This document shows positions 1 through 24,000 of a stretch of 24,000 nt of DNA, one piece after another. The stretch's first letter is position 1, and each line of letters begins with the position of its first letter. Location of the stretch: positions 695,048 to 719,047 of the forward strand of contig JBEKFP010000001.1 in the NCBI GenBank assembly GCA_050013255.1. Reading direction: 5' to 3'. The DNA is from Candidatus Bathyarchaeia archaeon. Lineage in GTDB: Archaea; Thermoproteota; Bathyarchaeia; 40CM-2-53-6. The position numbers and the translations under genes are program-made. Under the pieces are notes generated by a model. It ran no database searches. It saw only the letters and a program-made list of their open reading frames with translations, and was not told the DNA's origin.

Positions 1-369
1 GACTGCAATCCCCGTGAAGGGCACTTCCACGCCCACGGCCCTACAGATCTCAGCAAGCACCCGGTAATTCGTTCCCGCCAAACGGCAGTTTATGTAAGCA
101 ATCCTAACCGGTGCTCCAATCTCTCTCGCTTTCTTCTCAAGTTTGTCAAGCACAAATTTCGTGACAATTGTTTTACCGGTCCCCGTTTTACCGTAAACGA
201 ACAGATTCGAGATCTTAGACTGCTGAAGCGCGGGAGCTAGCATGCCGGCCAAGCGCTGGATATGTTCGTCCCTGTGGGGTAGGTGGCTGGGCATGTAGTC
301 ATGGCGTAAGACATCACGGTCTTCGAAAATGTTGGCGGTCGACAGATATTTGTCGAATAAAGTCTCCAT
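1..369 (-). CDS. cdc6: Orc1/Cdc6 replication initiator, N-terminal 123 codons only (gene continues past window start; absent from ORF track because edge-truncated)
   Basis: Minus-strand ATG at 369..367. Hand translation METLFDKYLSTANIFEDRDVLRHDYMPSHLPHRDEHIQRLAGMLAPALQQSKISNLFVYGKTGTGKTIVTKFVLDKLEKKAREIGAPVRIAYINCRLAGTNYRVLAEICRAVGVEVPFTGIAV stays open to position 1. The LxxDYxPxxLPHR box followed by Walker A GKTGTGKT is the archaeal Orc1/Cdc6 N-terminal signature. Confidence 0.9.
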   Translation of the reverse strand, partial: METLFDKYLSTANIFEDRDVLRHDYMPSHLPHRDEHIQRLAGMLAPALQQSKISNLFVYGKTGTGKTIVTKFVLDKLEKKAREIGAPVRIAYINCRLAGTNYRVLAEICRAVGVEVPFTGIAV

Positions 370-541
370 AACATCTACGGTTGGCGTATTGAAACCTCCA
401 ATGGCAAAGGTGCTATTACATGTTGAAAACTAGCTAACCATTCTTGTACAAGAAAACCAACAAGAGCAACTGGAACTTCAACCGTAAATGAACCATGGAC
501 TCGCAAAAATTGTTGTAAAATCTCAAATGTAACTAGTAAAT

Positions 542-571
542 AACCCCCTCACCCCTACATTTCCACTCCAA
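542..571 (-). repeat. ORB-like origin recognition box (copy 1)
   Basis: Reverse complement reads TTGGAGTGGAAATGTAGGGGTGAGGGGGTT: a dyad-like core AGTGGAAAT, a 2-nt spacer, then a G-string. Confidence 0.55.
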
Positions 572-728
572 ATGTAAGAATAACTCGGGGTGTTTGAGAG
601 ATTGATTAGAAGAACTCTGTGGTGTTAATGCCTTTCACTGGTATAGCGTAATGCGTTTACTCAATTGTATAATATGCTCTAATTTTCATAAATAGCTGAA
701 TTGAGGATTGAGGCATGCTTCAAGGTTT

Positions 729-757
729 GTCCAGTCGAAATGAAGGGGTTAGGGAGG
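729..757 (+). repeat. ORB-like origin recognition box (copy 2, opposite orientation)
   Basis: GTCCAGTCGAAATGAAGGGGTTAGGGAGG has the same core, spacer and G-string as copies 1 and 3, but lies on the plus strand on the other side of the AT-rich core. Confidence 0.55.
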
Positions 758-812
758 CCTTTTCTGAATATTATTGGCAGTCTTAACATGTTGTCATCTG
801 TGGAATGTCACA

Positions 813-837
813 ATAACCCCTCTATTTCCACTGTAAG
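813..837 (-). repeat. ORB-like origin recognition box (copy 3)
   Basis: Reverse complement reads CTTACAGTGGAAATAGAGGGGTTAT. A G-string-less mini copy TACTGGAAATC lies at 849..859 on the plus strand and forms a 7-nt inverted repeat with it (ATTTCCA / TGGAAAT). Confidence 0.5.
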
Positions 838-925
838 CACAAAATTGCTACTGGAAATCTATGCGTTATCCCATCCACAATTAAGTTCAACTTATTACAT
901 GTGAATCGCTAACTGTGTATGTGTT

Positions 926-1318
926 ATGAAGAAGCGTATCAAACTAGAATTCTTTGATCGACAGGGTATGAAACATAGCATTGCAATTGAAGGCGAAGTT
1001 ACAGCCGACAAAGTCAACCACTTGCTAGAGTACGCTGAGATCGTGGCCGGTTCAAATCAGAGAGCCCCATTACTGCCCGGAACCCAGGATAGTAAGATAA
1101 GTAGATTGTTGGATGTAATCAACACGCGGCTAGTGGACCGTAGCTTTGATTCACGTGAAATTTTGCAGGCTTACAGGGAAGCTTGGGGGGATGATTTTAC
1201 GCTCGGGGCCGTATCGACCTACTTGTCCCGTTTGGTTGATCGGGGAACGTTGGAGAGGACTGGTTCGGCGTCCCACTGGTTCTATAAGCTTAAGCCTTCT
1301 CCGACTCTTTCTCCGTAA
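926..1318 (+). CDS. Hypothetical small protein with C-terminal winged-helix-like region
   Basis: 130-aa ATG ORF from the track. The C-terminal half (REILQAYREAWGDDFTLGAVSTYLSRLVDRGTLERTG..WFYKL) has a helix-turn-helix plus wing pattern. No family recognised. Confidence 0.55.
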   Translation: MKKRIKLEFFDRQGMKHSIAIEGEVTADKVNHLLEYAEIVAGSNQRAPLLPGTQDSKISRLLDVINTRLVDRSFDSREILQAYREAWGDDFTLGAVSTYLSRLVDRGTLERTGSASHWFYKLKPSPTLSP

Positions 1319-2027
1319 CCTCCGTGCCGGCGGGCTGCAGGGCAGAACGGGCCGTCTCGCTCAACTTATACCTGAATGGGGCTCGGTTTGATTCGCGGTC
1401 CACATACCCTTCCAAGTACAATTTCTTCATCAGCCGCGAGGTGTGCTCCCTCGACTTCCTTAGCCGTTGCCCTAGTTCGGGCGCCGCCTTCAAGCCTTCA
1501 GCGTTCAAAATCATGAGTGTCTCACGCTCCGTGGGTGTCAACGAGGACAGGATGTCTCCTTCACTGACGACGCCACCCAAGTTCGTGCGTTTAGTCGGGG
1601 GTTGGACTACTGCACCTATGTGTGGCAGGGAGGCGAACCTAGCTTTCAAATTCTCAAGGTCGGCTACGAAACGTTTGTCATTGCTTAGGACTTCTTCGAG
1701 GCGCTTGAGCAGCTGAAGGTTGGACGAGCGAAGCGCCACCTGCTCCCATTCCACCCCACCAATGCGCGTTTTCAAGTCATCCACCTCACTCTGCGCTTGG
1801 CTGACGACGGACTCGGATTGCTCAATGCGGGACGTAAGGGCGTCCACAATTACGTTGATGATTGAGGCTGATTCCATAAGGGCCTGCTTACTTTGTTTGA
1901 AGGCGTGGACAGCCTTGGCTGCTAAGAGGACGAGGATTACGAGGACGGCGGCAGAAACTGCGTCCACAGCGATTGTGAATGGGTCCAAGGTGGATGAGAC
2001 CTTACCGATTAGGTATTTCAAAGTCAT
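1290..2027 (-). CDS. Membrane-anchored coiled-coil protein with C-terminal MarR/TrmB-like wHTH
   Basis: 245-aa ORF with an N-terminal hydrophobic helix (AVDAVSAAVLVILVLLAAKAV) and a long charged helical middle. The C-terminus LTPTERETLMILNAEG..APELGQRLRKSREHTSRLMKKLYLEGYVDRE is typical of a wHTH. Its 3' end overlaps the convergent 926..1318 gene by 29 nt. Confidence 0.6.
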   Translation of the reverse strand: MTLKYLIGKVSSTLDPFTIAVDAVSAAVLVILVLLAAKAVHAFKQSKQALMESASIINVIVDALTSRIEQSESVVSQAQSEVDDLKTRIGGVEWEQVALRSSNLQLLKRLEEVLSNDKRFVADLENLKARFASLPHIGAVVQPPTKRTNLGGVVSEGDILSSLTPTERETLMILNAEGLKAAPELGQRLRKSREHTSRLMKKLYLEGYVDRESNRAPFRYKLSETARSALQPAGTEVTEKESEKA

Positions 2028-2055
2028 TTACACGTGTGATGTCACACTGGTCGTT

Positions 2056-2093
2056 TGACGTCACAATGATGACGCGGTGATGAAAGTATGATG
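2056..2093. promoter_or_regulatory. Helically phased TGA(C/T)G motif array (candidate operator)
   Basis: TGACG at 2056 and TGATG at 2067, 2078 and 2089 give start-to-start spacing of exactly 11 nt, three times over. The array sits in the 2028..2257 intergenic region upstream of the 245-aa wHTH gene. Confidence 0.35.
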
Positions 2094-2257
2094 CCCTCTC
2101 ATATCACAACCTCACGAAACCAGGTTCGCTATGGCTAGATGGAGCTGAGAAAGTCTCATTTTTAGCCTTTCGCAATGTTTGACTTCATTATCGTGATGTT
2201 GGGTGGACGCCTGAAGCTCGATGGATATCACGTGATGTCACGTTAGAGCTAGAACTC

Positions 2258-2854
2258 TTAGCCTTCGAGAGTGTCCTTGAAGCTTTGACGTTTGGCTAGG
2301 GCGGAAATGCTGTCGCGAAGCCTTTGATTCAGTTGTTCGATAGCTTCATGGTCTGTTTGGCCAATTTGTCTAGCTTGTTGGATGTAGCCTTGGATTGTGT
2401 CAGAGAGCTCCGTGAACGGTTGAAGAGAGGGCGTATCGAAAAGCCCTACGTACCCAAGGAGAAGAATGGTGTAAATCGAGCGAATCACATTGTTTTGGGC
2501 TTGAATTAAGGTCCGATTATAAGCGCCACGGCTGACACGTCTCCCGGAGGGCCTAAACAGGCGCCTATGCGCCTTCAATGCCCCTTTTTCGCTTGAGAGA
2601 GAATCGGCGAGAATTGTCTCTAACTGGGGCAGAGTCAGTTGGCTGCTTCGGAGAAGCAGCTTGGTAACGGGATCGCTGAGCGTATCACGAATTGAGGCAC
2701 GAGCCTCTGACACCATATCGGGACGGTCAGACGTATGAACAGCCTCATGGATACGGTTTTGTATTCGCTTAAGGCTTTTTCGACAACTTGGACTTAACCT
2801 ACAAAGTTGCCGCCGAGAAATTGTTCCGTTCCATGATGCCTCCCCATTCTGCAA
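2258..2854 (-). CDS. Hypothetical protein (start uncertain)
   Basis: 198-aa track ORF that is basic and helical, with no motif I recognise. An internal Met (MVSEARAS...) is an alternative start. Confidence 0.45.
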   Translation of the reverse strand: MQNGEASWNGTISRRQLCRLSPSCRKSLKRIQNRIHEAVHTSDRPDMVSEARASIRDTLSDPVTKLLLRSSQLTLPQLETILADSLSSEKGALKAHRRLFRPSGRRVSRGAYNRTLIQAQNNVIRSIYTILLLGYVGLFDTPSLQPFTELSDTIQGYIQQARQIGQTDHEAIEQLNQRLRDSISALAKRQSFKDTLEG

Positions 2855-2937
2855 TGGTGATGTTGAAAGTCATGGAATCTGCAATCTTGAAATACGGCGG
2901 GATTCATGTCGCCTCCTGACAAAGAAGGGGATTCTAG

Positions 2938-3201
2938 TTGGGTAGGCGTAGGAGAAGAGTCGTCAAGGTAGTCAAGAAGAAACTTCCATCCGTTTTCACT
3001 TGCCCCTCATGTGGCGAGGAATCAATACGCGTCAAATTGCCCCAGGGGCCCGGCCCTGCTATCGTTCAATGCGGCGCATGTGGACTCAAACGTGAATTCG
3101 AAGCCACACCATCCAGCCAGATTGTCGACATATACTGCATGTTCACGGACTCCTATTACTCAAAAGAGAAACCGCCCGAAACCCCTCAGCAAACATCGTA
3201 A
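2938..3201 (+). CDS. elf1: Transcription elongation factor Elf1 homologue (zinc ribbon)
   Basis: 87 aa with a TTG start. A basic N-terminus (GRRRRRVVKVVKKK) is followed by FTCPSCG...CGACG and ...QIVDIYCMFTD. This is colinear with eukaryotic Elf1 (FTCxFC ... CxxCG ... IDVYSxWxD). Confidence 0.75.
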   Translation: MGRRRRRVVKVVKKKLPSVFTCPSCGEESIRVKLPQGPGPAIVQCGACGLKREFEATPSSQIVDIYCMFTDSYYSKEKPPETPQQTS

Positions 3202-3288
3202 CCTCCAACGTACTCGTATAATCAGTTGGATCATCCAGCCTCTCAGTGTTAAATTACGGTTAGCCCTTCTGTAAACTGGGCTAGCCTA

Positions 3289-6200
3289 ATGGCAGCAACT
3301 GTTCTCAGCGAGCACGATGCGTATTTCCAACGCCTCAAAGAGCAGTTGGATAGAATTTACGATCTTGCTAGGCAGGCGAGGGCGAAAGGGTTCGACCCCT
3401 CACCAGAACCTGAATCCCTACTGACCCATGATGTCGCAGAGCGTGTCGAGAAGGCTGTTGGCCCAGTTGGAGTAGCGTCCCGAATCCGTGAGCTCTCGGA
3501 TGTCATGCAGCGCGAGCTTGTCGCGCTCAAGATTGCTGAGGAAATTGCCCTCGGCAAGTATGGAGGTATAGAGGAAGGGGCAGCGGAGCAGGCTGTGCGG
3601 ACCGCTTCAGCCATACTAGATGAAGGGGTGACCGCGGCGCCGATAGAGGGAATCTCCAGCGTCCGCATTAGAACAAATCAGGATGGGAGCAGGTATCTTG
3701 CGGTCTACTTTGCCGGCCCCATAAGGTCCGCAGGCGGCACCGATATGGCTCTTATTCTCGTTATCGCCGATTACGTTCGCCATCAACTCGGCTTGGGTAA
3801 GTACAAGGCTACGGAACTTGAAGCGAAACGATTCGTGGAAGAGCTCCGCATCTATGAGAGAGAAGTCGCCAGATTTCAATTCAAAGTCTCGGATGAGGAG
3901 TTGTTCAACGCCATCATGCGGCTGCCGGTGGAGGTTAACGGGGTTGAAACCGACCCGGTCGAGGTGAGCGCGTACCGAAATGTTCCGAGGGTAGATACCA
4001 ACAGAGTCAGGGGTGGGGCGCTCAGGGTCGTTCACGATGGTTTGATTGGGAGAAGCCACAAGGTACTGAAGATTGTCGACAGTCTCGGTATCGAAGGGTG
4101 GAGTTGGCTGAGGGAGATTAAGCCCCCCGTCGCTGAGGCGGAGGAGGCGCGTGAGTTCATGTTCATGGAGGACGTTCTCGCAGGCCGGCCGATATTCTCC
4201 TTCCCACAGTTCACAGGAGGCTTTAGGCTTAGATATGGACGGGCTCGAAACACGGGGCTTGCGGCCATCGGGCTCCATCCATCAACTATGCTGGTCCTTG
4301 GAAAGTTCATTGCAGTTGGGACGCAATTGAGGCTTGAGAAGCCTGGAAAAGCGGGAATTGCTGCGACGGTCGACTCCATCGAACCCCCAATCGTGAAACT
4401 GAACGACGGATCCGTCGTAAGGCTCTTCGACCCTAAGGAAGCGGAAAGGCTGCTTAATTCAATCAGCAAAATCCTCTTCCTCGGTGACATTCTTGTGGGG
4501 TTCGGGGAATTCCTTGAGAACAACCGCCCCCTGCTACCGTCGGGTTTTGTTGAAGAATGGTGGCGTGAACTCGTTAGGCTTGAGGCTGCGAACTACGGCG
4601 GCCTTGAGGCTTTCGCGAAACATGTCGGTGTGAATGGAACCGAACTGATCGATTGGGTTGCAGACTCAGGTGGAACCTTCCCAACCACCGAGGACGCACT
4701 GCGCATCGCGAGACACTCCAAAATACCGTTACACCCGAGGTACACGTACTTCTGGGAGAATATTGCCCCCCAAGACTTCGACCAGTTACGCTCTAGGCTG
4801 ATGGACAAGGGCCAAACAGAAGCCTCCCCTAGGCGAATCGTGACTAGGAAAGAACCCCTAACCAAGGCTATTCTGGAGAACCTCTGCATCCCACACAATG
4901 TCGACGGCGAATCCATTGTAATCGAGGCGGAGGCGCCCATACTGTACGAATGCCTCGGCCTGTCTTCCCCTGCGAAACCACTTGAGGGTGGAGACGTCTT
5001 CCAAAAGATCGCCCAAGCATCGGCCATACAAGTGATGAGGAAGGCCCCGGTTTACGTGGGCGCTAGGATGGGGCGGCCGGAAAAGGCAAAACGGCGGGAA
5101 ATGCGGCCATTAGTCCACTGCCTCTTCCCAGTGGGGTTAGCTGGGGGCCCAAGGAGAAGTATCGTGGAGGCGGCCACGGAGCATTCTGTTATTTCCGTCG
5201 AAATAGCGTATCGTAAATGCGGCGGCTGCGGCAACATAACCCACCTCAACTTCTGTGAAAGATGCGGCGAGAAAACCGCGAAAGTTTTTGTCTGCCCGAA
5301 ATGTGGCGCTGAGGGCGCCAACAAGACCTGCCCCAACTGCCGGAGCATTTCGCGAGCGTACACGGAGAGAAGTGTGCCGCTTAGAGACTTGTTGAATTCA
5401 GCGGAAAGAAAACTCTCCCTGACGGTGATCCCTGAGGCTGTGAAAGGAGTGCGGGGGTTGACTAACGATGCTAAAGCCCCAGAACCCCTCGAGAAAGGCC
5501 TACTACGCGCGAAACATGACGTATCCGTCTTCAAAGATGGGACGGTTCGCTTTGACGCAACCAACGCGCCCCTCACACACTTCAAACCGGCCGAGGTCGG
5601 CGTTGAGGTTGAGAAACTTCAAGCGCTAGGCTACAACGTGGACATGAACGGCGAACCCCTCAAGTCGGCCGAGCAGTGCTGCGCTCTCAAAGTGCACGAT
5701 ATCATAGTGACCGAACAGTGCGGCGACTATTTTGTCAGGGTTGCAAAGTTCCTCGATGAACTACTACAAACCTTCTACGGTCTACCCCCATTCTACCAAG
5801 CAAGAACGAGGCAGGACATAGTCGGCCAACTGGTCGTCGGCCTCTCACCCCACACCTCAGTCGGAGTCATAGGCCGCATAATCGGCTTCACCCGCGCCGC
5901 CGTCTGCTTCGCACACCCCTTCTGGCACGCTACCAAGCGCAGGGATTGTGACGGTGATGAGGATTCTGTTAGCTTAGCTTTGGATATTTTGCTGAATTTC
6001 TCGAGGCAGTATCTGCCTTCAAGGATTGGGGGTATTATGGATGCGCCGCTCTTGTTGTCGGCGGCCATCAAGCCCAGCGAGATTGCACGTCAGGCCTTCA
6101 ACCTTGAAACCGTGCAGCGCCTACCACTGAAATTTTTCGAGGAGACGCAGATACGTACGGATCCGAAGGCGTTGACGGGGTTAATCGAGACGGTGCAGAA

Positions 6201-6705
6201 GAAGCTTGGCTCCGACGCCGTCTTGGGATCGCTTGGGTTCACGCATGACACTCATGACTTTAACAGCGGAAACCTGGAAAGCGTGTACAAGAAGCTGGGG
6301 TCGATGCTCGACAAGTTGACTCTGCAACTCAAGCTCGCCGAGTCAGTTAAGGCGGTGGCAGCGGGGGAGGTTGCGAAACGAGTTCTCTCAACACATTTCA
6401 TGCGGGACTTGACCGGAAACCTGAAGGCTTTTGCCAGTCAGCGGTTCCGGTGCACTAAATGTAATGCGAAGTATCGAAGGATACCGTTGAAGGGGGTCTG
6501 CCCCCGTTGCGGCGGCAAACTATCCCTGACTGTCTACAGGGGCAGCGTGGAAAAATACTTGACCGTAGCGCAGGATCTGGTCAAGCGATACAATCTAGGC
6601 AAATACCATGAACAACGCCTACTCCTCCTCCATGAGGAAATTAATTCACTCTTCAACGAACAGGAGGAAAAGAAGAAACAACCTACGCTCGCGCAGTTTG
6701 TGTGA
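3289..6705 (+). CDS. polC: DNA polymerase II (family D) large catalytic subunit DP2
   Basis: 1138 aa, the typical DP2 size. It has the KRRDCDGDEDSVSLALDILLNFS block, an internal Cys cluster (CGGCG..CERCG..CPKCG..CPNC) and a C-terminal zinc finger (CTKCNAKYRRIPLKGVCPRCGG). No intein-sized insertion is evident. All antisense track ORFs inside it look like shadow ORFs. Confidence 0.93.
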   Translation: MAATVLSEHDAYFQRLKEQLDRIYDLARQARAKGFDPSPEPESLLTHDVAERVEKAVGPVGVASRIRELSDVMQRELVALKIAEEIALGKYGGIEEGAAEQAVRTASAILDEGVTAAPIEGISSVRIRTNQDGSRYLAVYFAGPIRSAGGTDMALILVIADYVRHQLGLGKYKATELEAKRFVEELRIYEREVARFQFKVSDEELFNAIMRLPVEVNGVETDPVEVSAYRNVPRVDTNRVRGGALRVVHDGLIGRSHKVLKIVDSLGIEGWSWLREIKPPVAEAEEAREFMFMEDVLAGRPIFSFPQFTGGFRLRYGRARNTGLAAIGLHPSTMLVLGKFIAVGTQLRLEKPGKAGIAATVDSIEPPIVKLNDGSVVRLFDPKEAERLLNSISKILFLGDILVGFGEFLENNRPLLPSGFVEEWWRELVRLEAANYGGLEAFAKHVGVNGTELIDWVADSGGTFPTTEDALRIARHSKIPLHPRYTYFWENIAPQDFDQLRSRLMDKGQTEASPRRIVTRKEPLTKAILENLCIPHNVDGESIVIEAEAPILYECLGLSSPAKPLEGGDVFQKIAQASAIQVMRKAPVYVGARMGRPEKAKRREMRPLVHCLFPVGLAGGPRRSIVEAATEHSVISVEIAYRKCGGCGNITHLNFCERCGEKTAKVFVCPKCGAEGANKTCPNCRSISRAYTERSVPLRDLLNSAERKLSLTVIPEAVKGVRGLTNDAKAPEPLEKGLLRAKHDVSVFKDGTVRFDATNAPLTHFKPAEVGVEVEKLQALGYNVDMNGEPLKSAEQCCALKVHDIIVTEQCGDYFVRVAKFLDELLQTFYGLPPFYQARTRQDIVGQLVVGLSPHTSVGVIGRIIGFTRAAVCFAHPFWHATKRRDCDGDEDSVSLALDILLNFSRQYLPSRIGGIMDAPLLLSAAIKPSEIARQAFNLETVQRLPLKFFEETQIRTDPKALTGLIETVQKKLGSDAVLGSLGFTHDTHDFNSGNLESVYKKLGSMLDKLTLQLKLAESVKAVAAGEVAKRVLSTHFMRDLTGNLKAFASQRFRCTKCNAKYRRIPLKGVCPRCGGKLSLTVYRGSVEKYLTVAQDLVKRYNLGKYHEQRLLLLHEEINSLFNEQEEKKKQPTLAQFV

Positions 6706-6714
6706 GATGATAGC

Positions 6715-6987
6715 ATGCCAAAGGCCCCTGCGTTCCATCCCAAAGCCTACCTAACATCAAAAAGGAACGTCAAGGCGGGATTACTTTCCCGTTCGAAAAT
6801 CCTGGTCGTTCTTGAGAGGGAGCTGAAAAGCGCGAGTGCCATAGCGAAAGAAGCTTCCCTATCGTACGAATGCGTCACATACCATCTGAAGGCGTTGAAA
6901 AAAGAACGGTTAGTAGACAAGTTGACCAAGACGAAGCCATTCACCTGGGGGCTCACCCCATTTGGGCAACAGAAGCTGCCCACGTAA
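6715..6987 (+). CDS. Small ArsR/wHTH-type DNA-binding protein
   Basis: 90 aa. SKILVVLERELKSASAIAKEASLSYECVTYHLKALKKERLVDKL fits the helix-turn-helix plus recognition helix of ArsR-like winged-helix proteins. Confidence 0.6.
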   Translation: MPKAPAFHPKAYLTSKRNVKAGLLSRSKILVVLERELKSASAIAKEASLSYECVTYHLKALKKERLVDKLTKTKPFTWGLTPFGQQKLPT

Positions 6988-7115
6988 CGCGACGCCTTAG
7001 AGGCTGCATGCATTCAGGGCGAAGGATGGCGAACCCGATGGCATTTCATGAACACACTAAATACGAGCCTACCCATACTTCCTCCATCTCAGAAAATTAA
7101 TGCCGGCGAAACGTA

Positions 7116-7883
7116 ATGCAAACAGAAGTCAAGTACCATCAAAAACCAGAACTAAACAACCCCGTAATGATTTGCGGGCTTCCAGGGATCGGGTCAGTGG
7201 CTTGGCTTGCTGTCAGCCACCTCCAGAAGGAGTTGAAAGCAGAACTTTTCGCTGAGGTTTTTTCTCCCATGTTTTCGCCGAAGGTTTGGCTTACGGATGA
7301 GGGGGTAGTGCAACTGATGAAGGGGGAGTTTCATTTTTGGAAGAACAACGCTGGCGGAACCGACCTGTTGCTCTTCTCGGCAAATGAGCAGCCATATTCG
7401 CCTGAGGGACAGTATGAGCTGGCTGAGGTTGTTCTGGAAATGGGGGAGAAGTTTGGCGTGAGAAGGGTCATCACGATGGGGGGGATGGCTACGGAGAGGT
7501 TCACCGAACAACCGAAAGTGTATGTCGGCGGTACGGATGTTGAGCAGGTGAAGGAATTGGAGGGCTTTGGTGCCGTAAAGCTTGCAGGGGGCGCGATAAC
7601 AGGAACAAACGGCCTAATTTTTGGGTTGGCAAAACCAAGAAAAATGCCTGCTATCTGCCTTCTGGCCGAAACTCCCGGTTACCTAACCCTAGACGCAAAC
7701 GCTGCAAAAGCAGCTTTGCAGCTCGCATCCAAGCTACTAAACATCCCGTTCGACGTGGCAGCGTTGGAAAAGCAGGCCAAAGAGAACGTGGAAGCAGTGA
7801 AACGCGCGAAGGATCTATCCCGAGGAACCTTCCCACCCGAGGCTAAGAAGGGCGGCGAGAGAGAACTCTCGTACGTAAGCTAA
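7116..7883 (+). CDS. PAC2-family proteasome assembly chaperone (PbaA/PbaB-like)
   Basis: 255 aa. The N-terminal NNPVMICGLPGIGSVAWLAVSHL (the GxPGxGxVG-type motif of PAC2/COG1938 proteins), the overall length and the acidic/basic C-terminal tail all fit archaeal PAC2 proteins. Confidence 0.72.
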   Translation: MQTEVKYHQKPELNNPVMICGLPGIGSVAWLAVSHLQKELKAELFAEVFSPMFSPKVWLTDEGVVQLMKGEFHFWKNNAGGTDLLLFSANEQPYSPEGQYELAEVVLEMGEKFGVRRVITMGGMATERFTEQPKVYVGGTDVEQVKELEGFGAVKLAGGAITGTNGLIFGLAKPRKMPAICLLAETPGYLTLDANAAKAALQLASKLLNIPFDVAALEKQAKENVEAVKRAKDLSRGTFPPEAKKGGERELSYVS

Positions 7884-7900
7884 CTCGCCCAGTGTTCGCG

Positions 7901-8062
7901 ATGAAGGTCATGTGCAACCAATGCGGAAAGGTGCTAGATCTTATGGGGGCGACATCCTTCGCATTGGAAGAATCCGGACAACTGAAAACATACCATTTCT
8001 GCACAGATGGCCACATGATGGAATTTGCCCGAAAGAAAGGGTTTCCATTAGGCAAGGATTAA
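7901..8062 (+). CDS. 53-aa TRASH/L24e-like zinc-ribbon mini-protein (below ORF-track length cutoff)
   Basis: Hand translation: MKVMCNQCGKVLDLMGATSFALEESGQLKTYHFCTDGHMMEFARKKGFPLGKD. The pattern CxxCG ... FCxxxH...F resembles the TRASH / ribosomal L24e zinc-finger pattern (CxxC..FCxxxC) with His replacing the last Cys. It lies 17 nt after the PAC2 stop and 47 nt before the ArsR gene. Confidence 0.45.
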   Translation: MKVMCNQCGKVLDLMGATSFALEESGQLKTYHFCTDGHMMEFARKKGFPLGKD

Positions 8063-8109
8063 CTGCCCGCGCAACCCCATACTGGCTGCCGTAAGGGCAG
8101 GATTATTGG

Positions 8110-8406
8110 ATGTCAGCCTCCGAAGATTTGAAGTCAGCCTCCACAACTTTCGCTGCGTTAGGTAACGTTGTGCGGCTTCGCATTCTACTGATGCTGATGG
8201 ATAGCAAGAAACCCTTGCACATTACTGCTGTCGCGAGCAACCTGAAAATGGATTACGGCGGGATTTACAGACACGTCGAAGTTCTAACGGAGGCAGGTCT
8301 CATACAGGTCTATGAGGTGGGTAGGTCGAGGGTTCTCTCACCTCTCAACGTGGATCTTCTGCGCGACCTCGTTTCGAAAGCGAAAAGCTTCAGCAAAAAG
8401 CGATGA
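8110..8406 (+). CDS. ArsR/SmtB-family transcriptional regulator
   Basis: 98 aa. FAALGNVVRLRILLMLMDSKKPLHITAVASNLKMDYGGIYRHVEVLTEAGLIQVYEVGRSRV is the classical ArsR HTH-plus-wing layout. Confidence 0.8.
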   Translation: MSASEDLKSASTTFAALGNVVRLRILLMLMDSKKPLHITAVASNLKMDYGGIYRHVEVLTEAGLIQVYEVGRSRVLSPLNVDLLRDLVSKAKSFSKKR

Positions 8407-8454
8407 TCTAAGCCTATAATTGACATGACTTTATGATTATTTAGTGAAATTGTC

Positions 8455-8486
8455 ATAATGTAAGGGTATTGTTATAATGTAAGGGT
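8455..8486 (+). repeat. Tandem 13-mer ATAATGTAAGGGT x2 (19-nt period), candidate operator/promoter element
   Basis: Identical 13-mers at 8455..8467 and 8474..8486, in the AT-rich gap between the ArsR gene and the permease gene. Confidence 0.4.
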
Positions 8487-8503
8487 TAAGTAGTTGTGAC
8501 TTA

Positions 8504-9214
8504 TTGTGCGCACAATTTGTGGTTTCGTTGGCCGACGGACTGTTTGCCAGGCGAAGCGTGGCGTTAACTGGTGCGGCCGTTTTTGGGAGCTTGGCGGCTC
8601 TAACAACAATTGTGCTTCCCGCCAACATTCAGCCCGCATTCCCATTATTGAGCTTCCTACGTTTTGATCCGGCTGAATTGTTCGATGTCCTAGCCTTCCT
8701 AATCTTCGGGCCTATACCCGCGCTGATAACCGCCACCGTTCACTGGGCAATCCTTGCAGAAACTGGAACTAATGGTATCTTGGGCCCGACGGGGAAGTTC
8801 GCCGCAGTCTTGTCGACGCTGTTAGGGCTATGGTTAGGAAGCATGGCATATCGGCGCATAGCACAAAAAAGCACTCGCACTTCTCTGGCTCTAGGCACGA
8901 TGCTGGGTTTCGCAGCTTTAGCTCGTGTCGGGTTGATGCTTGTCGTGAACTATTTCATTTTCACGTACATTGGGCCAGTTATTTTTGGAATCAATTACCT
9001 CGGCTTCAGCCAAAAATCGCTAGCCGCGGTGGGAATGCAGTTCGCGAACTCTTCGCAGGTGCTTTGGGCGATGCTCCTCTTCACGAGCATCTTCAACGGC
9101 TTGCACGCCGCCTTCTCCGTGGTAATCCCATGCTTGATTTTCACGCCCTTGAGTTTGAAGGTTCCTGAAATCGCCTCAGGCCATCCTTGGATTAGCAAGT
9201 TCACATCCCACTAG
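8504..9214 (+). CDS. Polytopic membrane protein, ECF-transporter S-component-like (substrate unknown)
   Basis: 236 aa with a TTG start and 5-6 hydrophobic helices. FDPAELFDVLAFLIFGPIPALITA resembles the conserved helix-1/2 region (..FGP..G) of ECF S components. The assignment is from memory, not a search. Confidence 0.45.
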   Translation: MCAQFVVSLADGLFARRSVALTGAAVFGSLAALTTIVLPANIQPAFPLLSFLRFDPAELFDVLAFLIFGPIPALITATVHWAILAETGTNGILGPTGKFAAVLSTLLGLWLGSMAYRRIAQKSTRTSLALGTMLGFAALARVGLMLVVNYFIFTYIGPVIFGINYLGFSQKSLAAVGMQFANSSQVLWAMLLFTSIFNGLHAAFSVVIPCLIFTPLSLKVPEIASGHPWISKFTSH

Positions 9215-9250
9215 CGAAACGTTCCCCACTGAAACTGCACGGTCCTTTCC

Positions 9251-10177
9251 TTGATCGTTGCCTTAGCAGGAGGAGTTGGAGCAGCAAGATTCCTCGAAGG
9301 CCTAATTCGAGTAATTCCCCAGAAAGAAATCACGATCATAGGAAACGTCGGCGATGACATCAACGTCTACGGCCTCCACGTCTCCCCAGACTTGGACATA
9401 GTCACTTACACACTCGCCGGCCTTTTCGACAAGAGAAAAGGCTGGGGCTTTCGAGGCGACACATTTCATTGTCAAGCGTTGCTTCGAAAGTACGGTTTCG
9501 AAACCTGGTTCAACCTGGGCGACCGCGACCTAGCAACCCACATCTATCGTACGGAAGAACTTCACCGAGGCAGGCGGCTGTCGGAGGTTACTGCAGACCT
9601 AGTTTCGCGTTTGGGGCTTCGAGTGAAGCTGCTTCCTGCAAGCGACGATCTGCTCCAAACATACGTACTTTCTGGAGGTCGACAAATGCACTTCCAAGAA
9701 TATATGGTAAGACGAAAGACGAAGCCAAAGGTTCAAGGAGTAGTTTTTCGCGGCACTGAATCCGCCAAGCCAGCAAAACATGTTGTCGAATCGATTGCGA
9801 GAGCAAGGGGCATCATTGTCTGCCCAAGCAACCCGATTGTTAGCATCGGCGCAATCCTCGCCGTTCGTGGCATCAAGTCCGCGCTCAGGAAAACTACGGG
9901 GAAGGTTGTTGGAATCAGCCCAATCATTGGCGGTAAGACAGTGAAAGGGCCAGCTGACAAATTGATGAAGGCAGTGGGGATCGAGGCGAGTGCACTTGGA
10001 GTAGCCGAATGTTACAACGGTTTCTTGGACACGCTCATAATCGACCGCCTCGACAGGGAACTTGCACCAGACATCAAAGCCACCGGAGTTAAACCGATTG
10101 TAACGAACACGCTCATGAAAACAATGGCTGACAAAGTTCGTTTGGCGAAAGTTGCAATAAGTGAATTCAGTCGTTGA
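9251..10177 (+). CDS. cofD: 2-phospho-L-lactate transferase (LPPG:FO transferase), F420 biosynthesis
   Basis: 308 aa with a TTG start. The blocks IVALAGGVGAARFLEGL, GNVGDD, SPDLDIVTYTLAG, NLGDRDLATH and CPSNPIVSIGAILAV are characteristic of CofD. Confidence 0.88.
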   Translation: MIVALAGGVGAARFLEGLIRVIPQKEITIIGNVGDDINVYGLHVSPDLDIVTYTLAGLFDKRKGWGFRGDTFHCQALLRKYGFETWFNLGDRDLATHIYRTEELHRGRRLSEVTADLVSRLGLRVKLLPASDDLLQTYVLSGGRQMHFQEYMVRRKTKPKVQGVVFRGTESAKPAKHVVESIARARGIIVCPSNPIVSIGAILAVRGIKSALRKTTGKVVGISPIIGGKTVKGPADKLMKAVGIEASALGVAECYNGFLDTLIIDRLDRELAPDIKATGVKPIVTNTLMKTMADKVRLAKVAISEFSR

Positions 10178-10839
10178 AAACTCGTTCACGTCAAGTGGGG
10201 CGTGTAGATGCTATAGTCCCCTTGAACGTTCTCAGAAAATCGAAAGCACGACTTTCACCCATCCTTAGGCCGGCTGAGAGAGAGCAATTAAGTGTTGCAA
10301 TGTTGAAAGACGTTCTCTCCGCCTTGCGGATGGCGAAGCGGATTCATTCGGTAACAGTTGTTAGCGCCGATAAGGGCGTGCGTAGAATCTGCAAGCGTCT
10401 CGGGGCTAGTTTTCTCTGGGAGGGGAGAAGGCGTGGCCTCAACAGGGGGGTCAAGTTAGCTGTTAGACATGCTCAGCGGAGAGGTGCTTCCTCCGTCCTT
10501 GTGATTCATTCGGATCTCCCGCTTCTCAAACCACTGGAAATTGACACGTTCCTCAAGCGGTCCGAGGGATGTTCAGTGGCGCTTACACCATCCAAAGACC
10601 GTGATGGAACTAACGCCCTGCTCATGAGTCCCCCACAGGTGATCCGCCCAGTCTTTGGCAAAGACAGCTTCCGCAAACACCTGTCGCTGGCCAGGAGGAG
10701 AAAAGCCCGCAGCAGAGTGTTGCTGTTCAATGGCATTGGTTTCGACGTTGACACGCCAAGGGATCTCATTGAGTTGATGCGGCGGCCGTTGCGGAATGAA
10801 ACCGGCCGAGTCCTACGAATGTTTCGAAAACCGACTTAG
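10174..10839 (+). CDS. cofC: 2-phospho-L-lactate guanylyltransferase, F420 biosynthesis
   Basis: DAIVPLNVLRKSKARLSPIL..ERE.L..AML.DVL, HSDLPLL and PSKDRDGTNAL match the CofC (MobA-like) pattern. TTG 10174 overlaps the cofD stop (TTGA). GTG 10195 (VGRVDAIVPL) is an equally plausible start. Confidence 0.8.
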   Translation: MKTRSRQVGRVDAIVPLNVLRKSKARLSPILRPAEREQLSVAMLKDVLSALRMAKRIHSVTVVSADKGVRRICKRLGASFLWEGRRRGLNRGVKLAVRHAQRRGASSVLVIHSDLPLLKPLEIDTFLKRSEGCSVALTPSKDRDGTNALLMSPPQVIRPVFGKDSFRKHLSLARRRKARSRVLLFNGIGFDVDTPRDLIELMRRPLRNETGRVLRMFRKPT

Positions 10840-10841
10840 CG

Positions 10842-11069
10842 GTGCACCGAAAGATACTCAGGGCAAAACAATTTAGAGGCAAGCGGGTGAGTTTGGGTGG
10901 GGTGTTTGAATTAGCATCGCCTAGGGAAAGCCACGATAAAGTGCTCCAGCTTCTGGAGCAGCATACTAAGTGGTTTTCAGAATCAATTCCGCTGATTGCA
11001 TCGGAGAACGTTCCCAGCCCCGCGGTTCGCGAAGCTATAGTTTCAGACTTCGGGAATCGCTACGCGGAA
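10842..11069 (+). CDS. glyA: Serine hydroxymethyltransferase, exon 1 (ends ...SDFGNRYAE)
   Basis: IPLIASENVPSPAVREAIVSDFGNRYAE aligns to the E. coli GlyA segment [28 protein letters not shown]. An in-frame TAG follows at 11070. The start is uncertain: GTG 10842 or GTG 10887. Confidence 0.85.
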
Positions 11070-11103
11070 TAGGCTTAAGCCGATCAGGCTTAGGCCTCCG
11101 TAG
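11070..11103 (+). other. Candidate bulge-helix-bulge (BHB) intron inside the glyA mRNA, 34 nt
   Basis: TAGGCTTAAGCCGATCAGGCTTAGGCCTCCGTAG. Central 4-bp helix 11064-11067 / 11098-11101. 3-nt bulges at 11068-11070 and 11102-11104. An 11-bp intron hairpin 11071-11081 / 11087-11097 with loop GAUCA. Removing these 34 nt joins RYAE to GWVGERVYAGC in frame. Confidence 0.7.
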
Positions 11104-12264
11104 GGATGGGTTGGGGAACGCGTATACGCGGGCTGCGTATACATAGACCAAGTTGAGAGGCTCTGCATAGACCTAGCAAAGGACCTATTCCGGGCCGAAT
11201 TCGCGGACGTTAGGCCAGTCTCTGGGGTTTGCGCAAACCTCGTGGTTTACACCACTTTCACAAACCCCGGCGACCGCATGCTCGCTTTAGCTATACCAAA
11301 CGGCGGCCACATCTCGAGTGGGCGCAAAGATTTCTCGGGAACTGCAGGCTCGGTCCACGGCTTGGAAGTAGAATACTTTCCCTTCGACCGTCATGAAATG
11401 AACATCGACGTCGACAAGGCGAAGCAGAAAATCGAGAAGATGGTCAAGGAGGAGAATAAGCCGCCCAAACTTGGGATGTTTGGTGCAAGCCTCTTCCTCT
11501 TCCCCCAACCCCTGAAGGAGCTAGCTGAGTCATTACATAATGTTGGTGCGACCGTCGCCTACGACGCGGCACATGTTGCGGGGCTCATTGCGGGAGGAAT
11601 CTTCCAAGACCCACTGAGGGAAGGTGCCGACGTAGTATGCCTGAGCACCCACAAAACGCTCTTCGGCCCGCAGGGAGGGGCGGTACTCTCCTTCGAGAAA
11701 TACGCGGAGCAAATCAAGAAGGCAACGTTTCCGTCAAACACGAGCAACCACCACCTGCATCACCTAGCTGGGAAAGCGGTTGCTTTCGCGGAAATGTTAG
11801 AGTTCGGAAAACAGTACGCTAAGCAAGTTGTGGCTAATGCCAAAGCCCTGGGTCAAGCGTTGCATGAACGAGGCCTTAACCTTCTGGGCGAGCACAAGGG
11901 TTTCACTGAGTCGCATCAAATCGCAGTCGACGTATCCAAGTATGGCTTGGGGGGAGACATGGAGAGAGCACTTGAAAGCGCCAACATAATCGTCAACCGC
12001 CAACTATTACCCGGGGACATTCAAGCGGGAAGGCACTACCAAAACCCAGGCGGCATCCGCATCGGCACCTCGGAAATCACCAGGATCGGGATGAAGGAGA
12101 ACCAAATGGTCGAAGTGGCTGAGCTAATCAAGAGAATCGTCATCGACAAGCAGGACCCTAAGAAAGTGAAGGCCGATGTGCTAGAGTTTAGGAAAGATTT
12201 CCAGAAGGTTCACTACTGCTTCGAGAGCGCAAAGAAAGCCTACGAATACATCAAAGTACGGTAA
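11104..12264 (+). CDS. glyA: Serine hydroxymethyltransferase, exon 2 (frame open from 11104; track lists only 11242..12264)
   Basis: The frame reads GWVGERVYAGCVYIDQVERLCIDLAKDLFRAEFADVRPVSGVCANLVVY..., colinear with E. coli [49 protein letters not shown]. The PLP-lysine block STHKTLFGPQGG is present. Confidence 0.88.
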   Translation, partial: GWVGERVYAGCVYIDQVERLCIDLAKDLFRAEFADVRPVSGVCANLVVYTTFTNPGDRMLALAIPNGGHISSGRKDFSGTAGSVHGLEVEYFPFDRHEMNIDVDKAKQKIEKMVKEENKPPKLGMFGASLFLFPQPLKELAESLHNVGATVAYDAAHVAGLIAGGIFQDPLREGADVVCLSTHKTLFGPQGGAVLSFEKYAEQIKKATFPSNTSNHHLHHLAGKAVAFAEMLEFGKQYAKQVVANAKALGQALHERGLNLLGEHKGFTESHQIAVDVSKYGLGGDMERALESANIIVNRQLLPGDIQAGRHYQNPGGIRIGTSEITRIGMKENQMVEVAELIKRIVIDKQDPKKVKADVLEFRKDFQKVHYCFESAKKAYEYIKVR

Positions 12265-12278
12265 TTGGTGGTTCGAGG

Positions 12279-13061
12279 ATAATTACGAATCCTAAGGTCA
12301 CCGTCATAACTGGAGCGAGTAGCGGCATAGGTGCCGCACTAGCGAAAGAGCTGGGGGCCGGGGGCCACCGGCTAGTTCTCGGAGCCCGCCGAGAAAAGGA
12401 ACTGAAAAATGTCGCAGCACATGCTGGAACTGAAGCAATCCCAGTCGTCACGGATGTTACTCGCCGGCGGGACGTCGAACATTTACGCGATGTTGCAATT
12501 GAGAAATTCGGTCACGTTGATGTTTGGGTGAACAATGCGGGCCGCGGCTCTGGGAAGATTGTGATGGAGTTGACGGAGGCGGAATTGGATGAGATGATTG
12601 CTGTTAACCTGAAATCCGTTTACTATGGGATGCAGGCCATCGTTCCGCATTTTCAGCAGAGGGGCGAGGGACACCTCATCAACGTATCCTCCTTCCTGGG
12701 AAGGGTTCCTTTGGCAACCTACCGGTCCGCCTACAATGCGGCTAAGGCGGGGGCGAATATGCTAACCGCAAATCTGCGCATGGACCTGAGGACGAAATAT
12801 CCACGGATACATGTTTCATTAGTTTTGGCGGGGTTCGTTGATACCGATTTTCACAAAGTCGCAGCCACCCCTTTCCCCGTAAAGGCGGGAACCCGCGTCG
12901 GCGAAGCGGTGGTTCAATCCGCTGAAGAGGTCGCCGAGCAGATCGCATCCCTCATAGAGCATCCAGTCGCGGAACTCTACACCAACCCAGGCCTCAGAGA
13001 TCTTACGGTGCGATACTATCAAGACGTAGGCGCATTCGAAGAACGAATGGGCCAAAGATAG
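12279..13061 (+). CDS. Short-chain dehydrogenase/reductase (SDR); 5' end lacks a canonical start codon in frame
   Basis: The frame reads IITNPKVTVITGASSGIGAALAKEL... (TGxxxGxG), NNAG at the track start 12528, and a catalytic S...YNAAK. There is no ATG/GTG/TTG in this frame between the stop at 12189 and 12528. Confidence 0.8.
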   Translation: MITNPKVTVITGASSGIGAALAKELGAGGHRLVLGARREKELKNVAAHAGTEAIPVVTDVTRRRDVEHLRDVAIEKFGHVDVWVNNAGRGSGKIVMELTEAELDEMIAVNLKSVYYGMQAIVPHFQQRGEGHLINVSSFLGRVPLATYRSAYNAAKAGANMLTANLRMDLRTKYPRIHVSLVLAGFVDTDFHKVAATPFPVKAGTRVGEAVVQSAEEVAEQIASLIEHPVAELYTNPGLRDLTVRYYQDVGAFEERMGQR

Positions 13062-13092
13062 TCTATCAACTTAGACGGCTCTAGATTGTTGT

Positions 13093-13665
13093 GTGGTTTC
13101 GATGCCGGTTCTACGCCCAGGGGAAGTGTACAAGGAGGTTGTTTTGAGGGATGGTAGGAAGGCGGTTCTTAGGGTTCCTGAGTGGGGTGACCTGGACGAC
13201 TTCCTAGGTTTGATAAACGGGTTAGTTGACGAACACGCCGACATTCTAAGAAGCACACACTCTACGCGGGGTGAGGAGGTTGAATGGTTAGCGGACCGGT
13301 TGACCGCGATAGAGAAGGGCAGCCTCATCGCGTTAGTTGCGGAAGTGAACGGGAGGGTTGTTGCAAGCTCGGACGTCGCCCAGAGGACTCCGGAAAACCC
13401 GCAACACAATCATGTTGGAGTCCTTGGCATCGCCATCCTCAAGACCGCCAGGGGGCTTGGGCTCGGAAAAGTGTTAATGGATTCACTCCTTAAACTCAGC
13501 AAAAAAGCAGGTTTGAAAATAATAATCCTGGACATGTTCGCCACTAACAAGGTGGCAAGGCGCCTATACGAAAAGGCCGGATTCGTAGAGGTCGGGAAGA
13601 TACCTAAAGCCATCAACCAACACGGAAAATACATTGACCTGATCCGGTTCGCCATCGAAACCTGA
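13093..13665 (+). CDS. GNAT-family N-acetyltransferase
   Basis: 190 aa. VGVLGIAILKTARGLGLGKVLM (acetyl-CoA motif A, RGxGxG) and NKVARRLYEKAGFVEVG are typical GNAT blocks. ATG 13102 is an alternative start. Confidence 0.8.
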   Translation: MVSMPVLRPGEVYKEVVLRDGRKAVLRVPEWGDLDDFLGLINGLVDEHADILRSTHSTRGEEVEWLADRLTAIEKGSLIALVAEVNGRVVASSDVAQRTPENPQHNHVGVLGIAILKTARGLGLGKVLMDSLLKLSKKAGLKIIILDMFATNKVARRLYEKAGFVEVGKIPKAINQHGKYIDLIRFAIET

Positions 13666-13691
13666 AAGCAGATTTGACTATTAATTTACGT

Positions 13692-15263
13692 CTAGAACAG
13701 TTTGTCTTTGTCCATGAGCACTTCGCCGTCTGAGTATCTCTGGCCGTACATTTTCCTGATGATGAGAAAACGCCTGGTCCTCTCCGCTAGTGGTTTTTCG
13801 AATATTTCAATTACTCCGTCGAAGAAGTCGATGATACTTTGCGTTTCCTCCTTTGTTGTGGTCAAGGGGTTGAGGGTCGCTATGATCGTGAAACCCTCAG
13901 CCTTGCGTTTTCCGACAAAATCCGTTAACCACCTCCGGGTTAGGACGGACTTATGGCGAAGCAACAAATCAGATAAAATATCTATGATCATAATCCGCTT
14001 GGTGGCCTTTTCCTTTGCGATAACATCCTTGAGGGCTAGAGCCAATGATATGTTGGCGTCGTTAAAGTTCTCAAAGCTCGGTATCTTCAACAGGTTCGGG
14101 CCATGGATGATTCTGTCCGCCTGCGGGGATAAGGCGTAGAACCCGTTCGGGTACCTAGACGTCAGGTCCTCGGTCCTGCCGATATCATTCGAGAGAAAAA
14201 TCGCTAACTTTCCAGATGATAAGGCTGAGTTAACGACTCTCCTCAGGAGCAGGTCCCTCTCATCATAAGATGGAGAGACGATGACGACACCGAATTTTTC
14301 AGGGATGCCCCCACCCAACGCCTTGTCCAAGTCCGCGTAACCCGTCGAGACGATTGTTGGTGCTTGAACGACCTTTGGCGGGACGATGGTCTTTGCGGGA
14401 ACGATGGGTTGCGGTGAAACGGTGTCTTTCCTAGGTACTTGAATCACTGCTGGGCGTGGTGGATGCTCCTCTATCCTCCTTTCCTCTTTCAAGGTGGCTC
14501 GTGGGTGTTCCTCTTTCAATTTGGCGGCAAGAGATGGCTTTCTTCTTCTCGCGACAACCAAGACACCGGCGACTATCGCGACCGCAGCAGCTACGAGCAA
14601 ACCTAAGCTCCCAAACGGAAGACCGACCTGGCCAACTTGGGGAATCGTTGATGTCAAAATCAATAACTTGGTCGTGGATTCAGTAGCATTACCGTATGAC
14701 GCAACCAACGTTGTGACGGCTGTCCGTATTGACCAGGCGCCCGCAACGAATCCAGGACTAAAATTGAACATCCATGCAATGAATTGTCCGGCCTCAGGGG
14801 CAACCCAGTCTCCCTGACCGGCGACACCTTTTTGGTGGTACAGCGCTTGGAATTGGAAGGTGGGCGCTGTGCCTTCACTGTTACAGCCGGCATTATCGGC
14901 CTTAGCAAAAGCGGTTGTGATGTAGAAATCAGACGGAAGAGTGCCAAAATTAGTCCAATTTACATGAAAACTCTGCGCCGCGATTGCATTAAACTCGATT
15001 TTTTGATAGGGTTTTGATAGGGCTCCAGATCCGCAGGTACTGAGGTCGAACTCAATCGGTCTGGAACCTTGACTACCGAGATAGCCAGACGTGGTCTCTG
15101 TAACGTAACTGGTTGTAGCAGCGTAGGTGTACAGTACCGTGGTCGTGGCTTGGGTTGTAGAGGTTACGTAACCCTGGCCCGACACCTTTGGCGGCATAGC
15201 ACTGAGTGCTGGAAGCAGAGCTAGAATCAGCAGAAGAGCGAAAGCGATGCGGCACCAGTGCAT
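13692..15263 (-). CDS. Receptor-like membrane protein: signal peptide, Thr-rich extracellular domain, 1 TM, cytoplasmic KaiC/RecA-like domain with degenerate Walker A
   Basis: 523 aa. MHWCRIAFALLLILALLPALSA is the signal peptide and GLLVAAAVAIVAGVLVVARRRK the TM helix. The C-terminus VSTGYADLDKALGGGIPEKFGVVIVSPSYDERDLLL...IMIIDILSDLL...TRRWL...ATLNP...FFDGVIEI...IIRKMYGQ is colinear with KaiC-like ATPases (STGIxxLDxxLGGGxPxGxxxLxxGxxGxGKT), but SPSYDERD replaces GxxGxGKT. Confidence 0.7.
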   Translation of the reverse strand: MHWCRIAFALLLILALLPALSAMPPKVSGQGYVTSTTQATTTVLYTYAATTSYVTETTSGYLGSQGSRPIEFDLSTCGSGALSKPYQKIEFNAIAAQSFHVNWTNFGTLPSDFYITTAFAKADNAGCNSEGTAPTFQFQALYHQKGVAGQGDWVAPEAGQFIAWMFNFSPGFVAGAWSIRTAVTTLVASYGNATESTTKLLILTSTIPQVGQVGLPFGSLGLLVAAAVAIVAGVLVVARRRKPSLAAKLKEEHPRATLKEERRIEEHPPRPAVIQVPRKDTVSPQPIVPAKTIVPPKVVQAPTIVSTGYADLDKALGGGIPEKFGVVIVSPSYDERDLLLRRVVNSALSSGKLAIFLSNDIGRTEDLTSRYPNGFYALSPQADRIIHGPNLLKIPSFENFNDANISLALALKDVIAKEKATKRIMIIDILSDLLLRHKSVLTRRWLTDFVGKRKAEGFTIIATLNPLTTTKEETQSIIDFFDGVIEIFEKPLAERTRRFLIIRKMYGQRYSDGEVLMDKDKLF

Positions 15264-15325
15264 GAAGACGCCTTGCTATCGATTCGCATTTAATTCTTGG
15301 GACAGACGAGACGTCAGGCTATAAC

Positions 15326-15988
15326 TCATGGCATGTTCTTGGTTCTTTCCGAGTTGGGCATTCGGACCTTCAGGATTTTGAATCCTAATTGGACTGCTGG
15401 GCCTATGGCGAGGGCGGATACTAGCGTTCCGAGCCATGCGGGCCCCCCTAGCAACCAACCGACCACGACCACGCTTATCTCGATTATTGTGCGCGCGATT
15501 CGCACGCTAGTTTTCCCGAGGCGTGACAGCGCGAGCATCAAAGTGTCCCTCGGCCCAGCCCCAGCGTTCACTCCAATGTAGATCGCGGTCGCAAATCCCA
15601 TGATCAAAACGCCGAGGAGCAGGTATCCCAACTGAACGAGGACGGAACCGGGAACAAGCGGAACGTAGGGCCTCAGGACGTCGACCCATACGCCGATGAA
15701 GATCATGTTCGCGACCGTCCCCCAACCCAACGGCTCTTTGAGGGCTACGTCGACGAGAATTATGATGAACGCGACGCCAATGTTGGATTCGCCAAGCGTG
15801 ATCGGTAAATGGTACGTTAACGCCATTTGGAGAACGTCCCAGGGGTCCAAGCCTAGGCTCGCCTGAACCATCACATCAATCGCCAACCCGAAGAGCAGAA
15901 AACCAATTTGAATAACGAAGAAGTCCCAGGCGAACCGCCTCCAACCCACCCAACTGAACTTGAAGAACCTACTGTTCATGGTTCGCAA
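15326..15988 (-). CDS. YczE-like integral membrane protein (COG2364-type)
   Basis: 220 aa. GLDPWDVLQMAL..ITLGE and GAGPRDTLMLALSRLGKTSVRIARTIIEISVVVVGWLLGGPAWLGTLVSALAIGPAVQ match the B. subtilis YczE pattern as I remember it. ATG 15979 is an alternative start. Confidence 0.7.
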   Translation of the reverse strand: MRTMNSRFFKFSWVGWRRFAWDFFVIQIGFLLFGLAIDVMVQASLGLDPWDVLQMALTYHLPITLGESNIGVAFIIILVDVALKEPLGWGTVANMIFIGVWVDVLRPYVPLVPGSVLVQLGYLLLGVLIMGFATAIYIGVNAGAGPRDTLMLALSRLGKTSVRIARTIIEISVVVVGWLLGGPAWLGTLVSALAIGPAVQLGFKILKVRMPNSERTKNMP

Positions 15989-16049
15989 GTCTGAACACCT
16001 GCCCGCAGAGTCTCCATTCTTCCATGGCGCATTGTCCGTTAGGTTTCGT

Positions 16050-16631
16050 ATGGGGGCGCCTTCCAGCTGTGTTCTTCATATAGATGTGCCAGTCTTGGTG
16101 GGAGCGGTTCCCTTGGGTTCCCGCATCTTGCTCTGCATCTGTTTGATTGCAGGAGTACTGCTCATGATGATTTCAAGTTCCAATGTCGCGGCGCAAAGCT
16201 GCCAAAAGGTGACCGTTTCATCCAATTATCCTGAGCAGGCCGCTCCGAAAGAACAGGTACAAGTGACTACGACCATAGCCGGCTCATGTACCTCGGGCCC
16301 CGAAGACTACTTCTCGGTGAGAGTGGATGTTACGGATCGTGTTTCCAAGGCTCTACTCTCATCGAACAGCGGTCCGATAGGCTACAGTACCACCAATTTC
16401 TCAGTGAACGTACAGAATTCAGTGACAACGCCAACAGGCAATCTGACGTGGCTAATAGAAATCGATAGTTACCTGATTATAGACGCGCAGGAATCCCATT
16501 TGAATTCAACAACAGGCAGGATTCAAGTTGGCAGCACGCCCATACCTGAATTCCAGGCCGCCCAACCGATCGTACTCCTACTAGCATTAGCCGCAACATT
16601 AAGCCTGAACCGACGGAAACTTCCCAAATAA
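16050..16631 (+). CDS. Secreted protein with C-terminal PEF-CTERM-type (archaeosortase) sorting signal
   Basis: ATG 16050 is preferred because track start 15960 would overlap the minus-strand permease gene. The signal peptide is ..ILLCICLIAGVLLMMISSSNVAAQS. The extreme C-terminus PIPEFQAAQPIVLLLALAATLSLNRRKLPK has a PEF motif, a hydrophobic helix and a basic cluster. Confidence 0.65.
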   Translation: MGAPSSCVLHIDVPVLVGAVPLGSRILLCICLIAGVLLMMISSSNVAAQSCQKVTVSSNYPEQAAPKEQVQVTTTIAGSCTSGPEDYFSVRVDVTDRVSKALLSSNSGPIGYSTTNFSVNVQNSVTTPTGNLTWLIEIDSYLIIDAQESHLNSTTGRIQVGSTPIPEFQAAQPIVLLLALAATLSLNRRKLPK

Positions 16632-16859
16632 CGCGGGGGGCCAACTTTTCCGCGGACTGTGCGCCTTGAATCGCTTCCTCACATGCCCTGCCTTCCTGAG
16701 GAAGAATAAGGCCGAATCCCAAATTCGATCAGCTCGTTTTCTTACCTAAACGAACTGGCAGAAAACATCTGTGCGCACCATTAGCCCCGCACACACTATC
16801 CTAACACAAACGAAAATTTCTTTAGAGAAGATTCACGATAGTTACTCGAAGATGATGAA

Positions 16860-17497
16860 ATGGCACCTAATCCTTTGAGGATAGGACAATCGAACTTCGG
16901 AAGTTCTGTGACGCAGCTGACTTCAAGCATCGCTGGATATCCTGCCCTGGAGGTAGATAACCCGAGCCCCAAGAGTGGTCAGGCCATCCTGGGATTATCC
17001 ACAGCAAAAAGCGGAGACAACACTGGTGTGTATGGGCAGTCCGACTCGACCGGTGGAACAGGAATTCTTGGAATTGCGATCTCAGCAAGCGGCCTGAGTT
17101 TTGGCGTACGGGGTGAGGCATTTTCCACCGAGGCATAGCGGTCCGTGGGGTTGCAAGCGGAAAAACTGGCGCGAATTTCGGCGTTCATGGTGCAGCCCTG
17201 TCAAAGAAAGGGGCTGGCGTTTTGGCAGAGCACATGAAGAAAGGAGACGCTCTGCACTGCGAAGGTCACGCGATGCCGACCACTGACAACAAGTTCAATC
17301 TAGGTGATTCGAAGAGGCGTTGGAGACACCTTCACGCGAAAACCATAACGTCCGGCGACCTCGTATTCGATAACGGTGTAAAAGCCACCGAGGACGGAAA
17401 CGGACTTGCCTTCACCAATGCGAAAGGAACAAAGATCGCGCGATTGGACTCCAAGGGTAATCTACACATTAAGGGAAGAGTAATCAAAGACCTCTAG
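16860..17497 (+). pseudogene. Gly-rich repeat, tail-fibre-like protein split by a 1-nt frameshift near 17129..17138
   Basis: Frame 0 (16860..17138) ends ...GLSFGVRGEAFSTEA*. Frame 2 is open from 17117 and continues the same Gly-rich repeat pattern (GIAVRGVASGKTGANFGVHGAALSKKGAGV...) into track ORF 17222..17497. One extra G after 17133 gives ...TEGIAVRGVAS.... Confidence 0.6.
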
Positions 17498-17599
17498 CAC
17501 TCAAGGTCAATTCGCCTAAGATCCCGACGCTAACATTCAGTTGAATCAAACCAAAACGAAGTAGTCGAGAGCGCAACGTAACCTCCCGTATTTTTCTAG

Positions 17600-17695
17600 C
17601 GCGCACACACTGAATTTCACGCAGACCAATCGGTCGTACTCCTCCTAGCCTTAACCGCAATATTGGGCCTGTACCGACGGCAGCTTCACAACTGA
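17600..17695 (+). pseudogene. Orphan PEF-CTERM-like tail fragment (remnant of a paralogue of 16050..16631)
   Basis: It reads RAHTEFHADQSVVLLLALTAILGLYRRQLHN* directly after an in-frame TAG (17597..17599), with no start codon. Positions 17612..17695 match 16548..16631 at 66 of 84 positions by hand count. Confidence 0.6.
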
Positions 17696-17843
17696 CGCGG
17701 GGAAGATGGCGTTTGTCCGTATCTCGTTCTTCAGGTGGTTTGACGATTCGCTGCTGCGAGTAGCTTGGCAAGAAAGTGGGTAGAAAAGGGCGAGGAGTTC
17801 GCTTGATTCTACTAGGCCTTAGGGCGTTCGAAAGACACATTAC

Positions 17844-17874
17844 TTTATACCTGCAAATTCCGAAACACGTTTCG
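17844..17874 (+). promoter_or_regulatory. TATA-like box plus inverted repeat upstream of the 17896 gene
   Basis: TTTATA at 17844..17849 lies 47 nt before the ATG. CGAAAC-AC-GTTTCG (17861..17874) is a perfect 6-nt-arm inverted repeat positioned where a transcription start or operator would sit. Confidence 0.3.
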
Positions 17875-17895
17875 AACACTATCGGCGCAGGCAGA

Positions 17896-19293
17896 ATGGA
17901 TAAGTTAAAACCTAGAGCATTTGTTTCGTTTCTTTTGCTTCTAGCAATATGCATTTCATTATTGTCTATACCAAACGCGAACAGTCAATCAGCCGCGGTA
18001 ACGACCACGACTACTATTGAGCAGCCTCCCTCGGGTCAGTGTGCCGAAATTTCGCTTGCTTTCTCAGCGCGAGCAGGCCAGGAATTAGCGGGAACATTTT
18101 CGTCGGATGCATCAATCAGTTTCTACATTCTATCCCCGGCAGATTTTGATGCCATCAGAAATCCAAATTGCAGTCTTCCATCAAGCGCAAGACCACTTTA
18201 CAGCCAAACGAACTCAGTCGGCCATGATAATCCATACCGCACCCTAGTCTTCCCGTCCAACGGAACTTATTACATCGTTTTCGTCCTCCTAAACAGCAGC
18301 CAGGCTGAGCTCGCCAGTGGTTTTGCAACTGTTGAAGTGAGCTTCCCAGCTTCCACAATTTTCATCACGACCGAAGCCTCTTACACGATAAGCTCATCTA
18401 GCATAATCGTAAGGACAACTCAAAGCACAACTGAAAGCGCGACGGTTGCGTCCACCGGCCCATCTTTCGGAACGTTCGGACTGATCGGATTGGTTGTTGC
18501 GGTGGGTCTGATAGCTTCAGTCATGGTGTTCATGAAGCGAGGAAAGTCACAGACAGGGCAGAAAGTGGTCCTGAAACAGGAGACTGTAAAGAAAGAAGTT
18601 AGGCCTGAAAGCCCGCAGCCGAAACCGGGCCCGGCGGGACAGAATATCTCCACAGGCTATCCCGAACTAGATACCATGTTGGCCGGAGGCCTTCCGCTCG
18701 GGCTTAGCATAGTTCTGACGGGCCCACCCTGCGATGAAAAAAACCTGATTCTCAGCCGTTTCTTGGAAACGAATCTGATATCCGGCCGCGAATGCATTTT
18801 CATTTCAACCTCACTTGACCGCGTTCGCGAAATGCTTTCGAAACACAAGAACCTCCATGTAATCCTCTGCAACCCGCAAGCTGAAACCATCGCTGCTCCC
18901 TATCCGGAAGTCGTCAAAATCAAAACCGTGGACAGCCTGATTCAGATCAATTTGGAATATGACGTCGCGGCGGGTGGTTTGAGTTCAGGAAAATCAGCAA
19001 TTCTTTGCTTGGAGATCTTGGATGACGTGCTTCTTGAGCACCACGCGGCAACGAGGAGATGGCTCATGGACATTCTGGGGAGGGGCAAGGGAATTCAAAT
19101 GACCTGCTTGGCGACGCTTAATCCGGCAATGCACTCCACACAGGAATTACAAGCCATTCTGGAAACATTCGACGGCCACATCGACCTGTACGAGGCCGCG
19201 GTCCAAGGGCGACCAAAACTAATCCAAGTCAGAAAGCTTGGGGGACGAACGTTCCTTGACAGCGAAGTACGCGTAGAGAAAGACCGAATATGA
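17896..19293 (+). CDS. Paralogous receptor-like membrane protein with degenerate KaiC/RecA-like cytoplasmic domain
   Basis: ATG 17896 gives the signal peptide MDKLKPRAFVSFLLLLAICISLLSIPNANSQS (the track start 17776 runs through the orphan-tail region). The TM helix is FGLIGLVVAVGLIASVMVFMKRGK. The C-terminus ISTGYPELDTMLAGGLPLGLSIVLTGPPCDEKNLIL...TRRWL..ATLNP..FDGHIDL..VRKLGG has GPPCDEKN in place of GPPGxGKT. Confidence 0.7.
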   Translation: MDKLKPRAFVSFLLLLAICISLLSIPNANSQSAAVTTTTTIEQPPSGQCAEISLAFSARAGQELAGTFSSDASISFYILSPADFDAIRNPNCSLPSSARPLYSQTNSVGHDNPYRTLVFPSNGTYYIVFVLLNSSQAELASGFATVEVSFPASTIFITTEASYTISSSSIIVRTTQSTTESATVASTGPSFGTFGLIGLVVAVGLIASVMVFMKRGKSQTGQKVVLKQETVKKEVRPESPQPKPGPAGQNISTGYPELDTMLAGGLPLGLSIVLTGPPCDEKNLILSRFLETNLISGRECIFISTSLDRVREMLSKHKNLHVILCNPQAETIAAPYPEVVKIKTVDSLIQINLEYDVAAGGLSSGKSAILCLEILDDVLLEHHAATRRWLMDILGRGKGIQMTCLATLNPAMHSTQELQAILETFDGHIDLYEAAVQGRPKLIQVRKLGGRTFLDSEVRVEKDRI

Positions 19294-19382
19294 AAACTAA
19301 CCAGCACACGCCCTTCGAAGCCGAGCAACCAATCTCAACTGTACATACCGCCTTTGTTATTGCAATATTGCAGATCTAATTC

Positions 19383-19408
19383 AAAAAAATACAGATCGAA
19401 ATTTTTTT
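19383..19408. terminator. Bidirectional oligo-T terminator candidate between convergent genes
   Basis: A7 (19383..19389) and T7 (19402..19408) present a T-run to transcripts arriving from either side, the archaeal oligo-T termination signal. They lie between the 19293 and 19471 gene ends. Confidence 0.45.
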
Positions 19409-19470
19409 CGAGTTACACGGGCCCGAAAAGGATCCTTCGGTCATCACTGTTGTAAGAGTAGAATACTCTA

Positions 19471-20799
19471 CTAAGTCGTAGCCTCTGATGCAATCCGTGC
19501 ATCAGTAGATGACGTAAGCTTTGCTGTACCTGAATGCGTTGTGAGAAATACGATCTTGTCGGTACCATCGCGACGGCGCACAACGTGCTTCCTTGATTCC
19601 AACTTACCCAACAATCTGCTCATGGCCCATCCATCGACATCAAATTGGCTAATGAGCTCACTTTGTTTTTGTGGACCGTTTTCCTGCAAATACATTATTA
19701 CTTGGACGGCTAACGTCCTGAGTTCACTATGTTTTGGAAAGAGCCCATGGAACTCCAATTCCATGTCTTCAGCCAATCTATCTAACGGAACTGACTTCTT
19801 GACAGTCTCCGTATCAATTTCCTGAGATCGGTCTGGCCTTTCCCAGAAATCCAAGGTTAGCTGAATATATCTGAGAAATCTTCTGAAGATCCCTCGACTC
19901 ATGCGCGCAAGCGTGAGAAGCGCGTCCTCGGAGAACGGGTAAGTTGTCTCGAATTCGAGCCGATAGGCGTCAACCATTTTTTCAGGATTCATGGGTCTGA
20001 GTTCAAACTGCCTCATCTTGTCCAGAAAATAGTGGTCTCGAAACATCTCCTTTTGGATAGCTACAACGATTGTTGCTGTGCTTCCTGCGCCAACGAGGTT
20101 GTTCCAAAACCAGTAAATGCCCTCGAAATCGCTATCCATCCGCCGTTTGTCTGTTTTCGAATAATCCGACGTGTCGATAAGAATGACGTGCGAGCTTAGA
20201 AGCGTCTTCAACCAAGTGTCACGTCGTAGCTTCTCAGTGGCAGCCTTCCCAATCATCCTCTCCGCCCATAGTATGCCAGAAATCCCCTTTTCAATCTGCA
20301 TCAGTCTGTCGACAACGTATCGTTGAACGCCTTCCTGGAACTCGAGGAACCTATAGAAATCTGCCCCGTTCATCGTGTCGGAACAACTTTGAAGCTCCCC
20401 CAACAAAGCCGATAAGTATCGGGGAAGAAATTCGTCGGTCGCTTCATGAGTGAAGTTCAGAAGACTCGAAAAAAGTTCCTTCTCATTACGCCACTTGAAG
20501 ATGACCCTCGACGAGTCCAATGAAAATGGTATGCCTGCAAAAAGCGCCTTAAGGGCGGTACTCTTCCCCACCCCTTGCTGCCCAACGAGACCAAACAACC
20601 CACGTCTACCCGAAGCGAATTCACGAGCCATGCTCTCCAGAACGTCGGGAACAACGTAGGAATAACGAAGAGAATCTGGATCGCGAGTTTCACCGGCAAG
20701 CTGACTAGCCCAGTATCGAATTCTATCCACAGGAACGAGCTTCCTCAAATCGACCGCCAAATTCCTCGGCGAACACTCAAGCACAGTCGAGAATATCAC
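19471..20799 (-). CDS. Divergent AAA+ ATPase with C-terminal winged helix (Orc1/Cdc6-like architecture)
   Basis: 442 aa with a GTG start. Motifs: Walker A GLVGQQGVGKST, Walker B SHVILIDTSDY, a lid-like FSEDALLTLARMSRGIFRRFLRYIQ, and a C-terminal wHTH LRTLAVQVIMYLQENGPQKQSELISQFDVDGWAMSRLLGKLESRKHVVRRRDG. The pre-P-loop LRYSYVVPDVL echoes LRHDYMPSHL of the chromosomal Cdc6 in this window. Confidence 0.65.
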   Translation of the reverse strand: MIFSTVLECSPRNLAVDLRKLVPVDRIRYWASQLAGETRDPDSLRYSYVVPDVLESMAREFASGRRGLFGLVGQQGVGKSTALKALFAGIPFSLDSSRVIFKWRNEKELFSSLLNFTHEATDEFLPRYLSALLGELQSCSDTMNGADFYRFLEFQEGVQRYVVDRLMQIEKGISGILWAERMIGKAATEKLRRDTWLKTLLSSHVILIDTSDYSKTDKRRMDSDFEGIYWFWNNLVGAGSTATIVVAIQKEMFRDHYFLDKMRQFELRPMNPEKMVDAYRLEFETTYPFSEDALLTLARMSRGIFRRFLRYIQLTLDFWERPDRSQEIDTETVKKSVPLDRLAEDMELEFHGLFPKHSELRTLAVQVIMYLQENGPQKQSELISQFDVDGWAMSRLLGKLESRKHVVRRRDGTDKIVFLTTHSGTAKLTSSTDARIASEATT

Positions 20800-21087
20800 C
20801 GGAGTCTGAATAGTCAGTGAGATGAGTGAAAGTGCTCAGCAAACTTCTTGCGCTATATGAGACGGGAAACTTACTCTTCGGAAGTCTGAGGAGAGGAGCC
20901 GACATGACGACTAGCCATCCACACAGTACGCACCAAGCCACGAGACTACCCCGCCCTGCACAGCGCAATTGTAGGCTCGTAATTCAAGTACGCGAACCCG
21001 ATCTTGCGAATACAAGAGATTGCCTGGTTCAAATTTGGCTGCCCGCACCACCATACCGGGGATATTACATAGGGCTCATTTTCTGAT

Positions 21088-21139
21088 GGCCACGTGGAAA
21101 AGGCTTAGGGGACGTGGAAATCCACATGTAACCACGTTG
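21088..21139. repeat. ACGTGGAAA direct repeats with embedded palindromes (ORB-like / operator-like)
   Basis: ACGTGGAAA occurs at 21092..21100 and 21112..21120 (20-nt period). Embedded elements are the CCACGTGG palindrome (21090..21097), the inverted repeat GTGGAAATCCAC (21114..21125), and a third CACGT at 21133..21137. The first copy reads CACGTGGAAAAGGCTTAGGGG, a core followed by a G-string. Confidence 0.45.
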
Positions 21140-21157
21140 TCAAGTTTGAGAAACCAA

Positions 21158-21568
21158 TCAGATGCACGAGGGTTCGAGCAAGGGGGGCATAGTACCATAG
21201 AGTCCAGAAATGGCAACTGCGGTCAACCAGAGACAGTTTAGCGAATGCTGCTGAGAAAGAACTAACGCAGTTATTGACTTACCCATCCCGGCTTGCACAG
21301 CAGGGTCGCTTTTCGTTATCTTATCAAGATCGACGTGAACCCACATGTTACGGTAGTCAGTTCTGATCTTGTTCAACACACACGCTATCTGCGAAGTGAT
21401 CACATTCTTAGAACCTGAGTAGCTGATTGACTCCTCCCACTTCATTCCTTTCGCTTTATTCTTGCCCATTCCATGATCTAGGCAATAGAATCTATGTGCA
21501 GGTTCCGCACAAGTTCCACTGACGATGGCCGCGGAAGCAAACATTCCACTAAAGTAAGCCTGAGTCAC
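21158..21568 (-). CDS. Hypothetical protein (136 aa from GTG; frame stays open upstream to 21682 without a start)
   Basis: Track ORF with no recognised family and a hydrophobic C-terminus (LWLTAVAISGLYG). An ATG at 21686 lies in the +1 frame; dropping one T from the TTT at 21659..21661 would fuse MNGFDTTRS to QVNPSQAESNIKGLKLG.... Confidence 0.4.
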   Translation of the reverse strand: MTQAYFSGMFASAAIVSGTCAEPAHRFYCLDHGMGKNKAKGMKWEESISYSGSKNVITSQIACVLNKIRTDYRNMWVHVDLDKITKSDPAVQAGMGKSITALVLSQQHSLNCLWLTAVAISGLYGTMPPLLEPSCI

Positions 21569-21723
21569 CTGGTCCCAGAGTTCATCTACAACGACATCAA
21601 TTGATGGACCAAGCTTGAGGCCCTTGATGTTGGACTCCGCCTGGCTAGGGTTTACCTGAGAAACGAGTTGTGTCGAATCCGTTCATCTCGTCTTGTTAGA
21701 GAGCCAGCTACTTAATACTAGGC

Positions 21724-21741
21724 CGCGGGAAATTTCACGCG
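21724..21741. promoter_or_regulatory. 18-nt near-perfect palindrome in the divergent promoter region
   Basis: CGCGGGAAATTTCACGCG has 8 of 9 symmetric pairs and the core GAAATTTC. It ends 36 nt upstream of the ATG at 21778. Confidence 0.3.
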
Positions 21742-21777
21742 TCTGAAGCATTCCACAACGATAAAGGAGAAAGCGAT

Positions 21778-24000
21778 ATGGAGAGCAAAGAAATAGTTCC
21801 CAAGTCATATCATTTCACAGATCCAACTCAAGAATGGATCTACAAGAAACTGCTACTTCTAGTAGGCCCTGGTCCAGCCTTATTCTATCAAGATGCTTGT
21901 TCCATCATGGCAGAGTCTATTGCTCTTCAATCAACAACCCACTTAGTGGGGCATCTCCTTCGCGAGATCGAGAGTGCGCTCCGGGATGTGTTGGAGCCGA
22001 TAGTGGTACATATCACTCCTGCGCACGATAAAGACGAATCTGCCAAACACAAGGCCGAGATACTCGCAATTCTTAGCTACTTGGACATACCGGACTCTGA
22101 TCCCATCGCAGTTGCGTGGATGAAGCTAGCCGGTAGAGGATCAGACTATGCTCTTCACGCGCGAGCCCATCGCAGAGATCTCTCAGCACCGCGTCCGATT
22201 GATCAGGACTTTGTTCGCTTTTGGGATGATACTCAGATGATCCTAAAAATTGTACTCGACAAATTTGAGACGCATTATGCGTCCGTATTTGACATCCTAG
22301 ACAAGACACTCGTTACGAGTAGTCCGAGTATTGCTGACATAAAACAACTCCGAGCGCATGTACCCAATAACATGGTCACATGGAGCTACTTTTTCGGCAG
22401 ACTTCAAAGCACAAAATGGCTGAGTCAGCTGAAACTGGCAGGATTCTTTGATGCTCCGCCTGATCCTCAACTTGATGACGAAAAGAAAACGATCAGGATG
22501 ATACTATGGCCTCAGTCACAATATTTGGCCAGGATAGCATCAGAGAGCCCAGTTGAGGTTGTTAAAATTATCCTCGATATACCAGAAACAGAGAATCTCT
22601 TTGTTCATTCTGACCTTGTTGACGCAGCTCTAGCGATGCCACCGGTCCTCGCAGCAGAATGGGCAAAGAAGGAAATAGACTGGATCGAGAAGCGCGATAG
22701 GATCAACTTCCTGTTACCACAGAAGCTAGGCGAGTTGATCGGACATCTGGCAAGAGGCAAACAAGCCGATGCAGCCCTTGAGCTAACCAGATCTTTGCTA
22801 GGCACATTCTCCTCGGAGGATGAGAGAAAAGGTATTTCTCCGTTGGAGCCACAAGCTCGACTTGATACATGGCATTACGCGCAAATCCTCCAGACGGCAG
22901 TTTTGGACCTTATAGCAGCAGCGGGAGAAAAAGCGCTCGTCCTGTTCTGCGAGCTCCTCGAATCGGCAATTCAGACGTATGTAAAAAGTAGCGGTCCTGA
23001 GGATTACTCCTATCTGTGGAGGCCAGCGGTCGAAGACAGTGAACAGAACCTTCTCTCAGATCCGAAGGAATTGTTGGTGTCCGCTGTTCGCGATTCAGCA
23101 TTTCAGATTATCAAAATGGACTTGATACGCCTGCCGGCGATTGTAGGTCAATTAGAGAAACGAAAATGGCTGATTTTCCAACGCATAGCTCTTCACCTAT
23201 TGCGGACATTTCCATCTGGCTATGATACTCTGATCGCAGAGTGGCTCGCAGATCAACTCAAGTTCGGTAACCTTGGCCTTTGGCATGAATACTCGCTACT
23301 TGCCCAAGATCATTTTGGTGACCTGTCCCTTGAGGACCAAGACAAGATCCTCAAATGGATTGGCGATGGCCCTGATGTCAAGAAATTCAATGCTATGGAA
23401 GGAAACCGCACAGGCAAGGCTCCATCTAAAGAAGAGATCGAGCATTATGTGAAGCGTTGGCGGTTGACATATTTAGCATCCATTCATAGTTCATTGCCAG
23501 AAAAGTGGATAACTCGTTACGATGAATTGAAGAAGGAGCTAGGCGAACCAGAACATCCGGAATTCTTGATATACAGTGGTGGGGGTTTCGGCCCTACAAG
23601 TCCAAAGAACGCCCAAGAATTGCAGTTGATGAGTGCCGCGGAAATCGTGAGTTTTTTGAAGACTTGGCATCCTAATGGCGGATTTCTTGCATCTTCTCCA
23701 GAGGGCCTTGGACGTGTATTGTCTGGAATTGTGTCTTCAAATCCAGCCCGTTTCGCGGAGGTAACTAACCTATTCCGAGAGATTGAACCAACCTACGTTC
23801 GGGCTTTACTCACAGGTCTCCGTGAAGCGGTTAAGCAGAAGCATTCCTTTGCTTGGGCTACAATTCTTGAGCTTTGCCAATGGGTAATGGAACAACCTCG
23901 CACCATTACGGATCGAAAGGATAATTTCGAGTCCGACATGGGTTGGGTATGGACGAGGAAGACTATCGCCGATCTGCTCTCCGCAGGTTTTGAAACTGGT
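21778..24000 (+). CDS. Large uncharacterised alpha-helical protein, first 741 codons (runs off the window end; absent from ORF track)
   Basis: ATG 21778 is preceded by GGAG and is the first start after the in-frame TAG at 21697. I translated all 741 codons by hand without a stop (MESKEIVPKSYHFTDPTQEWIYKKLLLLVGPGP ... ADLLSAGFETG). There is no P-loop. A Leu/Trp-rich helical repeat character runs throughout. The N-terminal ~190 aa contains R120-x6-H127 (RGSDYALH). Confidence 0.75.
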   Translation, partial: MESKEIVPKSYHFTDPTQEWIYKKLLLLVGPGPALFYQDACSIMAESIALQSTTHLVGHLLREIESALRDVLEPIVVHITPAHDKDESAKHKAEILAILSYLDIPDSDPIAVAWMKLAGRGSDYALHARAHRRDLSAPRPIDQDFVRFWDDTQMILKIVLDKFETHYASVFDILDKTLVTSSPSIADIKQLRAHVPNNMVTWSYFFGRLQSTKWLSQLKLAGFFDAPPDPQLDDEKKTIRMILWPQSQYLARIASESPVEVVKIILDIPETENLFVHSDLVDAALAMPPVLAAEWAKKEIDWIEKRDRINFLLPQKLGELIGHLARGKQADAALELTRSLLGTFSSEDERKGISPLEPQARLDTWHYAQILQTAVLDLIAAAGEKALVLFCELLESAIQTYVKSSGPEDYSYLWRPAVEDSEQNLLSDPKELLVSAVRDSAFQIIKMDLIRLPAIVGQLEKRKWLIFQRIALHLLRTFPSGYDTLIAEWLADQLKFGNLGLWHEYSLLAQDHFGDLSLEDQDKILKWIGDGPDVKKFNAMEGNRTGKAPSKEEIEHYVKRWRLTYLASIHSSLPEKWITRYDELKKELGEPEHPEFLIYSGGGFGPTSPKNAQELQLMSAAEIVSFLKTWHPNGGFLASSPEGLGRVLSGIVSSNPARFAEVTNLFREIEPTYVRALLTGLREAVKQKHSFAWATILELCQWVMEQPRTITDRKDNFESDMGWVWTRKTIADLLSAGFETG

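Follow-up and report, generated by a model that had tools for sequence, protein, structure and literature searches.

Within the window (the whole 24,000-nt stretch of Bathyarchaeia DNA analysed here), an otherwise intact serine hydroxymethyltransferase (SHMT) gene, glyA, is split by a 34-nt insert whose first codon is an in-frame TAG. The first of the two resulting open reading frames (10842..11072) terminates in ...FGNRYAE*, and the second is listed as 11242..12264, its frame being open already from 11104, where it reads GWVGERVYAGCVYIDQVE. Removal of 11070..11103 restores the frame across the junction ...RYAE/GWVGER.... The spliced product belongs to the SHMT family, scoring 458.4 bits against the curated NCBIfam model NF000586 (cut-off 335) over model positions 3–403 of 404, and it aligns with M. 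jannaschii SHMT (4uqv) at an E-value of 4e-140 and gap-free over the junction, the predicted cut junction being colinear with solved SHMTs. The start codon of exon 1 is uncertain, with in-frame candidates at 10842 (GTG), 10887 (GTG), 10893 (TTG) and 10902 (GTG); full-length homologues of 438–446 aa begin to align at about 10887, the exon start given in Table 1. The SDR gene downstream of glyA runs in one continuous frame, and Rfam and ARAGORN returned no match in the window. Public annotations systematically truncate glyA: the annotated product in all close relatives is the C-terminal part only (328–392 aa), and the N-terminal exon is missed. An earlier note on this DNA had described the 34 nt as extra to an SHMT gene and as a bulge–helix–bulge (BHB) intron of the HBh' type, and every coordinate and base pair it gave was confirmed on the sequence.

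Table 1. Coordinates of the glyA exons, the intron and the elements of the BHB motif in the window.
Feature	Position	Strand	Basis
glyA exon 1, N-terminal ~60 residues to ...SDFGNRYAE	10887..11069	+	ORF list, translation
Weak outer exon–exon helix h, 5' strand CUAC	11060..11063	+	pairs with 11105..11109
Central helix H, 5' strand, exon GCGG (codons GCG GAA)	11064..11067	+	pairs with 11098–11101
5' three-nt bulge A A/U, predicted cleavage 11069/11070	11068..11070	+	composition across 87 variants; cleavage rule (PMC2738675)
Intron, 34 nt, TAGGCTTAAGCCGATCAGGCTTAGGCCTCCGTAG	11070..11103	+	same-site inserts in 87 distinct sequences
Intron hairpin h', stem 11071–11081 with 11087–11097, loop GAUCA 11082–11086	11071..11097	+	MFE and centroid folds
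Central helix H, 3' strand, intron CCGU	11098..11101	+	pairing across variants
3' three-nt bulge A G/G, predicted cleavage 11103/11104	11102..11104	+	composition across variants
glyA exon 2, GWVGERVYAGC... to stop codon	11104..12264	+	ORF, NF000586 match, 4uqv alignment
Weak outer helix h, 3' strand GAUGG	11105..11109	+	pairs with 11060..11063

Orthologous glyA loci, whose comparison the earlier note had named beforehand as a check, either carry an insert at this site or lack it precisely. Among 19 archaeal species genomes from a protein-similarity search, 13 have an insert of 26–34 nt exactly between RYAE and GW.GER, and in the other six it is precisely absent. With the addition of a metagenome scan, the set grew to 87 distinct intron-bearing glyA junctions from Bathyarchaeia and related archaea, all interrupted at the identical codon boundary by 26–39 nt. 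The inserts are distributed over all three frames, with lengths leaving a remainder of 0, 1 or 2 on division by three in 37, 24 and 26 sequences, respectively. Of the 87 inserts, 85 contain a stop codon in the exon-1 frame, and in 79 of these the intron opens with it; 77 variants open with UAG.

Viewed in a single window, a length of 3n+1 combined with an in-frame stop resembles a lesion, and the earlier note had allowed that an assembly artefact or a plain pseudogene might account for the locus. Neither scenario survives the comparative data. The interrupted gene has been assembled in many independent projects, with the exact exon-2 product on 13 contigs and truncated exon-2 products on ~130 contigs summed over the listed cluster members, and it is found in 13 species-level MAGs. 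Complete ORFs are obtained at 75 loci after removal of the insert, and no second archaeal-type glyA was found in the intron-bearing genomes. The dN/dS of the spliced ORF is 0.042, 0.048 and 0.057 against loci L004, L001 and L003, values for L016 and L012 being left out as unreliable (crude back-translated alignment); the spliced glyA ORF is under strong purifying selection (dN/dS ~0.05). The insert itself also evolves with compensatory changes, described below. An artefact or a decaying pseudogene is left with a negligible probability, and on these sequence comparisons that explanation is already refuted.

The RNA flanking and including the insert can be folded into a BHB motif (Table 1). Helix H consists of the pairs G11064–U11101, C11065–G11100, G11066–C11099 and G11067–C11098, and the h' stem has 11 bp, including one U–G. 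The outer helix h begins with C11063–G11105 and continues, with A11106 bulged, through A11062–U11107, U11061–G11108 and C11060–G11109. The unconstrained minimum free energy (MFE) structure of the window sequence keeps the hairpin and re-pairs the flanks, CUACG (11060–64) with CGUAG (11099–11103), and this competing register beats the BHB conformer by 4.3 kcal/mol; constrained folding gave artefactual energies for a few variants mismatched in the forced pairs (e.g. L001), and its results are used only as medians and for the window itself. A permissive scan of the window for relaxed BHB motifs returned 2167 matches versus ~1916 in shuffled sequences, or 45 versus 35 when h' of at least 8 bp was demanded. 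The geometry is frequent by chance and the BHB motif by itself is not significant; because the scan counts lie near those of the shuffles, we dropped the motif as stand-alone evidence. What takes the feature far beyond chance is the coincidence of the motif with a protein-defined junction, together with its conservation and covariation in 87 independent variants.

Conservation was evaluated in a register anchored on the protein-defined junction only, independent of any fold prediction. In this register, helix H is exactly 4 bp long, with its positions paired in 90%, 100%, 100% and 98% of the 87 variants (97% of cells overall; 96.7% on alignment A1), and it is flanked on opposite strands by two 3-nt bulges in 87/87, despite the range of intron lengths. 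The 5' bulge is composed of A, A/G and U/A in all 87 sequences, and the 3' bulge of A/U, N and G. At the outermost H pair, 57 sequences have G:U and 28 have G:C, and locus L012 carries a compensated helix in which exon GCAG faces intron CUGC (one A:U compensation); a G·A mismatch occurs at the pair adjoining the 5' bulge in 9 of the 87. The h' stem closes the 5' bulge with well over two Watson–Crick pairs, the first four pairs being formed in 100%, 100%, 98% and 93% of variants. Across the first six h' pairs, 86% of cells are paired, compared to 20–48% when the partner strand is slid (85.3% versus 30–44% on alignment A1), and all 11 h' pairs covary, with changes on both sides across the variants. 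The covariation score of alignment A1 is 0.312 versus 0.160 in shuffles, a value reached by 0/500 shuffles. An independent RNAalifold prediction recovers h' and three of the four H pairs in the junction-anchored register, and the unconstrained MFE structure already holds all four H pairs in 62/87 variants; the alternative flank register is broken in 28/87.

The predicted cuts between the second and third bulge nucleotides yield a functional coding junction, following the cleavage rule that has been applied to cbf5 (PMC2738675). In introns ending in ...AU, ...UU or ...AA, only the junction from the canonical cut preserves the invariant Glu codon. Helix h is the weakest element: only C11063–G11105 adjoins the 3' bulge, and the second position is A·A in 74/87 variants, such that pairing (A–U, U–G) resumes only if A11106 bulges. 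A strict hBHBh' motif calls for at least two contiguous Watson–Crick pairs in helix h (PMC7714728), and the glyA motif is therefore of the relaxed HBh' type. The bases of helix h are uninformative on covariation because they are codon-constrained and hence invariant. The HBh' assignment of the earlier note, with cuts at 11069/11070 and 11103/11104, is supported by conserved and covarying pairing in precisely that register.

Overall, 11070..11103 is very probably a genuine, relaxed HBh'-type BHB intron in the glyA pre-mRNA of Bathyarchaeia that is removed by EndA and RtcB. Both the occurrence of splicing in vivo and its assignment to EndA and RtcB are inferred. In the proposed transcript, exon GCGG would pair with intron CCGU to form the 4-bp central helix, the 11-bp intron hairpin closing the 5' bulge and the weak exon–exon helix closing the 3' bulge. 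EndA, the tRNA-splicing endonuclease, would then cut each 3-nt bulge between its second and third nucleotides, and an RtcB-type ligase would join the exons as GAA/GGA to encode full-length SHMT (...RYAE-GWVGER...). On an unspliced transcript, translation would stop at the UAG with which the intron opens. Genes for EndA and RtcB were sought within the window, and neither is present there. Relaxed BHB motifs can be cut by broad-specificity endonucleases of the (αβ)2 or ε2 type. The intron-bearing lineage belongs to the TACK archaea, and it is mainly in TACK archaea, including Bathyarchaeota, that the (αβ)2 type occurs (PMC7714728).

Excision could in principle proceed by a different route, such as another structure-specific RNase with a ligase, or a self-cleaving hairpin. 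The weak outer helix, and the H mismatch in some variants, leave room for non-canonical recognition of this kind. However, the geometry is exactly that of an EndA substrate, comprising a 4-bp helix, 3-nt bulges and cuts after the second bulge nucleotide, and it fits the coding junction; introns of 26–39 nt with a variable hairpin, without a conserved ribozyme core and without a match to any Rfam family, are poor candidates for self-cleavage. We consider a non-EndA/RtcB route to be very unlikely. Marginally less probable again is a split glyA, whereby a ~60-residue N-terminal peptide and a C-terminal protein would be translated apart and assemble, with the hairpin serving as an intercistronic element. 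Such an arrangement is consistent with the truncated products that gene callers annotate, and with searches for the spliced product: the exact spliced protein (five start variants) is absent from a collection of ~15 billion proteins, and among junction-spanning fragments sought with an N-terminal query, identity to the window does not exceed 85% and identity to any intron-bearing lineage stays below 90%. It is opposed by the lack of any in-frame ATG, GTG or TTG around the junction in 79/87 variants (15 nt upstream to 3 codons downstream), and by the first exon-2 codons, which must be translated because Gly-Trp is conserved at the amino acid level with synonymous variation (GGA/GGT/GGC/GGG). 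The first usable start, GTG 11242, would remove 46 conserved residues, and separate translation leaves the conservation of helix H and the bulge spacing unexplained.

Translational recoding would instead retain the insert in the mRNA, and could take the form of bypassing, frameshifting or read-through of UAG. Bypassing in T4 gene 60 involves a stop codon and a hairpin right after the take-off codon, and the glyA inserts bear a superficial likeness to this, given the UAG at the start of most of them and the stable hairpin that directly follows. Bypassing also requires matching take-off and landing codons, but 0/87 inserts end in a GAA or GAG that could receive peptidyl-tRNA-Glu, and the conserved helix between exon GCGG and the 3'-terminal part of the intron serves no purpose in bypassing. 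Insert lengths of 26–39 nt in all three frames, together with the multiple stops in many inserts, exclude one frameshift or one read-through event as the explanation. Recoding is, on balance, extremely improbable.

With splicing by EndA and RtcB as the preferred reading, a further question is whether the intron does anything for its host. Nothing that we have seen points to a role for the glyA intron beyond being tolerated. The intron could conceivably gate SHMT synthesis, insofar as unspliced mRNA would stop at a UAG or UAA first codon in 79/87 variants; we regard such a gate as unlikely. If it did operate, the amount of SHMT, and hence one-carbon flux, would depend on EndA/RtcB activity and on the balance between the BHB conformer and the stabler CUACG/CGUAG pairing.

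The nearest precedent is the intron of the cbf5 (pseudouridine synthase) pre-mRNA in Crenarchaeota (Watanabe et al. 2002; Yokobori et al. 2009, PMC2738675), which is likewise short and intragenic, yields its coding junction by predicted cleavage between the second and third bulge residues, and has a patchy distribution through gain and loss. The hosts in both cases belong to the TACK archaea, a group with a hetero-oligomeric endonuclease. The two introns have no sequence relationship, and they differ in that glyA is a core gene of one-carbon metabolism, whereas cbf5 encodes an RNA-modification enzyme, and in that glyA hosts are mesophilic Bathyarchaeia and relatives from soil, peat and sediment, as opposed to thermophilic Desulfurococcales and Sulfolobales. 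For cbf5, splicing has been verified with cDNA and by cleavage in vitro, whereas for glyA it is predicted from sequence. The view in the earlier note that only cbf5 was known agrees with the searchable literature, in which the sole other BHB intron reported inside an archaeal protein-coding gene is that of crenarchaeal cbf5; a 2020 paper describes cbf5 as the single example of an endonuclease-spliced intron in such a gene, and where a 2025 paper on the endonuclease refers to pre-mRNA splicing, its only citation is to the work on cbf5.

Comparison with the BHB introns of archaeal pre-tRNA and pre-rRNA, which are EndA/RtcB substrates, reveals the same 4-bp helix and two opposite-strand 3-nt bulges. 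The layout also follows that of the canonical intron at tRNA position 37/38, with exon nucleotides paired to the 3'-terminal part of the intron and the 5' bulge closed by an intron hairpin, and the glyA intron size lies inside the tRNA-intron range of 11–175 nt. In contrast to these introns, glyA has no tRNA or rRNA body around the motif and helix h is sub-standard; because its exon strands are codons, helices H and h are constrained by the protein. A comparison with tRNA introns of the same lineage was sought in 56 related loci, and no tRNA genes are present in them. Eukaryotic IRE1-dependent splicing of HAC1/XBP1 resembles the glyA proposal in that a small intron, 26 nt long in XBP1, is cut from coding sequence by a protein endonuclease, the exons are joined by a ligase of the RtcB type and the frame changes. 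It differs in its nuclease and in its recognition structure of twin stem-loops, and it is a demonstrated regulatory switch, unlike the glyA intron. A BHB intron of similar size (46 nt) also lies in the mRNA of Haloferax volcanii HVO_1309, where the BHB element is processed by the splicing endonuclease (PMC7714728); there it occupies the 5' untranslated leader of a euryarchaeal gene and leaves the reading frame uninterrupted.

If the insert is, as seems almost certain, an RNA intron cut out by the tRNA-splicing enzyme, glyA would be only the second family of protein-coding genes in which one is known. A second case, after more than 20 years of cbf5 alone, would lift protein-dependent splicing of archaeal mRNA out of the status of a one-gene curiosity, here with a gene of core metabolism, in another and globally abundant lineage, and with the support of dozens of covarying variants. 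The 87 variants provide a natural mutagenesis series for defining what relaxed BHB substrates need, and the junction-anchored covariation test is a template for finding further such introns in metagenomes. A broader version of the gate reading, which we likewise regard as unlikely, is that BHB introns of protein genes date far back and are overlooked in uncultivated TACK archaea, where gene callers cut such genes short without warning. An ORF-merging BHB scan for a second interrupted gene, covering 0.83 Mb of archaeal loci, yielded no gene besides glyA, as six further candidates did not stand up to closer examination.

The presence of the glyA intron is clade-structured; L183 and L184 have lost it precisely from the genome, and their exon reads GCUG in place of GCGG. 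It is most likely that the intron is old in the glyA lineage and has been precisely lost several times. Sequence P0005 is nested among intron-bearing sequences and might have been a spliced transcript, but the genes that adjoin it mark it as ordinary genomic DNA and hence as a precise loss. A mobile element was likewise considered and rejected, the intron being single-copy in the window and its variants sharing architecture rather than sequence. The GCG codon that contributes to helix H is found in 12/13 intron-bearing genes identified without DNA-pattern bias, compared to 5/8 intronless genes, a difference that in so small a sample is suggestive only.

The first glyA reading frame ends with ...FGNRYAE ahead of an in-frame TAG, and the second is open already from 11104 (translation GWVGERVYAGCVYIDQVE), which leaves 34 extra nucleotides (TAGGCTTAAGCCGATCAGGCTTAGGCCTCCGTAG) inside the coding sequence for serine hydroxymethyltransferase (SHMT). 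Joining 11069 to 11104 gives a single protein that covers positions 3-403 of 404 in the NF000586 SHMT model (458 bits; cut-off 335) and aligns gap-free across the junction with the solved M. jannaschii SHMT (...dfgnryaegwvgervyagc... versus ...dfmhryaeglpgkrlyqgc...). An earlier note had read 11058..11110 as a bulge-helix-bulge (BHB) intron of the relaxed HBh' form, with 34 nt surplus to SHMT; its sequence proved exact, every base pair it named is present, and the surplus is as described. The minimum free energy (MFE) fold of 11050..11120 (-29.7 kcal/mol, z = -3.25 versus shuffles) includes the 11-bp hairpin, but its flank pairing, CUACG/CGUAG, departs from the BHB register.

In a protein search, every match at ≥90% identity, and the majority at 83-87%, spanned just 328-392 aa and lacked the N-terminus, whereas full-length matches (438-446 aa) appeared at 69-86% identity; in 19 dissected archaeal species-level loci this difference is explained by the presence or absence of the insert. 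Alignment of orthologous glyA loci, proposed in the earlier note as a check, placed an insert of 26, 30, 31, 32, 33 or 34 nt precisely between the ...RYAE and GW.GER... codons in 13 of the 19, and found these codons directly adjacent in the other six. A metagenome scan for conserved glyA exon ends 22-40 nt apart returned at least 117 stretches, from which ~17 chance matches in unrelated proteins were removed, leaving at least 87 different SHMT junctions with an intron, the inserts measuring 26-39 nt. Among those listed, the protein sequence encoded by the exons hardly varies. Both mundane explanations that the note had raised against itself were excluded: a pseudogene, by complete spliced ORFs at 75 loci with dN/dS of 0.042-0.057 on the spliced ORF, and an assembly artefact, by the truncated exon-2 product of this glyA being called on 13 contigs (~130 summed over listed cluster members). 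Among the relatives' proteins, P0012, P0013, P0047, P0091 and P0121-P0134 are annotated as 315-392 aa with a start inside exon 2, and public protein sets lack the N-terminal exon and its conserved residues throughout the intron-bearing clade. The Bathyarchaeota MAG CAVPLU01 holds two intronless glyA copies (contigs L008 and L015, each 76% identical to the query); either a duplication or a bin of mixed origin may account for this.

By itself the BHB motif carries little conviction: when its geometry was scanned for permissively, the window gave ~2000 matches, barely above shuffles. Therefore, pairing was scored, with no folding, at positions fixed by the protein junction alone in the 87 listed variants. 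The exon-intron helix H (exon -6..-3, GCGG, against intron L-5..L-2) is paired in 98%, 100%, 100% and 90%, its outermost pair being G:U in 57 sequences and G:C in 28, with true compensation in locus L012 (exon GCAG, intron CUGC). The first four pairs of the intron stem h' (intron 2+i against L-6-i) form in 100%, 100%, 98% and 93%, with A:U to G:C exchanges, and h' pairing falls from 86% to 20-48% once the 3' partner is shifted by 1-3 nt. In 28 listed variants an A.C mismatch disrupts the register of the window's MFE fold; these are exactly the ones that gain G:C over G:U in the BHB register. In a MAFFT alignment of 84 junctions, the explicit structure paired 85.3% of cells (30-44% when slid) and scored 0.312 for covariation (0.160 in shuffles, of which 0 of 500 reached 0.312), with two-sided changes at all 11 h' pairs; RNAalifold, given no structure, predicted h' and three of the four H pairs in the same register. 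All four H pairs already occur in the MFE of 62 of the 87 listed variants, and the BHB-constrained fold lies a median 1.0 kcal/mol above it. The window is an outlier at 4.3 kcal/mol, its competing 5-bp helix removing the 3' bulge.

Both bulges are always 3 nt in the listed variants (A-A/G-U/A and A/U-N-G). Cutting after the second bulge nucleotide, the canonical rule as applied to cbf5 (PMC2738675), gives, for introns with a terminal U, the sole junction that retains the invariant Glu. The outer exon-exon helix h, invariant because it is composed of codons, is weak: a single C-G pair is followed by a bulged A and then by A-U and U-G. The motif is therefore relaxed HBh' rather than strict hBHBh' (as defined in PMC7714728). 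The comparison supports the proposed class, register and predicted cut sites.

Could the insert instead be tolerated at the ribosome? Translational bypassing of the T4 gene 60 type shares with glyA a stop codon plus hairpin after the take-off codon, but a Glu landing codon ends none of the 87 listed inserts. Their lengths fall in all frames (remainder 0, 1 or 2 modulo 3 in 37, 24 and 26) and 85 carry a stop in the exon-1 frame, so that no read-through or single frameshift can yield SHMT; we regard recoding as highly improbable. A split enzyme of two polypeptides is unlikely: 79 of the 87 listed variants lack any in-frame start codon close to where exon 2 begins, while variation at its first codons (Gly, Trp) is synonymous and leaves the amino acids conserved. 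Excision by a mechanism other than the tRNA-splicing endonuclease EndA is improbable, since EndA substrates have precisely this geometry and no conserved core is shared among the inserts. We judge it very likely that the insert in glyA of Bathyarchaeia and related archaea is a relaxed BHB intron, conserved and covarying, with a mechanism predicted from sequence; site conservation, covariation and junction fit support the HBh' reading. The exact spliced SHMT was not found in the protein collection, nor were junction-spanning fragments close to any intron-bearing lineage in a fragment search. The stop is the first intron codon in 79 of the 87 listed variants (TAG in 77, TAA in 2), and h' pairs 1 and 2 (A-U, G-C) show sequence conservation far above structural need. 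This could come from selection for translation of unspliced mRNA to end at once, or from a sequence preference of the endonuclease.

When 60 intron-bearing and 67 intronless SHMTs were placed in a neighbour-joining tree, the window sequence fell within a large intron-bearing crown clade. Deeper branches also hold intron-bearing groups (contigs labelled Thaumarchaeota, L033; the GC-rich loci L106, L173 and L174), and intronless clades are interspersed (≥7 state changes by parsimony). The pattern fits an old intron lost precisely several times, with the caveat that the intron-bearing set was ascertained by DNA pattern and the intronless set by protein search. At the DNA level, the nested intronless loci L183 and L184 are ordinary genomic contigs with precise junctions (at 525-545 and ~4150-4160, respectively). 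Both read GCT at the Ala codon, GCTG replacing GCGG and destroying the H strand, as would be expected if this synonymous site were constrained only by intron pairing, two genes being too few for statistics. In a crude motif check, cofC and SDR motifs flank glyA only in the closest relatives (L001, L004, L016), which suggests that the intron has stayed in place while its genomic surroundings changed.

Within the literature searched, crenarchaeal cbf5 provides the sole report of a BHB intron in archaeal coding sequence, alongside a 5'-UTR case in Haloferax and others only "predicted" (PMC7714728, PMC2738675). For pre-mRNA splicing, an endonuclease paper of 2025 has no citations beyond the cbf5 papers, and in a 2026 review of non-canonical splicing the archaeal BHB type appears for tRNA only. 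The searchable literature, which excludes subscription-only papers, contains no report linking BHB or splicing endonuclease to SHMT/glyA and no such intron in Bathyarchaeia, in agreement with the novelty claimed earlier. The broad-specificity (alpha-beta)2 endonuclease occurs mainly in TACK archaea, Bathyarchaeota included (PMC7714728). A scan of 0.83 Mb of archaeal loci for BHB inserts merging two long open frames recovered glyA 36 times; its other matches (62, versus 31 in the reversed-sequence control) are noise, and inspection showed the six most plausible to be false.

Coordinates of features in the window
Feature	Position	Strand
Gene fragment with Orc1/Cdc6-like Walker A motif, continuing past window start	1-~420	-
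ORB-like elements	551-567, 732-751, 816-832 (region 540-840)	
ORFs without Pfam match (E <= 0.001), 110-236 aa	926-2058, 8504-9214	+
As above	2258-2854, 21158-21568	-
As above	15326-16631	
245-aa ORF, weak MarR-like match	1290-2027	-
Overlapping ORFs	1324-1716, 1720-2058	+
First glyA ORF, start	10842	
Competing helix	11060-11064 with 11099-11103	
Candidate intron	11070..11103	
First intron codon (TAG)	11070-11072	
Second glyA ORF as listed	11242 to 12264	
SDR gene, downstream of glyA	12264-13061	
SDR codon differing between relatives	12285-12287	

The window is otherwise an ordinary archaeal chromosomal segment (PolD DP2, PAC2, CofD, CofC, glyA, SDR, GNAT, KaiC-like ATPases) within which no tRNA gene, Rfam match or splicing enzyme was found. 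Its nearest genomes, all labelled Candidatus Bathyarchaeia, are MAGs from soil and peat; identity is 97% for one from SPRUCE peat and 90-91% for those of Microflora Danica. The coding strand around 1290-2058 is ambiguous owing to the overlap of plus-strand ORFs with the MarR-like frame. The SDR gene has no ATG, GTG or TTG ahead of its TGxxxGIG cofactor motif; one codon is ACG here, ATG in the relative L004 (MNPKVTVITGASSGIG) and GCG in L117, indicating either a non-canonical start codon or a start-defective gene in this strain. Three ORB-like elements (ACCCCT..ATTTCCACT; two direct, one inverted) lie 2.5 kb from PolD DP2 and adjoin a gene fragment whose Walker A motif (VYGKTGTGKT, identified by eye) resembles that of Orc1/Cdc6; this region is probably a chromosomal replication origin.

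Follow-up and report, generated by a model that had tools for sequence, protein, structure and literature searches.

Paralogous membrane proteins with inactivated KaiC-like domains as candidate transmembrane sensors in a Bathyarchaeia genome

Little is understood of how archaea transduce signals, and for the hypothesis of a KaiC hub identified membrane inputs are lacking. The concept of inactivated KaiC ('iKaiC') signaling domains is not new (Galperin 2018, PMC5847659, citing Makarova 2017), and the archaeal types named there include DUF835 (PF05763), MEDS (PF14417), iKaiC-REC and HalOD1-iKaiC (Makarova, Galperin & Koonin 2017; Galperin et al. 2018, PMC5847659). According to the account in the later paper, these domains belong to the KaiC superfamily, have disrupted ATPase motifs, are joined to signal-transduction domains (REC, wHTH, sensors) and have been proposed to plug into the KaiC hub; the family described here resembles them in all these respects. 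An earlier sequence-only reading of the present locus, which knew of no comparable system, had thus overstated its novelty.

The window analyzed here is a stretch of 24,000 nt, in which two divergently oriented genes encode membrane proteins, A and B, with C-terminal domains of this kind (Table 1). The two proteins are paralogues (BLASTP E 1e-46, 29% identity over ~465 columns). Their topology, as modeled with AF2, runs from a hydrophobic N-terminal leader through Thr-rich strands and a confident beta-sandwich to a single TM helix, a disordered linker (pLDDT <50) and a C-terminal alpha/beta domain. The TM helix is followed by basic residues, RRRK in A and KRGK in B. The conserved cysteines are C77/C127 in A (49 residues between) and C49/C92 in B (42 between), and they are conserved in 47 and 45 of 64 homologues. 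The like architecture of A and B had been recognized in the sequence-only reading, as had the two cysteines placed 42-49 residues apart around a (S/D)FYI(L/T) strand; DFYIT and SFYIL are indeed present in the pair, and paralogy and predicted topology agree. The start codon assigned to B is at the position where its homologues also begin.

Table 1. Features of the A-B locus (positions within the window)
Feature	Position	Strand	Evidence
Protein A, 523 aa, type-I membrane protein with C-terminal inactivated KaiC domain	13692..15263	-	ORF; at least 130 homologues; AF2 model, pLDDT 76.7
A ectodomain, ~residues 23-220: Thr-rich two-stranded stalk and beta-sandwich with conserved C77/C127	14604..15197	-	AF2 of ectodomain alone, pLDDT 83.7
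A TM helix, residues 221-239, then RRRK	14547..14603	-	AF2 model helix; hydropathy scan
A cytoplasmic iKaiC domain, residues 303-523	13695..14357	-	Foldseek; hhalign
A SPSYDERD at Walker A position, residues 330-337	14253..14276	-	Alignments
A KMYG replacing KMRG Lys/Arg finger, residues 504-507	13743..13754	-	Alignments
YczE/DUF6198-like membrane protein	15326..15988	-	62 nt upstream of A, same strand; NCBIfam 2.5e-49 (below curated cut-off); Pfam DUF6198
PEF-CTERM-type secreted protein (ORF open from 15960)	16050..16631	+	C-terminal PEF, hydrophobic stretch and basic tail; pattern only
Lineage-specific insertion with two small ORFs (16860-17138, 17222-17497)	16632..17611	+	Missing in 88% relative, where PEF abuts B; 93-nt repeat flanks
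Orphan PEF-CTERM 3'-end copy, 93 nt	17610..17702	+	81% identical to 16546-16638; colinear with real PEF 3' end in L025
Protein B, 465 aa, architecture as A, chimeric origin	17896..19293	+	ORF; comparisons with A, paralogues and relatives
B cytoplasmic iKaiC domain, subtype different from A	18640..19290	+	88-90% identical to 4-TM-iKaiC proteins, e.g. P0122
B GPPCDEKN at Walker A position	18721-18744	+	Alignments
Approximate recombination junction in B, inside TGYxxLDxxLxGGLP motif	18675..18689	+	Nucleotide identity windows

The cytoplasmic domains had been described as KaiC/RecA-like with a replaced Walker A motif, and both points held. Each protein scores just over the cut-off of the KaiC Pfam model PF06745 (30.9 and 29.2 bits vs 26.6). 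The domain of A adopts a RecA-like alpha/beta fold (Foldseek E 5.5e-12, TMt 0.72 to 2w0m and 2dr3, with KaiC and FlaH 4yds also among the matches) and aligns with canonical KaiC at an hhalign probability of 96%. Alignment to PDB 2w0m and profile-profile alignment to canonical KaiC agree in placing SPSYDERD (A) and GPPCDEKN (B) at the Walker A position, where canonical GGPGTGKT is replaced in the family by a conserved SPxxDE[RK]D. None of 150 global representatives carried GxxxxGK[ST] at this position. S/A-P-x-x-D-E-x-D/E is conserved there in the same 150 representatives, and the motif is also kept across ~120 close homologues, which argues for a selected new function rather than decay; the replaced loop is under purifying selection. 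The catalytic Glu after strand 2 is gone, canonical FDE/LDE aligning to SND-I in A. The Lys/Arg finger (K-x-R-G) of established KaiC structures acts in trans; here KMRG has become KMYG, and the Arg is kept in just 3/150 representatives. The Walker B Asp is the sole catalytic residue retained (IIDILSD aligns with VIDSIS/VVDTL), and D428 is nearly invariant. The pseudo-KaiC domains of A and B probably neither bind nor hydrolyse ATP, and the family would illustrate the conversion of a P-loop ATPase into a protein-interaction module, with the replaced loop under strong selection.

The family is small, with 397 clusters among 1.84 billion representatives, and among the Thermoproteota genomes sampled it is essentially restricted to Bathyarchaeia. 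Eight proteins with the A/B-type iKaiC domain were found in the genome studied here; many genomes of the same order have a single member, so a partner from the same family is not required. The 150 representatives include 60 type-I proteins with an ectodomain of at least 100 aa, 12 proteins with a different TM arrangement and 66 cytoplasmic ones; PF06745 was matched at E<=1e-4 by 61/66 membrane and 65/66 cytoplasmic representatives. Ectodomains in relatives include SBP_bac_5, CBM96, Laminin_G_3, beta-propellers, BNR and DUF2207_N, and the cytoplasmic partner domains include TPR, AAA_16/STAND, FHA, CBS, FIST, REC (P0185 is such a fusion) and wHTH. Such domains are characteristic of sensors, scaffolds and outputs, and a receptor or signaling role therefore fits. 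Neither A nor B matched the PADLOC defense-protein models, or DUF835 and MEDS at E<=1. The relation to DUF7504 is borderline: A and B match it only weakly, B with 21.2 bits, below the cut-off of 27, and some paralogues pass (35.2 and 45.3 bits). Weak PAXNEB matches were seen in profile searches with the family.

A membrane KaiC with an intact P-loop was also observed in this genome (C2:40756-42948). Walker A, Glu and Arg are all canonical in this ectodomain-TM-KaiC protein, which nearly every genome of the order encodes and which directly adjoins a soluble KaiC in 7/7 loci; the pair is located near an archaeosortase. The protein resembles A and B in its signal peptide, large ectodomain, single TM helix and cytoplasmic KaiC domain and occurs in the same genomes; significant pairwise similarity to the domain of A is absent. 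Its constant position beside soluble KaiC provides a precedent, in the same genomes, for a membrane protein with a KaiC partner, and the order-wide pair is a second, independent entry point to such signaling.

We propose, with a probability of roughly 55%, that A and B are accessory transmembrane sensors that signal through docking of their pseudo-KaiC domains. A receptor or signaling role had been suggested from the sequence, and the type-I topology, the lost nucleotide-binding residues and the domain combinations of the family all fit it. A putative external binding module sits on a Thr-rich stalk and is connected through the TM helix and the flexible linker to the KaiC/RecA-fold domain. In A and B this module is a disulfide-bearing beta-sandwich; in relatives its place is taken by domains of the solute-binding, lectin-like, CBM or propeller type. 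The pseudo-KaiC domain would serve as a docking and oligomerization module through a head-to-tail RecA-type interface, and ligand binding outside the cell would alter how it associates with itself or with KaiC-family partners in the cytoplasm. Docking onto a soluble active KaiC, as first suggested, has found indirect support: the same pseudo-KaiC domain is fused to DNA-binding wHTH regulators, and canonical KaiC is present in the locus of these genes in 6/6 evaluable cases; the pairing of the separate, intact membrane KaiC with a soluble KaiC points the same way. The membrane-type dead members, in contrast, have neither a canonical KaiC nor another recurrent neighbor (0/~13), so the partner of A and B is inferred from other architectures only. 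The search for soluble KaiC paralogues did find canonical ones in this genome, including C2:485096, the nearest own-genome sequence to the KaiCs beside wHTH-iKaiC genes, which itself adjoins the wHTH-iKaiC-like gene P0189. Both the soluble canonical KaiCs and the P0189 regulator are candidate partners, through which the signal could reach transcription.

A wider scheme can be sketched, although only tentatively. Bathyarchaeia may possess KaiC-based transmembrane signaling, a functional analogue of two-component systems, in which swappable sensors (ectodomains, 4-TM bundles, FHA, CBS, FIST, REC, STAND/TPR) are mounted on a common pseudo-KaiC docking domain that co-assembles with soluble KaiC rings and wHTH-pseudo-KaiC regulators. 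Where subunits meet, the acidic SPxxDERD loop would take the part of bound nucleotide and allow nucleotide-independent entry into KaiC oligomers, and A and B would be two fast-evolving input receptors. With recognizable ligand-binding modules among its outer domains and a conserved pseudo-ATPase inside, the A/B family provides concrete input candidates, so that a few recombinant proteins would suffice to test the KaiC-hub hypothesis.

It is less probable that A and B are surface adhesins or anchors, in which a functional ectodomain binds glycans or proteins and the pseudo-KaiC domain merely clusters or anchors it, with no signal passed. The ectodomain of A does resemble CBM, GOLD and PPC/collagen-binding domains in Foldseek searches, at a TMt of ~0.6 that amounts to a weak, generic fold match; family members often have surface proteins as neighbors (a PEF-CTERM protein, a BNR protein, a CarboxypepD_reg/MG2 protein), and a conserved signaling neighbor was not found in the family loci. 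However, this domain also occurs in fusions with wHTH and with signaling modules that are purely cytoplasmic, where anchoring would be senseless, and the ~220 cytoplasmic residues are more strongly conserved than an anchor would need. We also consider it unlikely that the proteins are membrane-tethered decoys, whose dead subunits enter the hexamers formed by the core ATPases, soluble or intact membrane KaiC, or cap them, and titrate their activity with no ligand sensing of their own. A dead subunit that lacks both Walker A and the Arg finger would poison a mixed ring on either side, and within the order the core active KaiC systems are near-universal but the dead family is accessory, with a patchy distribution; the diverse, shuffled ectodomains, solute-binding ones included, are nevertheless hard to account for without sensing.

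The sequence-only reading had further combined A, B and the genes between them into one envelope sensing or adhesion module. Its identification of the individual neighbors, a YczE-like permease and a PEF-CTERM protein with an orphan duplicate, agrees with the profile, pattern and repeat matches, and an archaeosortase-like gene is present in the genome. The YczE-like gene has the orientation of A, lies just upstream and still adjoins it in the 80% relative, and a PEF-CTERM orthologue abuts B in the 88% relative (L025). The grouping itself is largely refuted by lack of conservation, and we regard it as very unlikely. The A-B pair is kept only in the 88%-identical relative, where the YczE-like gene is truncated; in the 80% relative the counterpart of B is a frameshifted gene of 4-TM architecture, and at 61% and 52% identity the orthologues stand among unrelated genes, with nothing shared. 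No enrichment of PEF-CTERM tails was seen around family members (3/237 neighbor ORFs vs 17/2714 genome-wide). The two small ORFs, which matched no family in Pfam and NCBIfam profile searches that would back the label 'fibre-like', sit on the insertion, and the orphan copy is the original PEF 3' end from before that insertion. B itself is a recent chimera: the segment with its 5' part (17805-18689) has 69% nucleotide identity to the paralogue at L016 6958-7879, and that with its 3' part (18675-19305) has 92% identity to the 4-TM gene in L026; a type-I ectodomain module took the place of the 4-TM module in a resident 4-TM-iKaiC gene. From these comparisons the A-B interval is best described as a rearrangement hotspot, and the juxtaposition of A and B with YczE, PEF-CTERM and the small ORFs as a probably recent locus rather than a functional unit. 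Most improbable is a pseudo-KaiC domain that still binds nucleotide as an enzyme with a non-canonical site: the Walker B Asp and overall fold are kept and the Walker A Lys is changed to Arg, but the phosphate-binding loop contains three acidic residues, Ser, Pro, Tyr and Glu stand where the P-loop has glycines, and neither the catalytic Glu nor the Arg finger remains.

The sensor reading of A and B can be set against several known systems. SSO2452 (PDB 2w0m), PH0284 (PDB 2dr3) and cyanobacterial KaiC share their fold and colinear motifs; these proteins are soluble with Walker A, catalytic Glu and Arg finger intact, whereas A and B lack all three and are membrane-anchored. ArlH/FlaH is a single KaiC-like domain that docks to another hexameric ATPase at the membrane. 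Its structures (PDB 4yds, 4wia) match the domain of A at TMt 0.68; unlike A and B, ArlH is soluble and keeps Walker A. An ArlH identity finds no support in the NCBIfam score (24 bits vs a cut-off of 215) or in the window, in which no arl genes were found. Degenerate Walker A RecA/KaiC folds are reused for oligomerization and partner binding in BcsE and in the eukaryotic Elp4/5/6 ring (Pfam PAXNEB). The degenerate RecA-like N-terminal domain of BcsE still oligomerises (PMC7439463), a precedent elsewhere for the pseudo-KaiC of A and B as a possible oligomerizing module; lineages and contexts are unrelated, and the analogy is one of mechanism only. The features of iKaiC domains recur in the A/B family as disrupted motifs, fusions with REC, wHTH, FHA, CBS, FIST and STAND/TPR, and canonical KaiC beside the wHTH fusions. 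Compared with the known types, those of Makarova 2017 as presented in the citing paper, A and B belong to a separate sequence family, which in the genomes searched hardly occurs outside Bathyarchaeia, has its own SPxxDE[RK]D / KMYG signature and most often takes the form of a type-I receptor whose ectodomain is large.

Proteins A and B, the two candidate receptors of the window (see table), are paralogues (BLASTP 1e-46). The common receptor layout read from sequence proved real: AlphaFold2 modelling of A (alignment of 64 homologues; mean pLDDT 76.7, but >90 in each of two folded domains) gave a hydrophobic N-terminal helix followed by a long two-stranded Thr-rich stalk and a beta-sandwich, then a single TM helix (221-239) and RRRK; residues 240-300 form a disordered linker rich in Pro and Lys that leads into a C-terminal alpha/beta domain. 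Signal-peptide and TM calls are based on hydropathy and this model. The (S/D)FYI(L/T) strand and Cys pair described earlier were present in both proteins, and the two cysteines were conserved in 47/64 and 45/64 homologues. Taken alone, the A ectodomain (pLDDT 83.7) is a generic beta-sandwich with weak Foldseek matches to CBM, GOLD, and PPC/collagen-binding domains. A ligand is presumably bound there; its assignment from the fold was dropped, as the matches are generic beta-sandwiches at E about 1e-3. That A and B are pure adhesins or anchors is a less likely alternative, to be weighed with this stalked ectodomain on one side and the conserved cytoplasmic domain on the other.

Features of the window (plain coordinates) and of the source genome (C1: and C2:, positions in that genome; L numbers denote compared loci)
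Feature	Coordinates	Strand	Description
SHMT (glyA)	10840-12264		ORF short of about 90 N-terminal residues
Short-chain dehydrogenase	12267-13061		frame open ~87 codons upstream of first ATG/GTG/TTG, with TGASSGIG NAD-binding motif
A	13692..15263	-	ORF, 523 aa
YczE	15326..15988	-	upstream of A
PEF-CTERM gene	16050..16631	+	
Small ORFs	16860-17138, 17222-17497		
Orphan copy	17610..17702		93 nt, resembles PEF-CTERM gene 3' end
B	17896..19293	+	ORF, 465 aa
P-loop/wHTH protein	19471-20799	-	442 aa; P-loop GQQGVGKST, weak AAA matches, C-terminal MarR-type wHTH
Large ORF	21778-24000		runs past window end; 1134 aa in L019; no Pfam match
Family member	C1:330394		membrane; ectodomain DUF2207_N
Family member	C1:633639-634382 (L015:6639-7382)	-	membrane, truncated; begins at TM helix, short ORF fragments upstream
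Family member	C1:1126038		membrane; ectodomain B-like
KaiC/MEDS-like proteins	C1:344464-345171 (L013:7464-8171), C1:1355487-1357102 (L017:9487-11102)		about 235-300 aa, without Walker A
Membrane KaiC	C2:40756-42948 (L107:6756-8948)	-	730-aa type-I protein, large ectodomain, cytoplasmic KaiC domain

The sequence-only reading had further proposed that the cytoplasmic domain is KaiC-like with a replaced Walker A, and both points were borne out. Pfam KaiC (PF06745) matched A and B each slightly over the cut-off. Foldseek matches of the C-terminal domain included SSO2452 and PH0284, two archaeal KaiC-like ATPases of a single domain (TMt 0.72), as well as KaiC and FlaH. An hhalign comparison of the family profile with the genomes' own canonical KaiCs (96% probability) agreed with a phmmer alignment to 2w0m. 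Walker A GGPGTGKT is replaced by SPSYDERD (Lys to Arg, Thr to Asp), the catalytic Glu is gone, the Walker B Asp is retained, and KMRG, the Lys/Arg finger of KaiC structures, reads KMYG. A canonical Walker A is absent from the loop position in all 150 global representatives (50% identity), of which only three keep the finger Arg. Since the replacement loop S/A-P-x-x-D-E-x-D/E is constant in all of ~120 close homologues and across the 150 representatives, the motif loss is not random decay. The domains of A and B presumably do not bind nucleotide. A residual enzymatic function of the variant domain is an unlikely alternative, with the retained Asp on its side and the lost Walker A, Glu and finger against it.

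Eight proteins of the 2.46-Mb source genome carry the variant domain. Six are membrane proteins (A, B, C1:1126038, C1:342244, C1:330394, and C1:633639), the last of which is probably a decayed receptor; it adjoins a GH130-like PEF-CTERM protein. Two are cytoplasmic, with an N-terminal variant domain followed by TPR in one and by AAA_16/STAND and MalT-type TPR in the other. The KaiC/MEDS-like proteins in the table adjoin C1:342244 and the TPR fusion C1:1353056, and similar ORFs are dispersed elsewhere in the genome. When 1.84 billion representatives were searched exhaustively with phmmer, no more than 397 clusters reached E<=1e-3, 154 of them E<=1e-30. Source names indicate Bathyarchaeia. The domain occurs in 31/201 sampled genomes of the class (such genome counts are samples of related genomes, not independent), and the same phylum outside the class yielded nothing beyond weak matches (about 1e-10). 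Another genome, G160 (L055-L062), has nine copies, most at the C-terminus of ~1310-1330-aa proteins; this is a lineage-specific expansion.

Among the 150 representatives, 60 were type-I proteins with an ectodomain of at least 100 aa, 12 had other TM forms, and 66 were cytoplasmic. The majority of ectodomains had no Pfam match; those recognised include SBP_bac_5 (for example in P0096), CBM96, Laminin_G_3, beta-propellers, BNR, and clostripain peptidase. Cytoplasmic partners include TPR (24), AAA_16 (9), FHA, CBS, FIST, and NYN, with further fusions to REC (P0185) and wHTH HTH_45. This is the combinatorial pattern typical of a signalling module. Receptor-to-STAND signalling through contacts between domains of this family was considered as a general mechanism and is weakened, because many same-order genomes carry a single family member.

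A, B and the genes between them had been proposed to form one envelope module. We compared neighbourhoods at 100, 88, 80, 61, and 52% identity to A. Gene order was unchanged within the species (100%). The 88% relative keeps both A and B, with YczE reduced to a 74-aa remnant and the PEF-CTERM gene abutting B; thus window positions 16632-17611, with the two small ORFs, are an insertion, and what looked like an orphan 93-nt copy is where the PEF gene originally ended. The 80% relative retains YczE-A and has a frameshifted 4-TM-iKaiC (inactivated KaiC) gene at the B locus, whose 92% identity to B starts only at about 18675. Orthologues of A at 61% and 52% have unrelated neighbours. All-against-all clustering of 237 ORFs from 21 loci gave no recurrent neighbour family, the sole recurrence being close-relative synteny, and PEF-CTERM genes near family members (3/237 neighbour ORFs vs 17/2714 in the genome) were not convincingly enriched. 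One conserved A-YczE-PEF-B module is ruled out by these comparisons; a purely local module is an unlikely alternative, with the YczE-A adjacency of the 80% relative on its side. A defence-system role was rejected, with no PADLOC match for A or B.

Several other genes of the window were also irregular or variable. The P-loop/wHTH gene lies tail-to-tail with B, an adjacency not retained in the 88% relative. The protein of the large terminal ORF matched PADLOC Dsr1 (E 6.6e-36, profile positions 305-839, the model's N-terminal part missing); this flank looks like a variable island, since PIN-domain genes occupy it in the 88% relative. The SHMT ORF, split in independent assemblies too, is a frameshift or pseudogene, as the missing N-terminal part is readable upstream in another frame. 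The position of TGASSGIG indicates that the dehydrogenase start is non-canonical or miscalled.

B is a recent chimera that arose through recombination within the conserved TGYxxLDxxLxGGLP motif. Its 5' half is 69% identical in nucleotides (60% aa) to the paralogue C1:1126038, the cytoplasmic domains of the two are only 38.5% identical, and the B cytoplasmic subtype is elsewhere typical of ~400-aa 4-TM proteins. We rejected the idea that the small ORFs and the receptor were duplicated together as a segment: only the B 5' half is common to both loci, and the small ORFs are unrelated.

Partners were surveyed in 47 loci around class-level matches, scored by HMMs for variant and canonical domains. 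The source genome itself encodes soluble KaiCs at C1:690148-690912, C2:485096-485842, and C2:47796-48545. A canonical KaiC with intact P-loop (~250 aa) lay in the locus of wHTH fusions in 6/6 evaluable cases, and likewise in that of a tandem-domain family protein; for membrane-type family genes the count was 0 of about 13. The nearest source-genome relative of the KaiCs beside wHTH fusions is C2:485096-485842 (41-47% identity), which adjoins P0189, a wHTH + KaiC-like protein with another dead loop (SESSCGDE, KMPV) of a type near-universal in the order. The pair of wHTH-(dead KaiC) and canonical KaiC genes is conserved across Bathyarchaeia (L028, L029, L030, L034, L042, L043, L045), with C2:483921-485842 (L075) as the source-genome counterpart, carrying the own-order dead subtype P0189. 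Because wHTH fusions of the family stand beside canonical KaiC, the docking to KaiC suggested earlier is plausible by association at family level, in architectures other than those of A and B.

A second family of membrane KaiC was also observed. The KaiC domain of C2:40756-42948 retains an intact P-loop (GNSGSGKS), catalytic Glu, and Arg finger; its neighbourhood holds a PEF-CTERM protein island, a soluble KaiC, and the genome's sole archaeosortase-like gene. Orthologues (L108-L114) directly adjoin a ~250-aa soluble KaiC in 7/7 other genomes, with an archaeosortase-like gene 0-6 kb away, and were found in 46/51 sampled genomes of the order vs 2/149 elsewhere in the class. KaiC and archaeosortase genes lay within 1.5 kb in only 3/30 loci, so direct adjacency of these was rejected as a conserved pair; the actual pair is membrane KaiC + soluble KaiC. 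Our literature search found nothing on an intact-P-loop membrane KaiC.

The fold, motif loss, conservation, architectures, neighbourhoods, and chimerism are shown; for function, the best-supported reading, somewhat likelier than even (about 0.55), makes A and B accessory, fast-evolving transmembrane sensors, whose pseudo-KaiC domain would oligomerise and serve in docking to partners, probably of the KaiC family. That they are membrane-tethered decoys of KaiC rings is a less likely alternative.

For membrane pseudo-KaiC receptors or the variant family, no publication was found in a literature search that stopped short of the text of Makarova 2017. For archaeal signalling, the concept of inactivated KaiC domains (iKaiC, DUF835, MEDS) is already established (PMC5847659, citing Makarova 2017). 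What appears to be new here is a distinct family, restricted to its lineage and marked by a conserved replacement motif of its own, in which the type-I receptor layout with diverse ectodomains dominates and module swapping is documented. A bacterial precedent is BcsE, in which a degenerate RecA-like domain is used for oligomerisation.

Follow-up and report, generated by a model that had tools for sequence, protein, structure and literature searches.

Dsr1, the defence-associated sirtuin 1 of Gao et al. 2020 and Garb et al. 2022, is a single large protein that occurs on its own and in defence islands, with a SIR2 NADase at its N-terminus and a long sensor region behind it. It has been reported in a preprint that the sensor of Avs7 (antiviral STAND type 7) is homologous to that of Dsr1, and that this sensor is common to Dsr1 and to non-STAND proteins whose effectors are NADases, nucleases or kinases (Lee et al. 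2026, PMC12803255). According to the same preprint, the phage major capsid protein is what activates Salmonella SeAvs7 and E. coli EcDsr1, Avs7 recruits the host factor EF-Tu, mutations in the effectors abolish defence, and a "HEPN-like RNase" effector accompanies this sensor in Streptomyces sp. NBC_00271 (Lee et al. 2026, PMC12803255).

The window, that is, the whole stretch of 24,000 nucleotides that was analysed, is sequence of a Bathyarchaeia MAG, and gene C, at its right end, belongs to this defence family. Gene C, transcribed divergently on the + strand, begins with the ATG at 21778 and is still open after 741 codons where the window stops; on the longer contig its end lies at extended coordinate 25182, which gives a full-length protein of 1134 aa. 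An earlier note on this DNA had described a divergent protein of more than 741 aa without an NTPase motif, which agrees with the completed gene, in which no P-loop, NTPase motif or NTPase family match was found; for want of an NTPase domain, gene C also lacks the nucleotide-dependent switch of the STAND type, and in this it differs from Avs7. The same note had matched the locus to no named system, a statement that had to be given up: the window part of gene C matches the PADLOC Dsr1 profile PDLC04166 with E=6.6e-36 (aa 184-713, profile 305-839), and the full-length protein (P0001) matches it with E=1.6e-53 (aa 184-1078, profile 305-1175 of 1227). The Dsr1/Avs7-type sensor region runs from aa 184 onward (22327-24000, +, cut at the window end), and by profile comparison the C-terminal ~950 aa of gene C are homologous to the Dsr1 sensor region, with ~900 aa covered in the full-length match. 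Positions 1-304 of the profile, the SIR2 part, are unmatched by full-length gene C, which also gave no match to SIR2, SIR2_2 or any other Pfam family; unlike Dsr1, therefore, gene C lacks the SIR2 NADase, in its place the first 190 aa form an unrelated domain that is all-helical, and NAD+ depletion is not expected of it because there is no SIR2. Gene C also lies far under the equivalog cut-off of the NCBIfam Dsr1 model (23.6-26.4 bits against 1400; E about 1e-5, same register), and profile A1 had no match among PDB sequences. With the non-STAND proteins of Lee et al. 2026 (PMC12803255), gene C has in common the sensor family, the lack of a STAND NTPase and a variable N-terminal effector, but its host is an archaeon of the Bathyarchaeia. 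Gene C is the meaningful element of the finding.

The whole of the evidence makes it likely, though well short of certain, that gene C encodes a SIR2-less member of the Dsr1/Avs7-sensor family, a single-gene antiviral candidate, and that it belongs to a strain-variable accessory region, seen here at its left end, which holds several independent genes and not one system.

The N-terminal domain of gene C (aa 1-195; 21778-22362, +) is a conserved, all-helical putative effector that occupies the SIR2 position of Dsr1. A profile search with this domain returned 1277 cluster representatives at E<=1e-3; no Pfam family matched it above threshold, while sub-threshold matches to pP_pnuc_1 (PF18165) came up repeatedly. 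The AF2 model (pLDDT 87, pTM 0.80) has eight helices, and in a Foldseek search against the PDB the only TM-scores >=0.5 went to the HEPN toxin structures 7ae8_D and 7ae6_A (TM 0.48-0.62, E about 5, not significant). Residues H59, R62, W114 and H131 are invariant in the alignment across fused and split-gene forms, and the conserved motifs are HxxRE and AHR; there is no canonical contiguous Rx4-6H motif, the catalytic motif of HEPN nucleases. An effector role for the domain is indicated by its placement where SIR2 or other effectors stand in the family, and catalysis is suggested by the invariant His and Arg residues. The likeliest prediction for the domain is a nuclease effector that is HEPN-like and independent of metal; the front end replacing the NAD-destroying domain is probably of nuclease type. 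It is probably also the same domain as the HEPN-like one reported from Streptomyces in the preprint; WP_331721222.1, encoded on a Streptomyces plasmid, is homologous to gene C over its full length, has the same N-terminal domain and shows 34% identity.

The relatives of gene C show that this architecture is modular. Among 80 genome loci carrying them, about 35 have the fused form, with N-terminal domain and sensor in one protein, and 23 have a short form of ~960 aa with a conserved ~240-aa gene upstream; the upstream genes of six of these 23 loci were aligned, and H59, R62, W114 and H131 are common to them and the fused form. At locus L073 the N-terminal domain is a separate gene of 199 aa (E 9e-34), and at four loci a related upstream gene of ~300 aa is found instead, two of which were tested (L014 and L061) and matched SIR2_2 at 1e-12 and 2e-17. 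Such split forms, in which effector and sensor are encoded by two genes, distinguish the set seen here from the proteins of Lee et al. 2026 (PMC12803255), and a likeness to Avs7 is found on haloarchaeal plasmids, where proteins linked to gene C by tblastn join this sensor to an N-terminal ATPase. The relatives stand alone or with a split effector gene, and the called neighbours of the two closest ones (64% and 60% identity) differ. Their distribution is patchy over many bacterial phyla and several archaeal lineages; some adjoin S subunits of type I restriction-modification (R-M) systems, others a CAP12-PCTIR TIR gene or a phage integrase, and one is carried within a Tn7-like element of a Streptomyces plasmid. 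Both spread and context are typical of defence genes.

In the proposed mechanism, the sensor of gene C would bind a viral structural protein, probably a capsid protein of the HK97 fold, and binding would cause gene C to oligomerise and its N-terminal effector to be switched on. The active effector may then degrade RNA or another nucleic acid, and replication of the virus would be blocked as a result.

The convergent gene boundary near 19.3 kb given in the earlier note was found again, with the end of a KaiC-like gene at 19293 (+) and the end of gene A at 19471 (-). The spacer between them (19294-19470, no strand) contains the left border of the strain-variable region at ~19314. Positions 8904-19314 of the window are ~95% identical to the metagenome contigs L090 and L091, and this identity stops at 19314, 21 bases past the stop of the KaiC-like gene; beyond the break, L091 carries accessory genes unrelated to the window, among them PIN toxins and an S8-protease-like ORF of 747 aa (both identified by eye in the ORF translations), and genes A, B and C are all missing at this locus in the relative. 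Since the ~95% relative is collinear to 19314 and unrelated thereafter, a strain-variable region has its left edge at 19.3 kb. The composition, which had been taken for a low-G+C island, bears this name in part: the mean G+C of 500-nt windows falls from 0.516 (1-19293) to 0.478 (19294-24000), a significant shift (Mann-Whitney p=4e-4), but a small one of ~4 points (51.6% to 47.8%), and the tetranucleotide distance of 19294-24000 is no greater than elsewhere. The four hand counts behind the original claim (39, 36, 23 and 27 of 60) were exact on recomputation, and the four samples are extremes. The reduced G+C persists without change for at least 15 kb to the right, as far as 35.2 kb or beyond on the extended contig, through sugar-metabolism genes that include a sugar epimerase (0.459) and a UDP-glucose dehydrogenase (0.482), and the first 1000 nt of the window are lower still (0.43). 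Reading on along the contig, as had been proposed, completed gene C, but no right border was found up to at least 35.2 kb, nor any tRNA or att-like or flanking repeat; Rfam gave no match, and none of the genes called on L001 is an integrase. As genomic-island features, a clear synteny break at 19314 and a G+C content 4 points lower stand beside normal tetranucleotide usage. A Shedu SduA gene (PADLOC 6e-24) lies outside the window, 1.2 kb downstream of gene C, so that the idea of a defence island holds to the extent that the region is variable and of defence type, with a Dsr1-family gene and Shedu close by, but not as an uncharacterised three-gene system.

Between the border and gene C lie two genes on the - strand. 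Gene B (21158-21682, -) is a near-orphan small ORF, noted earlier as one of 136-175 aa, and both figures were reproduced: the frame is open for 175 codons, up to 21682, and the first canonical start is a GTG at 21568, which gives an ORF of 136 aa (21158-21568). Its relatives form only four clusters among 5.8 billion proteins, including P0386 (172 aa, 74% identity) and P0388 (184 aa, 39%); the initiator Met of both aligns to the gene B position directly after the in-frame stop, and there is an ATG at 21684-21686, but in another frame. Gene B and P0386 resemble the Pfam family DUF4145 (PF13643) weakly, with 13 bits against a cut-off of 23.1 and E about 0.1; gene B, likewise weakly HEPN-like, has the motif 'IRTDYRNMWVHVD', and an RNxxxH motif is invariant in its four relatives. 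No relation between gene B and the N-terminal domain of gene C was found with hhalign, and none of the 80 searched loci with gene C relatives contains gene B; having lost its start codon, gene B is a start-less DUF4145-like remnant and an unrelated neighbour of gene C.

Gene A (19471-20799, -) encodes a protein of 442 aa in which a P-loop is combined with a winged helix of MarR type at the C-terminus, as the earlier reading of a P-loop AAA+ ATPase with a winged helix had it. It consists of an AAA+ base with Walker A and B letters GQQGVGKST and ILIDTSDY, a helical lid, an inserted helical region (aa 121-201) and the C-terminal wHTH; in Pfam it matches MarR_2 at 1.1e-6 and, weakly, AAA_16 and AAA_assoc_2, and the A2 profile found MarR structures among PDB sequences at 3e-6. 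The AF2 model (pLDDT 86, pTM 0.82) has Orc1 (7jk5_A, 1.9e-6) as its best Foldseek match, followed by Cdc6, RFC, RuvB and BrxC, with values for Orc1, Cdc6, RFC and RuvB of 1e-6 to 1e-4 at probability 1.0. Gene A is like archaeal Orc1/Cdc6 in its AAA+ base, lid and C-terminal winged helix, and Orc1 and Cdc6 lead the Foldseek list; unlike the canonical proteins, it has no Cdc6_C or Orc1/Cdc6 family match in Pfam or NCBIfam, its winged helix is of MarR type, it carries the helical insertion, and its surroundings are a variable region. Its homologues, of which 266 were retrieved, are about 400-450 aa long; none was found in IMG/VR viral contigs, gene A had no PADLOC match beyond the P-loop, and other members of the family are located near toxin-antitoxin genes. 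It is a stand-alone Orc1/Cdc6-like AAA+-wHTH ATPase and, like gene B, a neighbour unrelated to gene C.

Other explanations of the locus can be weighed against these results. That gene C is a housekeeping helical-repeat scaffold without a defence role, in a region of ordinary chromosome, would fit the small G+C shift, the normal tetranucleotide usage and the sugar-nucleotide enzymes to the right, but it is barely credible in view of the Dsr1 profile match of the full-length protein, its patchy distribution across phyla, its lack at this locus in the 95%-identical relative and the association of its relatives with R-M, TIR, integrase and Tn7-like genes. A rather unlikely reading is that the N-terminal domain is no nuclease: it could be an effector of another type, or it could recruit a factor, from the host or encoded in trans, as an adaptor or oligomerisation module; the missing Rx4-6H motif, the non-significance of all structural and sequence matches and the recruitment of EF-Tu by Avs7 itself speak for it, while the effector position of the domain, its invariant His and Arg, the highest TM-scores going to a HEPN toxin and the "HEPN-like RNase" label given to the Streptomyces family member (PMC12803255) favour a nuclease.

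Partners for gene C were also considered among its neighbours. The earlier note had put forward gene A as ATPase, gene B as small membrane-tail protein and gene C as giant sensor of a new three-gene defence system, and it is true that the three are adjacent in the variable region, with B and C divergent, and are all missing at this locus from the relative; this module was rejected, as tblastn found no homologue of A or B in the 80 genome loci carrying gene C relatives. The three genes are not kept together in the other loci compared: the two closest gene C relatives have other called neighbours, three other loci with gene A relatives have only A in common with the window, B is confined to its four clusters and lacks a start codon here, and gene C relatives are found by themselves or beside a separate effector gene, which leaves such a system highly improbable. 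As for defence genes in the neighbourhood, SduA lies near gene C, and some relatives of gene C lie near R-M and TIR genes, but no conserved trio emerged. A two-gene system in which gene C senses and gene D acts as a HEPN-type effector is improbable too, if less remote. Gene D (282 aa, MauJ-like) begins 6 bp after gene C on the same strand, outside the window, exceeds the Pfam MauJ cut-off (30.1 bits against 28) and has a HEPN-like motif of the R[DN]xxxH type, RLRDKCAH, read from the sequence; against this, tblastn found no D homologue in any of the 80 loci, searches with D against PADLOC, NCBIfam, PDB and plasmids gave no match, hhalign relates it in no way to the N-terminal domain of gene C, and gene C has a conserved domain of its own at the effector position. 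With gene C preferred as a single-gene candidate, gene D could still contribute locally, given its position 6 bp behind gene C in the same orientation and its HEPN-like RDKCAH motif.

The large gene C, which starts at window position 21778 and runs beyond the window, encodes 1134 aa in full, and its within-window part already matches the PADLOC Dsr1 profile (6.6e-36). With the full-length protein the match reaches 1.6e-53, residues 184–1078 being aligned to positions 305–1175 of the 1227 in the profile; the SIR2 part of the profile, its first 304 positions, is unmatched. The earlier note could not match the trio that includes this protein to a named system; the large protein is thus not unmatched. 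The score lies far under the NCBIfam equivalog cut-off for Dsr1, no Pfam family is matched by full-length C, and nothing meaningful was found in the PDB sequences with either the C profile or a profile of its N-terminal domain (aa 1–195, the N-domain). Dsr1 is a single-protein system whose N-terminal SIR2 domain depletes NAD+. According to a January 2026 preprint (Lee et al. 2026, PMC12803255), Avs7, a STAND protein, has its sensor in common with Dsr1; SeAvs7 and EcDsr1 are both triggered by the major capsid protein of phages, and mutating the effector abolishes defence. Compared with Dsr1, C has a homologous sensor region but no SIR2 domain, and because this feature was tested for and is absent, C is not Dsr1 proper. 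C fits best, as an archaeal representative, into the already described class in which the Avs7/Dsr1 sensor is combined with alternative effectors. A Streptomyces plasmid protein (WP_331721222.1) is homologous to C over the full length, N-domain included, at 34% identity. The search for C relatives returned 166 proteins of ~1100–1180 aa; they come from archaea and a wide range of bacterial phyla, and every one carries the annotation "hypothetical". This puts the large gene in a family for which the viral major capsid protein has only just been identified as the trigger.

The architecture of this family varies among the 80 genome loci with C relatives. The fused form seen in the window occurs at about 35 loci. 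At 23 others (L011, L013, L017, L020, L022, L026 and 17 more), the protein is a ~960-aa form beginning near residue 200, and a conserved gene for ~240 aa lies directly upstream in the same orientation; six of the ~240-aa products were aligned, and all match the N-domain and keep H59, R62, W114 and H131, which are its invariant residues. At locus L073, the N-domain is a separate gene of 199 aa (E 9e-34). Four of the 80 loci (L014, L037, L061 and L064) hold a related ~300-aa gene in the upstream position instead; the two of these genes that were tested, those of L014 and L061, are SIR2_2 and therefore represent split Dsr1. The split-gene loci thus show that a sensor and its effector need not be parts of one polypeptide. 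Haloarchaeal plasmids encode this C-terminal sensor region behind an N-terminal ATPase in one fused protein; taking the fused, split, SIR2_2 and ATPase forms together, the effector position at the N-terminus is thus exchangeable, and the coexisting fused and split forms lend themselves to a natural test of effector activation by the sensor. The 1391-aa "ATP-binding protein" of the Halobiforma lacisalsi plasmid pHLAJ5I (CDS 3651–7826), in which an N-terminal ATPase precedes the same sensor region, is probably an archaeal STAND protein of the Avs7 type; genes like it were observed on several haloarchaeal plasmids.

The N-domain was modelled confidently as an all-helical structure (pLDDT 87, pTM 0.80), for which Foldseek found no significant match in the PDB; among the non-significant matches, TM-scores of at least 0.5 were reached only to a HEPN toxin. 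Matches to pP_pnuc_1 recurred below threshold, and 29 N-domain sequences searched against Pfam gave only sub-threshold matches (pP_pnuc_1, HepT-like_2 and coiled-coil noise). The canonical Rx4-6H motif is absent from the domain. The N-domain of C is probably the HEPN-like domain of the preprint. It is also conceivable, if rather unlikely, that the ~190-aa N-domain is not a true HEPN RNase and constitutes an effector class not yet characterised, with more than 1000 protein clusters in which it is joined to the sensor or encoded by a gene of its own upstream, and that in Bathyarchaeia the sensor couples recognition of an archaeal-virus capsid protein to a new biochemical activity; if this were true, the split-gene forms would show sensor and effector working in trans. 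A profile search of 1.84 billion representatives returned 1277 cluster representatives of the N-domain at E ≤ 1e-3, the best 150 of which were close family members only, with no new architectures. The SIR2-less subfamily is thereby large and extends over bacteria and archaea, and its effector chemistry is a concrete question. The analysis itself shows the homology of the sensor, the lack of SIR2, an N-domain both conserved and exchangeable, genes of this family that stand alone, and a variable surrounding region. Beyond that, the preprint and the logic of the family point to a mechanism in which the sensor of C would bind a viral capsid protein, this binding would lead C to oligomerise, and oligomerisation would activate a nuclease-type effector at the N-terminus, so that infection would be arrested.

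The window is archaeal, containing the PolD large subunit DP2 (3289–6705) and genes for a PAC2 protein, CofD, CofC, SHMT and KaiC-like ATPases. Full-length C has an identical counterpart in a 'Candidatus Bathyarchaeia archaeon' MAG (locus tag ABSA50_03985), and its gene is carried by contigs of up to 1.4 Mb. One of these, contig L001, overlaps the window by 12,223 bases with zero mismatches and brings the sequence to 35,182 bases; positions past 24000 are given here in extended window numbering. The earlier note had described a compositionally foreign island on the strength of four 60-nt G+C counts, which are exact on recount, though extreme samples. In 500-nt windows, mean G+C is 0.516 at 1–19293 and 0.478 at 19294–24000 (Mann-Whitney p = 4e-4). 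The mean is still 0.481 at 19294–35182, so over these 16 kb the low-G+C stretch, which takes in epimerase and UDP-glucose dehydrogenase genes, meets no right border. The tetranucleotide distance here is not above that of other 3-kb windows. A search of the region for tRNA, Rfam families and flanking or otherwise meaningful repeats found none. A boundary of another kind is evident from two ~95%-identical metagenome contigs, L090 and L091: collinear with window 8904–19314, they lose similarity entirely at 19314, 21 bases past the KaiC-like stop codon, which makes 19.3 kb the left edge of a strain-variable region. Beyond the break, these contigs carry apparent PIN toxins, small ORFs and an S8-protease-like gene, as read by eye. 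On L001, 1.2 kb past gene C and outside the window, a Shedu SduA gene on the minus strand encodes 261 aa (L001:14617–15402, extended 26394–27179; Pfam SduA_C 6e-12, PADLOC SduA 6e-24); it supports the defence-island character of the region. What the earlier note observed is partly confirmed, and its interpretation holds in part, the region being variable and of defence type. What little is recorded of antiviral defence in uncultivated archaea is extended by a Bathyarchaeia member of the sensor family that lies, beside Shedu, in a strain-variable hotspot.

Gene C had been grouped with gene A, for an AAA+-wHTH ATPase, and the small ORF B into a three-gene module; A, B and C are not a module: neither A nor B, nor gene D, which follows C, nor the Shedu and KaiC-like proteins had a tblastn match in the 80 loci with C relatives, and blastp of A, B and D against the neighbours of C relatives gave no match. 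Around the two relatives closest to C (64% and 60% identity), the called neighbours are different ones, a TIR-domain gene at the first of these loci or the second and a phage integrase at the remaining one; further relatives adjoin type I R-M specificity genes, and a Streptomyces plasmid carries one next to Tn7-like transposition genes. Neighbour clustering at these loci yielded only split effector genes, R-M subunits and lineage-specific genes, and among the PADLOC matches listed for 149 neighbours, redundant type I S-subunit models dominate, with at least six members matching. Seen from A, three other loci with relatives of this gene share with the window the A gene alone; PIN genes, MazE genes and small ORFs are among the neighbours there. 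A false lead, that of a supposed new three-gene defence system, is removed by this outcome.

Gene A (19471–20799, minus strand) was correctly labelled AAA+-wHTH: it combines a Walker A motif and a Walker B-like ILIDTSDY with a lid-like segment and a winged helix of the MarR type, and its AlphaFold model (29 homologues in the alignment, pLDDT 86) resembles Orc1, Cdc6, RFC, RuvB, Apaf-1 and BrxC in Foldseek at 1e-6 to 1e-4. The Orc1/Cdc6 family models of Pfam and NCBIfam gave no match. Its family is large, 266 proteins of ~400–450 aa being returned, and a search of viral contigs found no relatives. Gene B (21158–21568, minus strand, frame open to 21682) is a near-orphan ORF with relatives in only four clusters among 5.8 billion proteins; the motif IRTDYRNxWVHVD is invariant among them, and all DUF4145 matches are below threshold. 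In two relatives (172 and 184 aa), the initial Met falls at the site directly after an in-frame stop in the window, where 21682–21690 reads stop and then Thr; the window B is therefore without its start. An ATG one frame off at 21684–21686, near the lost start, suggests that a frameshift removed the start codon, and the window copy may be a remnant. Gene D (282 aa, plus strand; L001:13411–14259, extended 25188–26036) starts 6 bp after C on the same strand, outside the window, exceeds the Pfam cut-off for MauJ at 30.1 bits and bears RLRDKCAH, a motif of the R[DN]xxxH type; PADLOC, NCBIfam, PDB and plasmid searches gave no match. With hhalign, the N-domain profile showed no relation to B or to D, and the idea that these two and the N-domain might be three related HEPN-like units was therefore rejected.

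Elsewhere in the window, the SHMT gene (glyA) is apparently interrupted at ~10900–11300: its N-terminal part (…LIASENVPSPAVREAIVSDFGNRYAE) stops near 11.07 kb, the rest (…VYAGCVYIDQVE…) is in another frame, and the listed ORF, 11242–12264, spans only Pfam positions 102–399. In the short-chain dehydrogenase gene at 12260–12530, the Rossmann motif KVTVITGASSGIG lies upstream of the first ATG/GTG/TTG of the ORF (12528), and gene callers shortened the gene to 165–177 aa; either the start is non-canonical or the gene is damaged. At ~17696–17701, before the KaiC-like gene, L090 and L091 hold ~1.07 kb extra (L090 8849–9921), an indel relative to the window. The two KaiC-like paralogues, at 13692–15263 (minus strand) and 17776–19293 (plus strand), are 34% identical over 229 aa; both have an N-terminal signal/transmembrane segment, a Ser/Thr-rich extracellular part and a C-terminal KaiC/RecA-like ATPase domain, a predicted membrane-anchored arrangement that would be unusual.
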